Positions 1-64,000 of a stretch of 64,000 nt of DNA are shown in pieces. Both the position numbers and the translations under genes were made by a program. Below the pieces are notes generated by a model. It did not search any database, was not told the DNA's origin, and saw nothing but the letters and a program-made list of their open reading frames with translations. This DNA comes from Candidatus Binatia bacterium (lineage in GTDB: Bacteria > Desulfobacterota > Binatia > UBA12015). The number at the start of each line of letters is the position of its first letter. Position 1 is the stretch's first letter. The stretch is from contig DASRFA010000050.1 in the NCBI GenBank assembly GCA_035651755.1, positions 40,374 through 104,373 of the forward strand, in the 5' to 3' direction.

Positions 1-1422
1 CGCGAACGAGTTCGGCAGCGGACGCTCGAGCAGGCGCTGGTATCGCGCGGGACCGAACACGTGGGCGACGTGCACGGGATCCGTCGCGGCGAAGGTCGCG
101 ATCGCCGCGGCGAGCGTGACGCCGATGAGGACCGCGGATAGCCGCCGCGCCGGCGCGGCCGCGCTCGCCACGGCGGCCGCCGGCGCGATCCATCCCAAGC
201 TCGACGCGAAGCTCGACGCCACCGCGTGCGCGGCGGGTACGATCGAGACGCCCACGATGCCGATCGCGATGCGCTGCCCCGCCGCCGGCAGGCGGAGCGC
301 TCGATCGAGGCCGATCGCGGCAAGCGACGATACCGCGAACGCGAACGGGTAGAAGAGCTTCATCGGCGCCGGAAAGGAGCTCAGGACGGGAATCGATCCG
401 AGCGTGGCGCGGAGGACGCCGCTCGCGAGCGCGGCGGCGGCGATCGCCACCGCCGCGAGCCAGCGCGCGGGCGCGCCGCCCCGCGCCGCGCCGAGCACTG
501 CGAGGACGGCGACGGCGGGCGCGATCCGGAACGGCGCCAGATCGTTCATCGGCAACGGTGCCAACGCGTCGGCCCAGTTCTCGAACCGCATCGACAGGCC
601 GGACATCGCCGCCAGCATCGGTCCGCTCTCGGGCCCGCTCCGGATCGAATCGCGCGCCATCGCGAGCGCCGGCAGGATCTGCGGCGCGGCGAGCCCGATC
701 GCCGCGCCGCCGATGGCGATCGCAGCGGCGACCCCGGTCGCGCGCCCGAGGGCACCGCCGCCGCGCCGCCCGACGCGGAAGGCCACCCACGCGAGCGCGG
801 CGGCGCCCGAGTAAAGGCCAAACTCGGGATAGCCGGCGTAGACCTGGGCCGCGAGCGCGACCGCCGCGAGCACGGCCACCGGAAGCGAAGGCGCGCGCGT
901 GAACGTCAGCGCAGCGCCGAAGAGCCACGGCCACCAGGAAAGCGCGGCCCAGTACTGAATCCAGCTCGCCGCCACCGCGACGAACGTCGGGCACGACAGC
1001 AGCAGCGCGACCCCTGCGACCGCCGGCGCTGCCGAGACCCCGAGGGCGCGGAGCCACCACGCGGCGCCCGCGGCGAGCCACACCAGGTGGAGGGCGACGT
1101 CGACGTCGAGCGCGCGGCGGTGGGGGAAGGGCGTCACCAGGAAGCCGACGAGGTGGGGCGGGTAGAGCGCGCCGACGACCGGGTCGCCGATCAGCGGCGA
1201 GCCGCCCCAGCGATCCCACGACCAGATCCGCAGCTGTCCGCTCTGCAGCCGACGCGCCACCTCGGAGAGCAAGGGATGCGTCAGCGTGAGGTTATCACCG
1301 CCGAGCGCGAACGGCGTGGGGCGGGCGAGGAGCCACAGCGAGACCGCGCACGCGATCGCGATCGAGCCCCCGACGGCGATTCGCAGGGCAGGGGTCGCCG
1401 AGCTCGAGGCGCGGCCGCGCAT
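1..1422 (-). CDS. Large polytopic membrane protein, YfhO/GT-C-like. The N-terminal ~474 aa lie in the window and the gene continues beyond the left edge.
   Basis: Minus-strand reading frame is open from the ATG at ~1422 to position 1. The translation is very hydrophobic (MRGRASSSATPALRIAVGGSIAIACAVSLWLLA...WSWDRWGGSPLIGDP...) and resembles YfhO-type membrane glycosyltransferases. It is absent from the ORF track because no stop lies in the window. Confidence 0.55.
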   Translation of the reverse strand, partial: MRGRASSSATPALRIAVGGSIAIACAVSLWLLARPTPFALGGDNLTLTHPLLSEVARRLQSGQLRIWSWDRWGGSPLIGDPVVGALYPPHLVGFLVTPFPHRRALDVDVALHLVWLAAGAAWWLRALGVSAAPAVAGVALLLSCPTFVAVAASWIQYWAALSWWPWLFGAALTFTRAPSLPVAVLAAVALAAQVYAGYPEFGLYSGAAALAWVAFRVGRRGGGALGRATGVAAAIAIGGAAIGLAAPQILPALAMARDSIRSGPESGPMLAAMSGLSMRFENWADALAPLPMNDLAPFRIAPAVAVLAVLGAARGGAPARWLAAVAIAAAALASGVLRATLGSIPVLSSFPAPMKLFYPFAFAVSSLAAIGLDRALRLPAAGQRIAIGIVGVSIVPAAHAVASSFASSLGWIAPAAAVASAAAPARRLSAVLIGVTLAAAIATFAATDPVHVAHVFGPARYQRLLERPLPNSFA

Positions 1423-1432
1423 GCCGTCGTTT

Positions 1433-2449
1433 CTAGCCCATCGGGTAGAGAATCTCGCGGGTGATCGCGTCGCACGCGGCGCGGAGTTCTTCCGGGAGCG
1501 TCGTTTCCGCGCCGCGGACGAGGTCGTCGAGCTGCTCGGGCCGTGTGGCTCCGACGATCGTCGACCCGACGAAGTCGTGCGCGAGCGTCCACGCGACGCC
1601 GAGGGTGACGAGCGGGAGACCGGCGTCGGCCGCGATCGCGGCGAAGCGCCGCGTCGACTCGAGGGTCTTCGCGTTCACGAAGCGGCGGGCCATCGCCTGC
1701 GTGCGCGGGCTGTGCTCTCGGTACCAGGTGAAGCGCGCGCCGGCGGGCCAGGCGCCGTCGAGGTACTTGCCGGACAGGACGCCGCCCGCGATCGGGCTGT
1801 AGGGAAGGAGGCTCACCTGCTCGCGCCGGCACACCTCCGCGAGCGCGTCCTCGAAGCGGCGGTTCAGGAGGCTCCAGTTGTTCTGGATCGTCTCGTAGCG
1901 CGGGAGCCCGTGCGCGTCGGCCGCCCAGAGGCTCTTCGTGAGGCCGTACGCCGTCTGGTTGCTGCAACCGATCGCGCGCACCTTGCCCTCGTCGACGACG
2001 CGCGCGAGCCCTTCGAGGGTCTCCTCGATCGGCAGGTCGGGATCCGGCCAGTGCGTCTGGTAGAGGTCGATGTAGTCGGTGCCGAGACGCGCGAGGCTCG
2101 CGTCCACGGCGCGCGCGATCGAGTGCCGGTCGAGCGCGGTGCGGCCGTTCCGGACCGGCGCCTGGAACCAGCCGCCGCCCGGCCCCGCGACCTTGGTCGC
2201 GACGAAGACCGCGTCGCGCGGCTTGCCGGCGAGCCACTTGCCGACGATCTCCTCGCTCCGCCCGGCCCAGCCGCGATCCGGCGGCACGGGATACACCTCG
2301 GCGACGTCGAGGAAGTCGATCCCGGCGTCGTACGCGCGGTCGAGGATCCGAAGGCTCGTCGCCTCGTCGGCCATCGAGCCGAACGTCATCGTGCCGAGGC
2401 AGATCTCCGAGACCACCAATCCCGAGCGCCCGAGCCGTCGCCGCTTCAT
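1433..2449 (-). CDS. Aldo/keto reductase (NADPH-dependent oxidoreductase).
   Basis: Internal ATG of ORF 1433..2806: MKRRRLGRSGLVVSEICLGTMTFG...DFLDVAEVY...AIGCSNQ. The AKR motifs are present and a GGAGGTGA RBS precedes the ATG. The upstream R-rich extension was rejected. Confidence 0.9.
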   Translation of the reverse strand: MKRRRLGRSGLVVSEICLGTMTFGSMADEATSLRILDRAYDAGIDFLDVAEVYPVPPDRGWAGRSEEIVGKWLAGKPRDAVFVATKVAGPGGGWFQAPVRNGRTALDRHSIARAVDASLARLGTDYIDLYQTHWPDPDLPIEETLEGLARVVDEGKVRAIGCSNQTAYGLTKSLWAADAHGLPRYETIQNNWSLLNRRFEDALAEVCRREQVSLLPYSPIAGGVLSGKYLDGAWPAGARFTWYREHSPRTQAMARRFVNAKTLESTRRFAAIAADAGLPLVTLGVAWTLAHDFVGSTIVGATRPEQLDDLVRGAETTLPEELRAACDAITREILYPMG

Positions 2450-2584
2450 CGTCACCTCCCTCGATCGCGAGCGCGCGAGCTTAGCGAATGCCCGCCGTGG
2501 CCTGCGAACAGTGTTCGATGCAATGTAACGCCCCGTACATCGGGCGTTCACGACCAACCCGCCCGCCGTGAAGGGAGGACGTAG

Positions 2585-3003
2585 ATGCCGACCGTGAAGA
2601 TCGTAGCGATCGCGCTGGCCGCACTCGTGATTGCCGTGCCGGCTTCGGCGCTCGACTGTGCTTCTACCCGACGTCACTGGTCTTCGTTGCGAAGAGCTAC
2701 AAGAGACCTTCGAGAGGGAAGTGCCGTTCGTTGACCGGATACGAGGGGTCGACGTCGGTTCCCCACGCGGCCACCGGGACGGCATGCTTGAACGCAGCCG
2801 GCACACAGCTCTACGTCAATTGGAACGTCCTGCGCGACGAAGGGACGGACATCGCATTCTACAGCGTGAGGATGAAGCTGCCCTATCCCTCCCTGACCGG
2901 TGGCTTCACCACGTTCTGCAGCAGCAGCGCGATCGCGGGGATCAATTGCGGCGCCAATTCCCCGGAGTCCGCCTTCCCGTGCGTGCCGGCGCCGCTCCCG
3001 TGA
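2585..3003 (+). pseudogene. Small secreted Cys-containing protein, apparently frameshifted. A signal-peptide ORF at 2585..2734 overlaps ORF 2731..3003 in the -1 frame.
   Basis: The ATG at 2585 encodes a textbook Sec signal peptide (MPTVKIVAIALAALVIAVPASA) and stops after 49 codons. The overlapping ORF encodes TGYEGSTSVPHAATGTACLNAAG...FTTFCSSSAIAGINCGANSPESAFPCVPAPLP. The region is about 60% GC against ~72% for its flanks. Confidence 0.4.
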
Positions 3004-3135
3004 CGAGAACGGTCGGCGCTGTATCGCTCGATTTCGGTTCGGACACGACCCACGGGCAGAGGTGACTTGTCGGCCGGCGGTCCGATCGCCATACTGCGCG
3101 CCGCCCGGCCTCTGCCGCGATCCCACCCAGGTTCG

Positions 3136-4656
3136 ATGACCGAAAGTTCCGAAGAGCTGCGCCGCCGCGCGCCCGACCCGACTTCCGGCGCCGCCGTCGT
3201 GATCGGCGGCGGCATCACCGGGCTCGCCGCCGCGCTCGTGCTGTCGGCGCGCTTCGCTCGCGTGACGATCCTCGAGCGCGATCTCGAGCCCGACGCCGCG
3301 ACCCCGCGCGAGGCTTTCGACGTCTGGCGGCGCCGTGGCGCCGTGCAGGTGCGGCACTCGCACGCCTTCCTCGGCCGCCTCCGGAACCTGCTGCGCGACC
3401 GCCACCCCGACCTGCTGGCCGCGCTCGTCGACGCCGGAGCGCGCGAGCTCCGCATGCTGGACTTCCCGCCCGTCACGCTCGGACCCGTCCCGCCGGAGCC
3501 GGGCGACGACGACCTCGTCATGCTCGGCTGCCGGCGCATCACGTTCGAATGGGTCCTCCGCCGGTACCTCCGGGCGCGTGCGAACGTCGACATCGTCGCG
3601 GGCGCGCTCGTCGACGGGCTCGTCGCCGAGCCCGGGGATCCGCCGCGCGTCACCGGCGTGCGGTTCAGGGTGGACGGGGACGCGCGCGAGCTCACCGCTG
3701 CCATCGTCGTCGACGCGAGCGGGCGTCAATCACCGGCGCCGCGCTGGCTCGAGGAGATCGGCGCGCGCGCACCGAGGGAGGAGACGGATCCCTCGGGCAT
3801 CGTCTACTACACGCGCTTCTATCGCCTGCGGCCCGGCGCCGAGGAGCCCGCGCCCGATCGCCATCCCGGCGCGGCCGACTACAACTGGATCAAGTTCGCG
3901 ATCTTCCCGACCGACGATCGCACGTTCTCGATCACACTGGCGGCGCCGCTCGCATTTCCCGAGATGAAGGTGCTCGCGCGCACCGCCGCGTTCGACGAGG
4001 TCGCGCGCTCGCTGCCGGCGGTCGCTCGCTGGATCGACCCGGCGCGCGCCGAGCCGATCGGCGATCCCGAGCGTCCCGTCCAGGCGATGGGCGGCCTCAT
4101 CAATCGCCTGCGGCGCTTCTGCGACGAGCGCGGGCCGCTGGCACTGGGCCTCTTCGCGCTCGGCGACGCCGCGTACTGCACCAACCCGCTCTACGGGCGC
4201 GGCTGCGCCCAGGGCTTCCTCCACGCCGAGATGCTGGGAGAGGCGCTCGACCGGCATGGCGCGGACCTCGCGGCCGCCGCGCGGGCGCTCGACGCCGCCG
4301 CCCGGCGCGAGATCGAGCCGTTCTACCGGGCGTCGGTGATCGCGGACCGCGAGGCGGTCCGCAAAGCCGAAGGTCGGCGATCGCGCAGCTGGCGCGCGCG
4401 CCTCGCGCAGCGCTTCTTCGAGGACGGCGTCGCGGTCGCGACGCGCTGCGATCCCGTCGTCTATCGCGCCTTCGTGCGCATGATGAACATGCTCGAGACG
4501 CCGGAGGTCGCGTTCGGGCGGAGGAGCGTGGTCCTGCGGTCGCTCCGCGTGTGGATGCGCGGGCGCCGGCGGAACCGGGCGTACGCGATCCCCGATGGAC
4601 CCGATCGCGCCGAGGTGCTCGCGCGCTGCGAACGAGCGCTCGCGCGCGAGACCTGA
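3136..4656 (+). CDS. FAD-dependent oxidoreductase/monooxygenase.
   Basis: Rossmann dinucleotide motif VVIGGGITGLAAALVL near the N-terminus. A 506-aa protein from the internal ATG at 3136; the ORF-track start is a TTG at 3067. Confidence 0.85.
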   Translation: MTESSEELRRRAPDPTSGAAVVIGGGITGLAAALVLSARFARVTILERDLEPDAATPREAFDVWRRRGAVQVRHSHAFLGRLRNLLRDRHPDLLAALVDAGARELRMLDFPPVTLGPVPPEPGDDDLVMLGCRRITFEWVLRRYLRARANVDIVAGALVDGLVAEPGDPPRVTGVRFRVDGDARELTAAIVVDASGRQSPAPRWLEEIGARAPREETDPSGIVYYTRFYRLRPGAEEPAPDRHPGAADYNWIKFAIFPTDDRTFSITLAAPLAFPEMKVLARTAAFDEVARSLPAVARWIDPARAEPIGDPERPVQAMGGLINRLRRFCDERGPLALGLFALGDAAYCTNPLYGRGCAQGFLHAEMLGEALDRHGADLAAAARALDAAARREIEPFYRASVIADREAVRKAEGRRSRSWRARLAQRFFEDGVAVATRCDPVVYRAFVRMMNMLETPEVAFGRRSVVLRSLRVWMRGRRRNRAYAIPDGPDRAEVLARCERALARET

Positions 4657-4715
4657 GCGCCGAGCCCCGCGGCTCGCGTGCGGTCGAGGTCATCCGCACG
4701 CGAGCCGCACGCGCG

Positions 4716-5504
4716 TCACTCCTGGCAGTAGATCGCGGGCGTCGACGTGCCCGAAAACGCCGTCGCGGCGTCGACCGCGCTCTGCGCGTTCGCCGGCGGC
4801 AAGCAGGCCGGGAGCTTCTGCATCTGGTCGAGGTCCGCGATCGCTGCCGCCGCGTGGTCCGAGATCTTGTCGAAGCAGCGCTGGATCTTGTCGAGGGTGT
4901 ACTGGTCGAGCGTGCCGCCGTTCCGGAGCGCGTACGACGCCGCCCTCGAGTAGCACTTGTCCGCGGACAGCTGCGCCTTGAGGACGATCTTCGCGACCTC
5001 GTTCTCGCCGATGACCTCGCGCTTCTCGTCCGGGATGTTGAACCCGGTGACGGGATCCGGCGCGGCGCTGTCGCCATCGCAATAGACGGCGCTCACGCTC
5101 GAAGCGTGCTGGTTGTCGACGGCCGTCTTCTGCGCGTCGATCCCGGTCTGGTCGAGGCAGGAGGGAGTGCCCTTCAGGAGGAGCCTGTCGCGATGGCCGG
5201 CGTACCAGTCGTTCGCGTACTGCACGCACCCCTGCCAGCTCGCCTGGATGTCGGGGACCTTGTGCTGGTTCTGCGGCGTGTACGCGAGCTGGAGGTTCAC
5301 GAGGGCGATCGCGTCGCACTTGACGCGCTTCTTCAGATAATCCCCGAGGAGCTTCTTGACGTACTCTTCCTGCTTGAGGACGTACTTGTCCGGGGCGACG
5401 AAGCCGCCGCTCGCGAACGGCGGGTTCGGAAGCGTGGTGGCGAAGCCGGCGGCGGGAACCAAAAGCAGAGCAAACCCACACGAAGCGACCAGGTGTCGCA
5501 GCAT
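4716..5504 (-). CDS. Secreted hypothetical protein, 8 Cys, Lys-rich, with a lower GC than surroundings.
   Basis: N-terminal signal peptide MLRHLVASCGFALLLVPAAGFA, a GGGAGGG RBS upstream, and protein-like composition with no recognisable domain. Confidence 0.75.
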   Translation of the reverse strand: MLRHLVASCGFALLLVPAAGFATTLPNPPFASGGFVAPDKYVLKQEEYVKKLLGDYLKKRVKCDAIALVNLQLAYTPQNQHKVPDIQASWQGCVQYANDWYAGHRDRLLLKGTPSCLDQTGIDAQKTAVDNQHASSVSAVYCDGDSAAPDPVTGFNIPDEKREVIGENEVAKIVLKAQLSADKCYSRAASYALRNGGTLDQYTLDKIQRCFDKISDHAAAAIADLDQMQKLPACLPPANAQSAVDAATAFSGTSTPAIYCQE

Positions 5505-5570
5505 GGCCGAACCCTCCCTGTCTTAGCCCCACCGAACGCATAGCTTCGCGCATGGGTTAGCGCAATCGCC

Positions 5571-5593
5571 AAAAAAATACGGCTGGGCAGCCG
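5571..5593 (-). terminator. Putative intrinsic terminator downstream of the STAND regulator gene.
   Basis: On the minus strand, just after the stop at 5604, the RNA reads CGGCUGCCCAGCCG (5-bp stem, 4-nt loop) followed by UAUUUUUUU. Confidence 0.45.
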
Positions 5594-5603
5594 AGCGCTG
5601 GCT

Positions 5604-8600
5604 TCACGCCGATTCGGACGCGAAAGCGGCCGCCTCGCGTGCGATCGCGCCCATTCCGAGCTCGCGTGCGAGGTTCTCCGCGTCGCGCGCGGCATCGCGC
5701 GCGGCGGCCGGAACGGCCCGCCGGCGGCCCGTCCGCGACCGCGCGGCGAGCGTCCGGGCCTGATCGAGGCGCGTGATCGCGAGCCAGGGGAGGGCCCCCA
5801 TACGGTCGTGCTCCGCGCGCGCCCGCTCGAGGAGCGCGGCCGCTTCGTCCCATCGCCCGAGTGTCCGCGCGAGGAGGCCGAGAGGCCGGGTGCCGTGGCC
5901 GAGCGACGCGAGGTTCGGCCCGACGCCGATCACGCGCTCCGCGTACGGCCGGAAGAGCGCTTCGAGCGTCGCGGCCGCGCGCTCGTCAGCGAGGCCGGCG
6001 CACACCTCCGCGGCGGTCGCGATGCAGATGAGCCACACGGAATCGCGCGCGATCTGCCGGAAGCCCTCGGCCGCCAGCACGTCGAGGTCGGCGCGCGCGC
6101 CGGCGACGTCGCCCGACCGCAGCCGGACGAGGGCGAGCGTCGCGCGCGTCGAGTGCTGGTCCGGGCTCCGCTCGATCCAGGCGCTGGCCATCGTCGCCGC
6201 TTCCGCGAGCCGTCCTTCGAGGACGCGCAGCTGGAGCCGCTGGACGCCGAAGACCGGGAGGACGTTCGGGTGGTCCATGCGCCGCCCGAAGGCGGCGGCG
6301 CGCCCGATCAGCCGATCCGCCTCCGCGAGCCGGCCGTCCTGCGCCGCGCGCAGCGCCGCCAGGCGGAGCGCGAACCAGCAGAACCACGGGATCCCCGCTT
6401 CGTCCGCGAGCGCCTCGAAGTCGGCGAGCGCCTCGCCCGCCTCCGCGACGTCGCCGGCCTCGTGCAGGTCGGCGATGCGCAGCAGCTGCAGGTCGAGGGC
6501 TTGCTCCTTCGTCGTCGCGCGCCGCGCCAGCTCGCCGAGGTGGGCGGCCTCGGAGCGCAGCTCGTCGACCGCTTCCCGGCCCGAGAAGCCCCAGCGCGTG
6601 TAGCGAAGCACGCCGAGCAGGACGTCGGGGTCGTCGAGCCCGCGCGCGATCGCGATCGCGTCGCGGGCGAGCGGCTCGCGCCGCTCGTGTGCGCCGGCGA
6701 TCGGCGACAGCGCCGCGTCGAGCCGCGCGAGCAGCAGCGCGCGCAGCGCGACGTCGGCGGGCGGCACGCCGTCGAGCGCCTCCTCGAGGAGGGCGACCAG
6801 TTCTTCGTCGACGCGCGACACGACGTGATGCCCGCGACCCATCCCGAGCGCGGCCCGCGCGAACAGGTCGTGCGCTTCGGCGGCGCGCGCGAGCTCCGCG
6901 GCGCGCGCGAAGGTCGCGCGCGCGTCGCCGAGCGCGCCGCTCCGCTCTTCGGCCTCGCCGAGCGCCACGAGGACGCGGCAGCGCTCGCGCAGCGGCGCTT
7001 CCGGTGCGTGCGCGAGCGCCTCGAGCGCGAGCCGATAGTGCGCCGCCGCCTCGGCGTGCGCGTGCACGCGCTCGGCGCGCTCCGCCGCCTTCAGCGAGTG
7101 CGCGATCGCGCGCTCGACGCCCGCGGCGCCGGCGTCGAGGAAGTGGCGCGCGGTCTCCGCCGGGCTCGCGCCGATTCGCTCCTGCCATTCGCCGATCGCG
7201 CGGTGGAGCGCGGCGCGGCGCGACGGTCCGAGGCGTGCATGCAGCACCTCGCGGTGGAGCGCGTGCGCGAACGCGAACCGGCCGGACACCTCGCCATCGG
7301 GCAGCGCGGCGCTCCCGAGCGAGCGCAGGAACTGCCCGCGGCGCGCCTCGCCTTCGCACACCACCTCGACCTGCGCCGGCGGCGCGTCGAGCGCGGCCGC
7401 GACGGCCGCTGCGGCGAACTCGCCGCCAGCGACGCTCGCCGCCTCGAGCACGCGCGCGTCGTCCGCCGACAATCGCTCGAGCTGCTGCTCGATCATCTGC
7501 CGGAGTCCCTCCGGCACCTCGTCCCCGAGCTTCGCGCGCGACACGCGCCACGACGCCGCGCCGCCCACGGCGGTGAGCCAGCCGCGCTCGAGCATCTGGT
7601 CGACGAGGCTCACGACGAAGAGCGGGTTGCCGGCCGTGCGCTCGAGGACGGCTTCGGCCAGGCCCGCCGGCAGGTCGCGGACCCCGAGCCGGCGCTCGAG
7701 GTAGAGCGCGACGTGGCCGCGCTCGAGGAAAGGAAGGCACAGCTCGGCGGCGAGGCGCTGCATCTCGAGCCGATGCTTGACGACCTTCAAAGGATGCCCG
7801 GTGACGATCACGTCGACCGGGCGGTAGGTGCCGACGACCAGGAGGCGCGCCGGCGCCCGGCGATGCGCGAGCAGGGACAGCACGTCGACCGTCGACGGAT
7901 CGCTCCAGTGGAGGTCCTCGAGCGCGAGCACGAGCGCGCGGTCCCGGGTGAGCGCCTCGAGAGCCTCGGCGAGCTCGCGCAGCATGCGCTCGCGGGTCGT
8001 GCCTTGGAGCTCGCGCTGGAGCGTCTCGCGATCGCTCGCGGAGAGGAGCCACGGGAGCTGCGTGAGCCAGGTCGGCGCGACGCGGCGGAGCGCGTCCGTG
8101 ACCGGCTCCGCGTCCGGGCCGCGCGCGAGCTGGGCGAGCGCTTCGAGGATCGGGAGGTAGGCCTCGCCGCCGCCGTGGTGCTCGAGGCACTGGCCGCGCG
8201 CGACGAGCGCGCAGCCGGACGGGATCGCGGCGAGGAAGGCGTCGACCAGCGAGCTCTTGCCGATCCCGGCCTCGCCGCTGACGAACACGATCCGGCGCCG
8301 ACCCGCGCTCGCGGCGCGGAGCGCTTCGGCGAGCTGCGACAGCTCGCGCTCGCGGCCGATCGGCGCCTCCGCCGCCGCGATCGCTTCGATCGCCGCGGAC
8401 GCAGCCGGGGTCGCGAGCTCGCCCGCGCGCGGACGCTTCGCGCCGGGCGCGCCGTCGGCGCCCGCGGCGAGCGCGCCGCCGTCGCCGACCGCGTCCGCGC
8501 GCACCTCCGCGATGAAGCGGTACCCTCGGCGGTGCACGGTCTCGATGAAGCGCGGCGCCTCCGCCTCGTCCTGGAGCAGGGCGCGGATCTCGCGCACGCG

Positions 8601-8810
8601 GACCTTGAGGACGCCGTCCGCGACGTACGTGTCCGGCCAGATCGCTTCCAGGAGCTCGTCCTTCGTCACGAGGCGGCCGGCGTGCTCGACCAGGTAGTGG
8701 AGGACCGCGAAGCTCTTGGGCGGCATCGCCAGGCGGCGATCGCCGTGCCAGAGCGATTCGTCGCGTACGTCGAGGCGGTAGGGGCCGAAGGCGAGGCGCG
8801 GACCGCCCAC
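5604..8810 (-). CDS. Large signal-transducing ATPase. An N-terminal OmpR/PhoB-type winged-helix DNA-binding domain is followed by a STAND/AAA NTPase and TPR-like repeats (AfsR/MalT-like regulator).
   Basis: N-terminus ...LAMPPKSFAVLHYLVEHAGRLVTKDELLEAIWPD...RGYRFIA is a trans_reg_C domain. The Walker A motif is VFVSGEAGIGKSSLV, the hhhhD Walker B is LVLALEDLHWSD, and a long Ala/Leu-rich helical repeat region fills the C-terminus. 1068 aa. Confidence 0.85.
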   Translation of the reverse strand: MGGPRLAFGPYRLDVRDESLWHGDRRLAMPPKSFAVLHYLVEHAGRLVTKDELLEAIWPDTYVADGVLKVRVREIRALLQDEAEAPRFIETVHRRGYRFIAEVRADAVGDGGALAAGADGAPGAKRPRAGELATPAASAAIEAIAAAEAPIGRERELSQLAEALRAASAGRRRIVFVSGEAGIGKSSLVDAFLAAIPSGCALVARGQCLEHHGGGEAYLPILEALAQLARGPDAEPVTDALRRVAPTWLTQLPWLLSASDRETLQRELQGTTRERMLRELAEALEALTRDRALVLALEDLHWSDPSTVDVLSLLAHRRAPARLLVVGTYRPVDVIVTGHPLKVVKHRLEMQRLAAELCLPFLERGHVALYLERRLGVRDLPAGLAEAVLERTAGNPLFVVSLVDQMLERGWLTAVGGAASWRVSRAKLGDEVPEGLRQMIEQQLERLSADDARVLEAASVAGGEFAAAAVAAALDAPPAQVEVVCEGEARRGQFLRSLGSAALPDGEVSGRFAFAHALHREVLHARLGPSRRAALHRAIGEWQERIGASPAETARHFLDAGAAGVERAIAHSLKAAERAERVHAHAEAAAHYRLALEALAHAPEAPLRERCRVLVALGEAEERSGALGDARATFARAAELARAAEAHDLFARAALGMGRGHHVVSRVDEELVALLEEALDGVPPADVALRALLLARLDAALSPIAGAHERREPLARDAIAIARGLDDPDVLLGVLRYTRWGFSGREAVDELRSEAAHLGELARRATTKEQALDLQLLRIADLHEAGDVAEAGEALADFEALADEAGIPWFCWFALRLAALRAAQDGRLAEADRLIGRAAAFGRRMDHPNVLPVFGVQRLQLRVLEGRLAEAATMASAWIERSPDQHSTRATLALVRLRSGDVAGARADLDVLAAEGFRQIARDSVWLICIATAAEVCAGLADERAAATLEALFRPYAERVIGVGPNLASLGHGTRPLGLLARTLGRWDEAAALLERARAEHDRMGALPWLAITRLDQARTLAARSRTGRRRAVPAAARDAARDAENLARELGMGAIAREAAAFASESA

Positions 8811-8875
8811 GCCCGTCGTTCTACCGGGACCGTGAAAAGGCGTTCAACCCTTCCTGCCAACGCCGCCGGCCCGAT

Positions 8876-8906
8876 CGTCACCGAATCGTGACCGGGCCGT
8901 CATGAC
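8876..8906. promoter_or_regulatory. Palindromic motifs in the promoter region of the STAND regulator and small ORF: GTCACcgaatcGTGAC and GTCATGAC.
   Basis: Read directly from the sequence: 5-bp inverted arms with a 6-nt spacer, immediately followed by a perfect 8-bp palindrome that overlaps the ATG at 8902. Confidence 0.3.
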
Positions 8907-8970
8907 TCGCCGGGCGGGCTCGCCCTATCGACGGGGCGTGAGGACCAAGGCGAAGGACGGAAGGGCCGGG

Positions 8971-9165
8971 ATGCTGCCGCCCGAGGCGGCCTTCGTGCTG
9001 CAGCTGCAGTCCGGGGCCGCCATCGCGGGCGATCGGCTCGTCGGACGGGTCGAGCACGTGAAGTCGGGCCGGGCCGCGCGCTTTCGCTCGATCGACGAGC
9101 TGCTCGTGTTCATTCGAGGGACGCTCGCGTCGGCCGATCGGAAGCCGTCGCTCGACGATCCATGA
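8971..9165 (+). CDS. Small hypothetical protein of ~64 aa.
   Basis: Internal ATG of ORF 8902..9165 preceded by GGAAGG: MLPPEAAFVLQLQSGAAIAGDRLVGRVEHVKSGRAARFRSIDELLVFIRGTLA... The composition is protein-like. It ends 90 bp before the SDR start. Confidence 0.4.
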   Translation: MLPPEAAFVLQLQSGAAIAGDRLVGRVEHVKSGRAARFRSIDELLVFIRGTLASADRKPSLDDP

Positions 9166-9257
9166 GGGCGGCGTCCCGCGCTCGCGAGGCCGGCATCGTG
9201 CGCACGGCGACGCGCCGCGGATTCGCCGGTCGCCGCCCTCGTGCTACGAGCCGCCGC

Positions 9258-10028
9258 ATGGCCGGGCGCCTCGCGGGCAAGGTCGCGATCGTCACGGGCG
9301 CGAGCCGGGGCATCGGCCGCGCGATCGCGGAGCGCTTCGCGCGCGAGGGCGCGGCCGTCGTGCTGGTGGCGCGCACGGCGGAGCGGCTCGACGAGGTCGC
9401 GGCCGGCATCGCGCGCGACGGCGGCTCGGCCGCGGTGCTCGCGGGCGACGCCACGACCGAGGCCGTGAACGCGCGCATGGTCGAGCTCGCGGAGCGGCGC
9501 TTCGGCCGCGTGACGACCCTGGTCGCGAACATGGGCGCCGACTTGACGGCGACGGTCGCGGACACGACGCCGGCCGACTGGAACGCGTGCCTCGCGAGCG
9601 ACCTGAGCCATCTCCACCTCGGCGCGCGCGCCGCGCTGCCGTCGATGATCGCGGCCGGGGGCGGCGCGATCGTCGCGATCGCCTCGACGGCCGCGCTCCG
9701 GGGCATCCCGAATCACGCGGCTTACTGTGCCGCGAAGGCCGGGCTCGCGAGCCTCACGCGATCGATCGCAGTCGACTACGGGCGCCGCGGCGTGCGCGCG
9801 AACTGCATCTGCCCGGGCGCGATCGAGACCGAGATGCTGGCCGCGTGGCTTCGCAGCTTCGGCGACGCCGAGGCCGACGTGCGCGCCCGGCTTCTCGCGC
9901 GCTCGCCGCTCGATCGCATGGGGCGCGCCGACGAGATCGCGAGCGTCGCCTGCTTCCTCGCCTCGGACGAGGCGTCCTACGTGACCGGCGTGGTCATCCC
10001 GGTCGACGGGGGCACGAGCGCGGCTTGA
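9258..10028 (+). CDS. Short-chain dehydrogenase/reductase (SDR) family oxidoreductase.
   Basis: MAGRLAGKVAIVTGASRGIGRAIA (TGxxxGxG), NMG, and the catalytic YCAAK motif. Internal ATG of ORF 9162..10028. Confidence 0.9.
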   Translation: MAGRLAGKVAIVTGASRGIGRAIAERFAREGAAVVLVARTAERLDEVAAGIARDGGSAAVLAGDATTEAVNARMVELAERRFGRVTTLVANMGADLTATVADTTPADWNACLASDLSHLHLGARAALPSMIAAGGGAIVAIASTAALRGIPNHAAYCAAKAGLASLTRSIAVDYGRRGVRANCICPGAIETEMLAAWLRSFGDAEADVRARLLARSPLDRMGRADEIASVACFLASDEASYVTGVVIPVDGGTSAA

Positions 10029-10051
10029 GACCCCGGCCGCGCGCGTCGCCG

Positions 10052-11206
10052 TCACGGTCGCGGCAGGTGCGAAGCGTCGATCACGGCCTGCCAGATGTCG
10101 GAGCCGATGAAGATCCCGGAGACCCACGGCGGGTCGAGCACGACGTCGCTCGAGTACCAGGCGGTCGCGAAGCGGTGGTCGTCGATGGCGGCGACGCCGG
10201 CATACGAGGTGTCGCCCGCGCTCGGGACCTCGCCGTGCTCGAAGATGCCGATCGGCCCGCCGTCGAGCTCGCCCGTGATCTCGTAGAGCGCGGTGCGCTT
10301 GCGATTGTCGAGCCCGAGGTGCTTGCGCGCGATCACGAAGAGCCGCCCGCGCCACCAGAACGCGACCGGCCCGTCGAGCCGGACGCCCTCGAGCTCCTGC
10401 GGGCAGTCCCAGGCGTCGTACGGCGGCGTCGCCCAGCAGACCTTCGTCCGGAGCCGGCGGTTGCCGCTCAGCTCGGGGTCGGTGCCGTCCATGCGGACGA
10501 GGCCCAGCATCCGGCCCGATGGCACGACGACGAGCTCCGTCTCGAGCGGCGTGTCCTCCGACACGCCGTAGATCTCCGCGCCGCGCTCCCAGTGGAGCCC
10601 GTCCTGCGAGCGGAAGAGCACGACGCGCAGGTCGCCGTCCTCGTACGCCGCCGAGTAGAGCGTTCCGCCGGTCTCGGTCACGCGCCAGAACCCGAAGCGC
10701 ACCGGGCCGATGTCCGTCGGCATCGACCACGCGCGCCCGTCGTCCGAGTGCGTTTCGATCGAGATCGAGTCGACCGCCGTGTCGCGGAGGCCGATCCCGG
10801 GCAGGCGCGTGATCGCCTTGATGAAGAGCCGTCCGTCGCGCTGGTAGAACGACGGGTCTCGGATGTCGCGCCCGTTCACCGCGGGAATGATCGACTGCAG
10901 CTCGAACGACCGCCCGTCCTCGGAGCGGTACACGCGCAGCGAGCTGTTCGGCCCGAGCACCTGGCTGAGCGCGGTGCGGTGGACGAGCCAGATCGCGCCG
11001 TCGAAGCGCGTCATGTCGCAGTTCTCGTTGTGGCGGCAGACGCCGGTCCGGCAATCGTCGTTCGCGACGCCGACGCCGGGAACGAGGATCGCGGCGTTCT
11101 CGAGGAACGCGCCGTCGGGCGCCGGCGCGTCGGAGCAGCCGACGAGCGCGGCGAGCGCGCCTGCGGCAACGGCCGCGCAGAGACGGTCGCGGCGAAGCTC
11201 TCTCAT
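10052..11206 (-). CDS. Lipoprotein, β-propeller (BNR/sialidase-like) fold, hypothetical.
   Basis: MRELRRDRLCAAVAAGALAALVGCSD has a lipobox, and the rest of the sequence is rich in W/D/G β-strand character. Internal ATG of ORF 10052..11248. Confidence 0.7.
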   Translation of the reverse strand: MRELRRDRLCAAVAAGALAALVGCSDAPAPDGAFLENAAILVPGVGVANDDCRTGVCRHNENCDMTRFDGAIWLVHRTALSQVLGPNSSLRVYRSEDGRSFELQSIIPAVNGRDIRDPSFYQRDGRLFIKAITRLPGIGLRDTAVDSISIETHSDDGRAWSMPTDIGPVRFGFWRVTETGGTLYSAAYEDGDLRVVLFRSQDGLHWERGAEIYGVSEDTPLETELVVVPSGRMLGLVRMDGTDPELSGNRRLRTKVCWATPPYDAWDCPQELEGVRLDGPVAFWWRGRLFVIARKHLGLDNRKRTALYEITGELDGGPIGIFEHGEVPSAGDTSYAGVAAIDDHRFATAWYSSDVVLDPPWVSGIFIGSDIWQAVIDASHLPRP

Positions 11207-11240
11207 GGGGCAACCTCGTGTGGGCCGGCCTTGTCGGCTG

Positions 11241-12644
11241 TCAAGCAACTGCGGGCGGGATCGCGACCCGGTGGTCGGGGTGGGCGCGCTCGAGCGCGAA
11301 CGCGATCCGGAGCGCGCGCCCGTCCTCGCCCGTCGGCGCGATCACCTGGATCGCGAGCGGGAGCCCTTCGCTCGATCCGGCGGGAAGCGAGACGGCGGGG
11401 AAACCGACCAGGTTCGCGGCGCCCGTGTACGGAACGGCGCGCGGGGTGAGCGCGAGCTCTTCCTGGTCGATGCGCGGCGCCTTGAATGGAGAGACCGGCG
11501 ACACGATCGCGTCGACCTCGCAGAACGCCTCGGCGTAGCCGCGCGCGATCCGCTGGCGATCGCGCTGCATGTCGATCCAGAGCCCGGGGTCCGGCTCGAG
11601 CGAGCGCGAGCGGATCATCTCCACCTGCGGGCTGAAGCGCTTCGGGCGGTCGCCGATCAGGCGGTCGGTGAGCGTGCCGCCCTCGATGCCGAACACGCCC
11701 ATCACGCCGCGCAGCACGAGCGACTGGCTCGGCAGCGCGATCTGCACGATGCGCGCGCCGAGGTCGGCGAGGCGGCGCACCGTGGCCTCGTAGGCGGCGC
11801 GCACGTCGGGGTCGGGCTCGGGCACGAGGAGGTCGTCGCTGACGCCGATCCGGAGCCCTTCGACGCCGCGCTCGAGCTCGCCGAGGAGATCGGGCACGGG
11901 GTGGGGAAGCGAGTACAGGTACGCGGGGTCGAAGCCCGCGAGGAGCTGCGAGGCGAGCGCAGCGTCGCGGACGCTCCGCACCAGAGGTCCCGGCACGGAG
12001 AACGACGTGCCCTCGCCGCCGAACTGGCCGCGGATGCTCAGGAGCCCGAGCGTCGGCTTGTGCCCGACGACGCCGCAGAACGCGGCCGGGAAGCGGATCG
12101 ACCCGCCGCCGTCCGTTCCGACGTGGAGCGGGCCCATGAGCGCCGCCGCGGCGGCGCTCGCGCCGCCGCTCGACCCGCCCGGGACGTGGTCGCGGTTCCA
12201 CGGGTTCCGCGTCGCGCCGAAGAAGAAGTTGTTCGTCGTCAGGCCGAGGCCGAGCTCGTGAGTCGCCGTCTTGCCGGTCACGATCGCGCCGAGAGCCTTC
12301 AGGCGCTCGGGCATGCCGCCGTCGCTCGCGGGGACATGGTCGGCGAACATGCCGCTCCCGTACGTCGTCCGGAGGCCGGCGGTGTCGATCAGGTCCTTGA
12401 CGCTCGCGGGGATGCCGTGGAGCGGTCCGAGGTAGCGACCGTGCGCGATCTCGTCGGCGGCGCGGCGCGCGGCCTGCATGACCTGATCGCGCGGGACGAG
12501 GGTCGTGAAGGCGTTGAGCTCCGGGTTCAGGCGCTCGATCTGGTCGTAGACCGCGCTCGCGAGGTCGACCGGGGAGAGGTCGCCGCGCCGCACTCGATCG
12601 GCGGCCTCGGCGAGCGAAAGGCGAAGCAGCTCGACGTTCGGCAT
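11241..12644 (-). CDS. Amidase (amidase-signature family).
   Basis: MPNVELLRLSLAEAADRV...GGSSGGASAAAAALMGPLHVGTDGGGSIRFPAAFCG is the AS signature. 467 aa. The upstream 1000 aa of ORF 11241..15674 is R-rich antisense to the next gene and was rejected. Confidence 0.9.
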   Translation of the reverse strand: MPNVELLRLSLAEAADRVRRGDLSPVDLASAVYDQIERLNPELNAFTTLVPRDQVMQAARRAADEIAHGRYLGPLHGIPASVKDLIDTAGLRTTYGSGMFADHVPASDGGMPERLKALGAIVTGKTATHELGLGLTTNNFFFGATRNPWNRDHVPGGSSGGASAAAAALMGPLHVGTDGGGSIRFPAAFCGVVGHKPTLGLLSIRGQFGGEGTSFSVPGPLVRSVRDAALASQLLAGFDPAYLYSLPHPVPDLLGELERGVEGLRIGVSDDLLVPEPDPDVRAAYEATVRRLADLGARIVQIALPSQSLVLRGVMGVFGIEGGTLTDRLIGDRPKRFSPQVEMIRSRSLEPDPGLWIDMQRDRQRIARGYAEAFCEVDAIVSPVSPFKAPRIDQEELALTPRAVPYTGAANLVGFPAVSLPAGSSEGLPLAIQVIAPTGEDGRALRIAFALERAHPDHRVAIPPAVA

Positions 12645-12675
12645 GCGCGCCCGTTCTAGTACGGGCGCGCATGCC
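12640..12675. promoter_or_regulatory. Perfect inverted repeat GGCATGCGCGCCCG-N8-CGGGCGCGCATGCC that overlaps the amidase start codon.
   Basis: The 14-bp arms, extendable to about 16, are read from the sequence. They lie in the 53-bp gap between the stop of the upstream gene at 12698 and the amidase ATG at 12642-12644, which sits inside one arm. Confidence 0.6.
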
Positions 12676-12697
12676 GAGACCAGACGTCCCGATGCGC

Positions 12698-15600
12698 CTA
12701 CTTGTCCTTCCCCGACTTGCCGTGCTTGTCGGAAGCGTTCGCCTCGACGGCCACCTCGCGCAGCGCGGTCGGGAGGCAGAGGCGGTGCGAGAAGAAGAGG
12801 AACGGCTTGATCGTCCCGAAGCGCTCGTCGAGCGTGAGCGAGACCGGCCGCAGCGGCGTCGGTGCGCCCGAGCGCCACTCGTCGTAGGTCGCGTAGCAGA
12901 CGAGGTGGGCGAGCGGCTGCTCGACCGGCCCGCCGTCGACCGACGTCGGGTTGCACAGCATCGTCGGCCGGCCGACGCTGACGCGCGCCTTGCCGAAGCG
13001 GTCGCGGAGCTCGACGGACCGGCGCGCCGGGTCGGGGTCGCCGTATGGGACGTGAGCGGCATAGCAGGTGTAGTCGTCGAGCAGCGTCGACGGCTGGCCG
13101 CCATGCTCGTTGACGCGAAGGCAAAGCTCGCGCGCGCTGCCGACCGACAGCTGCTGCACGCCGAGCGCGTTCTTCACCACGGCGCGCCGCTTCGGGTCGG
13201 GCGCGGTCGACGAGCTCGTGCGCGCCGGATCGACGTCGTGGCAGGCCATGAGCTCGGGCAGCGCGTCGTCGTCGGTGGTGAGGAGCGACGTGTTGGCGGT
13301 CGCGCACACCTCGGTCGGACGCATCAGCCAGTAGCTCGCGGACGCGAACTCGTCCGAGAGCGCGACCTGGCGCGCGCGCCAGCGAAGCGCGTCGAGCCAG
13401 CTCAGCTCGGAGTGGTAGCAGCGCGACGGGTCGAGGCAGGCGCTCGGCTCGACGTCGCCGGGCTGGCAAACGCCGGACAGGCAGAGGTCGCCGACGGTGC
13501 ACGCCTCGCCGTCGTCGCAGGCGGTTCCGTCGGGGGCGTCGACCATCGAGCACGACCCAGTCGCCGGCTCGCAGGCGCCGGCCGTGCGGCACGCGTCCTG
13601 GGAGACCGGGCACACGACCGGGTTCGAGCCGACGCAGGCGCCGGCACCGTCGCACGCGTCGGTCCGCGTGCAGCGGTCGCCGTCGTCGCAGGCGGTACCG
13701 GCCGGTGCGTTCGCCGAGGAGCACGTGCCGGTCGCGGGATCGCACGCGCCCGCGCTGCGGCACGCCTCGTCCGACTCGGGGCACACGACCGGGTTCGAGC
13801 CGACGCAGGCGCCCGCGCCGTCGCAGACATCGGTCTGGGTGCAGAGGTCGCCGTCGTCGCAAGGCGTTCCCGCCGGAGCGTCGACGGTGGGGCAAGTGCC
13901 GGTCGCCGGATCGCACGCGCCCCCGGCGCGGCACGCATCGTCGCCGTCGGGACAGACGACCGGGTTCGAGCCGACGCAGGCGCCGGCGCCGTCGCAGGCG
14001 TCGGTCCGGGTGCACAGGTCGCCGTCGTCGCATGCGGTTCCGGCGGGAGCGTCCACCACGGGGCAGGTGCCGGTCGCGGGATCGCACGCGCCGGCGGTGC
14101 GGCACGCGTCGTCCGACTCGGGGCACACGATCGGGTTCGCGCCGACGCAGCTGCCGCTGCCGTCGCACGCGTCGCTCTGCGTGCAGAGGTCGTCGTCGGA
14201 GCACGCGCTGCCTGCGGTCTCGAAGCCGCACTCGGCGTCGCAGCAGTCGCCGTCGTCGAGGTTGGAATCGTCGCACGACTCGTGGACGTTCAGCACGCCG
14301 TTGCCGCAGTCGTTCGTGTTGACGAACACGTCCTGTGCGGCGTTCCCGTCTCCGGCGACGAGGTTCGACGCCGAGCTGGCGAACGCGACCGCACGTCCGT
14401 CGGCGGTGAGGGTCGCCCACAAGGTCGCTCCGCCGTCGCCCTCGTCCCCGGCGGACGAGACGCTCGCGCGCCGCGTGCTGCCGTGCCGGCGATCGCGCAC
14501 GAACACGTCGTTCACGAAGTTGACGTCGGAAGCGGCGAGATTGGTCGACGCGGACGTGAACGCCACGAACCGGCCGTCGGCGGAGAGCGACGGCGGGTCG
14601 GTGAAGCCGCTCTGGCCGTTCCCCTCGCTGCCGTCGCTCGCGACGCTCGCGCGCTCGGTGACGCCGGTCTGCAGGTCGCGGACGAAGACGTCCGTCCGGC
14701 CGTTGCCGTCGCCGGCGACGAGGTTGTTGGCGTCGCTCACGAACGCAGCGAAGCGACCGTCGGCCGACAGCGTGCCGGCGAGGCTCTGCTGGTTCCCCTG
14801 CGAGCCGTCGGACGCGACGCTCGCGCGCACGGTCACGCCGCTCGCGCGGTCGCGGACGAACACGTCGGCGACGGCGTTCGTGTCGCCGGCGACGAGGTTC
14901 GACGCGAAGCTGTGGAACACGACGCGGCTGCCGTCGCCCGACAGGCGTGGAGTGACGCTCGAGCCGTTGCTTTCGGCGCCGGAGCTCGAGACGCTCACGC
15001 GCTCGATCGCGCCGGTCGTGAGGTCGCGCACGAAGACGTCGAAGGTCGCATTGGTGTCGCCCGGCACGAGATTCGACGAGAGGCTCGCGAAGGCGACGAA
15101 GCGGCCGTCGCCGGAGAGCGCGGGCTGGAAGCTGTCGCCCGTTCCGTCGCCGCCGGTCATCGACGTGCTGGCGCGGACGGTCGTGCCCGTGACGAGGTCG
15201 CGGACGAAGACGTCGAAGAAGTTCGACGACTTGCCCGGGACGAGGTTCCGGGCTCGGCTCGCGAACGCGACCAGGCGCCCGTCGGCGGACACCGAAGGCG
15301 TCATGCTGGTGCCGTTCGCGGGCAGCCCTCCGGGCGCGACGCTCGCGAGGATCGTGGAGCCGGTGCTGCGATCGCGCACGAAGACGTCGGAGACGGCATT
15401 CGTGTCGCCCGCAACCAGGTTCGAGGCGACGCTGGCGTAGGCCACGATCCGCCCGTCGCTCGAGATCGACGACGCCGTGCTGAACGAGTTCGCCTCCGTG
15501 CCGCTGGACGCGATGCTCACGCGCTCCGTCGCCGCGTCGGCGGCCGGCACGGCGAAGACGGTCACCTCGGCCGCCAGGAGAGCGACGGCGAGCGCCAGGA

Positions 15601-15718
15601 CTGCGCCGAGTGCGCGGGCGCTCGCGGGGGCGAGGGAACCAGCGACCGCGGTGGCGCTGCGGCCGAGCGGGCAATGCGACTTTGCGGTCGACGGTTTCAC
15701 GCCGGGCACCCGGAGCAA
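12698..15718 (-). CDS. Giant secreted protein with N-terminal PD40/TolB-like β-propeller repeats, about five 'Myxococcus cysteine-rich' disulfide repeats and a C-terminal Cys-containing domain.
   Basis: About eight repeats of ...SSDGRFVAFASxASNLVAGDTNAVxDVFVRD..., then repeated CDDGDLCTxTDACDGAGACVGSNPVVCPxxDxACRxAGACDPATGTCP units, and a hydrophobic N-terminal segment. 1006 aa. The exact start is uncertain. Confidence 0.85.
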   Translation of the reverse strand: MLRVPGVKPSTAKSHCPLGRSATAVAGSLAPASARALGAVLALAVALLAAEVTVFAVPAADAATERVSIASSGTEANSFSTASSISSDGRIVAYASVASNLVAGDTNAVSDVFVRDRSTGSTILASVAPGGLPANGTSMTPSVSADGRLVAFASRARNLVPGKSSNFFDVFVRDLVTGTTVRASTSMTGGDGTGDSFQPALSGDGRFVAFASLSSNLVPGDTNATFDVFVRDLTTGAIERVSVSSSGAESNGSSVTPRLSGDGSRVVFHSFASNLVAGDTNAVADVFVRDRASGVTVRASVASDGSQGNQQSLAGTLSADGRFAAFVSDANNLVAGDGNGRTDVFVRDLQTGVTERASVASDGSEGNGQSGFTDPPSLSADGRFVAFTSASTNLAASDVNFVNDVFVRDRRHGSTRRASVSSAGDEGDGGATLWATLTADGRAVAFASSASNLVAGDGNAAQDVFVNTNDCGNGVLNVHESCDDSNLDDGDCCDAECGFETAGSACSDDDLCTQSDACDGSGSCVGANPIVCPESDDACRTAGACDPATGTCPVVDAPAGTACDDGDLCTRTDACDGAGACVGSNPVVCPDGDDACRAGGACDPATGTCPTVDAPAGTPCDDGDLCTQTDVCDGAGACVGSNPVVCPESDEACRSAGACDPATGTCSSANAPAGTACDDGDRCTRTDACDGAGACVGSNPVVCPVSQDACRTAGACEPATGSCSMVDAPDGTACDDGEACTVGDLCLSGVCQPGDVEPSACLDPSRCYHSELSWLDALRWRARQVALSDEFASASYWLMRPTEVCATANTSLLTTDDDALPELMACHDVDPARTSSSTAPDPKRRAVVKNALGVQQLSVGSARELCLRVNEHGGQPSTLLDDYTCYAAHVPYGDPDPARRSVELRDRFGKARVSVGRPTMLCNPTSVDGGPVEQPLAHLVCYATYDEWRSGAPTPLRPVSLTLDERFGTIKPFLFFSHRLCLPTALREVAVEANASDKHGKSGKDK
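13500..14200. repeat. Tandem DNA repeats of about 120 bp that encode the cysteine-rich repeat units of the 12698..15718 protein.
   Basis: Periodicity is visible in both the sense translation (five near-identical ~40-aa units) and the antisense ORF (SHAPA(L/V)RHASSDSGHTTGFEPTQAPAPSxxSV repeated). Confidence 0.6.
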
Positions 15719-15987
15719 AGGCGGGACCGCTCGGCGCTGCGCCGACGCCTACGGCTCGGCGCCGGAGGTCGCCCGCTCGCCTGCGCGGTGGCGACGCGAC
15801 GCGCCGACGGACCGGGCCGCGAACGCGGCGTGTCGCGGAAATCTCCTCGGATTTCCGGCGAACGAGCGCTCGCAGCGCGTTGCGGCATCGACGCTCCGGC
15901 GTCGCATTCTCGACGGTGCGGCACGGGGTCGTCGTCGCCGCCGCGCCGGCGTGCTACCCCTCAGGTGCCATCCGAGCGCAGAGTGCC

Positions 15988-16866
15988 GTGAGCGATCCGG
16001 AAGCGAGCGCCCCATCCCGTGCGCCGGGACCGCGAGCCTTGCGCGCCACCGCAGGCCCGGTGACGCTCGTCCTCACCGCGATCGGCGGCCCCTCGGCGAT
16101 CCGCGGCAAGCTCCTCCGGCTCGCGCGGACGCTGCGACTCTGGACGGACGCGGCCGAGATCGACCGCCGGCTCCGGACGCTGGAGCGGAAGGGCTACGTC
16201 TCGCGCCGGCCCACGCGTTGGCAAATTCTGTTCGGCGGCGTCGACATGCTGCGGTTCGTGATCGAGCCGGCGGCGCGCGACTACTACCGCCAGAAGGGCA
16301 TCTCGTTCGGCTTTCACCAGCTGCTGCGCGTCCTCGACGACCCGGTCTCGATGGTCGATCCGACCGGCTTCCTCTCCGATCGCGACACGATCGTCGGCCA
16401 CGTCATGCAGGTCGTTCACCTGAACCCGGTCTACGACCTGCAGCTCATCCAGATGTTCGAGGACGGCCTCGAGGACTTCGAGCGCCAGGTTGCGGCGATG
16501 GTCGACGGGACGCACCCGCGCCATCGCACGATCGCCGCGATCGTCGAGGACCCGGGCTACCACGCGCGCCTCCTCGATTACGTGCGCCGCTTCCGAGCCG
16601 ACCCCGGAGCCGCGCCCCCGGTACGCGAGGAGCAGACGCTGCGCTCGGATCCCTCCTTCGCGGCCGCCGAGCGGACGTTCGCATCGCTGCCCGGCTTCAT
16701 CGAGTACTGCAACCGGCTGCCCGCGCGTCCGAGCGAGCTTCTCCTGCGCTGGCGGCGCCTCCGGGAGTTCCCGCTCGAGCTCGAGGTGCGCCCGACCGCC
16801 GACCGCGCGGCGGCGCGCTCCGGGCACGGAGACGGGCTGGGCGAATCGCTGAGTTCGACCGGCTAG
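15988..16866 (+). CDS. Hypothetical protein of ~292 aa with no recognised domain.
   Basis: Only the C-terminal two-thirds of ORF 15610..16866 is protein-like (LRLWTDAAEIDRRLRTLERKGYVSRRPTRWQILFGGVDMLRFVIEPAARDYYRQKGISFGFHQLL...). A GTG at 15988 was chosen as the start and is uncertain. Confidence 0.5.
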   Translation: MSDPEASAPSRAPGPRALRATAGPVTLVLTAIGGPSAIRGKLLRLARTLRLWTDAAEIDRRLRTLERKGYVSRRPTRWQILFGGVDMLRFVIEPAARDYYRQKGISFGFHQLLRVLDDPVSMVDPTGFLSDRDTIVGHVMQVVHLNPVYDLQLIQMFEDGLEDFERQVAAMVDGTHPRHRTIAAIVEDPGYHARLLDYVRRFRADPGAAPPVREEQTLRSDPSFAAAERTFASLPGFIEYCNRLPARPSELLLRWRRLREFPLELEVRPTADRAAARSGHGDGLGESLSSTG

Positions 16867-16884
16867 CCGGAACGCCGGCTTCGC

Positions 16885-17289
16885 TCACGCGGTCGCGCGA
16901 CGGCCCTCCCGGAGCGCCGCGTCGACGCTCCAGACGCCGGAGCCGCGCGACGCGATGTAGAGGAAGACCCAGGCGTACACGACCGCGAGCTCGCCGCGGT
17001 TCTGGATCGGGAGAGGCGTCTCCATGCGGTGGTGGGCGAGGAAGTACGCGAACGCCATGAGGCCGCTCGCGAGAAAGGCGGCCCAGCTCGCCGCGAGCCC
17101 GACCGCGATCAGGATGCCGCCAACGAGCTCGATCGGCCCGGCAATCCAGCGGATGCCGGGCGGGATGTCGGCCATGCCGCCGAAGAAGCCGAGCAGCTTC
17201 TGCGCCCCGTGACAGGCAAAGAGAAACCCCACCACGATCCGCAAGAGAGCGTACGTTTCCTCCGAGTAGCGCCCGAGCACTCGCTCCAT
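16885..17289 (-). CDS. DoxX family membrane protein.
   Basis: 134 aa with four hydrophobic helices: MERVLGRYSEETYALLRIVVGFLFACHGAQKLLGFFGG... Confidence 0.85.
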   Translation of the reverse strand: MERVLGRYSEETYALLRIVVGFLFACHGAQKLLGFFGGMADIPPGIRWIAGPIELVGGILIAVGLAASWAAFLASGLMAFAYFLAHHRMETPLPIQNRGELAVVYAWVFLYIASRGSGVWSVDAALREGRRATA

Positions 17290-17397
17290 CGAGCACCTCC
17301 CGCAGCCGCCCTATCACCCCGCAGGTTTTGCGTCACACCAGGATCGGGCGGGCGGCTGCTAAAGCGACGCAGCATCGCCGGCCGATAACGAAAAAGA

Positions 17398-19299
17398 ATG
17401 AGCCTGGGCACCGACATGCCGTGCCCGCCAGTCACCCCGTCCGGCGCCGGGCCGGGCGCCGGTTCCTTCTATCGCGGCCGGGTCCGGTGGTTCCTCCTGG
17501 TCACCTGCCTGGGGTGGATCTCGTTCGCCGTCCAGAACGCGCCACAGGGACGGTGGATCGCGAGCGCGATCAACCTGGTCGCGGCCGGCTCGACGTTCGC
17601 GCTGTGGCGCTGGGTCCGGGCCTCGGAAGACGACCGCCGAGCCCGCATCGCTTCGCACGCGGCGCTCGCCGTGTCCTCCCTCGGGATCACGGGGATCGCG
17701 CTCACGAGCGGGCAGTCCGAGTCGATGTCGGTCTGGTACCTCGCGGCGATCCCGATGTTCGCGGCGCACCTCCTGAGCGCCGGCGCGGCCGCGGCGTGGT
17801 CCGGGATCGCGATCGCGGCCATGGCGCTCGTGCACCTGAGCGAGCTCTTCGTCACGATCCCGCCCGAGTACACCGCCGTCGGCACGGAGCTGCTGGTCGC
17901 GCGCGCTCTGTTCGTCCTGGTCCTGCTCGGGTTCGCGCTCGCGTCGTGGCGGCTCACGGCGCGCCACGTGACGGCGCTCGAGGAGCGCGAGCGGACGATC
18001 TCCCACCAGGCGCGCGAGCTGACGGTCGCGCGCGACGAGGCGCTCGAGGCGTCGCGCGTCAAGAGCGAATTCCTTGGCCGGATGAGCCACGAGCTCCGGA
18101 CGCCCATGCACGGCGTGATCGGCATGACCGGGCTCCTTCTCGAGACGCGGCTCGACGACGCGCAGCGCGAGTTCGCCGAGACCGTCCATCGCTCGGGCGA
18201 GACTCTGCTCGCGATCGTGGACGACATCCTCGACTTCGCGGAGATCGAGGCCGGTCGCATCGAGCTCGAGACGCGCCGGTTCGAGCCGGTGCAGGTGACG
18301 CGCGAGGCGGTCGCGTTCTTCCAGCAGCGTGCCGAGCAGAAGGGAATCGCGGTTCGGCTCCACGTCGAGCCGGGCGTGCCGGACGAGGTGGAGGGCGACC
18401 GCCGGCGCCTGCGACAGCTGCTGATGATTCTCGTCGGCAACGCCGTCAAGTTCACGGGCGAGGGCGGCATCGACGTGCGCCTCGCGCCGCTGTCCGACGC
18501 GCCATGCGGGCTCCGCTGCACGGTGACGGACACCGGGATCGGGATCGATACGGAGCATCGCGCGCGCGTCTTCGAGGCCTTCTCGCAGGTCGACGGGTCG
18601 ATGACCCGCCGACACGGCGGCACCGGGCTCGGGCTCGCGCTCGCGAGCCGGCTCGTCGCGCTGATGGGCGGCGAGATCGGCGTCGAGAGCGAGCCCGGGA
18701 GGGGGAGCTCGTTCTGGTTCACGGCCCGCCTCGGGCAGTCGCCGGCGCCGGAAGCGGCTCGCGAGGCGGCGGACAGCGCTCGCCCGGCGCGTGCTCCCGC
18801 GGCCTCGGAGCCCGAGCGCGCGGCGCCGCCTCCCATGCCCGATCCGGCAGCCGCGCGCGCTCGCGATCGCGCCGTCCATCCCCTGCGGCGCGGTCGGATC
18901 CTCGTCGCGGACGACAACGACATCAACCAGCGCGTCGCGGTGCGGATGCTCGAGCGCCTGGGCTTCGCCGTCGACGTCGCGGGCGACGGCCGGGAAGCCG
19001 TCCAGGCGGTCCAGGTCTCGAGCTACGACCTCGTCCTCATGGATTGCCAGATGCCCGAGATGGACGGGCTCGCGGCCACGGCGGAGATCCGGCGCGCGGA
19101 GAACGGCGTCCGCCACACGCCGATCGTCGCGATGACGGCCAACGTCGCGCCCGGCGACCGCGAGCGCTGCATCGCGGCCGGGATGGACGCGTTCCTCGCG
19201 AAGCCCGTGAAGCGCGATGCGCTCGCCGCGGTGCTCGCGCGCTTCGTGAGCGCGCAGGACGGGGCGGGCTCGCCGCCGGCGGGGTCATCCGCCGCCTAG
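17398..19299 (+). CDS. Hybrid sensor histidine kinase/response regulator: membrane sensor, HisKA, HATPase_c and a C-terminal receiver domain.
   Basis: N-terminal TM segments; the H-box SEFLGRMSHELRTPMHGVIG; the G1/G2 boxes DTGIGI and GGTGLGLALA; and the receiver motifs ILVADDNDINQ ... DLVLMDCQMPEMDG ... AKP. Confidence 0.9.
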   Translation: MSLGTDMPCPPVTPSGAGPGAGSFYRGRVRWFLLVTCLGWISFAVQNAPQGRWIASAINLVAAGSTFALWRWVRASEDDRRARIASHAALAVSSLGITGIALTSGQSESMSVWYLAAIPMFAAHLLSAGAAAAWSGIAIAAMALVHLSELFVTIPPEYTAVGTELLVARALFVLVLLGFALASWRLTARHVTALEERERTISHQARELTVARDEALEASRVKSEFLGRMSHELRTPMHGVIGMTGLLLETRLDDAQREFAETVHRSGETLLAIVDDILDFAEIEAGRIELETRRFEPVQVTREAVAFFQQRAEQKGIAVRLHVEPGVPDEVEGDRRRLRQLLMILVGNAVKFTGEGGIDVRLAPLSDAPCGLRCTVTDTGIGIDTEHRARVFEAFSQVDGSMTRRHGGTGLGLALASRLVALMGGEIGVESEPGRGSSFWFTARLGQSPAPEAAREAADSARPARAPAASEPERAAPPPMPDPAAARARDRAVHPLRRGRILVADDNDINQRVAVRMLERLGFAVDVAGDGREAVQAVQVSSYDLVLMDCQMPEMDGLAATAEIRRAENGVRHTPIVAMTANVAPGDRERCIAAGMDAFLAKPVKRDALAAVLARFVSAQDGAGSPPAGSSAA

Positions 19300-19312
19300 C
19301 GCCTGCTCGGCA

Positions 19313-20839
19313 CTACGCCTTCGTCACCAGGTGGAGCTGCGGCTCCATTCCCGCGGGCGGCCGGATCGTCGCTCCGGCTTCCCGGCGGGCTTCGGACTCG
19401 GCGTCCGAGTCGGACGCGAGGCTCGGCGGCGCGCTCGCGAGCCGCATGAGCTCGGCGAACGACTCGCGGGTCGCGCGCACGAACGCCGACAGATCCGGAA
19501 CGAGGTCGTAGTCGGCGTTGAAGCCCCAGAAGAGCTTCCCGGTGTAGCTCATGAGCGCGATGCCGAGGCCGAGGTTGTCGACGAGCGGGACGAGCGGGAA
19601 CGTCTCGAGGAGCCGCGATCCCAGCATGTAGATCGGGAACTGCGGGCCCGGGACGTTCGTCACGACCAGGTTGAACGGCAGCATCCGGGTCATGTTGCGA
19701 GCGCCCAGCGCGAGCAGCGTCGACGAGCCCCACTCCGCGACCTCCGTCAGCATCGACGCCGCGACCGCTTGCTTCGACTCCTTCAGGGCGAGGCTCGTCT
19801 CGCGGATCTGGCGGAGCTGCTCGCGCGGGTCGGGCTCGCCGATCGGCAGGTCGAGGAACCAGGCCGACACGCGATTGCCGAGCTTGCCGCGCTGGTCGGT
19901 CGACCGGACGCTGACGGGAGCCATCACGCGGAAGTCGATCTGGCCCGGGTTCACGTTCCGGCGCTCGAGGAAGCGCTGCACGGCGCCGGTCACGACGGTC
20001 AGCACGACGTCGTTGATGCTGCCGCCGAGCGCGCGCCGGATCTGCTTGATCTCGTCGAGGCTCATCTCGAGCCAGTCGAAGCGGCGGTGCGGTCCGATCT
20101 TGTCGTTGAGCGGCGTCGCCGACGGGACCGAGAGCGACGTGCCGAGCATTCCGGCGATCGCGCGTGCGCGCGACAGCAGCTCGCGCCGCAGGTCGGCGGC
20201 CTCGCGCACGAAGTGACCGACGTCGCGGATGGTGTCGACCGGAAGGCGGAGGCGCCGGAGCATCTCGTCGCGCCAGAGCTGGAACGCCGTCGGCACGCGG
20301 CGCGGAATGAAGCGCGGGGGATCGTGCGGCTCGACCTCGGGCGTGGGCGACAGCATCGTGTTCAGGAGATCGACGCCCGAGATGCCGTCGATCATGCAGT
20401 GGTGGACCTTCGAGATCAGGGCGAAGCGGTCTCCGCCCTCGAGCCCCTCCACGACCCACATCTCCCAGAGCGGACGCGACGGATCGAGCGACTGCTCCAT
20501 GATGCGTGCCGAGAGCCGCTTCAGCTGCTGCTCGTCGCCCGGGCGCGGCAGGCTCGTGTGGCGGACGTGGTAGTCGATGTTGAACCGATGGTCGTCGACC
20601 CAGACCGGGCGCTGCGTGAACGGCACCCAGGCGATCTTCTGGCGATAGCGAGGGATGCGGTGCAGCTCGCCCGTCAAGCGCGCGCGGATGGCATCGGCGT
20701 CCACGCCGCCCTGCGGAGTGCGGAGCGGACCGGCCTCGAACGTGAGCGTCGAGGCGACGTGGAGCGGCGCGTGCGGCGTCTCGAGCAGCAGGAACGAGCT
20801 GTCGAGAGCCGTCAAGCGGTCGTATGCGGGCGAGGTCAT
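19313..20839 (-). CDS. Wax ester synthase/diacylglycerol acyltransferase (WS/DGAT) family protein.
   Basis: MTSPAYDRLTALDSSFLLLE...HHCMIDGISG carries the HHxxxDG active-site motif. 508 aa from the internal ATG of ORF 19313..21004, with GGGGGTG upstream. Confidence 0.85.
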   Translation of the reverse strand: MTSPAYDRLTALDSSFLLLETPHAPLHVASTLTFEAGPLRTPQGGVDADAIRARLTGELHRIPRYRQKIAWVPFTQRPVWVDDHRFNIDYHVRHTSLPRPGDEQQLKRLSARIMEQSLDPSRPLWEMWVVEGLEGGDRFALISKVHHCMIDGISGVDLLNTMLSPTPEVEPHDPPRFIPRRVPTAFQLWRDEMLRRLRLPVDTIRDVGHFVREAADLRRELLSRARAIAGMLGTSLSVPSATPLNDKIGPHRRFDWLEMSLDEIKQIRRALGGSINDVVLTVVTGAVQRFLERRNVNPGQIDFRVMAPVSVRSTDQRGKLGNRVSAWFLDLPIGEPDPREQLRQIRETSLALKESKQAVAASMLTEVAEWGSSTLLALGARNMTRMLPFNLVVTNVPGPQFPIYMLGSRLLETFPLVPLVDNLGLGIALMSYTGKLFWGFNADYDLVPDLSAFVRATRESFAELMRLASAPPSLASDSDAESEARREAGATIRPPAGMEPQLHLVTKA

Positions 20840-21183
20840 CTTCGCACCCCCTTGTGGCCGGCCCGGCTCACCGTCCCCCACGGTGTGGCGGGTTTCAAGT
20901 CGGCAGGGATTGACACTCGCGTGGCGCGCGAGCAGGTCCATTCCAGACATTGCACCTGCGCTCGCGGCCGGGCGCGAATGCACGGCCTTGCAGCCGTGCG
21001 CCACCGGGCGGGGTCGCGGAGGGGAAAAGATCCAGGAAAGACGGGCATCCCGCTCGTCGGTCCTGGAGTTCCGGTTGCTACCTATAGCGAGTTCCCGAGG
21101 CGATCCGGATCGGCGCCCGTGCGGCGACGTGCCGGATCCGAGGGGGAGGGCTGCCCTCGGCGGCCCGGCGAGAGGATCCCGAC

Positions 21184-22713
21184 ATGACCTGTACCGAACG
21201 CCACCTGGAGGCGACTCGCCCGTCCCGTCGCCGTCGCGCGCTCTGCGCGGCGCTGGCGATCGCCGTCCTCGGAGCGGCCGCGCTCGCGCGCGACGCCGCA
21301 GCCGCGAGCCAGCGAAAGCTCGTCGACATCCAGATCTCGCCCGCGCTGGCGAGCGTGATTCCCGGGCGAACTCAGGCGTTCACCGCGACCGGCGTCTACT
21401 CCGACAACACGACCGCCGACCTCACCGGCCAGGTGACGTGGGCGGTGCGCGACCCGCGCGTCGCGACCATCGACGCGACCGGCCTCGCGACGGCGGTCGG
21501 CAGCGGCCGGACGGATATCAGCGCGAGCGTCGCCTCGGCCCGGGTTGCTGCGCGCCACGCGGCGCGGCTCGAGGTCGCGGAGCTCGACTCGATGGTCGTC
21601 GATCCCGTCTCGGCGAACGTGCGCGTCGGCGGCAGCGTCGTCCTGAAGGCGATCGGGACGTACGACAACGGGACGACGGGCATCGACATCACGCCGCAGG
21701 TGCAGTGGGCGTCGAAGAAGAAATCGGTCGTGCAGATCGGCACCAACGCCGACGGCGCCGTGGTCGCGATCGGCGTCGCGGCGGGGCAGACGAACGTCGA
21801 GGCGCGCGATCCCGAGACCGGCGTTCGCTCGGAGTCGACCACCGGTCGCATGAACGTCGTCGGGACGCTGGTGTCGATCGAGGTCACGCCGGACGACCGG
21901 ATCATCCGCGTCGGCGAGCGCGTCCGCTACAAGGCGACCGGCACGTTCGAGAAAGGGTACACCACCGACGTTTCGACCGACGTCGACTGGAGCACGGGCA
22001 ACGCCGCGGTCGCAACCGCCGACGCGGAAGGCCGCGTGACCGGCGCCGGCATCGGCTCGACCTCCGTCGTCGCGACCGACCGCGACACCGGGATCTCGTC
22101 GACCGACAGCGGGGCCGACGGCCGCGTCGAGGTCGTGGGCGACTTGACCAGCTTGACGGTTCGCCCGACGCCGCTCTCGCTCGCGCTCGGCGCGCGTACG
22201 AACATGAAGGCACAGGCGATCTTCCAGGGCGTCACGAAAGCCGTGAACGTGACGACGAAGGTCGAGTGGCGAACGACCGATCCGGCGAAGGTGAGCGTCA
22301 CCCGCACCGGGGTCGCGACCTGCCTCTCCGCCGGCAGCGTGATGCTGTCGGTGCGCGATCCGTTCTCCGGCCTCACGTCGACGACGACGGGCGGCGACGC
22401 GCTCGTGCGCTGCGGCGTCCCGGTGGTCGGGGTGCAGATCTCACCGGACACGCTCAGCTTCCGCGTCGGCAAGCTGAAGAAGGTGAAGGCGTTCCTGGTC
22501 TACGGCGACGACAGCCGCGACGAGATCACCAAGCGCGTGACGTGGGCGTCGTCCAACCCGGCAATCGTTTCGATCGACGTCGCCGAGCCGAACATCGGCC
22601 GCCTGCATGCGAACGCGCCCGGGACAGCGACGATCACCGCCGACGACGCGTCGACGGGCCTGAGCTCGACGGCGCCCGGCGGCAAGAGCCTGTCGGTCAC
22701 GGTCCTTCCGTAG
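21184..22713 (+). CDS. Secreted protein with tandem bacterial Ig-like (Big_2) domains.
   Basis: Signal peptide RRRRALCAALAIAVLGAAALARDAAAA, then repeated 'VxxIxVxP...VGxxxxLxAxGTYSDGTTxDxTxxVxWxSSNPAVA' units. Confidence 0.85.
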   Translation: MTCTERHLEATRPSRRRRALCAALAIAVLGAAALARDAAAASQRKLVDIQISPALASVIPGRTQAFTATGVYSDNTTADLTGQVTWAVRDPRVATIDATGLATAVGSGRTDISASVASARVAARHAARLEVAELDSMVVDPVSANVRVGGSVVLKAIGTYDNGTTGIDITPQVQWASKKKSVVQIGTNADGAVVAIGVAAGQTNVEARDPETGVRSESTTGRMNVVGTLVSIEVTPDDRIIRVGERVRYKATGTFEKGYTTDVSTDVDWSTGNAAVATADAEGRVTGAGIGSTSVVATDRDTGISSTDSGADGRVEVVGDLTSLTVRPTPLSLALGARTNMKAQAIFQGVTKAVNVTTKVEWRTTDPAKVSVTRTGVATCLSAGSVMLSVRDPFSGLTSTTTGGDALVRCGVPVVGVQISPDTLSFRVGKLKKVKAFLVYGDDSRDEITKRVTWASSNPAIVSIDVAEPNIGRLHANAPGTATITADDASTGLSSTAPGGKSLSVTVLP

Positions 22714-22727
22714 CCGACGATCTCGCG

Positions 22728-22754
22728 CGAACGGCCGCGGTGCGCGGCCGTTCG
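22728..22754. terminator. GC-rich hairpin between convergent genes: CGAACGGCCGCG-GTG-CGCGGCCGTTCG.
   Basis: A 12-bp perfect stem with a 3-nt loop, 15 bp after the Big_2 stop, with no U-tract. The next minus-strand gene stops at 22789. Confidence 0.45.
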
Positions 22755-22788
22755 CGGCAGCGAGCGGTGCGCCGCGCGGCGTGCGCGG

Positions 22789-23817
22789 CTAATCGGGAAG
22801 CGGCGTCTCGAGCGCGTCGAACGCGCGCACCAGATCCGCGCCGGCGGGCTGCGCGAGGAGCCGGCGGTGGATCGCGTCGCGCAGGATCGGCCTCTGCAGG
22901 CGCGGGTTCTCGACCGCGTGCCAGGCGACGAGCGCGCTCCACATCGGATCGATGACGTCGCTTCCCGGAAGGTCGCCGCCGTCGACCGCCCTCCACGTGA
23001 AGCTCCGCATCTCGGAGAGGACGGTCTGGAGGTACGCGACGTGGATCGCCTCGTCGATCCGGATGCGCTCGACCATCTCGGCGGCGCGCTCGGCGCGATC
23101 GCGGCGGTCGGCGAAGAGGCCCGGGTCGCGCAGAACGCGGAGGGTGAAGTCGAACCCGACCTCAGCCCGCACCTCGATCATGAGGACGTTCATGAGGAGC
23201 GTCAGCATCTGCTCGTGCCCGAGCGGGATGCGCGGCGCGAGGCGCTCGGCGTCCGGCCGCGCGATGCTCGCGGGCACCTCGGGGATGGGGTAGGCGTCGC
23301 GGCCGAAGACCAGGTCGCGCACCGCGAACCACATCGCGTCGTGCGCGCCGAGCCGGGTCGCCGGGTCGCCGCCCTCGTCCATGCCGTGCGCGACGAGAAG
23401 CCCCTTGTTCAGGTGCCCGGTCGCGGTCTCGGAGACGTCGTCCGCGATGACGCGCGCGAAGTCCGGCGCCGGGAGGTCGACGAGAAGACGCCCGCGCGCC
23501 TCGATGACGCCGGTGATCGTGAGCGAGTTCCAGAAGGTCTGGCCGAGCCCGCGCTGCAGGAGCAGCTTCTGCTGCTCGTAGCTGGGATAGGGACCGGCCT
23601 TCAGCAGCCGCGCGTCCGCGTCGAGCAGCGGCCACCCGCGGCGCGCGAGCTGCTCCCGCCAAGCGCGCACCGCGGGCCACCGATGGAGGGTCCGCGGCGA
23701 CCGGTAGGTACCGGTCGCGTCGAAGCCGCCGTGCAGGCGGACGCCGTCGACCTCGAGCGGACGAGCGTACGCGTGCTCGGCGAGGAGATCGTCGCGGGTG
23801 TAGGCGAGGCGGTCCAT
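22789..23817 (-). CDS. Hypothetical protein, possibly a ferritin-like/diiron-carboxylate fold.
   Basis: 342 aa with good coding composition and several E..H-type motifs (IDEAIHVAYLQTVLSEM, GMDEGGD...H). The functional guess is an inference only. Confidence 0.6.
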   Translation of the reverse strand: MDRLAYTRDDLLAEHAYARPLEVDGVRLHGGFDATGTYRSPRTLHRWPAVRAWREQLARRGWPLLDADARLLKAGPYPSYEQQKLLLQRGLGQTFWNSLTITGVIEARGRLLVDLPAPDFARVIADDVSETATGHLNKGLLVAHGMDEGGDPATRLGAHDAMWFAVRDLVFGRDAYPIPEVPASIARPDAERLAPRIPLGHEQMLTLLMNVLMIEVRAEVGFDFTLRVLRDPGLFADRRDRAERAAEMVERIRIDEAIHVAYLQTVLSEMRSFTWRAVDGGDLPGSDVIDPMWSALVAWHAVENPRLQRPILRDAIHRRLLAQPAGADLVRAFDALETPLPD

Positions 23818-23974
23818 CGAAGAAAGATGTTGTGCGGCGGGGAGCGGTCAGTCAACCGACGGTTCGCAGGCATCTCGGCGGGATGGTGCGTTGTGGATCG
23901 TCGTTACGACCAAGCGCCGGTACGGGCAACGCGGTCCCCGCGCCGAGGAGGAAGCTGATGATTGAGGAGCTTGC

Positions 23975-24696
23975 CTAGTGTGATCGGGGTGGGGTTGGCG
24001 TCTTCCGAACCCGTCGACTAGCGCCAGCGATCGCTGCAAGAGCAATTCGGTCCTCGACGAGCGCCGCCACGCTGGCTGGATACTCGTGGTGGAATGCCTC
24101 GAAGCTGACGCCGATTCCGGGCACAGCGAAGAGGCGTCTGGCAAGTGGTAGGAACTCATTGCCCAGCCCGACCGGTCTGACCACCGTTCGGTGCCTGTCC
24201 GCGAGGAAGCAGCCCGCCAGGTAGTCAGGCAGGAGCAGCAGAGGCTCTTGCGCCTCGGCCTTGAATGAAATCGATTCGACGCGCAGCCCGAATCCCTGGT
24301 TCTTGAACGAGCTATCCCGCATTGCGACGAGCGCCCGCCACTGCTCCCGATAGATCTCTACATTCGTGTCGCCCTGAAGATCACTGTCGTTCACCAAGTT
24401 GGCATAGATCGGTGTCCACTTCGATCGCGCGCCCGATCGAGCTGGCGCCGCGGAGCGCGTCAATGACCCGCTCGAAGGATTCAACAGTCGCGTGCTTCCA
24501 CTTTGGAAGCCCGACGAGACGTGATCGCGTTGACAACTCGTGCGTCAAGCACAGCTTGCGTGATTTGTATTGGCTGCATGTCGGGGGCCGTCGCGAATTC
24601 GCCGCAGCGGAGCGCTGGCACGGCGCAGTGCTGTCGCGCCGCTGACCGGAGCAGGTGGTCCGTCGTGACCGCGTCGATCGCGCGACGCGACGTCAC
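23975..24696 (-). pseudogene. Low-GC gene remnant made of two adjacent out-of-frame ORFs (23975..24484 and 24481..24696), probably a degraded acquired gene.
   Basis: GC in about 23990-24330 falls to the high 50s. The translated fragment ...VEIYREQWRALVAMRDSSFKNQGFGLRVESISFKAEAQEPLLLLPDYLAGCFLAD... is protein-like but lacks a credible N-terminus, and the upstream ORF abuts it in another frame. Confidence 0.35.
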
Positions 24697-24740
24697 CCGC
24701 GGGATGCTGCTCTTCGACGGCGCGCGACACGTCGACTATC

Positions 24741-25595
24741 TTGCGCTGCGTGACGCGCAACGGTTCTCCCACCACCCCCGAACGCTCGCGCTACGCGCGC
24801 CTCGTCTGTGACGCCGCCGGAGTTCGCGGCCGCTGCGCCTTGCGACGCGCCTTCGCCGTGGTCCCGCGCGAGCGGTTTCTCGGACCAGGTCCGTGGCACG
24901 TCTTCGATGGGCCGGGGCCGTATCGAATGACGGAGGACGCCGACCCGCGGCACGTCTACCGGGACGTCCCGGTGGCGATCGATCGCAAGCGGCTCCTGAA
25001 CAACGGTCAGCCCTCGATCGTGGCGTGCCTGATCCAGGCGCTCGCCCTGCGCCCGGGCGCGCATGCGGTGCACGTCGGATCTGGAACGGGATACTTCACC
25101 GCGATTCTCGCCGAGGTCGTCGGCGAGAACGGAAGCGTGACGGCGGTCGAGTACGACGCCGAGCTCGCGGAGCGTGCGCGGGCGAACCTCGCCGATCGGC
25201 CCAACGTCACCGTCGTCCGGGCCGACGGCAACGCGTACGACCCGGGACCGTCGGACGGCATCCTCGTGAACGCCGGTGCGACGCTGCTGCGCCGACTGTG
25301 GGTCCAGTCGCTTCGCGAAGGCGGCCGCCTCGTCCTGCCGCTCACGGGGCCGCACGCGTGGGGCAACGTCCTGGTCGTCACGCGACGCGCGGGAACCTTC
25401 GACGCTCGGTTCCTCGACCCGACAGGGATCGTGATCTTCCCCTGCGTCGGCGGACGCGACGACGCGGATGCGGAGCGGCTCGCGTCCGCCTATGCGGCCG
25501 GCAGGGCCGGCGAAGTTCGCCGGCTTCTCCTGGAGCCACATGCGCCGAGCGCGTCTTGCTGGCTTCATCGCGACGACTCCTGCCTCTCGCTGTGA
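24741..25595 (+). CDS. Protein-L-isoaspartate O-methyltransferase-like SAM-dependent methyltransferase.
   Basis: AVVPRERFL...SIVACLIQALALRPGAHAVHVGSGTGYFTAILAEVVGENGSVTAVEYDAELAERA matches the PIMT core. The start is a TTG or nearby GTG and is uncertain. Confidence 0.7.
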   Translation: MRCVTRNGSPTTPERSRYARLVCDAAGVRGRCALRRAFAVVPRERFLGPGPWHVFDGPGPYRMTEDADPRHVYRDVPVAIDRKRLLNNGQPSIVACLIQALALRPGAHAVHVGSGTGYFTAILAEVVGENGSVTAVEYDAELAERARANLADRPNVTVVRADGNAYDPGPSDGILVNAGATLLRRLWVQSLREGGRLVLPLTGPHAWGNVLVVTRRAGTFDARFLDPTGIVIFPCVGGRDDADAERLASAYAAGRAGEVRRLLLEPHAPSASCWLHRDDSCLSL

Positions 25596-25632
25596 CGATC
25601 CGCGCGTCGGAGGCGCGCGACCGGAGACGGCT

Positions 25633-27897
25633 TCAGCTCGCGCGCAGCGGCTCCGCGCCCGCGTGCGGAGCCTCTTCCGTCGCCGCCGGCACCCAGACCC
25701 GGAACGTCGATCCCCTCCCGAGGTCGCTCTCGACGGACACGGTCCCGCCCAGCATGTCGATGATGCGCCGGACGATGTAGAGGCCGAGGCCGACGCCGCC
25801 CTGCCGGCGCGCGGCGGTGTGCGCCTGGCGGAACGGCTCGAAGATGATCCCGAGCTGGTCGGGCGCGATGCCCATGCCGGTGTCGACGACGCGCAGCACG
25901 ACACCGTCGTCCTCCGGCGCCGCGCTCAGCGATACCGCCCCCTCGTCGGTGAACTTCAAGGCGTTCAGGACGAGGTTCCGCAGGACGACCTTCAGCTTCG
26001 CGGCGTCCGTCGTCACGTCCGGGAGAGCCGTCGCGACGTCGAATTGGAGAGCGACTGCGGGCGCGCGCTCGAGGTGCTCGAGCTCGACGGCGAGCTCGGC
26101 CACGAGATCGGAAATCGCGACGCGGGCCTGGCGGAGAGGCACGCGCCCGCTCTCGAGGCGGCTCAGGTCGAGGACGTCGCTGATGAGACGATGGAGCTCG
26201 CGGCTGCTCCGGCCGATGCGGTCGAGCACTTCTCCCTGCTCCCGGTCGAGGTCGCCGAACGCGCCTTCGCGCAGCAGGTCGCCGTAGCCGATGATCGCGT
26301 TCAGCGGCGTCCGGAGCTCGTGCGACATCATCGCCACGAACTCCGACTTCAAGCGGTTGGCCGCGTCGAGCTCGTCGACGATGCGGGCGTGCTCGAGGGC
26401 GAGCGACGCGAGCTGCGCGAGTCCCTGACCGATCCGGATCTCGCTCGTCTGGAAAGGTCCGTGCTCGGCCGAGCGCGACGCGACCAGAAGGCCCACGATC
26501 TCCGCGCCGCGGCGGAGGGCGACGACGAGCCGCGGGCCGACGCCGCCGCCGCGAGCGAGCGTGCCGAGCCCGGCCGCGCTCGCCTCCACCGTTCCGACGA
26601 GGGGCGCCACGCCTTCGTCGCCGAGCGGGCCGAGCGCGTCCGCGATCGCGCTTCCCGGGATCCGCACGAGCCCGAGCGCGTCGAGCTCGTCGGCCGGGAT
26701 GCCGTGCGCCGCGACCACCGAGAACGCCTGCTCGGCGGGTCGCCAGAGGAGCGTCTGCGCGATCTCGCACCCGAGGACCTCGGACGTGATGCGGCACAGG
26801 CGGTCCGTCAAGCCGGGAAGGTCGAGCGAGCCGAGGAGCTCGCGCCCGACGCGCGCCAGCGCTCCGAAGACCTCCGCCGCCTCGCGCTCCGTCCGGTAGA
26901 GCTCGACGCGCTCGAGCGCGACCGCGAGCTGCGATCCGATCGCGGTGCAGAGCTGGGCGTGACCATCGTCGAACGGGCGCCCCGGGGCCGCCCGGTACGC
27001 GCACAGCGATCCGAAGTACCGCCCGGGGACGCGGAGCGGCGCCGCGATGAGGGCGGAGAACCCGAAGCGGCGAGCGAGCTCGCGCATCGGCCCCGGCTGC
27101 GCGGCCGCGTCGTTCACGATCACCGCTCCCGAGTAGAGCCGGCCGTCGAAGGGCTCGGTCGCCCCGAACGAGAGATGCCGCACCTGCTCCACCGCCTCGG
27201 GCGACATGCCGAACTGCGACGCCAGCCGGAACCGCTCCTCGTCCGGGTTCCAGCGGTACGTGGTCACGATGTCGCAGGGCAGGACGGCCGCGATGCGCCG
27301 CTGCACGCGATCGAGGATCTCCGCGGGGTCGAGCGTGCTCGCGAGATCGCGCGCGACGTCGAGCAGGACGGCGGTCCTGTCCTCGGCGGCGCGGCGCTCG
27401 GTCACGTCGCGCGAGTGGATCACGAAGCCGCCGACGCCCTCGTCGGGGAGCGGATGGCTGCCGATCGATTCGATCACGCGCCAGGAGCCGTCGTTGTGCC
27501 GGTACCGGAACTCGAGCGTCGCGACGCGCCCCGGGTCGGTCAGGCCGTCGGCGAACGTCTCGAGGATGCGGCCGGCGTCGTCGGGATGGACGAGGTCGAA
27601 GGCGCCACGGCCGACGAGGTCGTCGGGGCGATAGCCGAGCACGCGCTCGTGCGACGGGCTCGCGTAGAGGATGATGCCGTTCGCGTCCAGGATCGAGACC
27701 AGGTCCAGACCGTTCTCGATCATGGCGCGGAAGTGGCGCTCCCCGAGCTGGAACGGGACTTTCCGCTCGGGAGCGGCAGTCGCGGGCTGCGCGGTGGCGG
27801 CCGCGCGCTCCGCGGGCTCGGCGACCGGATCCGGCATTGGATCCGGTATCGGATCCGGCATGCTCGGCGTGGGCCCGGGCTTCGACACGATGGGCAT
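25633..27897 (-). CDS. Cytoplasmic PAS-GAF-GAF sensor histidine kinase.
   Basis: The PAS core is ...LDANGIILYASPSHERVLGY.... Two GAF-like blocks follow, then the H-box MMSHELRTPLNAIIGY, then HATPase motifs (NLVLNALKFT, DTGMGI, GGVGLGLYIV). The N-terminus encodes MPDPIPDPMPDP. Confidence 0.9.
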   Translation of the reverse strand: MPIVSKPGPTPSMPDPIPDPMPDPVAEPAERAAATAQPATAAPERKVPFQLGERHFRAMIENGLDLVSILDANGIILYASPSHERVLGYRPDDLVGRGAFDLVHPDDAGRILETFADGLTDPGRVATLEFRYRHNDGSWRVIESIGSHPLPDEGVGGFVIHSRDVTERRAAEDRTAVLLDVARDLASTLDPAEILDRVQRRIAAVLPCDIVTTYRWNPDEERFRLASQFGMSPEAVEQVRHLSFGATEPFDGRLYSGAVIVNDAAAQPGPMRELARRFGFSALIAAPLRVPGRYFGSLCAYRAAPGRPFDDGHAQLCTAIGSQLAVALERVELYRTEREAAEVFGALARVGRELLGSLDLPGLTDRLCRITSEVLGCEIAQTLLWRPAEQAFSVVAAHGIPADELDALGLVRIPGSAIADALGPLGDEGVAPLVGTVEASAAGLGTLARGGGVGPRLVVALRRGAEIVGLLVASRSAEHGPFQTSEIRIGQGLAQLASLALEHARIVDELDAANRLKSEFVAMMSHELRTPLNAIIGYGDLLREGAFGDLDREQGEVLDRIGRSSRELHRLISDVLDLSRLESGRVPLRQARVAISDLVAELAVELEHLERAPAVALQFDVATALPDVTTDAAKLKVVLRNLVLNALKFTDEGAVSLSAAPEDDGVVLRVVDTGMGIAPDQLGIIFEPFRQAHTAARRQGGVGLGLYIVRRIIDMLGGTVSVESDLGRGSTFRVWVPAATEEAPHAGAEPLRAS

Positions 27898-28044
27898 TCC
27901 TCGGCGCCTGGCGCCGCCCCGAGCCCCGACGCGCCTTTCCGGATCATCGGCCGCCGAGGCGCGTCAGTTGACGGCGCGTCGGCCATCGCGCCGTCCCGGG
28001 CGAGCGCGATACCCGGCGGCGTCCGCCGATCGCGGGACGACGGA

Positions 28045-28884
28045 TCAGTCGTACCAGTCGAGCGCCTGGCGCATGGCCTGCTCGTAGGCCTCGAACTCCA
28101 TCCCGCGGTAGGCGCCCGCGATCATCTTCGCGTCGTCCCCCGCGAGGTAGCGGAGCTTCGGCTCGGGATCGTGGACGGCGCGGTGGATCAGCTGCGCGAC
28201 GTCGTCGGGCCCCGGCGCCTCGCCGCCCGGGACGAGGCGCTTGACGACCTCGTCGAACTGGCTGGAGCGCTCCCAGTAGGGCGATTGCGGCGTGAAGGCG
28301 CGGCCGGTGTAGGCGTTGTCGAGCAGCTGCGTGCGGTACTGCCCGGGCTCGATCAGCACGACGCGGATGCCGAACGGCTGCACCTCGTAGTGAAGGGCCT
28401 CGGAGATCGCCTCGAGTGCGTGCTTGCTCGCGGCGTAGAACCCGCCGAACGGCCGCGAGACGAGCCCCGCGATCGACGAAACGTTCACGATCGTCCCGGA
28501 CCGCCGCTCGCGCATCGCGGGCAGGACTGCCCGGATCGTCCGGAGCGGCCCGAAGACGTTCGTCTCGAACTGGCGGCGGACGTCTTCCTCGCTCGCATCC
28601 TCGATGGACGACCGGAGCTCGATGCCGGCGTTGTTGATGAGCACGTCGATCGGCCCGGAGCTCGCGGTCGCCTCGCGGATCGCCGACTGGACGAGCGCGG
28701 GGTCCTCGACGTCGAGGCGCAGGACGCGCAGCGGGAGGTCCGCGCGCTCGGCGACCTCCGTCAAGTCGCGTCCCTTCTCTGGCGATCGCATGGTCGCGAA
28801 CACACGGTCGCCGCGGCGGGCGAAGAGCAGGGCGGTGGCGCGGCCGAAGCCGGTCGAGCAGCCGGTGATGAGGACGTTCTTCAT
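28045..28884 (-). CDS. SDR family oxidoreductase.
   Basis: MKNVLITGCSTGFGRATA, NNAG, and the YAASKHAL catalytic motif. Internal ATG of ORF 28045..28932. Confidence 0.85.
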   Translation of the reverse strand: MKNVLITGCSTGFGRATALLFARRGDRVFATMRSPEKGRDLTEVAERADLPLRVLRLDVEDPALVQSAIREATASSGPIDVLINNAGIELRSSIEDASEEDVRRQFETNVFGPLRTIRAVLPAMRERRSGTIVNVSSIAGLVSRPFGGFYAASKHALEAISEALHYEVQPFGIRVVLIEPGQYRTQLLDNAYTGRAFTPQSPYWERSSQFDEVVKRLVPGGEAPGPDDVAQLIHRAVHDPEPKLRYLAGDDAKMIAGAYRGMEFEAYEQAMRQALDWYD

Positions 28885-29025
28885 GCGGGCTATCATAGCG
28901 AGGGGATCTTCCCCTCGCCCGAGTCGCGGCAAAGCCGCGACCAGGGTCCCACTCCCCAGGTCGCTCCGCTCGCGCGGTACGCGCGGGCGCTGCGCCGCGC
29001 ATGCGGCCGTTACGAGACCCCGCCC

Positions 29026-30108
29026 TCAGCCGCGCACCGCGGCGAGCACGCGCAGGAAGTTCTCTCCGAGGATCTTCCGGATGCGCACGTCCGACCAGCC
29101 GCGGTCGAGCATGTGCTGCACGAGGCGCGGAAGCTCGAGGCAGGTCTTCATGTCGGTCGGAGGCATGATCGTGCCGTCCCAGTCGCTGCCGAGCGACGCG
29201 TGGTCTTCGCCGACCGTGTCGACGATGTGCGCGAGGTGGTCGACGACGACCGACGACCGGCACGACGACGAGCCGCAGAGGAAGCTCGAGTGGTACATGA
29301 CGCCGATCGTCCCGCCGCTGTCGGCGATCGCGCGCAGCTGCTCGTCGTCGAGGTTCCGCCAGTGCGGGTGGACGCCGCTCACCCCGGTGTGCGTGACGAC
29401 GAGCGGGCGCGAGCGGTCGTGCGCCTCGACCGCGTCGAAGAAGCCGCGGCGGCTGACGTGCGCGAGGTCGACCAGCACGCGCCGCGCCTCGAGCGCGCGC
29501 ACCATCTCGCGGCCGGCGCCCGTCAAGCCGGTGTCCGGGCCGCGGCGCGTGGGGGCGCTGGTCGCGCCCAGGCTCGACGACGAGAGGTGGACGAGCGTGA
29601 CGCGGACGACGAGATCGTCCACGAGAAGGTCGAGCGCGGACGGGTCGCGGTCGATCGCGTTGCCGCCCTGGATGCCGACGAACGCCCCGTGCTTGCCGGC
29701 GGCGCGCGCGGCCCGGTACTCGGCGGCGCTCCGCACGAGGGCGAACTGCTCCGGGACCGACGCGAAGATCCCGCGCAGGCGCGCGAGGTTCGCCGCGAAC
29801 GCGCGCCCGCGGCCGGCGGCCGACCGGAGCGGGTTCGTCGTGATGCTCCAGATCGCTCCCGTCACCCCGGCCTCCAGGATGCGCGGGAAGTCGACCTGCG
29901 AGAGGAAGTCGCCGCCGAAGAGGCCGGCGCCGTGGCGGGTGCGGAGGTCGTAGCCGAAGACGCGCGTCCAGATGAACGAGTCGACGTGCAGGTCGATCAC
30001 GTCGGACGCGAGATGAAGCTGTACGGCCTCGGTCGAGATCGCGAGGTCGCGCGCCCACGCGTCGGGGTGCGAGCGGTGGTCGACGACGGCGAGGCGCACG
30101 CGGCGCAT
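29026..30108 (-). CDS. Membrane dipeptidase (peptidase M19, renal-dipeptidase family).
   Basis: The HLD...DSF...HLSSSS...H(T)G...GSDWDG pattern across 360 aa. Internal ATG of ORF 29026..30162. Confidence 0.8.
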   Translation of the reverse strand: MRRVRLAVVDHRSHPDAWARDLAISTEAVQLHLASDVIDLHVDSFIWTRVFGYDLRTRHGAGLFGGDFLSQVDFPRILEAGVTGAIWSITTNPLRSAAGRGRAFAANLARLRGIFASVPEQFALVRSAAEYRAARAAGKHGAFVGIQGGNAIDRDPSALDLLVDDLVVRVTLVHLSSSSLGATSAPTRRGPDTGLTGAGREMVRALEARRVLVDLAHVSRRGFFDAVEAHDRSRPLVVTHTGVSGVHPHWRNLDDEQLRAIADSGGTIGVMYHSSFLCGSSSCRSSVVVDHLAHIVDTVGEDHASLGSDWDGTIMPPTDMKTCLELPRLVQHMLDRGWSDVRIRKILGENFLRVLAAVRG

Positions 30109-30192
30109 GGTGTATGGGACTCGGCGCGGCGGCAAGCGCGGTGGGCGCTGCAGGCGTGCCACGCTTGAATCGCTTCAGCGCATCCGTCGTCA

Positions 30193-30894
30193 TTGCGGCT
30201 CGTGACCACGCTCGAGCCGCTCGCCCCCGACCTCTGGGTCGCCTCCCGGCCGCTTCCGATCGCCGTTGGCGACGTCGGCTGCCGCATGACGGTCGTCCGC
30301 CTCGCCGACGGCGGCCTCTGGCTGCACTCGCCGGTCGCGATCGACGCGGCCCTCCGCGACGCGGTCGCGGCGCTCGGCCCGGTGCGCTTCCTCGTCGCGC
30401 CGAACAAGGTCCACTCGCTCTTCTTCGAGGCGGCGGCCGCCGCCTGGCCCGACGCGCTCCGCTTCGGGGCGCCGGGGCTCGCGGAGAAGCGACCGCAGCT
30501 CGCCTTCCACGCGACCCTGGGTGACGACGCGCCGCCCGAGTGGCGCGGGCAGATCGATCAGCGCGTCGTCCGGGGGGCACCGGTCATGAACGAGGTCGCG
30601 TTCCTCCACCGCGCCTCGCGCACCCTCGTGCTGACCGACCTCGCGTTCAACGTGCCCGCCGGCAGGACTTCGGGCGCGCGGCTCTTCTACTGGCTCGTCG
30701 GGGCCGCCGGCCGCTTCGGCCCCCATCGCGTCGTCCGGCTCGGGATGCGCGATCGGCGCGCCGTGCGGCGTTCCGTGGATGCGATCCTCGCATGGGACTT
30801 CGACCGTGTGGTCGTTTCACACGGCGAGGTGCTGGCGAGCGGCGGGCGCGCCGCGATGGCTCGGGCGTTCGCGTTCCTCCCGCCGGCCGCTTGA
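30193..30894 (+). CDS. DUF4336-family protein, hypothetical.
   Basis: 233 aa: LWVASRPLPIAVGDVGCRMTVVRLADGGLWLHSPVA...VLTDLAFN. The start is a TTG at 30193, or a GTG at 30202. Confidence 0.7.
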   Translation: MRLVTTLEPLAPDLWVASRPLPIAVGDVGCRMTVVRLADGGLWLHSPVAIDAALRDAVAALGPVRFLVAPNKVHSLFFEAAAAAWPDALRFGAPGLAEKRPQLAFHATLGDDAPPEWRGQIDQRVVRGAPVMNEVAFLHRASRTLVLTDLAFNVPAGRTSGARLFYWLVGAAGRFGPHRVVRLGMRDRRAVRRSVDAILAWDFDRVVVSHGEVLASGGRAAMARAFAFLPPAA

Positions 30895-31203
30895 CGCTTG
30901 CGATGGGGGCGGGCCGTTGCCGATCGCCAGCCGCTCGCAGCGCTCGGCGAGCTCGCGGAGCGGCAGCCGGGGCCCGGCCGACTCGACGAGCGCGACGAGG
31001 CTCCCGAGCGGCGATGCCGGCTCCACGGACGCGGAGGACCAGCAGCGCCGGAGCGCCCGCAAGACGGCCGCGACCTCACGCTCGGCCGCGCGTCGGTCGG
31101 CGAGCTCCTCCGCGAGCCGATCGAGGAGCGCGAGCAAGGTCGGACGCGCGCGCGCCTGCAAGGCCGAGCGCTCGAGGCGCTCGTGGAAATCCATCGCCTG
31201 CAT
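30817..31203 (-). CDS. Possible small helical protein downstream of corA, very tentative.
   Basis: The ORF has ATG-initiated, protein-like composition (MQAMDFHERLERSALQARARPTLLALLDRLAEELADRRAAEREVAAVLRALRR...). Its 3' end overlaps the convergent DUF4336 gene by about 78 bp, which argues against the call. Confidence 0.25.
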   Translation of the reverse strand: MQAMDFHERLERSALQARARPTLLALLDRLAEELADRRAAEREVAAVLRALRRCWSSASVEPASPLGSLVALVESAGPRLPLRELAERCERLAIGNGPPPSQASSGRREERERPSHRGAPAARQHLAV

Positions 31204-31275
31204 GCCCAGCGTTCCTAGCGCCGGTAGGTGACGGCCTGATGACGCGGCGATGATCGTTGGCGGACCGAATGCGCT

Positions 31276-34034
<2,759 letters not shown>

Positions 34035-34102
34035 TCAGAGACGCGAGGCCCGATCCGCCGTGGACCGGCCGAAGGAGGCGACGCCGAGAAGCGCCGGGGG
34101 CC

Positions 34103-34143
34103 AGAAACAGAAAACCCCCTCCGGCCGGATCGGCGGGAGAGGG
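34103..34143 (-). terminator. Intrinsic terminator hairpin plus U-tract in the leuA 5' leader, the attenuator terminator.
   Basis: Minus-strand RNA: CCCUCUCC-C-GCCG-AUC-CGGC-C-GGAGGGGG followed by UUUUCUGUUUCU, about 100 nt upstream of the leuA ATG. Read directly from the sequence. Confidence 0.6.
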
Positions 34144-34168
34144 CTTCGCGTCGCTCTATTCTTCGGGG

Positions 34169-34246
34169 CTACGCGCGACGAGCCTCTCCCGCCCTGCGAA
34201 GGAGCAGGCCGAGGAGGCCGAGCCGGGTGATCGCGCGCGTTGCCAC
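34169..34246 (-). CDS. Putative leuA leader peptide of 25 codons with six Leu, including the run LGLLGLLL.
   Basis: GTG-initiated frame MATRAITRLGLLGLLLRRAGEARRA* ends 25 nt before the terminator hairpin. The segment GGCGGGAGAGGC near its stop codon is complementary to the terminator 5' arm GCCCUCUCCCGCC, i.e. a candidate antiterminator. Confidence 0.45.
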   Translation of the reverse strand: MATRAITRLGLLGLLLRRAGEARRA

Positions 34247-34362
34247 GATGGGGCGTCGATATGGGACCGGCGCCGACGAGTCAAGCGGTTTCCGTCGCGA
34301 CCGCGTCGCTCTAGACTCATCCGACCGCCGGGGAGCCGGCCCGGCGCGTAGCCGGAGGGCGA

Positions 34363-35487
34363 TTGCAGGCAGACCGACGCAAGCCGATTCGGGACGTGAG
34401 GCCGCGATCGCGCGAGGCGGCGGCGCGCGCCGCGCAGCGCCGCGCGGCGTTCTGGGTCGCGCTCCTCGTCGGCCTCGGCATCCTCCTCTGGCTGCTGGGG
34501 TCGATCCTCCTGCCGTTCGTGCTCGGCATGGCGATCGCCTACTTCCTGAGCCCTCTCATCCAGCAGCTCGAGCAGCGGGGCATCTCCCGCACGATCGCCG
34601 CCGGCGGGCTCGTCGTCGGCTTCATCGTCGTCACGGGCGTCGCGCTCGTCTTCCTGGTTCCGCTCGTCGTGGAGCAGGTGACCGCGCTCGTGCAGCGCCT
34701 GCCCGACCTCGTGGCCTGGTTGCGCCAGTCGCTCCTGCCGATCGTCGCCCGGTTCGCCGGACGCTTCGGGCTCCGCATCGCGCCGGTGGTCTCGCAGCCG
34801 TCGCCCGAGATGGTGCAGCGGGTCGCGGGATTCGTGAGCGGGCTCGCGACGGGCCTCCTGAGCGGGGGCCTCGCGCTCGTGAACGCGCTCGCGCTCCTCG
34901 CGATCACACCCGTGGTCGCGTTCTACCTCCTGCGCGACTGGCCGAAGATCGTGCGCGACGTCGATTCGTGGCTCCCGCGCGACCACGCCGACACGATCCG
35001 CGAGCAGATGCGCGCGATCGACGGCGTGCTCGCCGGCTTCGCGCGCGGTGCCGCGCTCGTCTGCCTGGTGCTGGGGGCGTTCTACGCGGTCGCGCTGACG
35101 CTCGCCGGGCTCGAGTTCGGGCTCCTGATCGGGCTCGCCGCGGGAGCGATCTCGTTCATCCCGTATCTCGGGGTGATCGTCGGCTTCACGACGTCGGTCG
35201 GCGTCGCGCTGTATCAGTTCTGGGGCGACTGGGGGTGGATCGCCCTGGTCGCGGGCATCTTCGTCGCCGGTCAGATCCTCCAGGACTACTTCTTGACGCC
35301 GCGTCTCGTCGGCGAGAAGGTCGGTCTGCACCCGCTCTGGGTCATCTTCGGCGTGCTCGCCGGCGGCGTGCTGTTCGGATTCGTCGGCGTCCTGCTCGCG
35401 GTGCCGGCGTGCGCGGTGATCGGCGTCGTCGTCCGCTTCGCGATCGCGCGCTACAAGGACTCGGAGGTCTACCTCGGCGAGGAGTGA
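34363..35487 (+). CDS. AI-2E family transporter (PerM/YdiK-like permease).
   Basis: 374 aa with about eight TM helices and a family-typical pattern (ILLPFVLGMAIAYFLSPL..., ISFIPYLG). The TTG start is uncertain. Confidence 0.85.
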   Translation: MQADRRKPIRDVRPRSREAAARAAQRRAAFWVALLVGLGILLWLLGSILLPFVLGMAIAYFLSPLIQQLEQRGISRTIAAGGLVVGFIVVTGVALVFLVPLVVEQVTALVQRLPDLVAWLRQSLLPIVARFAGRFGLRIAPVVSQPSPEMVQRVAGFVSGLATGLLSGGLALVNALALLAITPVVAFYLLRDWPKIVRDVDSWLPRDHADTIREQMRAIDGVLAGFARGAALVCLVLGAFYAVALTLAGLEFGLLIGLAAGAISFIPYLGVIVGFTTSVGVALYQFWGDWGWIALVAGIFVAGQILQDYFLTPRLVGEKVGLHPLWVIFGVLAGGVLFGFVGVLLAVPACAVIGVVVRFAIARYKDSEVYLGEE

Positions 35488-35511
35488 CGGCGGCGCTCGC
35501 CCGCGAACCGG

Positions 35512-36669
35512 CTATTGTCCCGGTACGCCGTCCGTGCCGGGCTTGAAGCGGAAGATCTGGTACGGCGCGTGCGCGTCGACGTTCGAGCGCGGCTGGAAGA
35601 TCACCTCCTGCAGCGAGCTGCACGTGAAGTAGAGCCAGCCGCCCGGTCCGAAGCTGAAGCCGTCGGGCCAGCGGATGCGATCGCTCTTGAGGAGCGTCTT
35701 CAGCTCCCCCTGGCGGTCGAGGCGATGGATCGCGTCGTGCTCCATGTCGCTCAGGTACACCTGGTCCTGCGCGTCGATCGTGATGCCGTCGCTCATCGGC
35801 TTCTCCGCGAAGACCTCGATGCGATGGGAGAGGTCGTCGTTCGAGAGCGACTCGTCGTCGAGGTCGCGCGCTCGGATGCGGTAGAGGAGGGTCGACGTGA
35901 CGGGCGCGAAGTAGAGCCACTCGCCGCGCTTGTCGAGCGCGATCGAGTCGACGTTCGGGCGCACCGTGAACACGCCGAGCACGACCATGTCGCGGCCGCG
36001 GACGCGCGTGACGTACGGCATCGCCTGCACCGCCGGGTGCGCTTCGAGGAGCCGGCGCGCGCGGCGGCGCTCGACGTCGTAGGTCACGATCGCGCCGCGG
36101 TTCCGGAAGATGCTCGCGTCCGCGATGTAGATGCGGTTCGCGTCGGGCGAGATCTGGCAGTCGTTCAGCATCGATCCGAGGCCCGCGACGTCGCTCGGGA
36201 ACTCGAACTCGTGCACGAGGCGGTTCGTCGCGAGGTCGAACGCGAGGAGCTTCGGCGCGCCCGCGCCGTGGCGGGCGTAGTCGAGGACCCAGAGGCGATC
36301 CTTCGCGTCGATGCGGAGCGCGAGCGGGGTGTCGAAGGACGGGCCGTCGTCGCGCGGCTTCTGCGAGGCGGCGTCGGGGTACGGCACCGGCTTGCCGTCG
36401 ACGAGCTCGGCGACCTTCACGTCCGGGCCCGCCTCGGGATGGAACGTGAAGAAGACGCGCCCCGATCGCGACACCGCGACGTTCCCGGGCGGCAGCGGAA
36501 GGTCGGCGACCGTCTCGAGCGCCGACTCCGGCAGCGCGGGATCGGTCGTCCAGCGGTCCTCGAGGTGCGAGCCGCCGCCGTGGCGCAGGCGCACCACGAG
36601 CAGGAACATCGCGGCGACGGCGGCGATCGCGAGCAGGACGCGTCCGAGGATTGTGAGAGCGCGCTTCAT
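35512..36669 (-). CDS. Major royal jelly/yellow-related (MRJP) β-propeller protein with an N-terminal membrane anchor or signal.
   Basis: MKRALTILGRVLLAIAAVAAMFLLVV, then SMLNDCQISPDANRIYIADASIFRNRGAIVTYD and other MRJP-like blocks. GGAGGAG RBS. Internal ATG of ORF 35512..36882. Confidence 0.75.
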   Translation of the reverse strand: MKRALTILGRVLLAIAAVAAMFLLVVRLRHGGGSHLEDRWTTDPALPESALETVADLPLPPGNVAVSRSGRVFFTFHPEAGPDVKVAELVDGKPVPYPDAASQKPRDDGPSFDTPLALRIDAKDRLWVLDYARHGAGAPKLLAFDLATNRLVHEFEFPSDVAGLGSMLNDCQISPDANRIYIADASIFRNRGAIVTYDVERRRARRLLEAHPAVQAMPYVTRVRGRDMVVLGVFTVRPNVDSIALDKRGEWLYFAPVTSTLLYRIRARDLDDESLSNDDLSHRIEVFAEKPMSDGITIDAQDQVYLSDMEHDAIHRLDRQGELKTLLKSDRIRWPDGFSFGPGGWLYFTCSSLQEVIFQPRSNVDAHAPYQIFRFKPGTDGVPGQ

Positions 36670-36746
36670 CGCTCCTCCGGCCGACGCACGTGGCGCCGGG
36701 TGCGCGACCCTTGCATCCCTCGGCGGTCGCGGACAAGACTCGCCGG

Positions 36747-37205
36747 ATGACGCATCACCCAGGCGAGCGCCGTCGGTCGGCTCTGGCCGTCGCGCTGATC
36801 CTCGCGCTCTCCACTCTCCCCGCGTGCTCGTTCGTCGACAGCTCCGCGAGCATCTCGCAGTCGATCGGCGCGAGCTTCGCATCGAGCTCGGCGAGCTCGC
36901 GCAGCTCCTCTCCGGGCGACGACCAGACCGCCTACAAGAACGACGTCCGCGACTACACCTACGCGTACGTGCGCTCGACGAAGAGCGCCGGGGACTTCGA
37001 ACGCGGCCTCGCCGGGGTCGCGGAGAAGCACGGCATCTCGAACTGGCAGAGCGACCAGACGACCTGGGTCGGGATCGGCGAAGGGCTCGCGAAGGCGCGC
37101 GTCAACCATACCGAGCTCGAGGTGTTCAAGAAGAACCTCGCCGACTCGGACCCCGATCACATGACCGACATCCAGCGCGGCTACGACGCGTACCGGCCGG
37201 CCTGA
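36747..37205 (+). CDS. Lipoprotein, hypothetical.
   Basis: MTHHPGERRRSALAVALILALSTLPACS has a lipobox. 152 aa. Internal ATG of ORF 36690..37205. Confidence 0.65.
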   Translation: MTHHPGERRRSALAVALILALSTLPACSFVDSSASISQSIGASFASSSASSRSSSPGDDQTAYKNDVRDYTYAYVRSTKSAGDFERGLAGVAEKHGISNWQSDQTTWVGIGEGLAKARVNHTELEVFKKNLADSDPDHMTDIQRGYDAYRPA

Positions 37206-37212
37206 GGTCGGG

Positions 37213-39138
37213 TTGCGGGGCGCTCGGCGGCGCCGGCCGCCGCGGATCCGGCCGCAGTCGCTCGGCCTCGCGCTCGCAATCGCGCTCTTCGCGGCCGACG
37301 CGTCGGCGGCGCGCGCAGACGGCCTGACACGCGCGATCGACTACCTGACGATCGCGGCGAACGAGGGCGGCTCGAGCGGAGGCCACGCCGCCATCCGGTT
37401 CGGCGACGAGACCTACCACTTCCAGCACGACGACCTCGGCCTGGTCCGCTCGACGCGCGAGGACTCGCGCGAGTTCCTGGCGGCGTACGCGGTCCTGCAG
37501 AACCGCTCGATGCACGTGGGCCGGATCGCCGTGTCGGAGGAGACGTACGGCGCGCTGCGGGACGCGTTCAACGAGCGCTTCCTCGCGCAGACGCGCGACC
37601 TCGAGCGGCTGGAGTCGCTCAGGCGCGATCGCGATCTCCTGAGCGCGCTCGTCGCGGCGCGCGACCGCCGCGCCGAAGGACCGCTCGTCTCGGTTCCCGC
37701 CGCCGGCTTCTTCTTGGCGGACGCGTCCGACGAGCGGCCGACGGAGGGCGGCGCCGCCCGCGAGTCGCCCGCTCTCGCCCGCTTGCGCGATCGCGTCGCG
37801 CGCGAGCGTGGCGCCGCGTTTCTCTCGGAGCGACGAGCGGCGCTCGCGCGCGACCTCGCGAGCGGCGGCGCCGATGCCGGCGAGCTCCCCCGGCCCGGGA
37901 GCATCGCGGCGCGCTACCTCGATCGTTTCGCGGGCGTCCTCGCGCTCGACGCCCTCGAGCGCGCGCTGCCGCTTCGCGCGAACGCGTACCGGGCGCCCGG
38001 CGACGGGTCGTTCGCGCTCGCGGACGACGAGCGCGCGTGGATCGCGCGCTTCGCCGACGACCTCGAAGCGTCGCTCGCGCGCCTCGCAGCATCCGAGCGA
38101 CCGGGCTGGAGCCGGGCGCTCATCGTCGGAATGGCCCGTCTCGCGGCGCTTCGCGAATCGCTCGACTCGAACAGGCTCGTCGTCCTGGATGCGTACCCCG
38201 CGAATCCACTTCGCCTGGACCGCGCTGCGATCGGCCGTCAGCGTGATCTTCTCCCCGAGCTCGTCCTGGAGGCGCGCGACGATCTCGCGACCGCGCGCGC
38301 ATCGCTTCCGCAAGCGGAGCGGCCGCGCGAGGCGGACTGGACGCGCGTCGAGACCGCGGCGAACCGCGTGCTCGAGCTCGAGCGCGCCGCCTCGTTCGGC
38401 GACGAGCTGCGCGTCGCGCCGCATGCCCTCGTGCCGTCGCGGCCGGCGCGGCGGAAGGCGGCGATCGTGCCGGACCTGGCGGCGGAGAAGCTCGCGCGCG
38501 CGCTCGCCGCGACGAACGATGCGCTGCGCGCCGCCGAGGACGACCTGCGCGCTCGCGCGGGCTACGGCCTCGTCGCGCGCAACTGCGTGACCGAGATCTG
38601 GCGGGTGGTCGACGAGACGCTGGGCGGCGAAGCGGTGGTGTCGCTCGGCGGCCGGCTCGCGCCCGGCGAGCGCTTGACGTTCATCCCGATCGTGTCGGGC
38701 GCGGCGGTGAGCGCGGAGCTGCGGGTGGTCGCGGAAGAGGACGTGCCGTCGTACCGGGCGCTCCGGCTCGCCGCGCTCGCCGAGCGCGACGGCGACCTGC
38801 CGACGCGCCTCCGCGAGTCGACGACGTTCTCGTCCACGATCTCGCCGCGCCCCGGCGAGCGCGACTCGTTCTTCGTGTTCTTCACCGACGGCCTGGCGGC
38901 GGTGCGGCCGGTGCTCGGGGCGGCGAACCTCGCGGCGGCGGTCGGCGCCAGCGTCGCCGGCGTCGCGGTCGCGCCGGTCGACGGCGGGCGCCTCCTCTGG
39001 CGCGGCCTCCGCGGCGCCTTCTTCAGCGCGCCGGAGCTCGCGTTCGTCGCGATCCGGAAGGGGTCGTTCGACTTCGTCCCGCGCCGGGATCGGCCGGAAC
39101 CGGAGACGCTCGATCCGCTGCTCGCGCTCGCGCGCTGA
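37213..39138 (+). CDS. Secreted hypothetical protein, possibly with a DUF4105/Lnb-like N-terminal domain.
   Basis: Signal peptide LGLALAIALFAADASAARA and a GGHAAIRFGDETYHF motif. 641 aa, Ala/Arg-rich. Confidence 0.65.
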   Translation: MRGARRRRPPRIRPQSLGLALAIALFAADASAARADGLTRAIDYLTIAANEGGSSGGHAAIRFGDETYHFQHDDLGLVRSTREDSREFLAAYAVLQNRSMHVGRIAVSEETYGALRDAFNERFLAQTRDLERLESLRRDRDLLSALVAARDRRAEGPLVSVPAAGFFLADASDERPTEGGAARESPALARLRDRVARERGAAFLSERRAALARDLASGGADAGELPRPGSIAARYLDRFAGVLALDALERALPLRANAYRAPGDGSFALADDERAWIARFADDLEASLARLAASERPGWSRALIVGMARLAALRESLDSNRLVVLDAYPANPLRLDRAAIGRQRDLLPELVLEARDDLATARASLPQAERPREADWTRVETAANRVLELERAASFGDELRVAPHALVPSRPARRKAAIVPDLAAEKLARALAATNDALRAAEDDLRARAGYGLVARNCVTEIWRVVDETLGGEAVVSLGGRLAPGERLTFIPIVSGAAVSAELRVVAEEDVPSYRALRLAALAERDGDLPTRLRESTTFSSTISPRPGERDSFFVFFTDGLAAVRPVLGAANLAAAVGASVAGVAVAPVDGGRLLWRGLRGAFFSAPELAFVAIRKGSFDFVPRRDRPEPETLDPLLALAR

Positions 39139-39169
39139 CGAGCCGGCGTCTGGCGGCCGACGTGGCCCC

Positions 39170-41398
39170 TTGATATCGCGGGCGGCGATGTCGTCCGCGA
39201 CGTCCTGGTTCGGCGGCTTGCGTCCGCTCGCAGCGGTCGCGTACGCGCTCGTCGCCTCGTCGCTCGTGTTCGCTCTTGCGGGATGCAGCGATCGCGCGGC
39301 GCCGGGCGGCGCCGACGTTCGCGTCGAGCACCTGGGCGATCGGACGCGCATCGTCGGACGCGAGGCGACGGTCGAGATCGCGCACGCGCCGTTCCGCATT
39401 TCGGTCTCCGATCGCGACGGTGCGGTGCTCGCGAGCCAGACCGCGACCGGCGGTCTCTTCTTCGAGCGCTCCGGCGGACGCTTCGACCTCCGCTCCGTGG
39501 ACTCGGAGAGCGACGTGGAAGGCGGCGTCGCTCTCGACGTCTCGACGAGCGAGGAGGATCCGCTCGCCGGCGTTTCGGCGCCGGCGTCGGTGACCGTGCG
39601 CTTCGCGAGCGCGCGCACCGTCGAGGTCGTGTTCGCGCCCGCGGCCCCGACGAGCGTGGTCGCGCTCGGAGCGCGCTGGGATTCGCGTTCCGACGAGGCG
39701 ATCTACGGCTTGACGGAGCGCCTCCGGGACGCGCCGCCGTTCGCGCCCGGGACGATCGACATCCCGGTCGACGACGTGCGGCCGCCGGAGGTCGGATCGC
39801 TGAATCGCCGCGGCGAGACCGTCGCGATGTTCGTCACCCCGACCTTCTCGCTGTACGCGCCGTTCTACCAGAGCTCCCGCGGCTACGGCCTCGCCGTGCA
39901 GGGGACGATGCCCGGAGCATTCGACGTCGCGTCCACCGAGAGCGACGTGCTGAGCTTCCGGTTCGAGACCGGGACGCGGCCCGAGAACCAGCGGCTCGCG
40001 TTCGACCTGTACGTCGGTCCCGAGTACGCGACGATCCTCGACGAGTACACCGCGCGCTTCGGCCGACCGTTCGTGCCGCCCGACTGGGCTTTCCTCAACT
40101 GGCGCTGGCGCGGCGAGCTCGAGGTCGCCGACCCCGCGGTCCTCGACGGCACGCCGGTGAACGCAGAGTTCGCCGAGGACGTGTCGATGTTCGACGACCT
40201 CGGCATCCCGCCCGGCGTCTACCTGTTCGATCGCCCGGTGTTCCCGGGGAACTACGGCTTCGCGCGCTTCGCGTGGGACGAGACGCGCCTCCCGAACCCG
40301 GGCGCGATGCTCGCAGCGCTCGATCGGCGCGGCTACCGGACGATGATCTGGAGCTCGACGTGGACGTGCGGCTCCGAGCCGGGCGACAACGGCCTCGAAG
40401 CGCAGGCGCGCGGCTTCCTTGCCCCCGGCTCCGCGGGCCCGCCGAGCTGCGCCGACGTCGGCGGCACGAGCTTCATCCTCGACGTGACGAATGCCGACGC
40501 GCGCGAGTGGTGGAAGGAGAAGGTGCGCGACTTCGTCGCCGCCTGGGGCATCGACGGCATCAAGCTCGACCGCGGCGAGGAGCACATCCCGTCAGCGGCG
40601 TCGGACCTCTGGGCGGACGGCCGCACCGGCCGCGAGGTGCACAACGACTACGTGAACATCCAGACGAAGCTGCACAACGAGGCGCTGCGCGAGGCGCACC
40701 CGGACGGCGACTTCGTGCTCTTCACGCGCTCGGGCTACGCGGGGGCGCAGCAGTGGGCGGTCGTCTGGGGAGGCGACATCCCGGGCAGCGAGCTGTTCGG
40801 CGGCGGCCCCGGAACGGATCTCGGTCTCCGCAGCGCGATCATCAGCCAGCAGCGCGCCGCGTTCATGGGCTTCCCGATCTGGGGCTCGGACACGGGCGGG
40901 TACTACGAGTTCAAGGACCGCGACGTGTTCGCGCGCTGGATCGAGTTCAGCGCGTTCTCCGGGATCATGGAGATCGGCGGCGTCGGCCCGCACGCGCCGT
41001 GGACGATGCCGACCGAGCCGTCGTACGACGCGGAGATGATCGAGATCTACCGTCGGTACACCGTCTTGCGCTCGGCGCTGCAGCCGTACGTGGTCGCGGC
41101 CGCGCGCGAGGCGGGCGAGAGCGGGATGCCGATCGTGCGGCCGATGCCGTTCGCCGATCGCAGCGACCCGGCGCTGCGCGATCTGTGGGACGAGTACCTG
41201 TTCGGGCCCGACCTGCTCGTCGCGCCGGTCTGGCGGATCGGCGAGCGAGCGCGGAGCGTCTACTTCCCGCGCGGCCGCTGGCGGAGCTACTGGAACGCCT
41301 CCGAGGTGCACCAGGGCGGCACCACGGCCACCGTCGAGGCACCGCTCGACGTGATCCCGGTGTTCGTCCGGGACGGCGCCGAGGTGCCGGGACCGTAG
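39170..41398 (+). CDS. Glycoside hydrolase family 31 (α-glucosidase/α-xylosidase-like) lipoprotein.
   Basis: Lipobox LVFALAGCSD. The GH31 catalytic blocks are GIDGIKLDRGEE (nucleophile region), VHNDYV, and FVLFTRSGYAGAQQWAVVWGGDI (acid/base). Confidence 0.85.
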   Translation: MISRAAMSSATSWFGGLRPLAAVAYALVASSLVFALAGCSDRAAPGGADVRVEHLGDRTRIVGREATVEIAHAPFRISVSDRDGAVLASQTATGGLFFERSGGRFDLRSVDSESDVEGGVALDVSTSEEDPLAGVSAPASVTVRFASARTVEVVFAPAAPTSVVALGARWDSRSDEAIYGLTERLRDAPPFAPGTIDIPVDDVRPPEVGSLNRRGETVAMFVTPTFSLYAPFYQSSRGYGLAVQGTMPGAFDVASTESDVLSFRFETGTRPENQRLAFDLYVGPEYATILDEYTARFGRPFVPPDWAFLNWRWRGELEVADPAVLDGTPVNAEFAEDVSMFDDLGIPPGVYLFDRPVFPGNYGFARFAWDETRLPNPGAMLAALDRRGYRTMIWSSTWTCGSEPGDNGLEAQARGFLAPGSAGPPSCADVGGTSFILDVTNADAREWWKEKVRDFVAAWGIDGIKLDRGEEHIPSAASDLWADGRTGREVHNDYVNIQTKLHNEALREAHPDGDFVLFTRSGYAGAQQWAVVWGGDIPGSELFGGGPGTDLGLRSAIISQQRAAFMGFPIWGSDTGGYYEFKDRDVFARWIEFSAFSGIMEIGGVGPHAPWTMPTEPSYDAEMIEIYRRYTVLRSALQPYVVAAAREAGESGMPIVRPMPFADRSDPALRDLWDEYLFGPDLLVAPVWRIGERARSVYFPRGRWRSYWNASEVHQGGTTATVEAPLDVIPVFVRDGAEVPGP

Positions 41399-41408
41399 CG
41401 GCGGCCGT

Positions 41409-42056
41409 TCACGTGGTTCGACGGACGCGGAGGCAGACTTGACGGACCGTCTCGACCGTCCGCTTCGCGAACGGCGTGCCGGCGACGAAGCTCGAGAACG
41501 CGCGGAAGCCGACGCCGTCGATCAGCACCATCGCTTCGAGGTCGCGATGGCCGGGCTCGCCGTCGAAGTCCCAGGCGGCGTAGACCGGCGTGAAGATCGA
41601 TCCCATCGAGTGCCCGCCCAGGATGACGCCGCGCCTTCCGCCGTCGCGCGCGGCGAGCACGACCGCGCGCACGTCGCGGATCGGCACGTTGAGGCCCCAC
41701 TCGCGCACGAAGGGTGCGTCGTCCGGCTCGACGGGATCGATCGTCCACACCTGGAGGCCGGGCACGCGCGCGACCAGCTCGGGTGCGAGCGACGTGTAGT
41801 TGCCTTGCCCCGACGGCGAGCCGGCGTTGAGGACGAGCACGTGCTTCGCGTCGCGCGGGCCGTACTTTCGGACGAAGACGCAGTCGTAGATTTCCGGGCC
41901 GGGACCGTGCGGCACCGCGAACGCGGTTCGTTCGCCGTCGAAGCTCTGCGCCTCGGCCGGCGCGGGTGCGAAACCGGCCAGCGGATGAAGGCCGAGGGTC
42001 GCGAGGAGCCCCCACGACCAGAACGTTCGCTTGGTCGATCCGATCAGGGTCGGCAT
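41409..42056 (-). CDS. Secreted α/β-hydrolase (lipase/esterase-like, GHSMG nucleophile elbow).
   Basis: Only the last 215 codons of ORF 41409..43904 are protein-like: MPTLIGSTKRTFWSWGLLATLGLHPLAGFAPAPAEA is a signal peptide and VILGGHSMGSIF is a GxSxG motif. GAGGAA RBS. Confidence 0.75.
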   Translation of the reverse strand: MPTLIGSTKRTFWSWGLLATLGLHPLAGFAPAPAEAQSFDGERTAFAVPHGPGPEIYDCVFVRKYGPRDAKHVLVLNAGSPSGQGNYTSLAPELVARVPGLQVWTIDPVEPDDAPFVREWGLNVPIRDVRAVVLAARDGGRRGVILGGHSMGSIFTPVYAAWDFDGEPGHRDLEAMVLIDGVGFRAFSSFVAGTPFAKRTVETVRQVCLRVRRTT

Positions 42057-42182
42057 CCGCGATTCCTCTGCATGGATTCGCCGGCTCTCGACGAGCCGCC
42101 TTAGCGGTCTCCCGACGTGTGCCGCGGGCGAGCTTGACCGCTCGCCGGCGCCCGCATAGTCGGTCTCGCTCTGCCTGAACGA

Positions 42183-43529
42183 TTGGAGTGCGACGTCTGC
42201 GTGGTCGGCGCGGGATTCGCCGGCTTGACGGCCGCGCGTCGGCTGAGCCAGGCGGGAAAGTCGGTCGTCGTCCTCGAGGCGCGCGACCGGGTGGGCGGTC
42301 GAATCTGGACGCACCATCTGCCGGATGGCTCGGCGGTGGATCGCGGCGGCGGATGGCTCGGTCCACGGCACGACGCGATCTTCCGCCTCGCTGCCGAGAC
42401 CGGCGTCACGACCTACAGGACGTGGGTGAAGGGCGCGCACCTTCTCGTCGACGACGGACGCGTGCGCCGCTACACCGGGCTCATCCCGAAGATCGGTCCG
42501 CTCGCCGTGCTGACGGTCGTGCTCGCGCAGTGGCGGATCAACCGGATGGCGCGGCAGGTCCCGCTCGACGCGCCGTGGACCGCCGCGCGCGCGGCGGAGT
42601 GGGATGCGCGCTCCATCGCGTCGTGGATCGACCAGTCCGGGATCCGCCCGAAGATCGCTCGCGACCTGTTCGAGTCGGCGGTGCGCGGCCTCATGACGTC
42701 CGACCTCTCGGAGGCGTCGTTGCTCCATCTGCTCTTCCTCGCCCACTCGCACGGGAGCATCGACACGCTCTTCTCGATCGAGAACGGCGCCCAGGAGAAC
42801 ATGGTGGAGGGCGGACTGGGCTCGATCGCGCGACGGATCGCCGACGCGCTCGGCGGATCCGTCCGGCTCGGCACCCCGGTGCGCGCGATCACCCAGCGCG
42901 ACGATCGGGTGCTCGTCGCCGGCGACGAGCTCGAGGTCTCCGCGCGGAGGGCGGTCGTGTCCGTGCCGCCGGCGCTCGCTCTCGGGATCGCGTTCGCCCC
43001 GCCGCTTCCCGACGACCGGACGGCGCTCTATCGCAACGCGATCGGCGGCTGGGAGACCAAGACGCTCGTCGTGTACGAAGAGCCGTTCTGGCGAAGCGAC
43101 GGCCTGAGCGGCCAGACGGCCGGACCGCGATCGGCCGCGGAGGTCACGCTGGACGCGAGCTCGTCGTCCGGAAGCCCGGGCGTCATCGCGTCGTTCACCT
43201 TCGGGCCGGTGGCGCAGCGCATGGAATCGCTCGATGCCGGCGCGCGGCGGCAGGCGGTGATCGACGCGCTCGCTGCTCGACTCGGCCCTCGCGCGGCGAA
43301 GCCGTCGGACTTCGTCGAGACCTCGTGGTGGAAGGAGGAGTGGTCGCGCGGATGCTCGATGGCGCACTTCACGCTCGGCACGCTCACGCGCCACGGACGA
43401 CTGCTGCGGGAGCCGTTCGGACGCGTGCACTGGGCCGGCACCGAGACGGCGACGGTCTCGCACGGCGCGGTCGACGGTGCCGTTCGCTCCGGCGAGCGCG
43501 TCGCGGCGGAGATCCTCGATCGGGCGTAG
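42183..43529 (+). CDS. Flavin-containing amine oxidase (FAD-dependent).
   Basis: MECDVCVVGAGFAGLTAARRLSQAGKSVVVLEARDRVGGRI is the classical amine-oxidase N-terminus. 448 aa. Confidence 0.85.
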   Translation: MECDVCVVGAGFAGLTAARRLSQAGKSVVVLEARDRVGGRIWTHHLPDGSAVDRGGGWLGPRHDAIFRLAAETGVTTYRTWVKGAHLLVDDGRVRRYTGLIPKIGPLAVLTVVLAQWRINRMARQVPLDAPWTAARAAEWDARSIASWIDQSGIRPKIARDLFESAVRGLMTSDLSEASLLHLLFLAHSHGSIDTLFSIENGAQENMVEGGLGSIARRIADALGGSVRLGTPVRAITQRDDRVLVAGDELEVSARRAVVSVPPALALGIAFAPPLPDDRTALYRNAIGGWETKTLVVYEEPFWRSDGLSGQTAGPRSAAEVTLDASSSSGSPGVIASFTFGPVAQRMESLDAGARRQAVIDALAARLGPRAAKPSDFVETSWWKEEWSRGCSMAHFTLGTLTRHGRLLREPFGRVHWAGTETATVSHGAVDGAVRSGERVAAEILDRA

Positions 43530-43636
43530 CTTGCGCCGGATGGTCGCTGCGCTCGCTCTACGTCGCGCACGTCTTCTTCCTTCTCGGTTGGTCGGTCGTG
43601 TCCGGGCGGATCGTGCGACGTCCACGGCGGCGACGC

Positions 43637-44050
43637 TCAGTGATGCGCGACGCCCTCGACCCTTCCCGTCAGGCGGTCGAGTGCCTGCTGCCAGATCAGC
43701 TCGGGATCGAAGCGCTCCGCCGTCCATGCGTTGGTGTAGAGCGCCCCGGCGTCTCTGAACCCCGTCATGATTCGCAGAGGCTCGGGCGACCGGACGAAGC
43801 GCCGGAGGTCCTCGGGCGCACGCCAGATCGAGACGGAGACTTGCCGTCGGCCGAACTTGAACGAAGCGAACCAGAGACCCAGCGCGCCCTCGGTCCGACG
43901 CCATCGGCTGCGGAGGCGCAAGCCTTCGCGCGCGACGCGCGGGACATCGCGAAGCCGGTGGATCAGGTAGTCGTTCATGCTCACGTGGACGGGGCCGGTC
44001 CCGGGATCCAGCGAGCCGCTCTTCCAGATCGCGTTCAGTCGGAACGGCAT
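43637..44050 (-). CDS. DUF3291-domain protein.
   Basis: MPFRLNAIWKSGSLDPGTGPVHVSMNDYLIHRLRD...WRAPEDLRRFV. GGAGGTG RBS. Internal ATG of ORF 43637..44212. Confidence 0.7.
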   Translation of the reverse strand: MPFRLNAIWKSGSLDPGTGPVHVSMNDYLIHRLRDVPRVAREGLRLRSRWRRTEGALGLWFASFKFGRRQVSVSIWRAPEDLRRFVRSPEPLRIMTGFRDAGALYTNAWTAERFDPELIWQQALDRLTGRVEGVAHH

Positions 44051-44054
44051 TGCA

Positions 44055-44100
44055 CCTCCGATACGACCGTATCGTAGATCCAATACGATTGTATCGTCAA
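44055..44100. promoter_or_regulatory. Operator-like repeat array in the divergent DUF3291/TetR promoter region.
   Basis: CGATACgaccGTATCG (6-bp inverted arms), ATCGTAgatccaaTACGAT (6-bp inverted arms) and ACGATtgtATCGT. Together these make two direct copies of ATACGAnnGTATCGT about 22 bp apart. Confidence 0.45.
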
Positions 44101-44187
44101 GTGGAGACGGCGTGCTGCTGTGCCGAGCCTCGACGCCGCCGGCCCCGTCGGCGTATCTTCGTCGTCCGGCGAGCCCCGCCGCCCCGC

Positions 44188-44814
44188 ATGGCTGCCCGAT
44201 CACCGAAAGCATCCACCTACGAGCGCATCCGCGCGGCCGCTCTGGAGGGGTTCGCGCGGAAAGGTGCTGCCGCGACCTCGATCCGCGACGTCGCGGCCGC
44301 GGCGCGCGTCTCGCCCGGCCTCGTGCAGCACTACTTCCCGTCCAAGACCGCCCTGCGCGCGGCCGTGGACCAGCACGTCACCCAGCTGGCGCGCGGCGCG
44401 CTCTCGGTACGCGAGGTCGAAGGCGACGTCGTCGAGGACATCGCGCAGCGGGTCACCAGTCTCGTGTCCGACCATTTCCTCGCGCTGCTCTACGTCGCGC
44501 GCGGCGTCGCCGAGAAGGACGAGGCGGCGATGGCGATCTTCGACACGCTGACGAAGCTCTGTCGCGACCAGCTCGCCGCGTTCCAGCGGCGCGGGATGCT
44601 GCGCGCCGATCTCGACCTCGAGTGGGCCGCGCTCCACACCGTGCTCATCAACCTCGGGACCGTGATCATGGAGCCGGGCGTCAGCCGGCAGCTCGGCCGT
44701 CCGTTTCTCACGAAGCCGCAGCTGAAGCGGTGGAAGGAAGCGACGACGGCGCTCTTCGTCGTCGGCGAGCTGCGACGGAGGCGCCCGCGGCGATCCAGCC
44801 GGCGAGCGCATTGA
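44188..44814 (+). CDS. TetR/AcrR-family transcriptional regulator.
   Basis: YERIRAAALEGFARKGAAATSIRDVAAAARVSPGLVQHYFPSK is a TetR HTH. 208 aa. Internal ATG of ORF 44050..44814. Confidence 0.85.
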   Translation: MAARSPKASTYERIRAAALEGFARKGAAATSIRDVAAAARVSPGLVQHYFPSKTALRAAVDQHVTQLARGALSVREVEGDVVEDIAQRVTSLVSDHFLALLYVARGVAEKDEAAMAIFDTLTKLCRDQLAAFQRRGMLRADLDLEWAALHTVLINLGTVIMEPGVSRQLGRPFLTKPQLKRWKEATTALFVVGELRRRRPRRSSRRAH

Positions 44815-44846
44815 CCGCCGGCGGTCCCGCCGTGCTAGCTTCGGGC

Positions 44847-45731
44847 GTGGCGGCCGCTGAGAGCGCGAGGCCTTCCGCTTGGGCGACGTTCCGCATCGCG
44901 CGGTGCGCGACCGCCGTCGCGCTCGCCGCCCTCGCGCTCGCGGGCTGCGACCGCTCGCGCGGCACGGCGGGCGGCGCAGCGAGCTCGAGCGCGACGAAGC
45001 TGCGCGATCGGGCGATCGCCGCCGCCGGCGGCCGCGAGCGCTGGGCCGCCATCGAGGACGTCGCCTATGCGAGCACGTTCATCCTGTACGGCCCGATGGG
45101 AGAGGTCCGCTCCGAGACGATCGGCATCCAGAAGGAGCCGCTCCACGGGTCGCCGCCGCGCGTTCGGTTCGAGCCCCTCGGCATGGTCGAGCCGCTCGTC
45201 CTCGGGTTCGACGGCAAGGAGGCGTGGGCGTTTCGCGGCCCGCGGCCGCTCGCGGAGGAAGACCGCCTGGTGTTCTCGCGCTTCAACATGCTCAGCAACG
45301 CGTTCTGGTTCTCGCTGCCGTTCAGCCTGGCCGAGATGCCGGTGGCCCTGGAGGATCTCGGACCCGAGCGCGCGGACGACGTCACGCTGGATCGCCTGAA
45401 GGTCAAGCTCGACAAGGGCGCGTCGGAGGCGCCGCTCGACTGGGTCGTCCTCTACCTCGACGCGCGCACGGGTCTGATCGACCGGGTCCTCGCGCACCTG
45501 ACCGCGTCGTTCCTTCCGCACGACCTCTGGCTCGGGCGGTGGCTCGAGTTCCAGGAGTGGGACGGGATCAAGAAGGAGCGCCGCCGCCAGTTCTACCCGG
45601 CCGACGACAGCGGGCACCCGATCGGCGGGCTCGTCGTCGACCAGTTCATCGAGGACGTGCGCTTCAACAACCACTTCCCGGACGCGATCTTCAACAAGCC
45701 CCTCGCGATTCGCGGCGAGAACGAAGCATAA
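44847..45731 (+). CDS. Lipoprotein, hypothetical (LolA/LppX-like?).
   Basis: GTG start inside ORF 43977..45731: (M)AAAESARPSAWATFRIARCATAVALAALALAGCD has a lipobox, and a ~280-aa protein-like C-terminal region follows. Confidence 0.6.
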   Translation: MAAAESARPSAWATFRIARCATAVALAALALAGCDRSRGTAGGAASSSATKLRDRAIAAAGGRERWAAIEDVAYASTFILYGPMGEVRSETIGIQKEPLHGSPPRVRFEPLGMVEPLVLGFDGKEAWAFRGPRPLAEEDRLVFSRFNMLSNAFWFSLPFSLAEMPVALEDLGPERADDVTLDRLKVKLDKGASEAPLDWVVLYLDARTGLIDRVLAHLTASFLPHDLWLGRWLEFQEWDGIKKERRRQFYPADDSGHPIGGLVVDQFIEDVRFNNHFPDAIFNKPLAIRGENEA

Positions 45732-45738
45732 CGACCGC

Positions 45739-46608
45739 ATGGCGGACGACGATCGCGATCCCCCGGACGTGCGCGGCCTCACGCGACGCGCATTCGTCGC
45801 CGCGTCGCTCGCGGCCGGATTCGCGGCGGCGGTCGCGCCGGAGGTCGGCCATGCGACGGTGACGACGGACGCGGACGGGCTCGAGGCGGGCGCGGTCGAG
45901 ATCCCGACCGCCGGCGACGAGAAGACTCCCGCCTACCGCGCGGTCCCGAACGGCGCCGACCGCCGTCCAATCGTGCTCGTCGTCCAGGAGATCTTCGGCG
46001 TCCACGAGCACATCCGCGACGTCTGCCGGCGGCTCGCCAAGCGCGGCTACTTCGCGGTCGCGACCGAGCTCTTCGCGCGACAGGGCGACGTCTCCAAGAT
46101 GACCGACGTCCAGGAGATCGTCTCGAAGGTCGTCGCGAAGGTCCCGGACGATCAGGTGATGAAGGACCTCGACGCGACGGTCGACTGGGCCGTCAAGTCT
46201 GGCCGCGCCGACGTGGCGAAGCTCGGCATCACCGGCTTCTGCTGGGGCGGCCGGATCGTCTGGCTCTACGCCGCGCACAGCGCCCGCTTGAAGGCTGGCG
46301 TCGCGTGGTACGGCCGGCTCGCGACGCCGCCGGATGCGCTCCATCCGAAGGGCCCGCTCGACGTCGCGGCGCGGCTGAAGGCCCCCGTCCTCGGCCTCTA
46401 CGGCGGCGCCGACACCGGGATCCCGATGAAGGACGTCGAGGCGATGCGGAGCGCCCTCGCGGCTGCGAAGAGCCCGTCCGAGATCGTCGTCTATCCGGAG
46501 GCGGGGCACGCGTTCTTCGCGGACTACCGGCCGTCGTACCGTCCGGACGACGCCGCCGACGGGTGGAAGCGGATGCTCGCCTGGCTAGAGCGCTTCGGCG
46601 TCGCCTGA
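45739..46608 (+). CDS. Dienelactone hydrolase-family protein with a Tat signal.
   Basis: Tat signal RRAFVAASLAAGFAAAVAPEVGHA, then IVLVVQEIFGVHEHIRDVCRRLA...GITGFCWGG...EAGHAF. Confidence 0.85.
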   Translation: MADDDRDPPDVRGLTRRAFVAASLAAGFAAAVAPEVGHATVTTDADGLEAGAVEIPTAGDEKTPAYRAVPNGADRRPIVLVVQEIFGVHEHIRDVCRRLAKRGYFAVATELFARQGDVSKMTDVQEIVSKVVAKVPDDQVMKDLDATVDWAVKSGRADVAKLGITGFCWGGRIVWLYAAHSARLKAGVAWYGRLATPPDALHPKGPLDVAARLKAPVLGLYGGADTGIPMKDVEAMRSALAAAKSPSEIVVYPEAGHAFFADYRPSYRPDDAADGWKRMLAWLERFGVA

Positions 46609-46632
46609 CCGTCGCGGGCGCGGAGGAGGTCC

Positions 46633-46875
46633 ATGGCGGTACGCAGGCGCCGGAGAGTTCGAAGACACGAGGTCCGTGCTCAGCTGAGCGTCCTCGAGCT
46701 GACGAAGACCGGGACGTCGCTCGATCTGGAGATTTTCGCGTCCGGTGAGAAGATCGGAACTCTCCAGATCGGCCGGGGATCCCTGCGCTGGCGCGGCGGC
46801 AAGGGGCAGCTGAGCAAGCGAATCAACTGGTCGCGCTTCGCCCAGCACATGGACGAGCTCGCGTATCGCGACTGA
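46633..46875 (+). CDS. Small hypothetical protein of 80 aa.
   Basis: Strong GGAGGAGG RBS, lower GC, protein-like sequence (…LSVLELTKTGTSLDLEIFASGEKIGTLQIGRGSLRWRGGKGQLSKRINWSRFAQHMDELAYRD). Confidence 0.5.
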   Translation: MAVRRRRRVRRHEVRAQLSVLELTKTGTSLDLEIFASGEKIGTLQIGRGSLRWRGGKGQLSKRINWSRFAQHMDELAYRD

Positions 46876-46900
46876 TGCGGCGTCGCACCGAGGGAGCTCC

Positions 46901-48319
46901 GTGAAGCCGGACGACCTCTGCTACGAGTCCACCGTCCGTCTCGCTCACCGGATACGCGGCGGCGAGTTATCGCCGCTCGAAGCCGTGCGCGCGTACCTCG
47001 AGCGCATCGCGCGGATCGACGGCGAGCTTCACGCCTACCTTCACGTCGCCGGCGACCACGCGCTCCGAGCGGCACGCCGCGCCGAGCAGGCGATCGCAGA
47101 GCACCGCGATCTCGGCCCGCTGCACGGCGTCCCGGTCGCGGTGAAGGACATCTTCGACACCGCAGGCATGCCGACGACGTGCGGATCGCCGCGCATCCTC
47201 GGCGGCAACCTGCCGGTGCGCACCGCGACCGCCGTGGAGCGGCTCGAGCAGGCGGGTGCGATCGTCCTCGGCAAGCTCCACATGACCGAGTTCGCCTTCA
47301 TCACGCACCATCCCGAGACGCCGCTCCCGCGGAACCCGTGGGCCGCCGACCGCTCGCCCGGCGGCTCGTCCAGCGGCTCCGCGATCGCCGCGGTCGCCGG
47401 CCTCGCGAGCGCGACGCTCGGAACCGACACGGCGGCGTCGATCCGCCAGCCCGCGGCGTGGTGCGGCGCCGTCGGCCTCAAGCCGACCTGGGGCCGCGTG
47501 TCGCGCGACGGCGCCTTTCCGCTCTCGGCGTCGCTGGATCACGTCGGCCCGATCACCCGGAGCGTCGCAGACGCAGCGCTGCTGCTTCACTGCATCGCCG
47601 GCCCCGATCCGCGCGACCCGTCGACACGGCTACAGCCCGCGCCGCCCGCGGAGCCGATGCCGCGAGACGACTTCGGGAACGTCCGGATCGGGTGGGACGA
47701 GGAGTTCGCGACGATGGGCGTCATGCCCGAGGTCGTCGCGGCGGTGCGCGCGGCGCGCGACCGCATGGAGCAGCTCGGCGCGACGATCGTCCCGGTCTCC
47801 CTTCCGGACCTCGAGACGACGCTGGCCACGATCGCCGACGTGTTCGACGTCGAGATGCGGGCGGCGCATGCGGCGCTCCATCCCGAGCGTGCCGCCGACT
47901 ACGGACCGCTGACGCGTCACGCGCTCGCCCACGTCGCGACGCGCGATCCGCTCGTGCACGTCGACGGCGCGATCCGCGCGCGCGCGTTCCGGCAGCGGAT
48001 CGACACGCTCTTCGACGACGTCGATGTCCTCATCTGTCCCGTGTCGCCGCTCACGGCCTCGCCGCAGGTCGACGCCGAGACGATCATCCAGATCTTCGGA
48101 AGCGACCATCGCAACGTGCTGCGCTTCGCCCGCCTCACGAACTACTGGAACCTCGCGGCCACGCCCGCCATCTCGTTGCCGTGGGGCTTCGCCGGCGACG
48201 GCCTGCCGCTCGCCGTGCAGCTCGTCACGCGGGTCGGAACGGACGAGGCGCTGCTCGCGCTCGCCGCGCGATTGGAGCACGAGGCGCCCGATCGCGGGCG
48301 CCGTCCCGCGCTGGGCTAG
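46901..48319 (+). CDS. Amidase (amidase-signature family), second copy in the window.
   Basis: GTG start with an AGGGAG RBS. PVAVKDIFDTAGMPTTCGS...GGSSSGSAIAAVAGLASATLGTDTAASIRQPAAWCG. Confidence 0.9.
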   Translation: MKPDDLCYESTVRLAHRIRGGELSPLEAVRAYLERIARIDGELHAYLHVAGDHALRAARRAEQAIAEHRDLGPLHGVPVAVKDIFDTAGMPTTCGSPRILGGNLPVRTATAVERLEQAGAIVLGKLHMTEFAFITHHPETPLPRNPWAADRSPGGSSSGSAIAAVAGLASATLGTDTAASIRQPAAWCGAVGLKPTWGRVSRDGAFPLSASLDHVGPITRSVADAALLLHCIAGPDPRDPSTRLQPAPPAEPMPRDDFGNVRIGWDEEFATMGVMPEVVAAVRAARDRMEQLGATIVPVSLPDLETTLATIADVFDVEMRAAHAALHPERAADYGPLTRHALAHVATRDPLVHVDGAIRARAFRQRIDTLFDDVDVLICPVSPLTASPQVDAETIIQIFGSDHRNVLRFARLTNYWNLAATPAISLPWGFAGDGLPLAVQLVTRVGTDEALLALAARLEHEAPDRGRRPALG

Positions 48320-48554
48320 ATCGACCGGTTCACGACCCCGCATCCGGCCACGTGCACAGCACTCCGTTCGTCGCGACCCCGTCGCCGATGTGAAAGGCGG
48401 CAGCGTCGTCGGCGGCCGCATCGGGCTGCAGTGGACGCACTGAAGCCAGGTCGTTCGCTTCGTCCGCCGAGCATCCGCTGAATCCCCATCTGCGTCCGCG
48501 CTGCCCCTTGACGGCGATCGGGGCGCGCGACAAGCCGGAGCGTGAGGACCGGCG

Positions 48555-49394
48555 ATGTCGCGGCGATCCGCCTTTCTCGCGAGCGCGCTCGTCGTTCCGA
48601 TCGTTCTTGCCATGTCCTTCGCGGATCGCCTCGTCTACTTTCCGGTCGGCCCGCACGACGCGACCCCGACGGCGCTCGGGCTCGCGTACGAGGACGTTCA
48701 TCTGCAGGCGAGCGACGGCGTCGCGATCCACGCCTGGTTCGTTCCCGCGGAGGAGAGCGCTGCGACGCCGCGCGCCGTGGCGCAGCGCCCCGCGGTCCTC
48801 TTCCTCCACGGCAACGCCGGCAACATCAGCCATCGCCTCGACAAATTGGCCGTGCTGCACTCGCTCGGCGCGAGCGTCCTCCTGCTCGACTACCGCGGGT
48901 ACGGCGCGAGCGAAGGCACACCGAGCGAGGAAGGGCTCTACCGCGACGCCGACGCCGCCTACGACTGGCTGATCGCGCGCGGCGTCGCGCCGGCGGAGAT
49001 CGTCCCGTACGGCGAGTCGCTCGGCGGCGCGGTCGCGACGGATCTGGCCGCGCGGCGGCCCGTCGGCGGCCTGGTCCTCGAGAGCGCGCCGACCAGCATC
49101 ATCGAGGTCGCGCGTCACCACTACCCGTATGTTCCGGTCGCGCTCTTGCTATCCGATCGCTACGACGCGGCGTCGCGCGTCGCGCGCGTGACGGCACCGA
49201 TCCTGATCCTCCACAGCCCGGACGACGAGATCGTCCCGTTCGCGATGGCGGAGGAGCTCCTCGCCGCGGCGCGCGGGCCGAAGCGGCTGGTGCGGCTCGC
49301 AGGCGGCCACAACGACGGGTTCCTCGTCGCGGCGACCGCGTATCGCGAGGCGCTCCGCACGTTCCTGGCCCGCCGCGTTCACGGCGCGCCATGA
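48555..49394 (+). CDS. α/β-hydrolase (YqiA/BAAT-like esterase).
   Basis: VLFLHGNAGNISHRLDK...GESLGGAVA (GxSxG)...HSPDDEIVPF. 279 aa. Confidence 0.85.
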   Translation: MSRRSAFLASALVVPIVLAMSFADRLVYFPVGPHDATPTALGLAYEDVHLQASDGVAIHAWFVPAEESAATPRAVAQRPAVLFLHGNAGNISHRLDKLAVLHSLGASVLLLDYRGYGASEGTPSEEGLYRDADAAYDWLIARGVAPAEIVPYGESLGGAVATDLAARRPVGGLVLESAPTSIIEVARHHYPYVPVALLLSDRYDAASRVARVTAPILILHSPDDEIVPFAMAEELLAAARGPKRLVRLAGGHNDGFLVAATAYREALRTFLARRVHGAP

Positions 49395-49487
49395 CGCTGC
49401 TCGGCAACGGCGGGTTGCCCCTCCGACCGGATCCGTGCCACGAGAGCGGCGCGTCCGAGGGGCTCCGAGCGCGAAAGGAAACGCGAG

Positions 49488-50363
49488 ATGCTGAAGCTTG
49501 GGGGCTGGACGATCGGGTCGATCGCCGTCGCGATCGCGCTGACGGCGCGGGCCGCGACCGCCGACAGCGAAGCGACGACCGCCGCGCCGGAGCCGTCGGC
49601 CGCTCCGTCGGCTGCCGAGGCGAAGCAGCTCGATCCCAAGGCCGTCGACGTTCTGAAGGCGGCGAGCCGCCGTCTGGCCGCCGCGAAGACGATGTCGTTC
49701 ACCGCGACCGCGGAGTACGAGAGCCCGTCGCGGCTCGGACCGCCGCTCGTCTACGCGACCGTCTCGCACGTGGCGCTGAAGCGTCCGGACAAGCTCCGCA
49801 TCATCACGCCCGGCGACGGCCCACCGTCGGAGTTCTACTACGACGGCAAGGAGATGATGGCGTACTCGCCGGCCGAGGACCTGGTCGCGGTCGCGCCGGC
49901 TCCGCCCACGATCGACGGCGCGCTCCGGGTCGCGTACGAGTCGGCCGCGATCTACTTCCCGTTCACCGACGTCGTGGTCGAGGACCCCTACCGCGACCTC
50001 GAGCCGAGGTTGCGGAAGGTCTTCTACATCGGACGCTCGAAGGTCGTCGGCGGAACGACGACCGACGTCGTCGGCATCGTGACCGATGACCTCTTCGGCC
50101 AGATGTGGATCGGCGCCGACGACAAGCTGCCGCGCGCGTATCGCGTGACGTACCTCGACGACCCGTCGCGCCTGCGTCAGGCCGTCGCGTTCTCCGACTG
50201 GAAGCTCGACGGGAAGGTGGACGACGCCGCTTTCCGATCGGCGAACGCGGCGAAGGCGAAGAAGATCGCGTTCGCGAGACCGGATCCGCAGCCGCCGGCG
50301 GCGAAACCGTCGCCGGACGCGACGAGCCAGCCGCAGGCGACGGCCGGCGAGCCGGCGAAGTGA
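49488..50363 (+). CDS. Secreted DUF2092 (LolA-fold-like) periplasmic protein.
   Basis: Signal peptide MLKLGGWTIGSIAVAIALTARAATA, then ...KTMSFTATAEYESPSRLGPPLVYATVSHVALKRPDKLRII... Confidence 0.7.
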   Translation: MLKLGGWTIGSIAVAIALTARAATADSEATTAAPEPSAAPSAAEAKQLDPKAVDVLKAASRRLAAAKTMSFTATAEYESPSRLGPPLVYATVSHVALKRPDKLRIITPGDGPPSEFYYDGKEMMAYSPAEDLVAVAPAPPTIDGALRVAYESAAIYFPFTDVVVEDPYRDLEPRLRKVFYIGRSKVVGGTTTDVVGIVTDDLFGQMWIGADDKLPRAYRVTYLDDPSRLRQAVAFSDWKLDGKVDDAAFRSANAAKAKKIAFARPDPQPPAAKPSPDATSQPQATAGEPAK

Positions 50364-50385
50364 TCGGGCTCGAGGAGGAAGTGCG

Positions 50386-51108
50386 ATGAAGACCTCGATC
50401 GTTGGAATGGCAGCGGCTCTGATCGTCGCCGCGTCGAGCGCGTCCGCGTATGCGTGGTCGCACACCGGGTTTCGCGGCGGCACGGCATCGGGGGGCGGCG
50501 GCTCGTGGAGCGCAACCGGGTTCCGCGGCAGCACGGCCTCGGGAGGCGGGGGCTCGTGGAGCGCGAACGGCTTCCGGGGCGGCACGGCTTCGGGCGGCGA
50601 CGGCTCGTGGAATGCGACCGGCTACCGCGGCGGGACCGCGTCGGGCAACGACGGCTACTGGCACGCCAACGGCGCCGACGGCGGAGCGGCGGCCGGCGGC
50701 TACGGCCGGTGGGCGGCCGTCGGCCCCGACGGCGGGGTCGCGTACGGGACGCACTACTACGGCGGCAGCTACGCCGCGTACCACCCGCCCACGACGGTCA
50801 ACACGTACTACGAGAGCGGCTGCTGGGATTGCGGCGGCTGGAACACCGCGGGAGCGGCGGCGGCCGGTGCGATGGTCGGAGCCGCCGTCGGCTCGGCGAG
50901 CGCGAACGCCTCCGCGTCCAACGCGTACGCCGCCGGCTACGCGGCGGGAAGCCAGTACCCGATCGGCTCGATCTACACGACGCTGCCCGCCGGCTGCACG
51001 TACATGGCGCTGCCCGGCGGCGCCTTCTACAAGTGCGGCGGCGGCGTGTGGTTGAGCCCCGCCTACGGCGCGAACGGCGTCTACTACCGCGTCGTCCCGG
51101 CGCCGTGA
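50386..51108 (+). CDS. Secreted Gly/Trp-rich tandem-repeat protein with a C-terminal Cys-containing domain.
   Basis: Signal peptide MKTSIVGMAAALIVAASSASAYA. About five copies of the ~17-aa unit (S/Y)W(S/N/H)A(T/N)G(F/Y)RGGTASGGGG, then ...YYESGCWDCGGWN...CTYMALPGGAFYKCGGGVWL. Confidence 0.75.
   Translation: MKTSIVGMAAALIVAASSASAYAWSHTGFRGGTASGGGGSWSATGFRGSTASGGGGSWSANGFRGGTASGGDGSWNATGYRGGTASGNDGYWHANGADGGAAAGGYGRWAAVGPDGGVAYGTHYYGGSYAAYHPPTTVNTYYESGCWDCGGWNTAGAAAAGAMVGAAVGSASANASASNAYAAGYAAGSQYPIGSIYTTLPAGCTYMALPGGAFYKCGGGVWLSPAYGANGVYYRVVPAP
50455..50660 (+). repeat. Tandem repeats of ~51 bp that encode the Gly-rich 17-aa units.
   Basis: Near-identical nucleotide blocks ggcacggc(a/c)tcgggaggcggcggctcgtggagcgc(a/g)a(a/c)cgg(g/c)ttccg(c/g)ggc recur 3-4 times. 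Confidence 0.6.
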
Positions 51109-51184
51109 TCGACGCGAAGCCCGGCGATCAGCGCATCGATCCGACCGGGACCAGGCGCGTTCGCCTCACCTTCGGAGGACGAAG

Positions 51185-51442
51185 ATGTCGATTCGTGGAT
51201 TGATCTTGACGGCAATGGTCGCGATGTCCGCTTCCGCCGCATTCGCGCAAGGCGGCCCGATGCGCGGAGCGAAGGCTGAGGAGGCGAAGATGGTGCTCGG
51301 AGCGTGCAAGCCGGACATCGCGCGCTTCTGCGGCCAGGTCCCTCCCGGAGAAGGGCGCGTGAAGGCATGCATGAAGCAGCACATGCACGAGCTCTCCGAG
51401 CCCTGCAAGGAAGCCCTCTTCCAGGCGTGGCTGCACGACTGA
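51185..51442 (+). CDS. Small secreted cysteine-rich-repeat protein of 85 aa.
   Basis: Signal peptide MSIRGLILTAMVAMSASAAFA, then ...ACKPDIARFCGQVPPGEGRVKACMKQHMHELSEPCKEALF follows the C-x3-D-x3-FC...G-x-G-x3-CL...LS-x2-C spacing of bacterial 'cysteine rich repeat' proteins. Confidence 0.7.
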   Translation: MSIRGLILTAMVAMSASAAFAQGGPMRGAKAEEAKMVLGACKPDIARFCGQVPPGEGRVKACMKQHMHELSEPCKEALFQAWLHD

Positions 51443-51445
51443 TCG

Positions 51446-52360
51446 TCAGCGCTTCCTCCCGGCCGCGCCGGCGCGGCGCTCCTCGAGCTCCTCGTACGTG
51501 CGCGGCCAGTCGTCCTTGAGGAGGCGCGACAGCGCGCGGTCGGCGAGCAGCCGGCCGCCGGTCTGGCACCGCGCGCAGTAGTTCGCCTCGTTCTCGGCGT
51601 AGACGATCCGCTGGACCGGCGCTCCGCAATCCGGGCACGGCTTCCGGTAGCGGCCGTGCACGGCCATCCCGTCGCGGAACGCGGTCACGCGCTCGGGGAG
51701 GCCGGCGCCCGCTTCGGCGCGCAGGCGGTCCGTCCATTCCCCGAGGACCGCGCGCGTCGCGGCGTGCAGGCGCTCGATCTCCTGGTCGTCCATCTGTCCG
51801 GTCTGGCGGAACGGCGACAGGCGCGCGCGATGCAGGATCTCGTCCGAGTAGGCGTTGCCGATGCCGTCGACGAGGCGCGGGTCGGTGAGCGCGCGCTTCA
51901 GCGTGTGGTTCTCGCGCCGGAGCGCGGCGGCGAAATCGGCGCGATCGGCCGCGAGCGCGTCGACGCCGCCGCGATCGAAGGCGGAGAGCGCTGCCTCTCC
52001 CGCGACCAGATGGAGCGACGCGCGCTTCTTGCTCCCGGCCTCCGTGAGCACGAGCGTCCCGTGGTCGAAGTCGAACGCCGCCTGCCCGGTCCGACCGCCG
52101 CGCGCTCCGTGAGCGCGCCAGTGGAGGCGTCCCGCGATCATGAGGTGGATCACGAGGAAGAGGTCGCCTTCGAGCTCGATGGCGATCCGCTTCCCGATCC
52201 GACGGATACCGCGCACGCGGCGCCCGTGCGCCGCGGCGAGCGGCGGATCGACCGAGCGCAGGAGGAACGGGCTCGCCAGCCGGATGCCGCCGAGCACCCG
52301 ATCGACGACGAGCGCGCGGAGGCGCTCGACGTAGACCGTCACGTCGGGGAGCTCGGGCAC
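51446..52360 (-). CDS. Fpg/Nei-family DNA glycosylase/AP lyase.
   Basis: The N-terminus MPELPDV has the catalytic P2/E3. A helix-two-turn-helix region is present, and C-x2-C...C-x2-C forms a C-terminal zinc finger (CPDCGAPV...CARCQ). Confidence 0.9.
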   Translation of the reverse strand: MPELPDVTVYVERLRALVVDRVLGGIRLASPFLLRSVDPPLAAAHGRRVRGIRRIGKRIAIELEGDLFLVIHLMIAGRLHWRAHGARGGRTGQAAFDFDHGTLVLTEAGSKKRASLHLVAGEAALSAFDRGGVDALAADRADFAAALRRENHTLKRALTDPRLVDGIGNAYSDEILHRARLSPFRQTGQMDDQEIERLHAATRAVLGEWTDRLRAEAGAGLPERVTAFRDGMAVHGRYRKPCPDCGAPVQRIVYAENEANYCARCQTGGRLLADRALSRLLKDDWPRTYEELEERRAGAAGRKR

Positions 52361-52413
52361 GCGTACCGGCTATCAAAGCGCCGCCGCGCTGTCGCGACGG
52401 CGGACATCGCGCT

Positions 52414-53550
52414 ATGGGATGGCGCCCGATGCGCGGGTCGACGAGGATCGCGGAGATCGCCGCCGGACCGCTCGACGTGCCGATGCGCGAGCCGTTCGCG
52501 ATCGCGGGCGGCGAGACGACCGCCGTCCGGAACGCGCTCGTTCGCGTTCGGCTCGCGAGCGGCATCGTCGGGTGGGGCGAAGCGGCGCCGCTCGCCGCGT
52601 TCAACGGCGAGACGCAGGCGCAGGTCCTGCGCGAGGTCGCGGCCGCGGCCGATCGCCTCGTCGGGCGCGACGTCGCCGACTGGCGGCCGGTCCTCGAGGC
52701 GGCCGACGATCTCCTCGCCGGCTCCGGGGCCGCGCGCGCCGCCCTCGGGACCGCGATCGTCGACGCCGCGACGCGCGCCGCCGGCACGCCTCTCCGCCGC
52801 CTCTTCGGGGGCGCGTCCGCGAGCGTCCGCTCCGACGTCACGGTCGCGCTGGTCGACGCCGAGGCGGCCCGCCGCTCGGCGCGCCGCATCGTCCGCCTCG
52901 GGGTCGACACGATCAAGGTGAAGGTCGGCGCGGGAATCGACGAGGACGAAGCGCGCGTGCGCGCGGTCGCGGCCGCGGCGCCGCGCGCGCGCCTCCTCCT
53001 CGACGCGAATCAGGCGTTCACGGCGGGTCCCGCGATCCGTCTCGTGCGCTGCCTGCGCCGGGCCGGCATCGCGCCCGTCCTCTTCGAGCAGCCGGTCGCG
53101 CGCGACGACTGGCAGGGGCTCGCCGACGTCCACCGGCTCGCGCGCATCCGCGTGGCAGCCGACGAGAGCGTCGCGACGCGCGCGGACGCGGTCGCGCTCG
53201 CGGCGCGCGGCTGCGCGCAGGTCGTCAACGTGAAGCTCATGAAGTCGGGCATCCTCGCGGCATGGGAGATCGCGGTCGTGGCTCGCGCGGCGGGCCTCGG
53301 GCTCATGATCGGCGCGATGGTCGAGTCGCCGCTCGCGATGACGGCCGCAGCGCACCTCGCGGCGGGCCTCGGCGGGTTCGAGTTCGTCGACCTCGACACG
53401 TCGCTCTGGTTCGCGCGCGATCCGATGCGCGGCGTGCGGTTCGGTCGCGGCGGCCTCTACGACCTCCGCGTCGTGCGAGCGGGCGTCGGCGTGGTGCCGC
53501 GCGCCGCTTGGTCGACCGCGGTCGCGAACGGGCGCGCGACGCGCGGTTGA
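52414..53550 (+). CDS. Enolase-superfamily enzyme of the mandelate racemase/muconate lactonizing family, likely a dipeptide epimerase.
   Basis: ...IKVKVG...LLLDANQAFT...FEQP...ADESV... matches the MR/MLE metal-ligand/KxK pattern. 378 aa. Confidence 0.8.
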   Translation: MGWRPMRGSTRIAEIAAGPLDVPMREPFAIAGGETTAVRNALVRVRLASGIVGWGEAAPLAAFNGETQAQVLREVAAAADRLVGRDVADWRPVLEAADDLLAGSGAARAALGTAIVDAATRAAGTPLRRLFGGASASVRSDVTVALVDAEAARRSARRIVRLGVDTIKVKVGAGIDEDEARVRAVAAAAPRARLLLDANQAFTAGPAIRLVRCLRRAGIAPVLFEQPVARDDWQGLADVHRLARIRVAADESVATRADAVALAARGCAQVVNVKLMKSGILAAWEIAVVARAAGLGLMIGAMVESPLAMTAAAHLAAGLGGFEFVDLDTSLWFARDPMRGVRFGRGGLYDLRVVRAGVGVVPRAAWSTAVANGRATRG

Positions 53551-53577
53551 CGCGCGGTCCACGCGCGGCGTGCGTGC

Positions 53578-55668
53578 TCATCCGGGCGGCCCCGCAATGT
53601 GCACCGGCACGCGGAGCGGCGCGACGCCGCAGCGGGCGAGCGGAAGGTCCCCGCGCTGGACGAGCGAGACGACGAGGTCGCGCTGCCCTTCGGCGCGGCG
53701 GAGGTCGAGCGTCACCGGGACGTCGAGCGATCCGCCCGCCGGGACGTCGCCGGGAAGGCGGCGCGCGGGCGCGCTGCAGTCGCGGCCGCGCGACGCGAGG
53801 CACGCGACGATCGCGACCGCGTGCTTCGGAACGAACGCGAGCCCGGGCCACGCGCGGCTGCCGTCGTTCCGCAGCGTCACGGTGAGGTCGACGCGGCCTC
53901 GGGCCGGCCACGGCTCGGGCGGAGACTTCGCGAGCGCGATCTCGCCCGGGCAGGCGTCGCCGAGCGGTGCGAGCGGCGTGCCGTCGAGGGTCTCCGAGGT
54001 CGAGAGGAAGCGCGCCTGCCGCGCGCGATCTCCCGTCCGCATCACGCGGAAGAGGAGGTCGTCGCCGAAGCGACCGGCGAGATCGAGCCCGGGCGGCGTC
54101 GCGTCCCAATGCGCGCGCGCGTGCGGCGGGAGCTGGTCGAGGTGGACGAGGATCCACCCGAGATCGACCGTGTCCAGGAGCCGCTGCAACGTCGCCGGGC
54201 GCGTGAGACCGGCAGCGGCGAGCCCGTGGAGGTAGCCGACGGTCGCCGGCGGATAGCCGCTGTAGCCGTCCACGATCGGGAGCCAGTGCACCGTGCTCCG
54301 CACCATGCGCCGCCCGATCTCGACGAAGTCGCCGCCCGGATGCTCGAAGAGGGGCCGACCCTCGCCGTGGCTCGCGAGCCACGCGTCGGCGGGGTGCGGG
54401 CTCGTCACGATCGGGTCGGGCGCCACGTCGAGCGCGGGAAGCGCGAAGGACGCGAGCGCCGCGGCCGCGATCGCCATGGCTCCCGCGATCGCGGCGCGCT
54501 GCGGCGCCCGGTCGAGGAGCCGTGCCGCCCCGAGGCCCGCCAGGACGGCGAGACCCGTCTGAGCGACGACGAGGAAGCGAACCGGCAAGCGCACGGCGCC
54601 GAACCCCGGCACGACGGCGACGAGCAGCGAGTAGGGGCTCCACCACTGCGTCGCGCCGATCGAGATGCGCGGCCCGTGCGCGAGCAGCGTCCCGGCCGCG
54701 ACGAGCAGCACGCCGGCGAGCGTGACCCGTTTGCGCCCGCGCCACGGCGGCAGGACGGCGATCGCGATCAGCGCGTAGCCGACCCATCCGACGCTCCGGC
54801 GCGCGAAGAACGTCCGCACCGCCTGTGCCGTCACGTTCGGCCAGAGGCCGAAGGGCAGGGTCGAATAGTCCTCGGCGTCGGCCGGGATGAAGCCGCTCGC
54901 GCGCGCCCGCAGGAGCGGGATCGCGAGCAAGGCGAGGGCGGTGGCCGCGGCAGCGGTCGCCGCCGCGAGCCCGATCCAGCGCCGCGCATCCAGTCGATCG
55001 CGCCAGGCCCACAGCGCGAGAGGGATCCAGACGGCGTACGCGAAGGCCATCGCGTAGCCGAGGTAGAAGGACGTCGCCCCCTGGATCGCGAGCGCGGCCG
55101 CCAGCGCGACCGCGTCGATCGCGGAAGCGCGCTCGAGCCAGCGCTCCGCGAACAGGAACGCGAGCGGCATGCACTCGACGCCCAGGATGTGGAGGTGCGC
55201 GAGGTCGGCGAGGCGCTCGGGCGTGAACCCGTAGAAGAAGCCGGCGACGAGCGCGCCCGGCGCGGCGAAGAAGCGGCGCGCGAGCGCGTACATCGAGAGC
55301 GCGCAGACCGGCTGGAGCGCGACGAGGAGCAGGTTGCGCGCGAGCACCGCGTTGGCGGTCGCCCAGAAGACCGGCGCGTGCAGCGGGACGAGCCCGAGGA
55401 AGCTCTCGGAGTAGGCGAGCGAGCTCGGCGACGGGTGCAGGATGTTCGCGTGGAAGAGCCGCGACGGCGCGGTCGCGATCGCGTGCGCGTCCCACGCGAG
55501 CGCCCAGGTGATGAGCGAGAAGTCCGCCGACACGACCTGCGGCTGCCCCGCGAAGGTCGGGGTCGCGGTCGCCGCGGCGCGCGCGATCGGCCACAGCCAC
55601 CAGACGCCGAGCGCTGCGTAGGCGGCCGCCGCGAGCGCGACCTCGCGAAGGGAAGGCGCCGGACGCAC
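53578..55668 (-). CDS. Large polytopic membrane protein, GT-C/YfhO-like putative glycosyltransferase, with a C-terminal soluble domain.
   Basis: 696 aa. About 11 predicted TM helices in the first 430 aa, then a soluble C-terminal domain. Confidence 0.7.
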   Translation of the reverse strand: MRPAPSLREVALAAAAYAALGVWWLWPIARAAATATPTFAGQPQVVSADFSLITWALAWDAHAIATAPSRLFHANILHPSPSSLAYSESFLGLVPLHAPVFWATANAVLARNLLLVALQPVCALSMYALARRFFAAPGALVAGFFYGFTPERLADLAHLHILGVECMPLAFLFAERWLERASAIDAVALAAALAIQGATSFYLGYAMAFAYAVWIPLALWAWRDRLDARRWIGLAAATAAAATALALLAIPLLRARASGFIPADAEDYSTLPFGLWPNVTAQAVRTFFARRSVGWVGYALIAIAVLPPWRGRKRVTLAGVLLVAAGTLLAHGPRISIGATQWWSPYSLLVAVVPGFGAVRLPVRFLVVAQTGLAVLAGLGAARLLDRAPQRAAIAGAMAIAAAALASFALPALDVAPDPIVTSPHPADAWLASHGEGRPLFEHPGGDFVEIGRRMVRSTVHWLPIVDGYSGYPPATVGYLHGLAAAGLTRPATLQRLLDTVDLGWILVHLDQLPPHARAHWDATPPGLDLAGRFGDDLLFRVMRTGDRARQARFLSTSETLDGTPLAPLGDACPGEIALAKSPPEPWPARGRVDLTVTLRNDGSRAWPGLAFVPKHAVAIVACLASRGRDCSAPARRLPGDVPAGGSLDVPVTLDLRRAEGQRDLVVSLVQRGDLPLARCGVAPLRVPVHIAGPPG

Positions 55669-55786
55669 GCTGCTCCATGAGCGGCGGCCGGCCGGGTGTC
55701 AACGCGCACGGGCGCTGCGCTGCGCCGCGCGCGCGTCGACCTTGTCGCGAGCGGCGCGGACCCCGACAATCGGTCGCGAGACCGCC

Positions 55787-56725
55787 ATGCCGAAGCCGGG
55801 GAACCGCCGCAGCGAGGGAAGCCGGACGCGAATCGCGGCCGCGCCCGCCCGCGGTCCTCTCGCGGCCGGGCGGCGGCGCGCGCGACCGGAGCGCCAGCCC
55901 GACGGGCACCTGTACGACCCGGCGTTCGTTTCGCCCGCCGAGCGCGAGGCGATCGTGCGCTGGCTCGCGGGCCTCCGGCCGCTCTGGGAAGACCGCTTCT
56001 CGCCGCACTTCCCGCCGCCGCCCGGCCAGTCGCAGCGCCGCCTCCTCCGCCCCGTCTACTGGCTCGGGAACTGGCAGTTCGCGTGCCTCGGGTACTACCG
56101 CCCGCCGCGCGGCGTTCACGACCGCTGCGTGCGCGCGGAGCCGTTTCCCGACGTCCTGGCCGGCCTCGTCCGCCGCATCGAGGCGCGCGCCCGCGCGCGC
56201 TTTCGCGGGCCCGACCTGCCGCGCGGCTGGCGGCTCAACACCTGCCTCGTGAACCTCTACGGCAGCCGGCGCGAAGGCGACGCCTGGATCGACAGCGCGC
56301 GCGTCGGCGAGCATCGCGACTTCGAGCCCGGGCCGGTCGCCTCGGTGTCGCTCGGCGAGCGCGCGCTCCTCCAGTTCGTCGGCCCTTCGCGGCGCGGCGA
56401 GCCGGGCGACGTCGTGTTCGAGCAATGGCTCGACGACGGCTCGCTGCAGATCTTCGGCGGCGAGCGCTGGAAGGACCGGACGTTCCACCGCGTCCAGCGC
56501 GTCGACCGGCGCGGCGGGCACGAGCTGCCGCCGGCGATGGCGGACTTCCGGACGAGGCGCGTCAACTTCACCTTCCGCTACGTGCCGGACGAGCACGTCG
56601 TCCGCTTCCGCGACCTCTCGCCGCCGGCGCGCGAGGACGTGCGGCGCTACGTCGCCGAGCTCGCCGAGGGCTCCACGTTCTTTCGCGCCGAGCTCGCGCG
56701 CTGCGACGACCGTGCCGGGACGTAG
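55787..56725 (+). CDS. AlkB-like Fe(II)/2-oxoglutarate-dependent dioxygenase.
   Basis: LYDPAFVSPAEREAIVRWL..., NTCLVNLYG, GDAWIDSARVGEHRDFEPGPVASVSLGERALLQF, and LQIFGGERWKDRTFHRV. The HxD...H and R..R motifs are present. Internal ATG of ORF 55742..56725. Confidence 0.8.
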   Translation: MPKPGNRRSEGSRTRIAAAPARGPLAAGRRRARPERQPDGHLYDPAFVSPAEREAIVRWLAGLRPLWEDRFSPHFPPPPGQSQRRLLRPVYWLGNWQFACLGYYRPPRGVHDRCVRAEPFPDVLAGLVRRIEARARARFRGPDLPRGWRLNTCLVNLYGSRREGDAWIDSARVGEHRDFEPGPVASVSLGERALLQFVGPSRRGEPGDVVFEQWLDDGSLQIFGGERWKDRTFHRVQRVDRRGGHELPPAMADFRTRRVNFTFRYVPDEHVVRFRDLSPPAREDVRRYVAELAEGSTFFRAELARCDDRAGT

Positions 56726-56753
56726 GCGTCGCGCCGGCTCGCCGTTGCGCGCG

Positions 56754-57488
56754 TCAAGGGCGCTCGCAGAGCGCGTCGACGATGGCGATCGACACTTTCG
56801 TGAGCCGAGCGACCGCGGTGCGCGTGTCGCGCCCGAGGCGAACGAGGGCGGGCACGCTCGCGGGGTGTCGCAGCACGTGGCGGAGGGCGGCGCCGATTCG
56901 TGGTCGGCCCTCCGCGTCGGTCAGCAGGAGCGCCTCGGCCGCGATCTCGGAATCCGCGTCGTCGCTGATCGAGCGCGCGCAGAGCCACGGCACGCCGGCG
57001 CGCTCGCACGCGTCCGCGATCGCCGCCGACTCCATGTCCACCGCGTCCGCTTCGTGGCGGCGCCGGAGCTCCGCCTTGTCGGCGCGCGTGAGCGCGGCGG
57101 CCGGCGCGCTCACGAGGCGGCCCGACGGACGCGGCGCGCCGAGCGCCGTCTGCGCCAGCATCGGCTGGAAGCGCGCACCGCTCGCGCCGTCGACGACATC
57201 CGCCGGCACGACGACGTCGCCCACCGCGAGCCCGCGTCGCAGCGCGCCGGCGATCCCGATCGCGAGGGCGGCGCGCGGCGCGTGCGCCCGCAGGAGCGCG
57301 TCGGTCGTCGCGCGCGCCCGCGCGAGGCCGATGCCGGTCGTCGCCGCGACGATGCGAGCGCCGCGGCGAGCCCCGTGCCAGGTGCCCGCCGCGTCGCGAG
57401 CGAGGCCGAGCCGCCTCACGAGCGGCGCCAGCTCGATCGCCAGCGCGGCCACGACGAGCAGCGGAGCCGTGCCGTCGCGGGCGGTCAC
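56754..57488 (-). CDS. Nucleoside phosphorylase-family protein (PNP_UDP_1; MTA/SAH nucleosidase or futalosine-hydrolase-like).
   Basis: Only the last 244 codons of ORF 56754..58964 are protein-like: LLVVAALAIELAPLVRRLG...DMESAAIADACERAGVPWLCARSISD. A GTG start overlaps the upstream stop in a GTGA arrangement. Confidence 0.7.
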   Translation of the reverse strand: MTARDGTAPLLVVAALAIELAPLVRRLGLARDAAGTWHGARRGARIVAATTGIGLARARATTDALLRAHAPRAALAIGIAGALRRGLAVGDVVVPADVVDGASGARFQPMLAQTALGAPRPSGRLVSAPAAALTRADKAELRRRHEADAVDMESAAIADACERAGVPWLCARSISDDADSEIAAEALLLTDAEGRPRIGAALRHVLRHPASVPALVRLGRDTRTAVARLTKVSIAIVDALCERP

Positions 57489-59041
57489 GGCGCCCCGCTG
57501 CGGCGGAGCTCGACGACGTTCCCTCCCGGGAAGGGACGCGCCGGCGCGCGCGCGAAGCCCGCGCGCTCGAGCGCCGCGAACAGCGACCGGAAGTCGGGCG
57601 ACACGCCCTTCCCGAACGCGACCACCACGCGGGTCGCGCGTGCGAGGTCCGCGACCGCGACGTCGCGCGGTGAGGTGGCGCAGGCGACGCGCGCCTCGGC
57701 GAGCGCGCGCGCGCGCCGCGCCTCGTCCGGGAAGCTCGCGCGGTCGAGGTAGTAGGCGAACGGCAGGCACTGCCACGCTGGAGCGACCACGATCGCCGTG
57801 CCGGGACCGGGCTCGGCGAACGCGACGGCCGCACGCCAGTCGGCGTTCCGCGTGCGGTGCCAGTCGAGCTGCGAGGCGGCGAGGATCGCGATCGCGAGCG
57901 CGGCGGCGGCGCGGAGCGCGCCGTGGATCGGCAGCCGGGCGAGCGCGGCGGCGACGAGCAGGAACCAGCCGAGCGAGGAGAAGAGGAGATAGCGCGTCCC
58001 GAAGGCCGGCGTCCGCTGCGAGAGCGCGTACGCGAGGGCGATCGGGACGACCGCCCACGCCGCGAAGGCGACGACCGCGACCCGCGCCGTTCCCGGCGCA
58101 TCGCCGGCGGCGACCGCGGATGGAGGCGGAGACGACGCGCGCGCTCCGCGTGCCGCGAGCAGCAGCGCGGCGCCCGCGACCGCGAGCACCGCGATCTGTG
58201 CGACGAGCGCACCCTCTCCGCCCGCGAGCTCGCCCACGACCTCGCGCGCGTCCGCGAGCGTCGGCGGCGCGAGCCAGAACGCCCCCGCGCGCGGCAGGTT
58301 CGCCAAGAGCGGTCCGATCCAGGGCGCGAAGAGCGCGAGCGCGAGGACCTGCCCGGCCGCGTAGAGCGCGACCGCACGCGGCCGCGCCCGCGCGTGGACG
58401 ACCGCCGTCGCGAGCTGCGCGACGAGCGCCAGGATCGCCGTGAAGTGCGTCCACGCTGCCGCCGCATTGACGCCGCCGAGCGCGAGGGCGGTGCGCCACG
58501 CGGGTCGCGCGAGGTTCGCGAGGAACAGAAAGTAGGAGACGGTGCAGAGCAGCCCGACGACCGCGTACGAGCGCGCCTCGCGCGCGTAGTAGAGCTCGGG
58601 CTCGGACGCCGCGAAGAGGAGCGACGCGTAGAGGGCCGCTTCGATGCCCGCGAAGCGCCGTGCGAGGAGGAAGAGCGCGGATGCCGTCGCGGCGCTGGCG
58701 ACGATGGACGGCCAGCGGAGCGCGGCCTCCGAGTCGCCCGCGAGCGCGACCCACGCCCGCATCCCGACGTTGTAGAGCGGCGGATTCTGGTCGACCGCGG
58801 CGGCCGCGACGATGTCGCGCACCGCCCGGTGCGCGAGCGCCGCGGTCCAGGCCTCGTCGAGCCAGAGGCTCCGGCTCCCGACCGCGGGCGCCTTGACGGC
58901 GAGGTGGGCGAGGAACAGAAGGAGCGCCGCGACCGCCGCGTGGCGGTCGATCGCGCCGAGCCATCGCGACGCGGCCGATCGCGTTGCGTCACCCGGCGGG
59001 TCTGCGCAGAGTGGAGCCGGCGGCGAGGAGGCTCGATCCAT
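57485..59041 (-). CDS. GT39/ArnT-like (PMT_2) membrane glycosyltransferase.
   Basis: MDRASSPPAPL..., then 12+ TM helices, with SRSLWLDEAWTA in the first loop, which is DE-motif-like. Internal ATG of ORF 57485..59098. Confidence 0.7.
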   Translation of the reverse strand: MDRASSPPAPLCADPPGDATRSAASRWLGAIDRHAAVAALLLFLAHLAVKAPAVGSRSLWLDEAWTAALAHRAVRDIVAAAAVDQNPPLYNVGMRAWVALAGDSEAALRWPSIVASAATASALFLLARRFAGIEAALYASLLFAASEPELYYAREARSYAVVGLLCTVSYFLFLANLARPAWRTALALGGVNAAAAWTHFTAILALVAQLATAVVHARARPRAVALYAAGQVLALALFAPWIGPLLANLPRAGAFWLAPPTLADAREVVGELAGGEGALVAQIAVLAVAGAALLLAARGARASSPPPSAVAAGDAPGTARVAVVAFAAWAVVPIALAYALSQRTPAFGTRYLLFSSLGWFLLVAAALARLPIHGALRAAAALAIAILAASQLDWHRTRNADWRAAVAFAEPGPGTAIVVAPAWQCLPFAYYLDRASFPDEARRARALAEARVACATSPRDVAVADLARATRVVVAFGKGVSPDFRSLFAALERAGFARAPARPFPGGNVVELRRSGAP

Positions 59042-59456
59042 GTCCGATCTCGGCTTGACGCACGTCGCTCTGTCGGTCAGCGATTCCGAGCGCAGCATCG
59101 ACTTCTACGCGCGCTTCGCGGGCATGACGGTCGTCCATCGCAGGAAGGACGACGCGACCGGCCGGAGCGTCGTCTGGCTGAGTGACCTCACGCGGCCCTT
59201 CGTGATCGTGCTGGCCGAGGTCGAGCACGTTGCGAACGAGCTGTCCGGCTTCGCGCACCTCGGGATCGGGTGTCGCGATCGCGCCGAGGTGGACCGGCTG
59301 GCGGCGCTCGCCCGCGACGAGGGCCGTCCCTGCATGGGACCCGTCGATTCCGGGTATCCGGTCGGCTACTGGGCGTTCATCGGCGATCCCGACGGACACA
59401 ACCTCGAGATCTCCTACGGACAGGAGGTCGGGCTCACGGTCGCGAGCCATCGCTAG
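59040..59456 (+). CDS. VOC-family (glyoxalase/bleomycin-resistance fold) protein.
   Basis: MSDLGLTHVALSVSDSERSIDFYARFAGMTVVHRR...FAHLGIGCRD...HNLEI. 138 aa. Its ATG overlaps the divergent glycosyltransferase ATG at a CATG tetranucleotide. Confidence 0.8.
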   Translation: MSDLGLTHVALSVSDSERSIDFYARFAGMTVVHRRKDDATGRSVVWLSDLTRPFVIVLAEVEHVANELSGFAHLGIGCRDRAEVDRLAALARDEGRPCMGPVDSGYPVGYWAFIGDPDGHNLEISYGQEVGLTVASHR

Positions 59457-59465
59457 GAGCGGCCG

Positions 59466-59939
59466 CTACGGCGCGGGCAGCGTCTCGGCGACCCGAGCGC
59501 GGTGGCTCTCGAAGGGCGGCGCGTCCTCGTCGAGGATCGTGCAGCGCCACTTGTCGCTGCCGCCGGGCGCGATCGGTTCGAGCTTCGCGGACGCGAGCTT
59601 CGCGCGCGCCTCGGGGCCGGTGAGGTCCGCGAGCGCCTCGGCCCGGCCGTTCCAGCAATCGGTCTGCGCGACCACCTTGCCGTTCGCATCGACGAGCTCG
59701 GTCTGGATCTTGACGGCGCCGATCGCCTCGCCGCTGCGGTTCGTCACGTGCCCGACCACCTGGAAGAACTTGGCGCCGTAGCCGGATTCCCACTTCGCGG
59801 ACTCGATCGCGAGCTCGGGCGCCGGCGGCGCGCCCGCTTCCGCGCCGGCCGGCGAAGCGGGCGGGGCGAGCAGCGCGCACGCCACCGCCACCGCCACCGC
59901 GACGGCGACCGCGCGTCTTCGCCTGACATGGGAGCTCAT
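59466..59939 (-). CDS. Secreted hypothetical protein of ~157 aa.
   Basis: C-terminal part of ORF 59466..61652: MSSHVRRRRAVAVAVAVAVACALLAPPASPAGAEA is a signal peptide, followed by ...KFFQVVGHVTNRSGEAIGAVKIQTELVDANGKVV.... The RBS is weak. Confidence 0.5.
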   Translation of the reverse strand: MSSHVRRRRAVAVAVAVAVACALLAPPASPAGAEAGAPPAPELAIESAKWESGYGAKFFQVVGHVTNRSGEAIGAVKIQTELVDANGKVVAQTDCWNGRAEALADLTGPEARAKLASAKLEPIAPGGSDKWRCTILDEDAPPFESHRARVAETLPAP

Positions 59940-60195
59940 GGTCGTCTCGCCGTCTACGGAGGCCGTCGCAGCGGCTCCGAGGGCAGCGGCCGCGTTACAG
60001 CGCAGAGCGTGCGCGCTGTCAATGCGCGCGGCCGGCTCGCGGGCGCACGTCGGCGCACGCGCGCGGCACGACGCGCGAGCGCCGACGTGCGGCAACCCGC
60101 TCGCACGCGACACGCGGAGCCGCAGGTTCGAGCGGAAGCTTCGGCGCCCCGCTTGCGGCTTCCTGCGCGCGGCGCACTGCGCTCGGCGACAAGCC

Positions 60196-60235
60196 GAAAA
60201 AACTGCGTCCGAATCGCAGCTTCCGCGGTTTTTTC
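60196..60235. other. Hairpin with flanking A-run/T-run in a 380-bp divergent intergenic region: GAAAAAAC-CTGCG-tccgaat-CGCAG-...-GTTTTTTC.
   Basis: Read from the sequence. On the minus strand it looks like CUGCG-AUUCGGA-CGCAG-UUUUUU, i.e. terminator-like. No annotated gene ends here. Confidence 0.35.
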
Positions 60236-60320
60236 CTCCAGTTGCGGGCGCCGCTCGCCGATCTCTCGGATGTCGGCGAGGCGAGCCTCGCCTGCCGACC
60301 GCGCGAAAGGAGACGGAAAC

Positions 60321-61004
60321 ATGAGGCGGCAAAGGGTGATCGAGGTGGTGATCGCGGCGTTCGTCTTGACGACCGCGCTCGGTGGATGGTCGATCGCGCG
60401 AGCGGACGACGGCGACGGCGAAGTCGGGCAGCACGAGGAGCCGGGCGATCCCGGCAGCCCGGGCGACGACGAGCCCAACTGCCGTCCCGCGTGCAACGAC
60501 GTTCGCCGCGTCTGCAAGCAGGCGGCGAAGACGACGTTCAAGAGCTGCATGGAAGACTGCCGCGGCTCTCTCATGCCCGAGAGCTGCTTCGCGGAGTGCA
60601 AGGCGAACCACGGCGACGTGAAGGACGGCTGCAAGTCCGATTGCCACGAGTGCAAGCGGACGTGTCCCCCTCCGGGCGACCACTCCTCGGACTGCGAGGA
60701 GGCCTGCATGGCCGACCTGCGCGAGTGCGCGGCCGGCATGAACGACGCCGGCAAGGCCTGCGCGCGCGAGTGCGCCGACGGCGCCCGCGAGGCGTTCGGC
60801 GCGTGCTTCGACAGCGACGACCCGATCCCGTGCCTCCTGGGCGTGATCCGCGACCTCTCCGGGTGCCTCGGCGAGTGCGGCAACGACCTGCGTGAGGGCG
60901 GCGAGGCGTGCAAGGAAGCGGCGGAGGCCTGCCGCGAGAACTGCAACCAGACCGGCTCGGCGAGCCGCGCGTTCCTGGACCCGCCGGCGAGCCTTCTCGA
61001 CTGA
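60321..61004 (+). CDS. Secreted cysteine-rich protein of ~227 aa with about 22 Cys.
   Basis: AAAGGAG RBS. MRRQRVIEVVIAAFVLTTALGGWSIARA is a signal peptide, followed by ...EPNCRPACNDVRRVCKQAAKTTFKSCMEDCRGS...CFAECKANHGDVKDGCKSDCHECKRTC... Confidence 0.75.
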   Translation: MRRQRVIEVVIAAFVLTTALGGWSIARADDGDGEVGQHEEPGDPGSPGDDEPNCRPACNDVRRVCKQAAKTTFKSCMEDCRGSLMPESCFAECKANHGDVKDGCKSDCHECKRTCPPPGDHSSDCEEACMADLRECAAGMNDAGKACARECADGAREAFGACFDSDDPIPCLLGVIRDLSGCLGECGNDLREGGEACKEAAEACRENCNQTGSASRAFLDPPASLLD

Positions 61005-61123
61005 CCCGCATCGGCGCGACCTCGGTGACCGGCTCGTGCTTTGGCTGACCGGTCGCCGGGGCGCGCCGCGACGGGACGCCCCGGCGGCCGTTCGGAGCGA
61101 AGCGCTCCGCGTCCGGCGGCCGT

Positions 61124-61147
61124 GCGGGGCGCCCCGCATCCATTTTT
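61124..61147 (+). terminator. Intrinsic terminator after the Cys-rich protein gene.
   Basis: GCGGGGCGCCCCGC palindrome followed by atccaTTTTTc, about 120 nt after the stop. A second hairpin CGGAGCG-aag-CGCTCCG lies at about 61093-61109, flanked by a CCGGCGGCCG direct repeat. Confidence 0.5.
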
Positions 61148-61177
61148 CGAGTCCCGGGCGATCGCGCAGCGTACGAT

Positions 61178-61990
61178 TCAGCGACGCCGGTAGCGGCGGT
61201 ACGACCAGAGACCGCTCGCCTCGCGCGCCGAGCGCGGCGCGCTCCGCGCCGGGAAGAGCCGCTCGATCGCCGCCTCGTCGAGGAACGACCCGGCGCGCAG
61301 CTCCGCGGAGAGCGGCCCCTCCTCGTAGATCGACAGCATGAGCTCGTCGACCGCGAGCGGGCTCTCGTAGAGCGGCGTCGCCGTGTGTGGACCCGCCTCG
61401 ACGACGATCGTCTGCGCGCCGCGCTCGTCGCGCAGCAGGCGGAGGGTGTCGCGCAGCCCCGGATTCTCGCGCTCCGCCACCGCGACTCCCGCCCGCTCCG
61501 CCGCGGACGCGAGGCGCGCTCCCGCGGCCGCCCCGGTGACGACGAGCACCGGGCCGCCCGCGCGGAAGAACGGGTGCGCAAAGTCCAGCGCCGCGCCCGA
61601 CGTGAGGACCACGCTGAGCGGCGGCTCGCGCTTTCCGAGCCGGCGGCGCCACGCGGCGAGCGCGGGAGCATCGAGCCCGGCCGCATCCGGCCCGTGGTGC
61701 GCGTCCGGCTCGGCGCGCAGGATCCTCCCGGTCGTCACGATCGCGTCCGCGCGCGCGCGCGCGGCGTTCAGGAGAAACCAGTCGGTCGCGCTCCGCGGCG
61801 CCGCCGGTCCGATCGCGATCGTCGCGAGCGATCCGTCGTTCGTGCGTCCGACGGCGGTGACGTGGATGACGCCCGCGTCGGCGGCGAGGTCTCCGCCGAT
61901 GCGGCGCTCTCCAGGCGACGGCGGCGGATCGCGGGGATCCGGCCCGTAGATCTCGCGGAGCCGGTGCTCGCAGTCGTCCGCGGTGGTCAC
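61178..61990 (-). CDS. RibD C-terminal-domain/dihydrofolate-reductase-like family protein.
   Basis: LSVVLTSGAALD...VLVVTGAAAG...TIVVEAGPHTATPL...VDELMLSIY matches the RibD_C pattern. 270 aa. Confidence 0.7.
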   Translation of the reverse strand: MTTADDCEHRLREIYGPDPRDPPPSPGERRIGGDLAADAGVIHVTAVGRTNDGSLATIAIGPAAPRSATDWFLLNAARARADAIVTTGRILRAEPDAHHGPDAAGLDAPALAAWRRRLGKREPPLSVVLTSGAALDFAHPFFRAGGPVLVVTGAAAGARLASAAERAGVAVAERENPGLRDTLRLLRDERGAQTIVVEAGPHTATPLYESPLAVDELMLSIYEEGPLSAELRAGSFLDEAAIERLFPARSAPRSAREASGLWSYRRYRRR

Positions 61991-62024
61991 GCGACGAGAG
62001 TTGGAGGACGACCGGCCTCTTCGC

Positions 62025-63011
<987 letters not shown>

Positions 63012-63101
63012 GGCTCACGAATGTCGCCCGGTCGAGGCCGTGTCAACGCCGCTCGCCGCGCTTGACGCACGCGCTCTCGTCGCCTCTACTCCCGCGCCGC
63101 A

Positions 63102-64000
63102 GTGGACGCCCCTTCGTCGTCACCGCCGCTCGGGCTCGCGCGCGCGGTCGTCTGGCGCCTCCTCGCGCCGGCCGCGATCGGCGCCGCGACCGGCGCGATC
63201 GTCGCCGCCGCGAGCTCGCTCACGGAAGATCGCGCGCTCGGCGCGCTGGCGTCGCTCCCCGACGGATGGCCCGCGCTCCTCTGTCCGCTCGCGCTCCTGG
63301 TGACGCTCGCGGTCGCGACCTTCGTGACGCGAGCGACGAGGCCGTCGACCGCCGAGCTCTACATCGTGACGTACCACGCCGACGTTTGCCGCCTGCCGCT
63401 CCGGCAGATCCCGGGACGGGTGCTGGCAGCGATGACGACGGTCGGGTTCGGCGGCTCGCAGGGGCTCGAGTCGCCGTCGGCGCTCACGGGGGCGGGCATG
63501 GGGGACGCGCTCGGGCGGGTCGTGGGTTCGCTGCCCGAGCAGGAGCGGCGGTCGCTCATCGTCGCGGGTGCGAGCGCCGGGATCGCGGCCGTCTTCTCGT
63601 CGCCCGGGGTGGGCATGCTGTACGGCATCGAGATCCCGTTTCGACGGGACGTCGACGCCCGCCGGCTCGTGCCGTGCGCGATCGCCGCGGCCGCCGCGTT
63701 CGCCGTCCGCGACGCGCTCGTGGGCGCGCGCCGCATCGCGGTGCTCGAGTCGACGCCGGTCGTCGATGCGACGTTCGCCCTCGGGGTCGCGCTGGTCGCG
63801 ATCGGATGCGGCGTCGGCGCGCGCCTCTTCGCCGAGACCGGCGAATGGCTGAAGGGCCTCGCGCGCGGCGGGACGCCGCTCGGGCGCGCGGTCGTCGCGG
63901 GGGCGGTCCTGGCGGGGCTCGCCTGGACGGGGCACGCGCTCACCGGCTCGTGGATCACGTTCGGCCCGGGCTACGTCGCGTCGGACTGGGTGCGGCACGG
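63102..64000 (+). CDS. ClC-family chloride channel/transporter, N-terminal ~300 aa only; the gene continues past the window edge.
   Basis: The open frame contains GFGGSQGLESPSALTGAGMG and GASAGIAAVFSSPGVGMLYGIEIP, which are ClC selectivity-filter-region motifs. The start codon (GTG at ~63102) is uncertain. It is absent from the ORF track because no stop lies in the window. Confidence 0.7.
   Translation, partial: MDAPSSSPPLGLARAVVWRLLAPAAIGAATGAIVAAASSLTEDRALGALASLPDGWPALLCPLALLVTLAVATFVTRATRPSTAELYIVTYHADVCRLPLRQIPGRVLAAMTTVGFGGSQGLESPSALTGAGMGDALGRVVGSLPEQERRSLIVAGASAGIAAVFSSPGVGMLYGIEIPFRRDVDARRLVPCAIAAAAAFAVRDALVGARRIAVLESTPVVDATFALGVALVAIGCGVGARLFAETGEWLKGLARGGTPLGRAVVAGAVLAGLAWTGHALTGSWITFGPGYVASDWVRH

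Follow-up and report, generated by a model that had tools for sequence, protein, structure and literature searches.

The window, a 64-kb stretch of DNA (64,000 nt), carries near one end two short overlapping open reading frames on the forward strand, with genes for an aldo/keto reductase and an FAD oxidoreductase as neighbours. ORF1 and ORF2 and the features associated with them are listed in Table 1. A preceding sequence-only reading had reported a signal peptide opening ORF1, a 4-nt overlap with ORF2, whose frame is -1 to that of ORF1, and a -1 frame that stays open through the signal-peptide region. Each of these was seen again, the overlap being TTGA and the -1 frame being open from position 2572.

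Table 1. Features of the split gene and of the DNA upstream of it (window coordinates)
Feature	Position	Strand	Description
Conserved upstream element	2505..2531	+	CGAAC-N3-GTTCG-N3-C-R-ATGT-W-ACGC; 27 nt, non-coding; palindrome followed by a TGTAAC box
Shine-Dalgarno sequence	2572-2578	+	AGGGAGG, 6 nt before the ATG (read from the sequence)
ORF1	2585..2734	+	ATG start, 49 codons, TGA stop at 2732-2734; opens with MPTVKIVAIALAALVIAVPASA
ORF1 product			49 aa, translated from the real start: signal peptide, LD and a 25-aa out-of-frame tail
Signal-peptide coding part	2585..2650	+	MPTVKIVAIALAALVIAVPASA; predicted signal peptidase I site between ASA and LD
Missing-base site	2656..2657	+	A of a conserved ATG (Met) codon, absent between C2656 and T2657
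Rest of the gene, -1 frame	2659..3003	+	114 codons of the mature beta-barrel protein (CFYPTS...PCVPAPLP) plus stop
ORF2	2731..3003	+	TTG start, 90 codons, TGA stop

In DNA as rich in GC as this, a 53-codon frame picked at random is open with a probability of ~0.3-0.6 (0.33-0.61). The open -1 frame alone is therefore weak evidence, and the significance of the split-ORF observation comes from homology. A protein search with phmmer, in which the whole open -1 frame (2572-3000) served as the query, yielded four clusters, namely the 90-aa ORF itself (P0001) and three intact proteins of 142, 138 and 136 aa (P0002, P0003 and P0004, respectively). The E-values against the intact proteins ranged from 1e-33 to 5e-26, and the matches extended well upstream of the TTG codon. 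All three proteins have a signal peptide that ends in A-x-A and is followed by LDMCF...VAKSYKRPSRGKC..LTGYE.ST. The product of 2659..3003 aligned over its full length to P0002, P0003, P0004, P0153 and P0154 at 50-59% identity, and the frame-1 segment that precedes the TTG codon (CFYPTSLVFVAKSYKRPSRGKCRSL, 2659-2730) was nearly identical in alignment to the intact homologues.

In the window, the signal peptide and the residues ALD are encoded in frame 2 and CFYPTSLVFVAKSYKRPSRGKCRSLTGYEGST in frame 1, and the signal peptide and the CF of the D-[ML]-C-F motif are joined only when one base is restored. The DNA alignment of this region contains a sole gap, which sets CGCTCGAC-TGTGCTTC of the window against C[GC]CTCGACATGTGCTTC in two homologous loci (L003 and L006). 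Compared with GCnCTCGACATGTGCTTC in the homologues, GCGCTCGAC-TGTGCTTC of the window is exactly one base short, and the context of the 1-nt gap at 2656/2657 is otherwise conserved (GCGCTCGAC[A]TGTGCTTC). It follows from the single gap that the Met codon has lost its A between C2656 and T2657, where an allele with the A restored would read GACATGTGC. Putting the A back gave a 420-nt ORF encoding a preprotein of 139 aa with six Cys, close to the secreted product of ~135 aa with 5-6 Cys that had been anticipated. The repaired preprotein aligned from residue 1 to residue 139 with P0153 and P0154 (55-59% identity) and kept every residue that is invariant in the family.

From these alignments, 2585..2734 and 2731..3003 are two pieces of one gene, which upholds the central proposal of the sequence-only reading: the intact homologues, at 136-142 aa, are each a single ORF, and a single absent base explains the split. 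Of the checks that this reading had suggested, a protein search, run with the open -1 frame, returned intact homologues covering ORF2 and the frame-1 segment before it, and inspection of homologous loci gave a continuous ORF at every one that was read at the DNA level. The finding that would have counted against the proposal, a complete protein encoded by 2731..3003 by itself, was not obtained; the median length over the 161 family proteins collected is 142 aa.

A HMMER profile search of 1.84 billion representatives recovered 198 proteins at E <= 1e-3, 40 of them at E <= 1e-10. Inspection of a 53-member alignment revealed that C26, C47, C68, C136, P42 and P103 (P0002 numbering) are invariant and that G45, G52, V35 and a C-terminal Pro are nearly so, all of which are kept in the repaired window protein together with a C-terminal C-x-P-x-P-x-P. 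In the same alignment, Trp, Asn, Ser and Tyr contribute no column conserved at >= 70%, so that no ligand-binding residues are conserved, which speaks against avidin-type biotin contacts. The family is further characterized by an N-terminal Sec signal peptide whose A-x-A cleavage site precedes D-[ML]-C-F, an arrangement that is present in the window protein after repair, and by a single uninterrupted ORF of ~130-160 aa, which the window copy lacks, being split at 2656/2657. The homologues have n, h and c regions equivalent to those in the window and an A-x-A junction followed by [LA]D, and AAGGAGG occupies the position of the Shine-Dalgarno sequence in the homologous loci. On this evidence, the window copy belongs, in disrupted form, to an unnamed family of small secreted 4-Cys beta-barrel proteins. 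Assignment as a bacterial lipoprotein was rejected; the L-D-M that precedes the first Cys is not a lipobox ([LVI][ASTVI][GAS]C), in which D and M are disallowed, and the A-x-A site lies before it, which together suggest Sec-dependent export with cleavage by signal peptidase I.

Pfam and NCBIfam scans of the three reading-frame products, the 53 family members and the repaired protein gave no match (Pfam E <= 0.01), and a sequence search of PDB chains with the family profile returned nothing at E <= 10. No paralogue was found by tblastn within the 64-kb window. A third-frame ORF of 144 aa (2631..3065), protein-like on visual inspection, had no homologue and was not retained as a gene candidate. 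Among 185,579 species-representative genomes, the only family locus was L009 (QGUH02000242.1, 3544-3948), which is labelled 'MAG: Pseudomonadota bacterium isolate ZC4RG46', which means that the label of this MAG is coarse or that the family is not confined to Binatia. A metagenome scan gave four family loci, none of them a close orthologue and none beside an FAD oxidoreductase. One further protein, P0160 (238 aa, from a 138-kb ENA contig), starts like P0070 (MIRNPW...AADMCF), continues as Arg/Ser-rich nonsense and then briefly matches again. Its apparent frameshift lies at another position, which indicates that other parts of the family also contain broken copies or assembly indels, without a shared site.

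AlphaFold2 modelling of P0002 with a 4-sequence alignment gave a barrel of eight beta-strands (pLDDT 80.6). The mature window sequence (2659-3000), modelled with a 15-sequence alignment (model m7084727598b1), gave an 8-stranded barrel with pLDDT 90.2 and pTM 0.81. The mature protein is thus read, from the models, as an 8-stranded up-and-down beta-barrel of avidin/calycin-like topology. A Foldseek search of the PDB with the barrel produced no significant match (best E 0.064). Avidin and streptavidin (bradavidin 2y32, shwanavidin 3szh and streptavidin 6gmi), which are among the closest known systems, have the 8-stranded up-and-down barrel in common with the family model, but their sequence model PF01382 was matched by neither the window ORFs nor the 53 family members (E <= 0.01), and avidin membership was rejected on that ground. 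For another of these systems, the DUF1842 domain protein 8t0b, identity is 7-13%; 8t0b gives no functional information, and no member matched Pfam DUF1842. An 8-stranded outer-membrane barrel of the OmpX/NspA/PagL type, which calls for a C-terminal aromatic beta-signal and a length of ~150-170 aa, was likewise rejected. The topology, the export signal and the disulfides suggest that the protein presumably has a periplasmic or extracellular ligand-binding or inhibitor role.

The sequence-only reading had noted the adjacent flavin oxidoreductase; the link that this implies did not survive comparison with homologous loci, at none of which this neighbour is conserved. The family gene lies next to two SDRs and an S15 peptidase in L003, next to a GH5 cellulase and a carboxylesterase in L007, and next to a LysR regulator and another small ORF in L012. 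As the neighbours differ at every locus, the flavoprotein link is incidental. The small ORF of L012 (2154-2663, - strand), on a rhizosphere contig, encodes a Lys/Asp-rich product of 169 aa with several Cys and is convergent to the family gene. Within the window, a 262-aa ORF on the - strand (4716-5504; GC 0.66, GC3 0.92) has an N-terminal signal peptide, many Cys and no Pfam or NCBIfam match. Its product is another secreted protein rich in Cys that lacks annotation, and the ORF is located between the FAD oxidoreductase and a large regulator. This regulator (5604-8810, - strand), which has an AAA_16 ATPase domain and also an N-terminal OmpR-type winged helix (Trans_reg_C), lies within 2-3 kb of the family gene, as does another large AAA_16 regulator in L003 (10858-14292, + strand). 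The presence of an AAA_16 regulator near the family gene in two otherwise unrelated loci could be a coincidence in regulator-rich genomes.

The element upstream of the gene (Table 1) was found 50-85 nt upstream of the start codon in four distinct family genes, those of the window, L003 (7941-7967), L007 (7915-7941) and L012/L013/L015 (62 nt upstream of the start), which share only ~55% protein identity. It is unique in the window, and 100 shuffles gave 0 matches. The arms of the palindrome are invariant and its centre is variable, which makes it look like an operator, and 2505..2531 is designated a putative operator/promoter of the family gene. Reading the TGTAAC box as an ECF-type -35 would be speculative. 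The members at L006 and L009 lack the element in their upstream DNA. The halves of the motif are not enriched elsewhere in the window, which thus gives no evidence of a regulon, and a scan for sigma-70 promoters and intrinsic terminators returned nothing.

In public records, 2731..3003 is listed as a 90-aa protein without a pseudogene flag (P0001, HZR83496.1, 'MAG TPA: hypothetical protein VFD92_20550 [Candidatus Binatia bacterium]'; JGI P0161). This treatment as a protein, the 4-nt overlap of start and stop, and a GAGGGA situated 11-13 nt upstream of the TTG would be consistent with two genuine small genes, encoding a 49-aa secreted peptide and a 90-aa protein translationally coupled to it via the TTGA overlap. 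However, both apparent initiation signals belong to the coding sequence of the intact gene, the TTG 'start' being the Leu codon of the LTGYE motif, where L003 and L006 also have TTG for Leu, and the purine-rich sequence ahead of the TTG being the conserved Ser-Arg-Gly codons. The sole 90-aa product that starts at LTGYE comes from this same locus (P0001/P0161), whereas 131 of the 160 other proteins fall within 130-159 aa, and homologues exist for the alternative frame but not for the 25-aa tail of ORF1. The 90-aa fragment would begin in the middle of strand 3, deprived of the signal peptide, of C26 and C47 (two of the four invariant Cys) and of the first 2.5 beta-strands; that it folds or is exported is very unlikely. 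A pair of genuine genes is highly improbable, and the 90-aa ORF is instead a gene-calling artefact on a broken gene. A full-length secreted protein (ALD-L-CF) could also be made from the locus as it stands by a programmed -1 ribosomal frameshift or by transcriptional slippage, since a -1 shift placed directly after GAC would put CTG (Leu) at the position of the homologues' Met and yield a near-native protein, and both frames are open across the junction. Programmed -1 sites such as those of dnaX and the IS3-family transposases have the same arrangement of overlapping 0/-1 ORFs whose fusion makes a sensible protein. Unlike those sites, this locus has no slippery heptamer (X_XXY_YYZ is absent from the ORF1 frame, 2585-2734, as is any homopolymer of >= 4 bases), no stimulatory structure (the downstream 101 nt, 2660-2760, fold no better than shuffles, z = -0.75, and an Rfam scan of 2380-3200 gave no match) and no split conserved in relatives. 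The genes of L003, L006, L007, L009 and L012/13/15 are each one continuous ORF, all sequenced homologues, three DNA loci among them, have one more base at this position within a single unbroken ORF, P0160 as the only other apparently shifted member is shifted elsewhere, and an open overlap is expected by chance (p ~0.3-0.6). With no slippery heptamer, homopolymer or notable RNA structure, and with the shift in no homologue, programmed frameshifting was rejected as scarcely credible, and the frameshift adds nothing new on recoding.

The sequence-only reading had also singled out a low-GC islet, and the GC content of 2585..3003 is indeed lower (0.637) than that of the aldo/keto reductase gene (0.718), the FAD oxidoreductase gene (0.740) and the whole window (0.726). 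Such an offset would be compatible with a horizontally acquired islet in which the frameshifted gene is decaying foreign cargo. The GC3 of the repaired gene, however, is still 0.84, close to the 0.91-0.95 of the neighbouring genes, and the drop sits in GC1 (only 0.51). The low GC is mainly a matter of amino-acid composition, with much Ser, Thr, Asn, Lys, Tyr and Cys and little Arg. The genes of homologues are offset from their flanks likewise (0.667 versus 0.71 in L003), a paralogue is present in the same MAG, the upstream element is common to paralogues, and the flanking genes showed neither repeats nor tRNA or mobility genes. A GC3 frame plot of the window, made to look for other frameshifts, was noisy, with high GC3 in antisense frames as well. 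The islet is thus mostly a composition effect, and a foreign origin is given only a slight probability. A more serious alternative is an intact gene in the organism, with the absence of the A reflecting a read error or a consensus call among strain variants. An artefact would fit the retention of all invariant residues, the GC3 of 0.84, the intact Shine-Dalgarno sequence and upstream element, the lack of a second lesion and the model with pLDDT ~90 as well as a very recent mutation does, and the source is a metagenome-assembled genome. Nevertheless, an ENA megahit contig (ERZ27279688) and a Logan contig from run SRR5581483 match the locus at 100% identity over 7-9 kb, and the same 90-aa call is made in the NCBI TPA MAG and a 366-kb JGI/IMG contig; four assembly pipelines therefore agree on the broken ORF. 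Because the four assemblies probably share one sample or read set, their concordance excludes an assembler error and leaves room for systematic errors in the reads or for a minority/majority strain variant. A literature search for the sample accessions turned up nothing pertinent to sequencing provenance. The site itself, between GAC and TGT, is outside a homopolymer, and as no run of >= 4 identical bases occurs anywhere in ORF1 it is not error-prone; short-read consensus indels at non-homopolymer sites are very rare. An artefact is thus considered unlikely, and we infer that the gene has probably undergone a genuine, recent inactivating deletion. Of the three causes that had been listed beforehand, programmed frameshifting falls away, and a pseudogene is favoured over a sequencing indel by the four concordant assemblies and the non-homopolymer site.

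An intact paralogue of 138 aa, P0153 (VFD92_08765), has the same locus-tag prefix and comes from the same MAG and the same run (SRR5581483); no relative has a higher percent identity to the repaired protein (58.6%), and the presence of this paralogue makes the loss of one copy plausible. On the other side, a collection of 5.8 billion proteins contained no intact orthologue of > 90% identity that would display the ancestral allele. An exact look-up in a 15-billion-protein collection found neither the repaired 139-aa protein nor the 49-aa ORF1 nor the 144-aa third-frame ORF, and there is accordingly no intact identical allele on record. Ordinary frameshift pseudogenes of redundant paralogues have the same early single-base indel, an otherwise intact gene and an intact paralogue elsewhere, and nothing distinguishes the window copy from them, its sole oddity being the public 90-aa annotation.

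The consequences of a deletion can be explained by the following model. In the intact gene, a Sec signal peptide would be cut after A-x-A to release a mature chain of ~115 aa that folds into an 8-stranded barrel held by two conserved disulfides, presumably a periplasmic or extracellular binding module. Deletion of the A of the Met codon between 2656 and 2657 would throw the ribosome out of frame, so that translation from the real start would yield only the signal peptide and a brief nonsense tail that stops at 2734. The remaining 114 codons would go untranslated or would at best give a 90-aa cytoplasmic fragment from the internal TTG. Translation truncated in this way would inactivate the copy. 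The event would be recent, since the rest of the gene is undecayed, and the loss was probably tolerated because the genome retains the intact paralogue VFD92_08765.

For annotation, VFD92_20550 is the end of a 139-aa gene that the lack of one base has broken, and it should carry a pseudogene/frameshift flag. A side product of the analysis is an unannotated family of ~200 clusters at 50% identity with four invariant Cys, a confident avidin-like 8-stranded barrel model and no Pfam or NCBIfam model. A more far-reaching reading, which we regard as quite unlikely to hold, would make this family a set of undescribed secreted, disulfide-stapled avidin/calycin-like barrels of Binatia-type soil bacteria, acting as inhibitors of an extracellular enzyme or binding a specific small molecule (a vitamin, a cofactor or a lipid), with each copy having its own conserved palindromic operator (CGAAC-N3-GTTCG + TGTAAC) and the broken copy reflecting population on/off variation among paralogues. 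Should the family prove to have a defined ligand, it would hold modest interest, both as a small barrel scaffold and with regard to the biology of uncultured Binatia.

What the first reader, a model, noticed from the sequence alone, without database searches (positions are those of the whole stretch)
5571..8970. wHTH-STAND NTPase-TPR giant regulator with palindromic motifs in its promoter region
The 1068-aa protein joins an N-terminal OmpR/PhoB-type winged helix directly to a P-loop STAND NTPase and a long helical repeat region. That architecture is used by AfsR/MalT-like transcription regulators, but it is also reminiscent of antiviral STAND (Avs-like) sensors. Its upstream region contains GTCAC-N6-GTGAC and a perfect GTCATGAC palindrome that overlaps a small ORF (8971..9165). 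A hairpin-U7 terminator follows the gene. It is flanked by a low-GC secreted Cys-rich protein gene (4716..5504).
Basis: partly seen in the sequence, partly recalled or inferred. Interest (0 to 1): 0.5.

Follow-up and report, generated by a model that had tools for sequence, protein, structure and literature searches.

The report
STAND transcription regulator with small partner gene
This is a large ATP-dependent transcription regulator from an uncultured Binatia bacterium. It most likely switches on a neighbouring, previously undescribed small-protein gene by binding three evenly spaced DNA repeats, and the same regulator, small gene and repeat arrangement recurs in many soil and sediment bacteria.

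Summary
The 1068-aa gene (5604-8810, minus strand) encodes an OmpR/PhoB-type winged helix, a disordered linker, a STAND P-loop NTPase with intact Walker motifs, and about 540 residues of TPR-like repeats. The repeats are seen by structure prediction only, not by Pfam.

No evidence supports an antiviral (Avs-like) role. The protein is not a SARP because it has no BTAD domain. It is not a MalT/LAL regulator because it has no LuxR HTH.

The "palindromes" are better read as three head-to-tail 11-bp repeats (8874-8906, core CGTSA). These run into a -35-like TGACT, an 18-nt spacer, a TATCGA and the GTG at 8938 of the small ORF.

That small ORF is a real gene. It belongs to an unannotated family of about 3,500 cluster representatives, with no Pfam or NCBIfam model. 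In related loci it sits beside regulators of this family.
- 39 divergent regulator/small-gene pairs were found among 166 loci, and 11 bp is the dominant repeat period in 26 of them.
- Repeat sequence changes together with the regulator's recognition helix.
- The small protein and its regulator diversify together (Mantel r 0.75).

The closest known analogues are PimR (three heptamers with 4-bp spacers) and AfsR with afsS. The signal sensed and the role of the small protein are unknown.

The parts
5604..8810 (-). Regulator CDS, 1068 aa, GTG start (NCBI HZR83499.1 'AAA family ATPase')
   Evidence: ORF and translation. GC3 is 0.93. Identical products are on record.
8493..8810 (-). N-terminal OmpR/PhoB-type winged-helix DNA-binding domain (residues 1-106). 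The recognition helix is about residues 63-78 (VADGVLKVRVREIRAL).
   Evidence: Pfam Trans_reg_C at 26-99, E 9e-19. PDB sequence hits to PhoB, OmpR, CadC and ToxR DNA-binding domains. AF2 model. Foldseek match to the CadC DNA-binding domain, TM 0.82.
8418..8489 (-). Ala/Gly-rich disordered linker (residues 108-131). It occupies the place where a SARP would have its BTAD domain.
   Evidence: pLDDT below 50 over residues 108-131. No BTAD hit.
7221..8408 (-). STAND nucleotide-binding oligomerisation module (residues about 135-530), made of a P-loop NBD, a helical domain and a winged-helix domain. Walker A GEAGIGKS is at residues 179-186 (nt 8253-8276). Walker B LEDLHW is at residues 297-302 (nt 7905-7922). 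An invariant His lies in FAHALH (residues 514-519).
   Evidence: AAA_16 E 2e-28. Invariant columns G179, G182, G184, K185, E298, D299 and H516 in 63 homologues. Motif positions. Foldseek hits to 6MFV (STAND-TPR), MalT 8BOB and CED-4.
5607..7220 (-). C-terminal TPR-like helical-repeat (sensor) region, residues about 531-1068. The part beyond about residue 650 is the variable half of the family.
   Evidence: AF2 model shows an all-helical solenoid. Foldseek hits to the APC/C TPR subunits, Ski3 and Tom70. Homologues carry TPR_12, TPR_19 and TPR_MalT Pfam hits. Only the closest relatives align beyond residue 650.
5571..5593 (-). Intrinsic-terminator-like hairpin (CGGCTGCCCAGCCG) followed by T7, after the regulator stop codon
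   Evidence: The T7 run is unique in the window (0.01 expected).
8874..8906 (+). Predicted operator: three head-to-tail 11-bp repeats, ATCGTCACCGA / ATCGTGACCGG / GCCGTCATGAC.
   Evidence: CGTSA-N6-CGTSA-N6-CGTSA is unique in the window, 0.00 expected. Period 11 is the best self-similarity period here and in about 26 of 39 homologous intergenic regions. The orthologue L085 keeps the array. The recognition helix and the repeat sequence vary together.
8903..8931 (+). Predicted activator-dependent promoter of the small gene: -35-like TGACT (8903-8907), an 18-nt spacer, and -10-like TATCGA (8926-8931), which lies 6 nt before GTG 8938
   Evidence: The composite [GT]GACT-N16-19-TAnnn[ACT] occurs in 15 of 39 intergenic regions in the small-gene orientation, against 4 in the opposite orientation. 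Shuffles give a mean of 1.65 and a maximum of 6. The consensus sigma-70 scan finds nothing here.
8938..9165 (+). Conserved small-protein gene. It is 75 aa from GTG 8938 (NCBI HZR83500.1) or 64 aa from ATG 8971. The predicted fold is three beta strands and one alpha helix, with the signature AFV..-loop-GRVEHVxSG-..F.S..EL..F.
   Evidence: HMM E 1e-24. Family alignments A1 and A2. 1190 and 3499 database hits, all unnamed. AF2 pLDDT 83.7. No Pfam, NCBIfam, PADLOC or PDB match.
9258..10028 (+). SDR-family oxidoreductase gene, 92 nt downstream of the small gene on the same strand. It is probably the co-transcribed 'cargo'. All public gene calls start it at 9258, not at the ATGA overlap at 9162.
   Evidence: Pfam adh_short_C2 E 1.5e-60. 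Exact-sequence look-up. No terminator-like site between 9165 and 9258.
8818..8847 (-). Candidate promoter of the regulator itself: TTGAAC (8847-8842), an 18-nt spacer, and TAGAAC (8823-8818), which lies 7 nt before GTG 8810. This rests on inspection only.
   Evidence: Read directly. Not tested statistically and not found by the consensus scan.

Best explanation
The gene encodes a cytoplasmic one-component signal-transducing transcription activator of the STAND class.

**Proposed mechanism.**
1. In the resting state the TPR-like C-terminal arm holds the ADP-bound NTPase closed.
2. Binding of a still unknown ligand to the repeat arm allows ATP binding and oligomerisation of the NTPase modules.
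3. Oligomerisation lines up the N-terminal OmpR/PhoB-type winged helices head to tail.
4. The winged helices occupy three 11-bp-phased direct repeats (8874-8906), one per helical turn. These repeats abut and overlap a weak -35-like element.
5. RNA polymerase is recruited to the divergent promoter (TGACT-N18-TATCGA). It transcribes a probably leaderless mRNA that starts at or near GTG 8938 and encodes a conserved 64-75-aa protein, most likely together with the downstream SDR oxidoreductase.

The regulator, the repeat array and the small gene form a module that has been duplicated and inherited as a unit in many soil and sediment phyla. The genes downstream of the small gene differ from locus to locus.

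**Shown here.** The domain architecture, the intact ATPase motifs, family-wide linkage to the small gene, family-wide 11-bp arrays oriented towards the small gene, and covariation between recognition helix and repeat sequence.

**Inferred.** Actual binding, activation rather than repression, the ATP and ligand dependence, the leaderless start, and any function of the small protein. My best guess for the small protein is a downstream effector or feedback partner of the regulator, by analogy with AfsR and AfsS.
For: **Architecture.**
- Trans_reg_C and AAA_16 hits.
- AF2 model with pLDDT 92.3: wHTH 1-106, disordered linker 108-131, NBD, helical domain and WHD to about residue 530, and a helical solenoid to 1067.
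- Foldseek top hit is 6MFV (STAND-TPR, E 2e-9). MalT 8BOB, CED-4 and many TPR proteins follow.
- Walker A and B motifs and a WHD histidine are invariant in 63 homologues.

**Linkage to the small gene.**
- Homologues of the small gene lie in 50 of 160 regulator-anchored loci. There are 39 divergent pairs in all.
- Starting from the small protein instead, 5 of 5 contexts contain a Trans_reg_C/AAA_16 gene nearby; in 4 it lies upstream on the opposite strand, directly adjacent in 3 and behind an inserted transposase in 1.
- Pairwise identity of the small proteins tracks that of their regulators (Mantel r 0.75, p 0.0005, 30 pairs).

**Operator.**
- Period 11 gives the best self-similarity in about 26 of 39 paired intergenic regions, out of 13 periods tested.
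- Period 11 is also best in 39 of 121 upstream regions of unpaired regulators, against 4 coding-sequence controls from the same regulators.
- It is best in 7 of 15 regions upstream of small genes that are not divergently arranged.
- The window triple repeat is unique, with 0.00 expected.
- The orthologue L085 keeps a phased array in which the first two units are direct repeats (GTAAC/GTAAC), and it keeps GTCATGACT.
- Regulators that share a recognition helix share repeat cores: SETTLTNCI with TGTGA, SESxLTGCI with AGAAC, and xDxVLKVRx with GT[CGA]AC.

**Promoter and direction.** [GT]GACT-N16-19-TAnnn occurs in 15 of 39 regions facing the small gene, against 4 of 39 in the opposite orientation. 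Shuffles give a mean of 1.65.

**Precedent.**
- PimR is a SARP joined to an LAL-type P-loop module. Its main operator is three heptamers with 4-bp spacers (PMC5930380).
- AfsR is a SARP-NOD-TPR protein. It binds two 11-bp direct repeats that overlap the -35 element of the small-protein gene afsS (PMC10936776).
Against: - There are no experimental data for any member of this family. No paper describing it was found in the held library.
- Taken alone, the window's 11-bp self-similarity score (15 of 22) is not significant against shuffles when all periods are allowed (p about 0.13). The case rests on the family-wide pattern and on a pattern that was defined after seeing the data.
- The consensus sigma-70 scan finds no promoter in this region. 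The -35 and -10 assignments come from a motif I derived from the same loci in which I then counted it.
- About two thirds of the family's regulators in the sampled loci have no adjacent small gene, so the small gene is not an obligatory partner.
- The array lies between two divergent genes, symmetrically placed in this window (64-65 bp from each start). Repression or autoregulation is therefore not excluded.
Confidence: 0.68

Rival explanations
1. The regulator binds as a symmetric dimer to the inverted repeats GTCAC-N6-GTGAC and GTCATGAC.
For: Both palindromes are present. GTCAC-N6-GTGAC is rare, with 0.08 expected. GTCATGAC(T) is conserved in the orthologous locus L085.
Against: - In L085 the first two units are GTAAC-N6-GTAAC, which is a direct repeat and not an inverted one.
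- The corresponding promoter-proximal elements in L005 and L082 (GTTATGACT) are not palindromic.
- Across 39 pairs the signal is a direct 11-bp periodicity with 3 to 5 units.
- Established knowledge: OmpR/PhoB-type and SARP winged helices bind direct repeats head to tail (PMC10936776, PMC5930380).
- GTCATGAC alone is expected 0.62 times per window.
Confidence: 0.1
2. The protein binds the repeat array but acts mainly as a repressor or autoregulator of the divergent promoters, and not as an activator of the small gene.
For: - The array lies between two divergent genes. In several loci it sits 0-40 bp from the regulator's start codon.
- 11-bp arrays also occur upstream of regulators that have no small gene.
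- OmpR/PhoB-family proteins can repress; an example is ArcA acting on three direct repeats (PMC4173790, title and abstract).
Against: - The arrays travel with the small gene even when it is not next to the regulator's start.
- The arrays are positioned directly upstream of, or overlapping, a weak -35-like element at a fixed distance from a -10-like hexamer that faces the small gene. This is the geometry of activator-dependent promoters (PhoB; SARPs).
- The characterised transcription-factor STANDs (MalT, AfsR, PimR) are activators. This statement rests on established knowledge.
Confidence: 0.15
3. It is an antiviral STAND (Avs-like) sensor whose N-terminal domain is the effector.
For: It has the tripartite STAND layout with a large, rapidly diversifying repeat sensor. 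There are many paralogues per genome.
Against: - There are no PADLOC matches for the regulator or the small protein.
- The N-terminal domain is a canonical DNA-binding wHTH with cognate operator-like repeats.
- The neighbours are oxidoreductases and exported proteins, not defence genes.
- No Avs structure appears among the top 50 Foldseek hits.
Confidence: 0.03
4. It is a pathway-specific SARP/AfsR-type activator of a secondary-metabolite gene cluster.
For: It shares the wHTH + NTPase + TPR layout and the 11-bp direct repeats. The NTPase-TPR part also shows sub-threshold similarity to TOMM_kin_cyc.
Against: - There is no BTAD domain.
- There are no biosynthetic genes in the surroundings.
- No neighbour other than the small gene is conserved among homologous loci.
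- The genes downstream of the small gene are heterogeneous.
- The TOMM_kin_cyc score is 115 bits against a cut-off of 706.
Confidence: 0.04

Closest known systems
PimR-type SARP-LAL regulators (Streptomyces natalensis PimR, PteR, FilR, ScnRI)
   Same: - N-terminal OmpR-type winged helix joined to an LAL-type (AAA_16-like) P-loop module, with no LuxR HTH.
- The main operator is three direct repeats with an 11-bp period (a heptamer plus a 4-bp spacer).
- Monomers bind cooperatively.
- There is one adjacent target gene (PMC5930380).
   Different: - PimR has a BTAD domain after the wHTH. This protein has a disordered linker there instead.
- The PimR operator does not overlap the -35 element.
- PimR's target is a PAS-LuxR regulator gene, not a small beta-beta-beta-alpha protein.
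- PimR belongs to actinomycete biosynthetic clusters. This family is spread over Binatia, deltaproteobacterial lineages, Acidobacteriota, Methylomirabilota and others.
- No direct sequence comparison with PimR was run.
AfsR / AfsS of Streptomyces coelicolor
   Same: - wHTH effector + NOD + TPR.
- It binds 11-bp direct repeats that overlap the -35 element of a weak promoter and recruits RNA polymerase.
- The direct target is an adjacent gene for a small protein (PMC10936776).
   Different: - AfsR has a BTAD domain and an NB-ARC-type NOD. Here NB-ARC scores only E 0.089, while AAA_16 scores 2e-28.
- AfsR does not appear in the PDB sequence search or among the top 50 Foldseek hits.
- The afs box has two repeats; here there are three or more.
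- From my own knowledge, AfsS is a repeat-containing, probably disordered protein. It is unrelated to the folded small protein found here.
- AfsR is controlled by Ser/Thr phosphorylation. No kinase is linked to this gene.
MalT (Escherichia coli) and the STAND-TPR protein PH0952 (PDB 6MFV)
   Same: - The fold of the NBD, helical domain, WHD and repeat arm is shared (Foldseek E 1.4e-6 and 2e-9).
- Homologues carry the TPR_MalT Pfam domain.
- From established knowledge, MalT multimerises when it binds ATP and its inducer, and it then occupies arrays of repeated boxes.
   Different: - MalT's DNA-binding domain is a C-terminal LuxR-type HTH. Here it is an N-terminal wHTH.
- There is no detectable sequence similarity at E 0.001 outside the wHTH.
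HilA / CadC / ToxR-type one-component wHTH regulators
   Same: The OmpR/PhoB-type wHTH is N-terminal and there is no receiver domain. The best NCBIfam and PDB similarity for the DNA-binding domain is to these proteins. HilA also carries C-terminal TPR-like repeats (my own knowledge).
   Different: None of them has a P-loop NTPase. CadC and ToxR are membrane proteins. All scores are far below the family cut-offs.

Membership tests
STAND NTPases (signal transduction ATPases with numerous domains) | P-loop NTPase domain with Walker A and Walker B motifs | tested here: met
   AAA_16 E 2e-28. GEAGIGKS at residues 179-186 and LEDLHW at 297-302, invariant in 63 homologues.
STAND NTPases (signal transduction ATPases with numerous domains) | NBD followed by a helical domain and a winged-helix domain, then a C-terminal repeat sensor, with an N-terminal effector domain | tested here: met
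   AF2 model with pLDDT 92.3. Foldseek best hit 6MFV (STAND-TPR), also MalT NOD and CED-4.
STAND NTPases (signal transduction ATPases with numerous domains) | Nucleotide-dependent oligomerisation triggered by a ligand | not testable with these tools
   This needs biochemistry, such as size-exclusion chromatography or cryo-EM with and without ATP and ligand.
SARP (Streptomyces antibiotic regulatory protein) family, including AfsR and PimR | OmpR-type wHTH immediately followed by a bacterial transcriptional activation domain (BTAD) | tested here: not met
   The wHTH is present, but there is no BTAD hit at E 0.1. Residues 108-131 are a disordered linker that leads straight into the NTPase.
SARP (Streptomyces antibiotic regulatory protein) family, including AfsR and PimR | Operators made of direct repeats spaced 11 (or 22) bp apart, close to or overlapping the -35 element | tested here: met
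   Sequence level only. The defining statement is taken from PMC10936776.
MalT / LAL (large ATP-binding LuxR-family) regulators | C-terminal LuxR-type HTH DNA-binding domain | tested here: not met
   No GerE/LuxR hit. The C-terminus is a helical-repeat solenoid that runs to residue 1067.
Avs / antiviral STAND defence proteins | Match to the Avs, bNACHT or other defence-system models | tested here: not met
   PADLOC gives 0 families for the regulator and nothing meaningful for the small protein.
Avs / antiviral STAND defence proteins | A cell-killing effector domain | tested here: not met
   The N-terminal domain is a transcription-factor wHTH.
Avs / antiviral STAND defence proteins | Defence-island context | tested here: not met
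   No defence-related family appears among the neighbouring genes.
OmpR/PhoB response regulators | N-terminal phospho-receiver domain upstream of the wHTH | tested here: not met
   There is no Response_reg hit. The wHTH starts at residue 5 of the protein.
wHTH-AAA_16-TPR regulator + small 'GRVEHVxSG' protein module (defined here; not a published family) | Adjacent gene for a small protein that matches the A2 profile | tested here: met
   The window ORF scores E 1e-24 against the A2 profile. It lies divergent from the regulator, with the two starts 128-161 bp apart depending on which start is taken for the small gene.
wHTH-AAA_16-TPR regulator + small 'GRVEHVxSG' protein module (defined here; not a published family) | Array of three or more 11-bp direct repeats, followed by [GT]GACT-N16-19-TAnnn, upstream of the small gene | tested here: met
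   Repeats at 8874-8906, then TGACT, 18 nt, and TATCGA.

The most novel reading that the evidence does not exclude
The wHTH-STAND-TPR regulator and the small beta-beta-beta-alpha 'GRVEHVxSG' protein form a widespread and so far undescribed two-gene signalling module. It is found in Binatia, Acidobacteriota, Methylomirabilota, deltaproteobacterial lineages and Entotheonella, often in many copies per genome. In this reading the small protein is not just the first gene of the target operon. It is a dedicated partner of the regulator, acting either as a feedback ligand or adaptor for the TPR or NOD region, or as the module's downstream effector. That would make it a non-homologous counterpart of AfsR and AfsS.
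Probability: 0.4. Interest if true: 0.65.

Novelty: new variant of a known kind. Interest (0 to 1): 0.5.

Why it matters
Thousands of these large proteins are annotated only as 'AAA family ATPase' or 'wHTH / TPR protein', and nothing is known about what they control. This analysis gives the family three testable properties:
- a predicted operator grammar of three or more 11-bp direct repeats placed at the -35 region;
- a predicted direct target gene;
- a recognition-helix to repeat-sequence correspondence that could be used to predict regulons in uncultured soil bacteria.

It also brings to light a family of about 3,500 sequence clusters of small proteins that has no Pfam or NCBIfam model. Their tight linkage and co-diversification with STAND regulators suggest a regulatory role. 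If the AfsR/AfsS-like logic holds, then 'a STAND regulator switches on an adjacent small-protein gene' is a recurring design outside the actinomycetes.

Tried and rejected
- **Defence role.** PADLOC scans of the regulator and the small protein gave nothing.
- **Conserved target pathway.** tblastn of all window neighbours against 165 related loci found only the small gene recurrently. An SDR appears in 4 loci. The Cys-rich protein, the FAD oxidoreductase and the 398-aa ORF appear in none. The genes downstream of the small gene are heterogeneous.
- **Closer orthologues.** The genome and metagenome scans gave nothing closer than 51% identity with DNA held. Of the 57-59% identical proteins from the protein database, only one (L085) could be read with its DNA.
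- **Further operator copies in the window.** The two-unit pattern, with one mismatch allowed, gave 5 matches against 10 expected. There is therefore no sign of additional regulon members in these 64 kb.
- **ATGA overlap of the small gene and the SDR at 9162.** Rejected, because every public gene call starts the SDR at 9258.
- **Literature.** Six full-text searches found no description of a BTAD-less wHTH-AAA_16-TPR family or of the small protein.

Full report
**Observation**

The window has about 73% G+C. The exact proteins are on record from a Candidatus Binatia metagenome-assembled genome.

The ORF 5604..8810 on the minus strand is 1068 aa with a GTG start and GC3 of 0.93. No earlier in-frame start exists. 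NCBI (HZR83499.1, 'AAA family ATPase') and JGI call the same product.

Pfam finds Trans_reg_C at residues 26-99 and AAA_16 at 151-326, and no TPR family at E 0.1.

- GTCAC-N6-GTGAC at 8877-8892, with 0.08 expected per window.
- GTCATGAC at 8899-8906, with 0.62 expected, so unremarkable alone.
- A short G+C hairpin followed by the only T7 run in the 64 kb, 11 nt after the stop codon.
- The small ORF that ends at 9165.
- A gene of lower G+C at 4716-5504 that encodes a signal-peptide protein with 9 Cys.

**Anatomy of the regulator**

An AlphaFold model was built on 63 homologues and is confident (pLDDT 92.3). It shows these regions:
- a winged helix at residues 1-106;
- a disordered Ala/Gly-rich linker at 108-131;
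- a P-loop domain, a helical domain and a winged-helix domain, running to about residue 530;
- a continuous helical-hairpin solenoid to residue 1067.

Foldseek against the PDB puts the STAND-TPR protein 6MFV first (E 2e-9). The MalT NOD (8BOB), CED-4 and a long list of TPR proteins (APC/C subunits, Ski3, Tom70) follow. The CadC DNA-binding domain matches the N-terminus.

Walker A (GEAGIGKS, 179-186), Walker B (LEDLHW, 297-302) and a histidine in the winged-helix domain (FAHALH, 514-519) are invariant in the alignment.

Sequence search of the PDB returns only wHTH domains. NCBIfam gives only a far-sub-threshold match of residues 120-615 to the NTPase-TPR part of TOMM_kin_cyc. PADLOC gives nothing.

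**The family**

The protein belongs to a very large family that carries only generic annotation.
- More than 4,995 proteins match at E < 1e-10.
- Hundreds of loci are found in MAGs of Binatia, deltaproteobacterial lineages, Acidobacteriota, Methylomirabilota and Entotheonella, and in the cultured Solimonas aquatica. Several copies often occur in one genome.
- The closest relatives are 57-59% identical.
- Most relatives align only over residues 1 to about 640, so the distal repeat arm diversifies.

**The small ORF is a real, conserved partner gene**

tblastn and a profile HMM find homologues of the small ORF in 50 of 160 regulator-anchored loci. There are 39 cases in which it lies within 800 bp of the regulator's start on the opposite strand, including the window and loci fetched through the small protein. 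In others it lies just downstream of the regulator.

Starting from the small protein instead, 5 of 5 contexts contain a Trans_reg_C/AAA_16 gene nearby. In four of them it lies upstream on the opposite strand; in one of those a transposase has been inserted in between.

The family signature is AFVVQ-(variable loop)-GRVEHVxSG-xxxF-S-xxELxxF. It has 1,190 hits in the word-indexed database and 3,499 cluster representatives in the exhaustive HMM search. All are stand-alone proteins of about 60-160 aa, and every one that carries a source name is called 'hypothetical protein'.

Pairwise identities of the small proteins track those of their cognate regulators (Mantel r 0.63-0.77, p 0.0005, 30 pairs). 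The two genes are therefore inherited and duplicated together.

No other neighbour is conserved. The genes downstream of the small gene are diverse: an SDR, ECF sigma factors, another HTH-AAA regulator, and many exported proteins. In the window the next gene is an SDR. Its public gene calls start at 9258, not at the ATGA overlap at 9162.

**The 'palindromes' are three 11-bp direct repeats**

Read on the plus strand, 8874-8906 is ATCGTCACCGA / ATCGTGACCGG / GCCGTCATGAC. The pattern CGTSA-N6-CGTSA-N6-CGTSA is unique in the window with 0.00 expected, although I chose that pattern after seeing the sequence.

The window's 11-bp self-similarity is not significant on its own (p about 0.13). The family-level signal is strong:
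- Among 13 periods tested, 11 bp is the best in about 26 of 39 paired intergenic regions.
- It is the best in 39 of 121 upstream regions of unpaired regulators, against 4 coding-sequence controls from the same regulators.
- It is the best in 7 of 15 regions upstream of small genes that are not divergent from a regulator.

Examples of the repeated units are AACTCTCAGCT x3 (L007), TTCCAAGAACT x3 (L141) and TCTGTGAAGTT / TCTGTGAACTT / TCTGAGGACTT (L012).

In L085, the locus of the 58%-identical orthologue, the same position reads GAGTAACCCCG / ACGTAACCGCG / CGGTCATGACT. The first two units there are direct repeats and not inverted ones. This argues against the dyad reading.

Regulators with the same recognition helix have the same repeat core:
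- SETTLTNCI goes with TGTGA.
- SESxLTGCI goes with AGAAC.
- xDxVLKVRx, which includes the window protein, goes with GT[CGA]AC.

This points to the adjacent regulator as the protein that binds the array.

**Promoter geometry**

Immediately after the array, or merged with its last unit, most loci have GGACT or TGACT. A TAnnnn hexamer follows 16-19 nt later.

This composite occurs in 15 of 39 regions in the small-gene orientation and in 4 of 39 in the opposite orientation. Shuffles give a mean of 1.65 and a maximum of 6. The motif was derived from these same loci, so it needs independent confirmation.

In the window it reads TGACT (8903-8907), 18 nt, TATCGA (8926-8931), 6 nt, then GTG 8938, which is NCBI's start for the 75-aa product. 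L085 and L004 have TGACT or GGACT, 17 nt, TAGGTC, 7-9 nt, then ATG. This suggests leaderless transcripts.

By inspection only, the regulator itself may have TTGAAC-N18-TAGAAC-N7-GTG at 8847-8808.

**Mechanism and comparison with known systems**

The best-supported model is an activator of the STAND type. An unknown ligand acts on the repeat arm. ATP-dependent oligomerisation then aligns the winged helices on three phased repeats at the -35 region. This switches on the small gene together with its variable downstream genes.

The operator grammar matches PimR, which uses three heptamers with 4-bp spacers (PMC5930380). It also matches AfsR, which uses two 11-bp repeats overlapping the -35 element of afsS, itself a small-protein gene (PMC10936776).

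Membership of those families fails on defining features:
- There is no BTAD domain, so it is not a SARP.
- There is no LuxR HTH, so it is not a MalT/LAL regulator.
- There is no receiver domain, so it is not a response regulator.
- There are no defence-model hits, so it is not filed as Avs.

It works like PimR and AfsR but is a separate, uncharacterised lineage.

**What remains open**

None of the following has been established: binding itself, the sign of regulation, the signal sensed, and the role of the small protein. The small protein could be only a target, a feedback partner, or a downstream effector. The experiments listed under next steps would settle these points.

**Verdict**

The regulator is an ordinary kind of protein. 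It belongs to an unstudied family with a conserved, unannotated small partner gene and a clear predicted operator. Interest is moderate.

Noticed in passing
window 31228-31244 (-): This is the only other exact two-unit match to the operator core with 11-bp spacing (CGTCATCAGGCCGTCAC). It lies between two convergent genes (30169-30894 on the plus strand, 31276-32292 on the minus strand), so it is unlikely to be a promoter site. Matches in the window overall are fewer than expected by chance.
   Followed up: partly
window 1433-2806 (-) and about 62091-63011 (-): These are two aldo/keto reductase paralogues (32% identity). In the first, the Aldo_ket_red domain starts only at residue 134. The ORF therefore has either a long N-terminal extension or a start codon called too early.
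   Followed up: no
window 8808-8847 (-) and 8903-8940 (+): Both divergent genes appear to have a -10-like hexamer 6-7 nt before their GTG start codons (TAGAAC-N7-GTG and TATCGA-N6-GTG). This suggests leaderless mRNAs. L085 and L004 show the same pattern for the small gene.
   Followed up: partly
L110 about 3650-3865 and the ORF 12 nt downstream; L012 3733-4020 and 11750-11896: Some loci carry two copies of the small-protein gene. In L110 they are in tandem, and in L012 they are 8 kb apart.
   Followed up: no
L005, L007 and L108 (genes immediately downstream of the small gene): In these loci the downstream gene is itself a regulator. It is an HTH_XRE-AAA_16/22 STAND-like protein in L005 and an ECF sigma factor in L007 and L108. 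This hints at regulatory cascades.
   Followed up: partly
L081 10713-12219: On the contig that also carries a small-family gene next to a sigma-54 activator, an unrelated 82-aa ORF followed by an SDR lies convergent with a 1045-aa Trans_reg_C/AAA_16 gene. The gene set resembles the window's, but the arrangement is different.
   Followed up: no
window 10052-11248 (-) and 4716-5504 (-): These are two well-supported coding regions (GC3 0.92-0.93) with no Pfam family. One is a 398-aa ORF whose exact product is not on record, so its start has probably been called differently elsewhere. The other is the 262-aa exported protein with 9 Cys.
   Followed up: no
window 17389-19299 (+): A hybrid histidine kinase (HisKA, HATPase_c and a receiver domain) lies 8 kb from the regulator. 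No link to the finding was seen.
   Followed up: no

Follow-up and report, generated by a model that had tools for sequence, protein, structure and literature searches.

A perfect 17-bp hairpin over the start of an amidase gene in a Candidatus Binatia genome: a candidate 3'-end element of the upstream gene placed on a putative leaderless promoter

A hairpin that covers a start codon is easily read as a translational switch, and the question raised by this locus is whether such a hairpin serves the gene whose start it covers or the gene that ends just ahead of it. The locus lies in a stretch of 64 kb (the window, i.e., the whole DNA analysed here) of a genome with a GC content of 72.6%. The earlier note had described a perfect palindrome between a giant gene and an amidase gene, with the amidase AUG inside one arm; we confirmed both its sequence and the 53-nt gap between the two genes (12645-12697). 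The flanking genes are both on the minus strand, on which codon-position GC and Pfam agree, and two plus-strand ORFs (10863..12659 and 12671..15991) were rejected as flanking genes on these same grounds.

~12698..15709, minus strand: upstream gene for a giant PD40/Cys-rich protein of ~1003 aa, stop codon TAG at 12700-12698
11241..12644, minus strand: gene of the amidase-signature family, 467 aa, ATG at 12644-12642 (Pfam PF01425, E value 2e-102)

The upstream gene appears in the ORF list as 12698..15718 with a TTG start and is matched by an independent gene call at 6936-9947 of the source contig (L001). Translation and Pfam give its product a signal-peptide-like N terminus, PD40 repeats (3.5e-14), Cys-rich repeats, and a DUF7450-like C terminus (7e-5). 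An identical amidase protein is present on a Candidatus Binatia MAG. Support for the ATG of the amidase comes from an independent gene call and from the orthologues, which are 465 to 472 aa long; the closest of them have four residues ahead of a conserved ELL.

On the plus strand, the hairpin (12638-12677) reads TCGGCATGCGCGCCCGT-tctagt-ACGGGCGCGCATGCCGA, in which 17 pairs without a mismatch enclose a loop of 6 nt; the core noted before (14 bp, 8-nt loop) is its inner part. A repeat search rates it as a 40-bp palindrome with 95% complementarity. It starts 20 nt past the stop codon of the giant gene, and the amidase AUG does lie inside one arm, the 3' arm in mRNA sense.

12661..12677, minus strand: 5' arm in mRNA sense (UCGGCAUGCGCGCCCGU), also 17 nt of the proposed 18-nt -35/-10 spacer
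12655..12660, minus strand: loop ACUAGA, 6 nt, the middle of the conserved box GTACTAGA (12662-12655)
12638..12654, minus strand: 3' arm (ACGGGCGCGCAUGCCGA), the proposed discriminator, the amidase ATG (12644-12642), and the 4 coding nt after it
12684..12688, minus strand: 5' side of an outer 5-bp stem (GACGU), paired with 12637-12633 across a 6-nt bulge in MFE structures
12633..12637, minus strand: 3' side of the outer stem (ACGUC), within amidase codons 3 to 5, also from MFE structures

The palindrome is real and far beyond chance. The 40-mer has a folding energy of -38.0 kcal/mol, and the outer stem stacks on the main one; the region from -50 to +12 reaches -41.9 kcal/mol (z = -6.0), a stability equalled by none of 300 shuffles. 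When the whole 64-kb window was shuffled 200 times with dinucleotides preserved, the longest perfect stem ranged from 10 to 16 bp and never reached 17.

At the 3' end of the giant gene, the stem is not followed by a U-tract (the 3' flank is ACGUCGAGCUGCUUCG), and a terminator consensus scan of 11000-17500 made no call at 12638-12677; the hairpin is not a canonical L-shaped intrinsic terminator. It does have the form of an I-shaped or U-lacking 3'-end hairpin, i.e., a stable GC-rich stem-loop less than ~50 nt past the stop codon and without a U-tract. The absence of a U-tract had been pointed out before and stands, but in this genome it does not mean that a hairpin is no terminator, as the two next-longest perfect hairpins of the window lack U-tracts too and lie between convergent gene ends.

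4669-4708, between convergent genes: perfect hairpin without a U-tract
22726-22756, between convergent genes: perfect hairpin without a U-tract

For hairpins between convergent genes, the obvious role is one at the 3' end. All three of the longest (17, 15, and 14 bp) are intergenic and lie 12 to 20 nt past a stop codon, and their sequences are mutually unrelated. Compared with coding controls, 8 of 40 gene 3' ends are followed by a hairpin that ranks no higher than the 5th percentile (2 expected), and the gene ends that equal or undercut the lowest of 150 coding controls (5/40) correspond to the three hairpin sites. Similar hairpins thus recur at other gene ends within the 64-kb window, at only ~3 of the 40.

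Hairpins of this form have been described elsewhere. In Streptomyces clavuligerus, with 72% GC, U-lacking and strongly structured transcript 3' ends are more numerous than U-rich ones (353 versus 182; PMC8269248), and "I-shaped" terminators at 50 bp or less from stop codons have been described in mycobacteria (PMC12288462). The hairpin resembles the I-shaped terminators and the HS-U-lack TEPs of S. clavuligerus in its GC-rich perfect stem less than 50 nt past the stop and in the missing U-tract (PMC12288462, PMC8269248), but differs from them in that it overlaps the promoter and start codon of the next gene instead of free spacer, and termination by it is putative. Whether hairpins without a U-tract terminate alone is contested, as Czyz et al. 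2014 found the U-tract to be required, according to the passage of PMC12288462 that cites them. The hairpin may only protect a 3' end generated by Rho.

For the amidase side of the element, we compared conservation at eight orthologous amidase loci (64 to 78% identity) and folding in ten orthologous upstream regions. None of these ten regions conserves the hairpin arms or folds better than its shuffles, and a conserved RNA structure was rejected on this basis; the stems of 5 to 8 bp around the box at loci L111, L112, and L032 are not significant against shuffles either. The box GTACTAGA, present as a single exact copy in the 64 kb, is kept in six of the eight orthologous upstream regions and has variants in the other two. 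The hexamer TAGA(A/G)N precedes the ATG by 6 to 12 nt in 7/8 orthologues (as TAGAGT, at 7 to 12 nt, in L112, L119, L032, and L033), and L111 has TATGGA or TACTAT. The upstream neighbours differ among the eight loci, and the position of the box does not depend on them: at L111, a divergent gene, 79% identical to the window gene 16039-16866, begins 34 nt upstream, and the box is retained.

12653..12658, minus strand: proposed -10 hexamer TAGAAC, 8 nt ahead of the amidase ATG
12677..12682, minus strand: weak -35-like hexamer TGGTCT, 18 nt upstream of TAGAAC, in the column block CT(T/G)G of alignment A1

Leaderless-mRNA promoters, known from Actinobacteria and Deinococcus, carry a -10 element TANNNT ~6 to 8 nt ahead of the start codon. 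The amidase loci resemble them in the TA-box found 6 to 9 nt ahead of the ATG in most orthologues, in the lack of a Shine-Dalgarno sequence (GGAGG-type sequences are present in many neighbouring genes), in very short divergent intergenic regions, and in the occurrence of the same pattern at other genes on the contigs. A regulator gene in the window is preceded by TTGAAC-18-TAGAAC-7-GTG, with the same hexamer as the amidase, and among 43 non-amidase genes on Binatia contigs, 7 have a TA-starting hexamer 6 to 7 nt ahead of the start codon, where 1.3 were expected. Unlike in the leaderless promoters, TAGAAC does not end in the final T, which is usually invariant in -10 hexamers (four orthologues have it, as TAGAGT), and the -35 is weak; the aligned -35-like position reads TTGCCC in L032 and L033 and TGGCTC in L114. 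A sigma-70 consensus scan of 11000-17500 found no canonical promoter match at the hairpin site, and we know of no experimental promoter data from Binatia. Read this way, the loop most likely serves as the -10 element in an amidase promoter of the (near-)leaderless type. Since the arms are not conserved and the box in the loop keeps a fixed, short spacing to the ATG, the amidase most likely makes a separate, (near-)leaderless transcript, with a putative start site downstream of the 5' arm, and sequestration of the AUG would then be possible only on RNA reading through from the giant gene.

The explanation that we prefer, and to which we give about an even chance, is that the hairpin is a U-tract-less terminator and/or a block to 3' exonucleases for the giant gene, built onto the amidase promoter. 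It would be a lineage-specific, GC-rich RNA element of the 3' end of the giant gene, placed over the promoter because there are only 53 nt between the genes. The conserved -10 box (TAGAAC within GTACTAGAAC) would form the loop; the 5' arm would be the -35/-10 spacer, unconstrained in sequence, and the 3' arm the discriminator with the start codon. RNA from the amidase promoter would start at most ~2 nt from the AUG, i.e., leaderless, and would for this reason lack the 5' arm and be translatable, while read-through RNA would carry both arms and so have the amidase AUG locked in a hairpin of ~-38 kcal/mol. The net result would be that amidase expression is insulated from the giant gene. The view in the earlier note that the AUG is base-paired in the mRNA would thus apply wherever both arms are transcribed and probably not to the amidase's own transcript. 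In favour of a 3'-end role, the giant gene at locus L113 (described below) has a hairpin past its stop as well. Points against it are that the stop of L120, a 54% relative of the C-terminal region of the giant protein, is not followed by a strong hairpin, that such hairpins stand at only ~3 of the 40 gene ends, that the genome also carries at least one canonical terminator, a hairpin followed by T7, and that the promoter hexamers depart from the sigma-70 consensus as described above. More tentatively, the 40-nt element could have a triple role, as terminator or 3'-end hairpin of the giant gene, as leaderless core promoter, and as a lock on read-through translation, in which case the leaderless RNA would be the sole source of the amidase. 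As a rarer extension of this possibility, supercoil-driven cruciform extrusion of the palindrome would modulate the promoter itself.

If the hairpin served the amidase instead, it could control translation on a bicistronic mRNA, with the AUG closed until temperature, a protein, or RNase III cleavage opens the stem. Hairpins that sequester start codons are known from RNA thermometers and from the replicase operator of phage MS2, and here too the AUG and the nucleotides upstream of it (the preceding 10 nt) are paired within the 17-bp stem (-38 kcal/mol). Together with the outer stem it makes a helix of 22 bp, near the size of an RNase III substrate, and the genes are in tandem, 53 nt apart, an adjacency found also at locus L113, where a 73% amidase orthologue likewise follows a PD40 giant gene of 57% identity. 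At L113, however, a 15-bp sense-strand hairpin with G.U pairs lies 32 nt past the giant-gene stop and leaves the ATG untouched, followed by a separate promoter, TTGACT-17-GAGAAG. The arms are missing from all orthologues but the promoter-like box is kept even where no co-directional gene lies upstream, internal initiation would lack a Shine-Dalgarno sequence, and the stem is far more stable than in the known cases, too stable for a plausible thermometer, unconserved, and probably missing from the amidase's own transcript. We regard translational control as unlikely. Rather unlikely, too, is that the stem has no selected function and persists after an imperfect inverted repeat was perfected by quasipalindrome template switching, a process that can produce perfect palindromes in one step and without selection. 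The perfect arms, absent from even the nearest orthologues (78%), do suggest a young, lineage-specific origin. In alignment A1, the 3' arm shares 7 of 8 discriminator positions with the 78% orthologue L114, and the 5' arm matches it at 8 of 17 positions and differs at 9, as expected had one arm been copied from the other; complementary flanks of 5 to 8 bp, as around the box in several orthologues, could seed such an event. Such an origin would still leave a function possible, and the hairpin has the same position after a stop codon as the two other outliers of the window. A stem as stable as this over a promoter and a start codon should carry a cost, unless it is tolerated or of use.

The remaining alternatives concern the palindrome as DNA. 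A dimeric repressor could bind it over the spacer, the -10 box, and the amidase transcription start, and the centre of the dyad does fall exactly on the -10 box, with the promoter core inside the dyad, a classical position for a repressor. Operators centred on CTAG exist, e.g., the TrpR boxes, to which the GTACTAG core has a resemblance only; a TrpR operator was considered and dropped, as there is a single CTAG and no TrpR-type regulator tied to the locus. The protein operator proposed before nevertheless looks improbable: every orthologue has different arms, the half-site is not repeated within the 64 kb, GC-only arms of 17 bp far exceed the usual half-sites, and no small regulator gene is adjacent. 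The nearby regulator is of the OmpR type (Trans_reg_C), whose domains as a rule bind direct repeats. As for a REP-like or mobile-element-derived dispersed palindrome, the hairpin is, like REP and BIME elements, an intergenic, GC-rich, perfect palindrome past a stop codon that may stabilise the upstream mRNA, and an unrelated MAG labelled "Chlamydiia" (CAWDOQ01) has at least 13 copies of a repeat with the same 12-nt stem core. Unlike those elements, it has no family consensus and is present once in the 64-kb window, where a search for further copies of the arm, allowing up to 2 mismatches, gave 7 matches against 8.0 expected, in agreement with the view that it is not a repeated element. The other strong hairpins are unrelated in sequence, and the loop and 3' arm are homologous to the orthologous promoter sequence, which argues that they were not inserted; we consider a dispersed repeat very improbable. 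A scan of contigs from other genomes for the 12-nt stem core with a loop of 2 to 14 nt gave 28 loci, none with the loop or flanks of the window and consisting of scattered singletons and the one multi-copy element of the "Chlamydiia" MAG. Rfam 15 gave no match at gathering score in the whole window, and the chance matches at the hairpin were two miRNA models with 18 to 20 bits, against gathering scores of 70 to 90.

With the U-lacking 3'-end hairpin as the preferred reading, the element is most likely compact gene punctuation, an ordinary signal unusually packed and not a new kind of switch. Binatia are uncultured, and to our knowledge, nothing is known experimentally of their gene punctuation. 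This locus, its sister hairpins, and the TA-box pattern provide a testable picture of it, in which U-less hairpins stand at the ends of some genes, many genes seem to be leaderless, and a very short spacer can hold both signals, one on top of the other. The lesson for annotation is that hairpins covering start codons are not necessarily translational switches: such a hairpin may be part of the gene upstream, and the gene downstream may have a transcript that lacks it. Elsewhere in the window, a 12-bp stem at 681-710 lies inside a coding region and is not intergenic.

The palindrome described in the earlier note is really present, as a reading of the window sequence confirms: at 12638-12677, + strand, it runs TCGGCATGCGCGCCCGT tctagt ACGGGCGCGCATGCCGA. 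The 14-bp core with an 8-nt loop reported there can be found, but it is just the inner portion of a stem of 17 perfect pairs closed by a 6-nt loop, and the repeat search enters the same interval as a 40-bp palindrome with 95% complementarity. The window has a G+C content of 72.6%, and in 200 dinucleotide-preserving shuffles, with loops of 3-12 nt allowed, the longest perfect stem was 10-16 bp and 17 bp was never reached. The folding energy of the 40-mer is -38.0 kcal/mol. For positions -50 to +12 relative to the amidase start codon the value is -41.9 kcal/mol (z = -6.0; 0/300 shuffles equally stable). Across a 6-nt bulge, 12688-12684 pairs with 12637-12633 to give an extra 5-bp helix stacked on the main one. 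At the hairpin, a 53-nt spacer separates the giant gene from the amidase gene (arms, starts, and stops are in mRNA sense unless the + strand is stated).

Genes around the hairpin.
~15709..12698, minus strand: giant gene, product of ~1003 aa, stop codon TAG at 12700-12698
12644..11241, minus strand: amidase, 467 aa (PF01425, E 2e-102)
10052-11206, minus strand: gene downstream of the amidase, 384 aa
16039-16866, plus strand: gene beyond the giant gene, 275 aa

The giant protein has a signal-peptide-like N terminus, PD40 repeats, Cys-rich repeats, and a DUF7450-like C terminus, and neither the 384-aa nor the 275-aa product has a Pfam match. The hairpin begins 20 nt past the giant-gene stop codon, and the amidase AUG (12644-12642) does lie inside one arm, namely, the 3' arm. 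This start codon agrees with an independent gene call and is also backed by the lengths of the orthologues (465-472 aa), the closest of which start four residues ahead of a conserved ELL. The source is a metagenome contig, and NCBI assigns an identical protein to a Candidatus Binatia MAG.

We give about an even chance to the reading in which the palindrome combines a terminator or 3'-end hairpin with a leaderless promoter. The hairpin would be the 3'-end element of the giant gene, either a terminator without a U-tract or a block to 3' exonucleases after Rho termination, and the shortness of the spacer (53 nt) would have placed it on top of the amidase promoter. Transcripts from that promoter would begin beside the AUG, lack the 5' arm, and be read as leaderless mRNA; in read-through RNA both arms would be present and the amidase AUG sequestered. 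The sequestration proposed earlier would therefore survive for read-through transcripts only and fail for the amidase's own RNA. The element would belong to a kind already known, the U-less GC hairpin at gene ends of high-GC bacteria, here packed unusually tightly together with a leaderless promoter.

The three longest perfect hairpins of the window are the 17-bp stem at the amidase site and the two listed here. All are intergenic and start 12-20 nt past a stop codon, their sequences are unrelated to each other, and none is followed by a U-tract.

Other long hairpins in the window.
4669-4708: 15-bp stem, 10-nt loop, GC-rich, between convergent genes, 12 nt past a stop codon
22726-22756: 14-bp stem, 3-nt loop, GC-rich, between convergent genes, 12 nt past a stop codon

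These two are probably bidirectional 3'-end elements. Among 40 gene 3' ends, the downstream 50-nt fold did not exceed the 5th percentile of coding controls in 8 (2 expected) and did not exceed the control minimum in 5, which correspond to the three longest-hairpin sites. Such hairpins occur at just ~3 sites in 64 kb. The genome also seems to use U-tract terminators, as a canonical-looking one lies at ~5570-5600 on the minus strand, just past the stop of a regulator gene (1068 aa, Trans_reg_C and AAA_16), with a short GGCUG/CAGCC stem and then UAUUUUUUU (hairpin+T7). In Streptomyces clavuligerus (72% GC), highly structured transcript 3' ends lacking U outnumber U-rich ones (353 versus 182) and were interpreted as I-shaped terminators or as RNA ends made by Rho and then protected (PMC8269248). 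A review (PMC12288462) covers I-shaped terminators of mycobacteria, lying no more than 50 bp from stop codons, and also cites a dissenting result, that the U-tract is required. At locus L113, an amidase orthologue (73%) likewise follows a PD40 giant gene (57% identical). The two are 116 nt apart, with a 15-bp hairpin 32 nt past the giant-gene stop whose G.U pairs form in the sense RNA only; a separate putative promoter, TTGACT-17-GAGAAG, comes after it, and the amidase ATG is clear of the stem. No strong 3' hairpin follows the 54% relative of the giant protein's C-terminal region at locus L120.

Clear GGAGG-type Shine-Dalgarno sequences precede many genes of these contigs, and none precedes the amidase. 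Among 43 non-amidase genes of related contigs with independent start calls, hexamers starting with TA show a sharp peak at 6-7 nt upstream of the start codon (7 genes, 1.3 expected from other offsets). Directly upstream of the regulator gene (8808-8847, minus strand) stands TTGAAC-18-TAGAAC-7-GTG, which suggests a leaderless transcript; its -10-like hexamer is identical to that in the amidase loop. Further window genes show TTGACC-TAGCTT-5-GTG and TATGAT-7-ATG. On these grounds, we read TAGAAC (12658-12653) as the putative amidase -10 element and TGGTCT (12682-12677) as a weak candidate -35, with transcription predicted to start within ~2 nt of the AUG. TAGAAC is without the usual final T of a -10, and a simple consensus scan found no promoter at the amidase site.

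Amidase orthologues at 60-78% identity are many, and upstream DNA was compared for eleven loci. The strong hairpin was found in the window alone, as none of the 10 other upstream regions folds better than its own shuffles. Conservation covers the loop and not the arms, with a box at a fixed place common to eight loci (alignment A1, of the amidase upstream regions).

Conserved box upstream of orthologous amidases.
Window: GTACTAGAA, 9 nt to ATG
L114: GTACTAGAA
L112, L119, L032: GTACTAGAG
L033: ATACTAGAG
L116: TGGTAGAAA
L111: GTACTATGG

The common core, TAGA(A/G)N, is preceded at 18 nt by a T(T/G)G motif and stops 6-12 nt short of the ATG, with 8 nt in the window and 7 nt in L114, L116, and L112. 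The upstream neighbour of the amidase varies. In L111 a divergent gene starts just 34 nt before the amidase ATG, and in L032 and L033 a divergent ORF starts ~55 nt upstream; such short distances leave hardly any reading of the box other than a core promoter, with a leader of a few nucleotides at most. The L111 divergent gene is 79% identical to the 275-aa gene at 16039-16866, which, unlike its orthologue, is placed beyond the giant gene, so the giant gene sits within a pair that is adjacent elsewhere. In A1, the window matches its 78% orthologue at 7/8 discriminator positions (promoter-to-ATG block, 3' arm region) and at just 8/17 positions of the 5' arm, the stretch serving as spacer of the proposed promoter. 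This fits a history in which pairing with one arm shaped the other, within sequence on which a promoter makes no demands. L114, the 78% relative, also has a long inverted repeat upstream of its amidase promoter (~20-125; arms of ~26 nt, GGCGGTAGCGGTGGACTTTGCCCGCC / GGCGGGCAAAGGCCACCGCTACCGCC).

The observation in the earlier note is confirmed, and its interpretation is backed in part only, since the loop rather than the arms is conserved. Control of a bicistronic mRNA at translation or by RNase III is unlikely in our estimate, and a repressor operator somewhat more so. That the stem is an unselected product of template switching is doubtful, although quasipalindrome template switching may make a perfect palindrome in one step, and perfection alone is thus no proof of selection.

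A REP-like element is very improbable, as the arm has no second copy in 64 kb and allowing ≤2 mismatches gives 7 hits against 8.0 expected. Neither the hairpin nor the whole window has an Rfam match. A one-genome-per-species scan with the 12-nt stem core and any loop of 2-14 nt returned 28 loci, none with the window's loop or flanks: unrelated single hairpins of assorted high-GC genomes and a multicopy nested-hairpin repeat in one MAG labelled Chlamydiia (CAWDOQ01). That GC-rich repeat (~85 nt, cgcgcccgcttccgcgcccgCATGCGCGCCCG...loop...CGGGCGCGCATGcgggcgcggaagcgggcgcg) has at least 13 copies (L003, L004, L007, L009, L011, L013-L015, L020, L023, L025, L026, L029) in surrounding DNA of ~48% GC, and its loop occurs in either orientation; it resembles a family of the REP or MITE type and has no relation to the window hairpin.

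Elsewhere in this otherwise 72% GC window, AT-rich islands cluster at 23958-24571, where no gene is called with confidence. ARAGORN calls a 95-nt tRNA-Ala (cgc) at 57336-57430 on the minus strand, but Rfam at gathering scores gave no tRNA anywhere in the window; the call is probably false or the gene unusual. A ~320-nt non-coding stretch (60000-60320), with no Rfam match, precedes a signal-peptide gene (ATG 60322, good Shine-Dalgarno sequence). Within the stretch are an imperfect hairpin of 20 bp (60044-60091) and A6/T6 runs in inverted orientation (60196-60235).

Follow-up and report, generated by a model that had tools for sequence, protein, structure and literature searches.

A leucine-rich leader ORF with an exclusive terminator and antiterminator points to ribosome-mediated attenuation of a bacterial leuA gene

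The long-form leuA gene described here is very probably controlled by a leucine-responsive, ribosome-mediated transcription attenuator, and the corA gene that follows it would come under the same control through its position in the operon. The whole 64 kb stretch of DNA that was analysed is referred to as the window. Ribosome-mediated attenuation had been proposed in a first-pass annotation, and that reading is borne out, in that a Leu-codon ORF, a terminator and an antiterminator exclusive of it are all present and are conserved at orthologous leuA genes. The label "classic" given to the attenuator fits imperfectly, since its leader has no Shine-Dalgarno (SD) motif and is apparently leaderless or nearly so. 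The features of the locus are as follows.

34279..34284, minus strand: putative -35 hexamer TTGACT, proposed from conservation
34256..34261, minus strand: putative -10 hexamer TATCGA, proposed from its occurrence at the same position across about 50 relatives
34169..34246, minus strand: leader-peptide ORF MATRAITRLGLLGLLLRRAGEARRA, GTG start, 25 codons plus TAG, read from the sequence
34199..34222, minus strand: putative regulatory Leu run (region 1), six Leu in eight codons (CUC four times, CUG, CUU)
34172..34194, minus strand: region 2, the antiterminator 5' strand GGGCGGGAGAGGCUCGUCGCGCG, leader codons 18-25, pairing with 34147..34131
34115..34143, minus strand: terminator hairpin core (regions 3 and 4), from sequence and folding; 34147..34110 with the GAAG/UUUUC flanking pairs
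34103..34114, minus strand: U-rich tail UUUUCUGUUUCU, directly after the hairpin
34002..34102, minus strand: spacer between terminator and leuA, with the SD AAGGAG at 34013..34008
32250..34001, minus strand: leuA, long-form 2-isopropylmalate synthase, 583 aa (NCBIfam PRK03739, 875 bits; TIGR00970, 772 bits; both above cut-offs)
31276..32253, minus strand: corA, Mg2+/Co2+ transporter, 325 aa, with a GMN motif (NCBIfam/Pfam)

The leader ORF, annotated earlier as 25 codons from a GTG with six Leu in eight codons, matches the DNA base for base at 34246..34169 of the minus strand; direct reading of that strand places the GTG at 34246 and the TAG stop at 34171..34169. Its Leu run comprises, in order, CTC GGC CTC CTC GGC CTG CTC CTT (34222..34199, minus strand). 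Of the 127,954 eight-codon windows read in six frames over the 64 kb, only the leader run itself contains six Leu or more, and among 233 short ORFs in the window the leader alone reaches this density. Three overlapping long ORFs (33776..34351, plus strand; 34156..35331, minus strand; 32052..35546, plus strand) have no Pfam match and were set aside as spurious.

The hairpin CCCUCUCC-C-GCCG-AUC-CGGC-C-GGAGGGGG (34143..34115) starts 25 nt past the leader stop and runs into the U-rich tail, both as originally described, and is predicted to be stable (-21.4 kcal/mol for the core, -26.1 kcal/mol with the GAAG/UUUUC extension). It is separated from the leuA ATG (34001) by 101 nt. Runs of at least four T number only 12 in the window, both strands counted, and the leader hairpin is the sole clean, strong hairpin directly preceding one of them; its pattern occurs a single time in the window, with 0 matches expected from shuffles. 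A simple terminator scanner did not call it, a false negative that probably arises because the C.C mismatch divides the stem into 8 + 4 pairs. Nothing co-directional lies upstream for the terminator to serve, the neighbour at 34363..35487 being a divergent gene for an AI-2E transporter. The U tract is interrupted in the window (UUUUCUGUUUCU) and weaker in the closest relatives (CUUUCUGCUUCU in L082, CUUCGUGCUUCU in L083), which makes the efficiency of termination uncertain.

The 3' end of the leader ORF is complementary to the terminator 5' arm. Between GGCGGGAGAGG (34193..34183) and CCUCUCCCGCC in that arm there are 11 contiguous pairs; a 12th, implied by the first-pass annotation, requires a bulged C. 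The 2:3 helix formed by region 2 with 34147..34131 has a predicted energy of -36.1 kcal/mol and shares the terminator 5' arm, and masked folds of the truncated transcript behave as the proposed mutual exclusivity requires. With the transcript truncated before the 3' arm and a ribosome footprint on Leu codons 9-14, the antiterminator is obtained at -41 to -32 kcal/mol; with the ribosome at the stop codon, where its footprint takes in region 2 exactly, footprint-masked folding of the truncated transcript leaves the antiterminator unable to form. At full length the MFE structure consists of a 1:2 hairpin (-28 kcal/mol) and the terminator (z = -2.3), and equilibrium folding with the Leu codons masked still prefers the terminator. 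Folding had been suggested as a check on the 3:4 and 2:3 structures: terminator and antiterminator are both predicted, but the latter only in truncated transcripts. Given the equilibrium preference for the terminator, the switch must be kinetic, like that of classical attenuators.

The proposed attenuator would work as follows, with translation presumably coupled to transcription. Transcription would begin at the TTGACT-17-TATCGA promoter, about 0-3 nt before the leader GTG. When charged tRNA-Leu is scarce, the ribosome would stall in the six-Leu run (codons 9-16), leaving GGGCGGGAGAGGCUCGUCGCGCG free to pair with the emerging terminator 5' arm, and the predicted antiterminator of -36 kcal/mol would allow RNA polymerase to continue into leuA-corA. 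With an ample supply of leucine, the ribosome would reach the UAG and cover GGGCGGGAGAGGCUCGUCGCGCG; the 5' arm would then take the 3' arm, giving the hairpin of -21 to -26 kcal/mol with its U-rich tail, and transcription would stop 101 nt before leuA.

The promoter in this scheme is suggested by comparison of loci. TTGACN, a 17-nt (rarely 18-nt) spacer and TAnnnn occupy the same position in the window and about 50 related loci, and the leader opens 7-10 nt past this promoter. Between the -10 element and the ATG or GTG of the leader, the distance in about 50 relatives is 3-10 nt, with a mode of 9. The likely transcription start is the A at 34249, the 7th base past the -10 and 3 nt before the GTG. 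A simple promoter scanner found nothing at the leader, whose promoter falls under the scanner threshold because its -10 is only TAnnnn. No SD motif precedes the window's leader, and SD-like 4-mers were found at 8 of 52 leaders as against 27 of 28 leuA genes. The mRNA on which the leader is translated is probably leaderless or close to it; the attenuator model requires a lineage able to translate such mRNA, and fails otherwise.

Relatives were collected in two sets, the first retrieved through the LeuA protein, and hence unbiased for the RNA, and the second consisting of pattern-derived contigs. A LeuA search of genome contigs gave best identities of 56-67% among the matches listed; closer relatives came by way of a protein database. 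The comparative search upstream of leuA recommended at the outset found leader and hairpin in every LeuA-retrieved relative (L082, with 79% LeuA identity, L083, L084/85/88, L086, L087, L089, L090 and L024). Each of these has the promoter, a short ORF, a region 2 resembling GGCGGGAGAGG, a hairpin of the form CCCUCUCCCGCCG...CCGGAGRGGG and a U-rich tail. The Leu run is dense in all of them except L086, where just 4 Leu lie scattered through the leader. An nhmmer profile added the element at three of 80 GTDB leuA loci (L003, L037 and L058). The element is further present in about 40 metagenomic contigs, and about 30 contigs of the pattern-derived set carry it 59-207 nt upstream of a long-form leuA. 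All parts of the architecture persist in relatives with LeuA identity as low as 64%. Across the related loci LeuA identity spans 62-79% and the neighbouring genes are not the same, so these loci are not assembly duplicates of one organism.

The homologous leader ORFs of the relatives comprise 20-34 codons (n = 51), the medians in the pattern-derived set being 25 codons and 6 Leu, and their stops lie 12-61 nt, usually 20-40 nt, before the hairpin. At least four Leu in eight codons are found in frame in 45 of 51 relatives, while the other frames have 0-2 (3 once). The leaders draw on five different Leu codons, which indicates that Leu identity is kept, not one nucleotide string. Leaders poor in Leu are found in a sub-clade of the relatives and count against the attenuator model. 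Among 78 long-form leuA loci from many phyla, 32 are preceded by a short ORF with an LLL stretch, compared with 0 of 78 antisense and 1 in the downstream control.

Conservation of structure differs between the helices. RNAalifold returned the terminator as the only structure for 51 leaders, and its flanks covary (25 two-sided cells compared with 13.5 +/- 3.4 in shuffles, 1 of 500 shuffles being as high); the tail consensus in relatives is UUUCGYGUUUCUGG, the first half of which pairs with the A-rich 5' hairpin flank. Antiterminator cells are paired in 95.4% of cases over 51 relatives, versus 53-64% when slid. Among the varying cells there are 22 pair-keeping changes, all one-sided to G.U, and 26 mismatches; two-sided covariation is absent over the 51 relatives because the 3' strand is invariant. 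The 1:2 anti-antiterminator pairing is not supported by anything beyond composition: 63% of its cells are paired, without covariation, and region 2 finds partners just as good in shuffled upstream sequence.

This last result would also suit a real switch whose fold is set not by a ribosome but by some protein, tRNA or small molecule, a mode of control that has been proposed for T-boxes and for the actinobacterial LEU element, with the ORF a by-product of a C/U-rich strand pairing with the G/A-rich region 2. Sequence rich in CUC/CUU by its nature complements GGGAGAGG, and a Leu-like run could come from structure alone; the ORF is without an SD, and the leuA and ilvB leaders of Streptomyces coelicolor are given as non-classical in the summary in PMC1262725. 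Such a mechanism is nevertheless very improbable here, given a conserved frame (fixed promoter-start distance, stop 12-61 nt before the hairpin, Leu in that frame only), five synonymous Leu codons across relatives, a region 2 that lies exactly within the stop-codon ribosome footprint, and non-homologous Leu-run ORFs that recur before leuA across phyla on the sense strand only. Rfam, moreover, gave no T-box or leader family at E of 10 or less.

The peptide C-terminus (..AGE..) is conserved as well, and the leader transcript would be abundant, stable, structured and about 140 nt long. The short terminated transcript or the peptide might thus itself be a functional trans-acting sRNA or small protein, to which cis-regulation of leuA is secondary, and rnTrpL/peTrpL of Sinorhizobium provides a precedent (PMC7298713, PMC7968998). 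However, the AGE codons coincide with the antiterminator strand GCGGGAGAGG and would be kept because that strand is needed at the RNA level, little else in the peptide is conserved except its Leu content, and the element always lies immediately upstream of an isopropylmalate-synthase-type gene. A primarily trans-acting product is very unlikely, and would be compatible with cis-attenuation anyway. A coincidental ORF beside a plain terminator, insulating or orphan, between two divergent genes and free of any regulatory role is scarcely credible: spurious ORFs are plentiful in high-GC genomes and the hairpin went uncalled by the simple terminator scanner, but the Leu density is met once in 127,954 six-frame windows, the window has no second hairpin of this pattern, no co-directional upstream gene needs termination, and conservation of the architecture to 64% LeuA identity effectively refutes the idea.

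Ribosome-mediated attenuation of leuA would extend to corA if the two genes share a transcript. The leuA stop TGA and the corA start ATG overlap as ATGA (32253..32250), neither a promoter nor a terminator was detected at the leuA-corA junction, and the genes are probably co-transcribed. The overlap had been read as coupling, with co-regulation of the two genes; the overlap itself stands, while co-regulation has as its sole basis this overlap and the lack of a detectable intervening promoter or terminator. Linkage of leuA and corA is limited to the three closest relatives (CorA is downstream of leuA in L081 and L083), and leuA-corA is therefore a local operon arrangement, a curiosity of a small clade, and not part of the element.

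Within the spacer, the leuA SD of the window is predicted to pair with a local CGUCGCCUCCUUCG segment, and stems that would sequester the SD are predicted for the window and for L082, L083 and L084. SD sequestration as a general second layer was rejected, with 2.9 of 4 SD bases paired in 36 relatives and 2.7 of 4 in shuffled controls. Pairing of the Leu run with the leuA SD, about 190 nt downstream, is not found in the MFE structure, where the Leu run pairs with region 2.

The element is part of a sizeable sequence family undetected by Rfam 15. A scan of the whole window with Rfam at the gathering threshold returned nothing, and a permissive scan of 33700..34700 gave chance-level matches only (E of at least 1.1). 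The case appears evenly balanced for a wider reading, in which Myxococcota-like bacteria have a large, uncatalogued family of attenuators that lack an SD, are probably leaderless and share a single conserved chassis. On that reading the chassis would comprise the putative TTGACN-17-TAnnnn promoter, a start codon no more than about 3 nt from the likely transcription start, the antiterminator strand ...GCGGGAGAGG, the CCCUCUCCCGCCG...CCGGAGRGGG terminator and the UUUCGYGUUUCUGG tail. It would precede two non-orthologous isopropylmalate-synthase-type genes, the long-form leuA and a short form of roughly 385 aa, and with Trp instead of Leu codons it would also stand before an MFS transporter; if true, attenuators spread as modules in which the regulatory codons are exchanged.

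The mechanism itself, leader-peptide attenuation at leuA, is textbook, and nothing in it is new in principle. The gain is a confident regulatory annotation and a precise promoter prediction for a high-GC, mostly uncultured Myxococcota-like lineage, and the roughly 50 aligned examples could serve as the basis for a covariance model. The element further suggests that these organisms translate a uORF with no leader, or one of 3 nt, efficiently enough for coupling to transcription, which bears on the spread of SD-independent initiation beyond Actinobacteria and Deinococcus. A search of the literature gave nothing linking Myxococcus with leader-peptide attenuation and nothing relevant on deltaproteobacteria and attenuation; earlier delta-proteobacterial or Myxococcota leuA predictions may exist.

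With leuL of E. coli and Salmonella (RF00512) the element shares its target, leuA, and its logic, a Leu-run ORF with an exclusive antiterminator and terminator. It would function alike but stands outside that sequence family, with no detectable homology of sequence or structure; membership of the RF00512 Leu_leader or Leu/Phe leader families was rejected, no leader-family match being found at E of 10 or less in 33700..34700. The Leu codons of E. coli leuL are mostly the rare CUA, whereas the six in the window are interspersed with Gly and are the common CUC, CUG and CUU. The window's leader also differs in having a GTG start and no SD and in lying about 3 nt from the proposed transcription start, its antiterminator (-36 kcal/mol) exceeds the terminator in stability, and the operon is leuA-corA, not leuABCD. 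In the E. coli leader as outlined in PMC5314783, leuA is the first gene, leuL has four consecutive Leu codons, and a ribosome at the stop blocks the antiterminator.

Documented examples of leuA under leader-peptide attenuation come from E. coli and Streptococcus (PMC5314783) and from Corynebacterium glutamicum (PMC4046766). The C. glutamicum leuA resembles that of the window in its high GC content, long-form LeuA, Leu-codon leader and monocistronic-type leuA (PMC4046766). The closest precedent for an SD-less leader is ilvBNC of C. glutamicum, the leader peptide of which is formed without a ribosome-binding site according to Morbach et al. 2000, as cited in PMC4046766. However, C. glutamicum belongs to a different phylum, and no sequence similarity to the window's element is found.

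The actinobacterial LEU element (Seliverstov et al. 2005; PMC1262725) was described as a pseudoknot formed between Leu codons and the leuA SD, with no obvious terminator. In contrast, the window has a separate terminator 100 nt before the SD, and in the MFE structure its Leu run has region 2 as its partner and not the SD; compared by description, the LEU element was therefore rejected. In S. coelicolor, attenuator-like leuA and ilvB leaders were not classical upon mutation, as summarised in PMC1262725. T-boxes likewise sense the charging of a specific tRNA and have a terminator/antiterminator switch before amino-acid genes, but a T-box was rejected here, with no Rfam T-box match at E of 10 or less, no specifier loop or T-box sequence, and a translatable ORF instead. 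In the leuA leaders of Streptococcus (PASIFIC/Term-seq, PMC5314783), a Leu uORF overlaps the anti-antiterminator and a terminator/antiterminator pair precedes leuA. Those leaders, from low-GC Firmicutes, are SD-led and, unlike the element proposed here, supported by Term-seq experiments; independently evolved, they show the same design recurring without sequence homology.

The leuA gene of the window is preceded on the minus strand by an element that is very probably a leucine-responsive, ribosome-mediated attenuator. The first-pass annotation had proposed this from a GTG-initiated 25-codon ORF with a Leu run, a strong hairpin about 25 nt past its stop codon followed by a U-rich tail, and an antiterminator exclusive of the terminator. 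Direct reading of the sequence bears out ORF, hairpin, and tail, and the attenuation reading is supported by the Leu run, the exclusive folds, and conservation upstream of leuA. The features are as follows.

34363..35487, plus strand: AI-2E-family transporter gene, divergent from leuA
34246 (GTG) to stop TAG 34171..34169, minus strand: leader ORF, 25 codons, MATRAITRLGLLGLLLRRAGEARRA, read from the sequence
34222..34199, minus strand: Leu run, leader codons 9–16 (CUC GGC CUC CUC GGC CUG CUC CUU)
34143..34115, minus strand: terminator hairpin, CCCUCUCC-C-GCCG-AUC-CGGC-C-GGAGGGGG, beginning 25 nt past the leader stop
34114..34103, minus strand: U-rich tail UUUUCUGUUUCU, directly after the hairpin and 101 nt upstream of the leuA ATG
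34013..34008, minus strand: leuA Shine–Dalgarno sequence (SD) AAGGAG, graded good
34001..32250, minus strand: leuA (NCBIfam PRK03739, 875 bits; TIGR00970, 772 bits)
31276..32253, minus strand: corA (Pfam, 221 bits; TIGR00383, 201 bits; GMN motif)

The leader ORF and hairpin exceed chance. Across six frames of the 64-kb window, exactly one of 127,954 eight-codon windows holds at least six Leu codons, and it sits in one of 233 short ORFs, the leader. At a composition of about 70% G+C the two strands together hold only 12 runs of at least four T, and the terminator is the only strong hairpin in the window ending directly at such a run; its pattern occurs once, with 0 expected from shuffles. A simple terminator scanner gave no call at the hairpin, probably because the stem is interrupted by an internal C.C mismatch. 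Long ORFs overlapping the leader region have no Pfam match and were rejected as the usual high-GC artefacts.

RNA folding predicts both alternative structures. Region 2, the antiterminator 5′ strand within the 3′ end of the leader ORF (GGGCGGGAGAGGCUCGUCGCGCG, 34194..34172), pairs with CGCGACGCGAAGCCCUCUCCCGCC, ending at 34132, in a 2:3 antiterminator of −36.1 kcal/mol alone. This is mutually exclusive with the terminator (3:4), predicted to be stable at −21.4 kcal/mol (core) or −26.1 kcal/mol (with the GAAG/UUUUC extension). The predicted fold of the full-length leader (−87 kcal/mol, z = −2.3) combines the terminator with a long 1:2 hairpin between the Leu codon run (region 1) and region 2, of −28.1 kcal/mol alone. 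When the transcript was cut before the terminator 3′ arm and the ribosome footprint masked, the antiterminator was the minimum free energy structure (−41 to −32 kcal/mol) with the A site on Leu codons 9–14, weakened with the A site on codons 15–16, and unable to form once the ribosome was placed at the stop codon. In the complete RNA at equilibrium the terminator is favoured even with the Leu codons masked, so the switch, like that of classical attenuators, has to work kinetically.

The window LeuA has no high-identity match in a 5.8-billion-protein collection; the best matches are 79% identical (two JGI metagenome proteins) and the next 72–69%, several being labelled Myxococcota bacterium. 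Relatives comprised the contigs encoding ten LeuA matches (DNA from all but one; loci from L081) and a GTDB leuA locus from Polyangiaceae (L024), a set unbiased for RNA because retrieval went via protein. The comparison that had been suggested finds ORF and hairpin conserved in the retrieved relatives. Every retrieved contig with upstream sequence has the layout TTGACN, 17-nt spacer, TAnnnn, 7–10 nt, ATG/GTG, except L024, where the TTGACN-17-TAnnnn motif was not found and ORF, region 2, and terminator are all shared. The protein-retrieved leader ORFs have 20–26 codons (L082, MATRIDIRSGLLGLLLRRAGEVQRA; L083, MPPRREIHLALSLALLLSGAGGVARA; L084, MVRSIALALLLDLLLREAGEA; L087, MAIRRNLALGLLDLRGLLLTGAGEG; L090, MTSRAQVLLGLLLGLPMPMAVEP); that of L024 reads MRRALPLSLLGLLLTEAGAA. 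The ORF 3′ ends carry a GGCGGGAGAGG-like segment, followed by the CCCUCUCCCGCCG...CCGGAGRGGG hairpin with its U-rich tail. The element profile finds only one element in the window, whose hairpin is hit on both strands, and also matches L003, L037, and L058 among the 80 GTDB leuA loci listed. These carry the labels Proteobacteria or Deltaproteobacteria bacterium, an old name for the relatives' phylum.

A scan of metagenome contigs with the hairpin core reached at least 120 contigs, 80 of which were returned as loci. The hairpin lies 59–207 nt upstream of a long-form leuA (62–75% identity) in about 30 of the 80, and upstream of a shorter, ~385-aa isopropylmalate-synthase-like gene in about 25. 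In an alignment of 51 distinct leaders, the median ORF has 25 codons and 6 Leu; 45 have at least four Leu per eight codons in frame, against 0–2 (3 in one case) in the other two frames. The Leu codons used are of five kinds, and it is Leu within a frame, rather than any single nucleotide string, that is conserved. The terminator core is invariant in this alignment, being fixed by the scan query for most rows. Its A-rich/U-rich flanking extension covaries (CGAAA:UUUCG, CCAAA:UUUGG, CGAAG:CUUCG), with 25 two-sided cells against 13.5 ± 3.4 in shuffles, a covariation score of 0.116 versus 0.089 (reached in 0/500 shuffles), and 88.5% of cells paired versus at most 56% when slid. The antiterminator is 95.4% paired versus 53–64% when slid; its 22 pair-keeping changes are all one-sided to G.U, the remaining 26 varying cells are mismatches, and two-sided covariation is impossible because the 3′ strand is invariant. 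The 1:2 hairpin is unsupported beyond composition: it is 63% paired with no covariation in the alignment, and region 2 pairs with shuffled upstream sequence as well as with the native one. Complementarity to GGGAGAGG is inherent in RNA rich in CUC/CUU.

The window leader has no SD, and a GGAG/GAGG/AGGA 4-mer at −18..−4 occurs in only 8/52 leaders, mostly inside or adjoining the −10, versus an AAGGAG- or GGAGGA-type SD in 27/28 leuA genes on contigs shared with leaders. Leader start codons follow the TAnnnn hexamer at a distance of 3–10 nt (mode 9); in the window, the A at 34249 is the 7th base past the hexamer and 3 nt before the GTG. On conservation, the simplest interpretation, which we moderately favour, is that the leader mRNA would be leaderless or have a 5′ UTR of at most 3 nt. 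The Corynebacterium glutamicum leuA leader is given as an SD-less precedent (PMC4046766), and the ilvBNC leader peptide is likewise without an SD in that paper's citation of Morbach et al. (2000). A literature search found no report of SD-less leader peptides in Myxococcota. In the spacer after the terminator, a predicted stem joins CGUCGCCUCCUUCG (34081..34066, minus strand) to the leuA SD/start region CGAAAGGAGACGACG (34017..34002), and a similar stem, CGUCGUCUCC : GGAGACGACG, is present in L082, L083, and L084; across 36 relatives SD pairing does not exceed that of shuffled controls.

Loci at which the attenuator precedes the short-form gene include L091, L109, L117, L129, L131, L134, L137–L139, L153, L154, L162, L164, and L168. 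Their Leu-run leaders end ...LLLTGAGEG(A/L)xGR, with the hairpin as in the window and a UUUCGUGUCUCUGG tail; the isopropylmalate/citramalate-synthase-like product (FDTTLRDGEQ...) is only 27–32% identical to the window LeuA and ~200 residues shorter. L140 (hairpin 1711..1739), L144, and L169 share promoter, region 2, and terminator, with Trp codons replacing Leu (MAMAIRRGWSWKWCLDPSPTRGAGEGFRGR in L140; ...AWTVCKWKV.../...AWTVWKCKV... in L144 and L169). An MFS-type transporter follows in L140 and L169, and L144 ends 146 nt past the hairpin; these leaders may be re-targeted attenuators. A sub-clade of long-form leuA leaders (L086, L107, L108, L113, L135, and L149) has only 3–5 scattered Leu, with Thr runs in L086 (MTFRLHTTTWLPLPLARAEEA), L108 (MTFRKHTTTWLRLPLARAEEA), and L149 (...RTTSTTVGLALRLF...), and all but L135 have a mismatch at the sixth base of region 2 (GGCGGAAGAG, GGCGGTAGAG, or GGCGGCAGAG). 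There is roughly an even chance that the leaders form a family of SD-less attenuators, modular and so far uncatalogued, in Myxococcota-like bacteria.

The leuA TGA and corA ATG overlap as ATGA (32253..32250), and the corA product is a bona fide CorA. A CorA follows leuA in L081 (1771..2091; 71% identity, 16-nt overlap) and L083 (4277..5254; 66% identity, 63-nt gap), and in L082 an uncharacterised partial ORF likewise overlaps the leuA end. Linkage is confined to the three closest relatives, more distant ones having other genes downstream. Within this small clade the two genes are probably co-transcribed, and hence co-attenuated; the linkage falls outside the conserved element. Elsewhere in the window, ORFs of 1566 aa (25468..30168, plus strand) and 830 aa (37126..39618, minus strand) match nothing in Pfam at E ≤ 1e-5; they may be uncharacterised genes, or spurious ORFs of the kind that high G+C produces. 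An MRJP/SGL beta-propeller-like protein is encoded at 35512..36882 (minus strand), and a tRNA-Ala(CGC) call at 57336..57430 (minus strand) is, at 95 nt, unusually long for a tRNA.

A short ORF containing LLL lies at −330..−30 of the long-form leuA in 32/78 of the GTDB loci listed (L001–L080), compared with 0/78 on the antisense strand and 1 in a downstream control. These loci represent numerous phyla, among them Dormibacterota (...ELLLT), Rokubacteria, Eremiobacterota, Actinomycetota, Halomonas (...LDLRLLA..), and Steroidobacteraceae, and many of the ORFs are followed by a terminator. The Leu-leader design is general and the sequences non-homologous. The attenuator surveys of Vitreschak et al. 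in 2004 and Lopatovskaya et al. in 2010 reportedly cover proteobacteria and other phyla, and may include delta-proteobacterial leuA attenuators. The window element matches neither the leuL Rfam family nor any other, and a T-box identity was rejected for lack of an Rfam match. Sharing of the Leu-leader design without sequence homology has already been noted between Streptococcus and E. coli (PMC5314783). The window element works like enterobacterial leuL. It is distinct from the LEU element of actinobacteria, where pairing joins the Leu codons to the leuA SD and a terminator is not obvious (PMC1262725).
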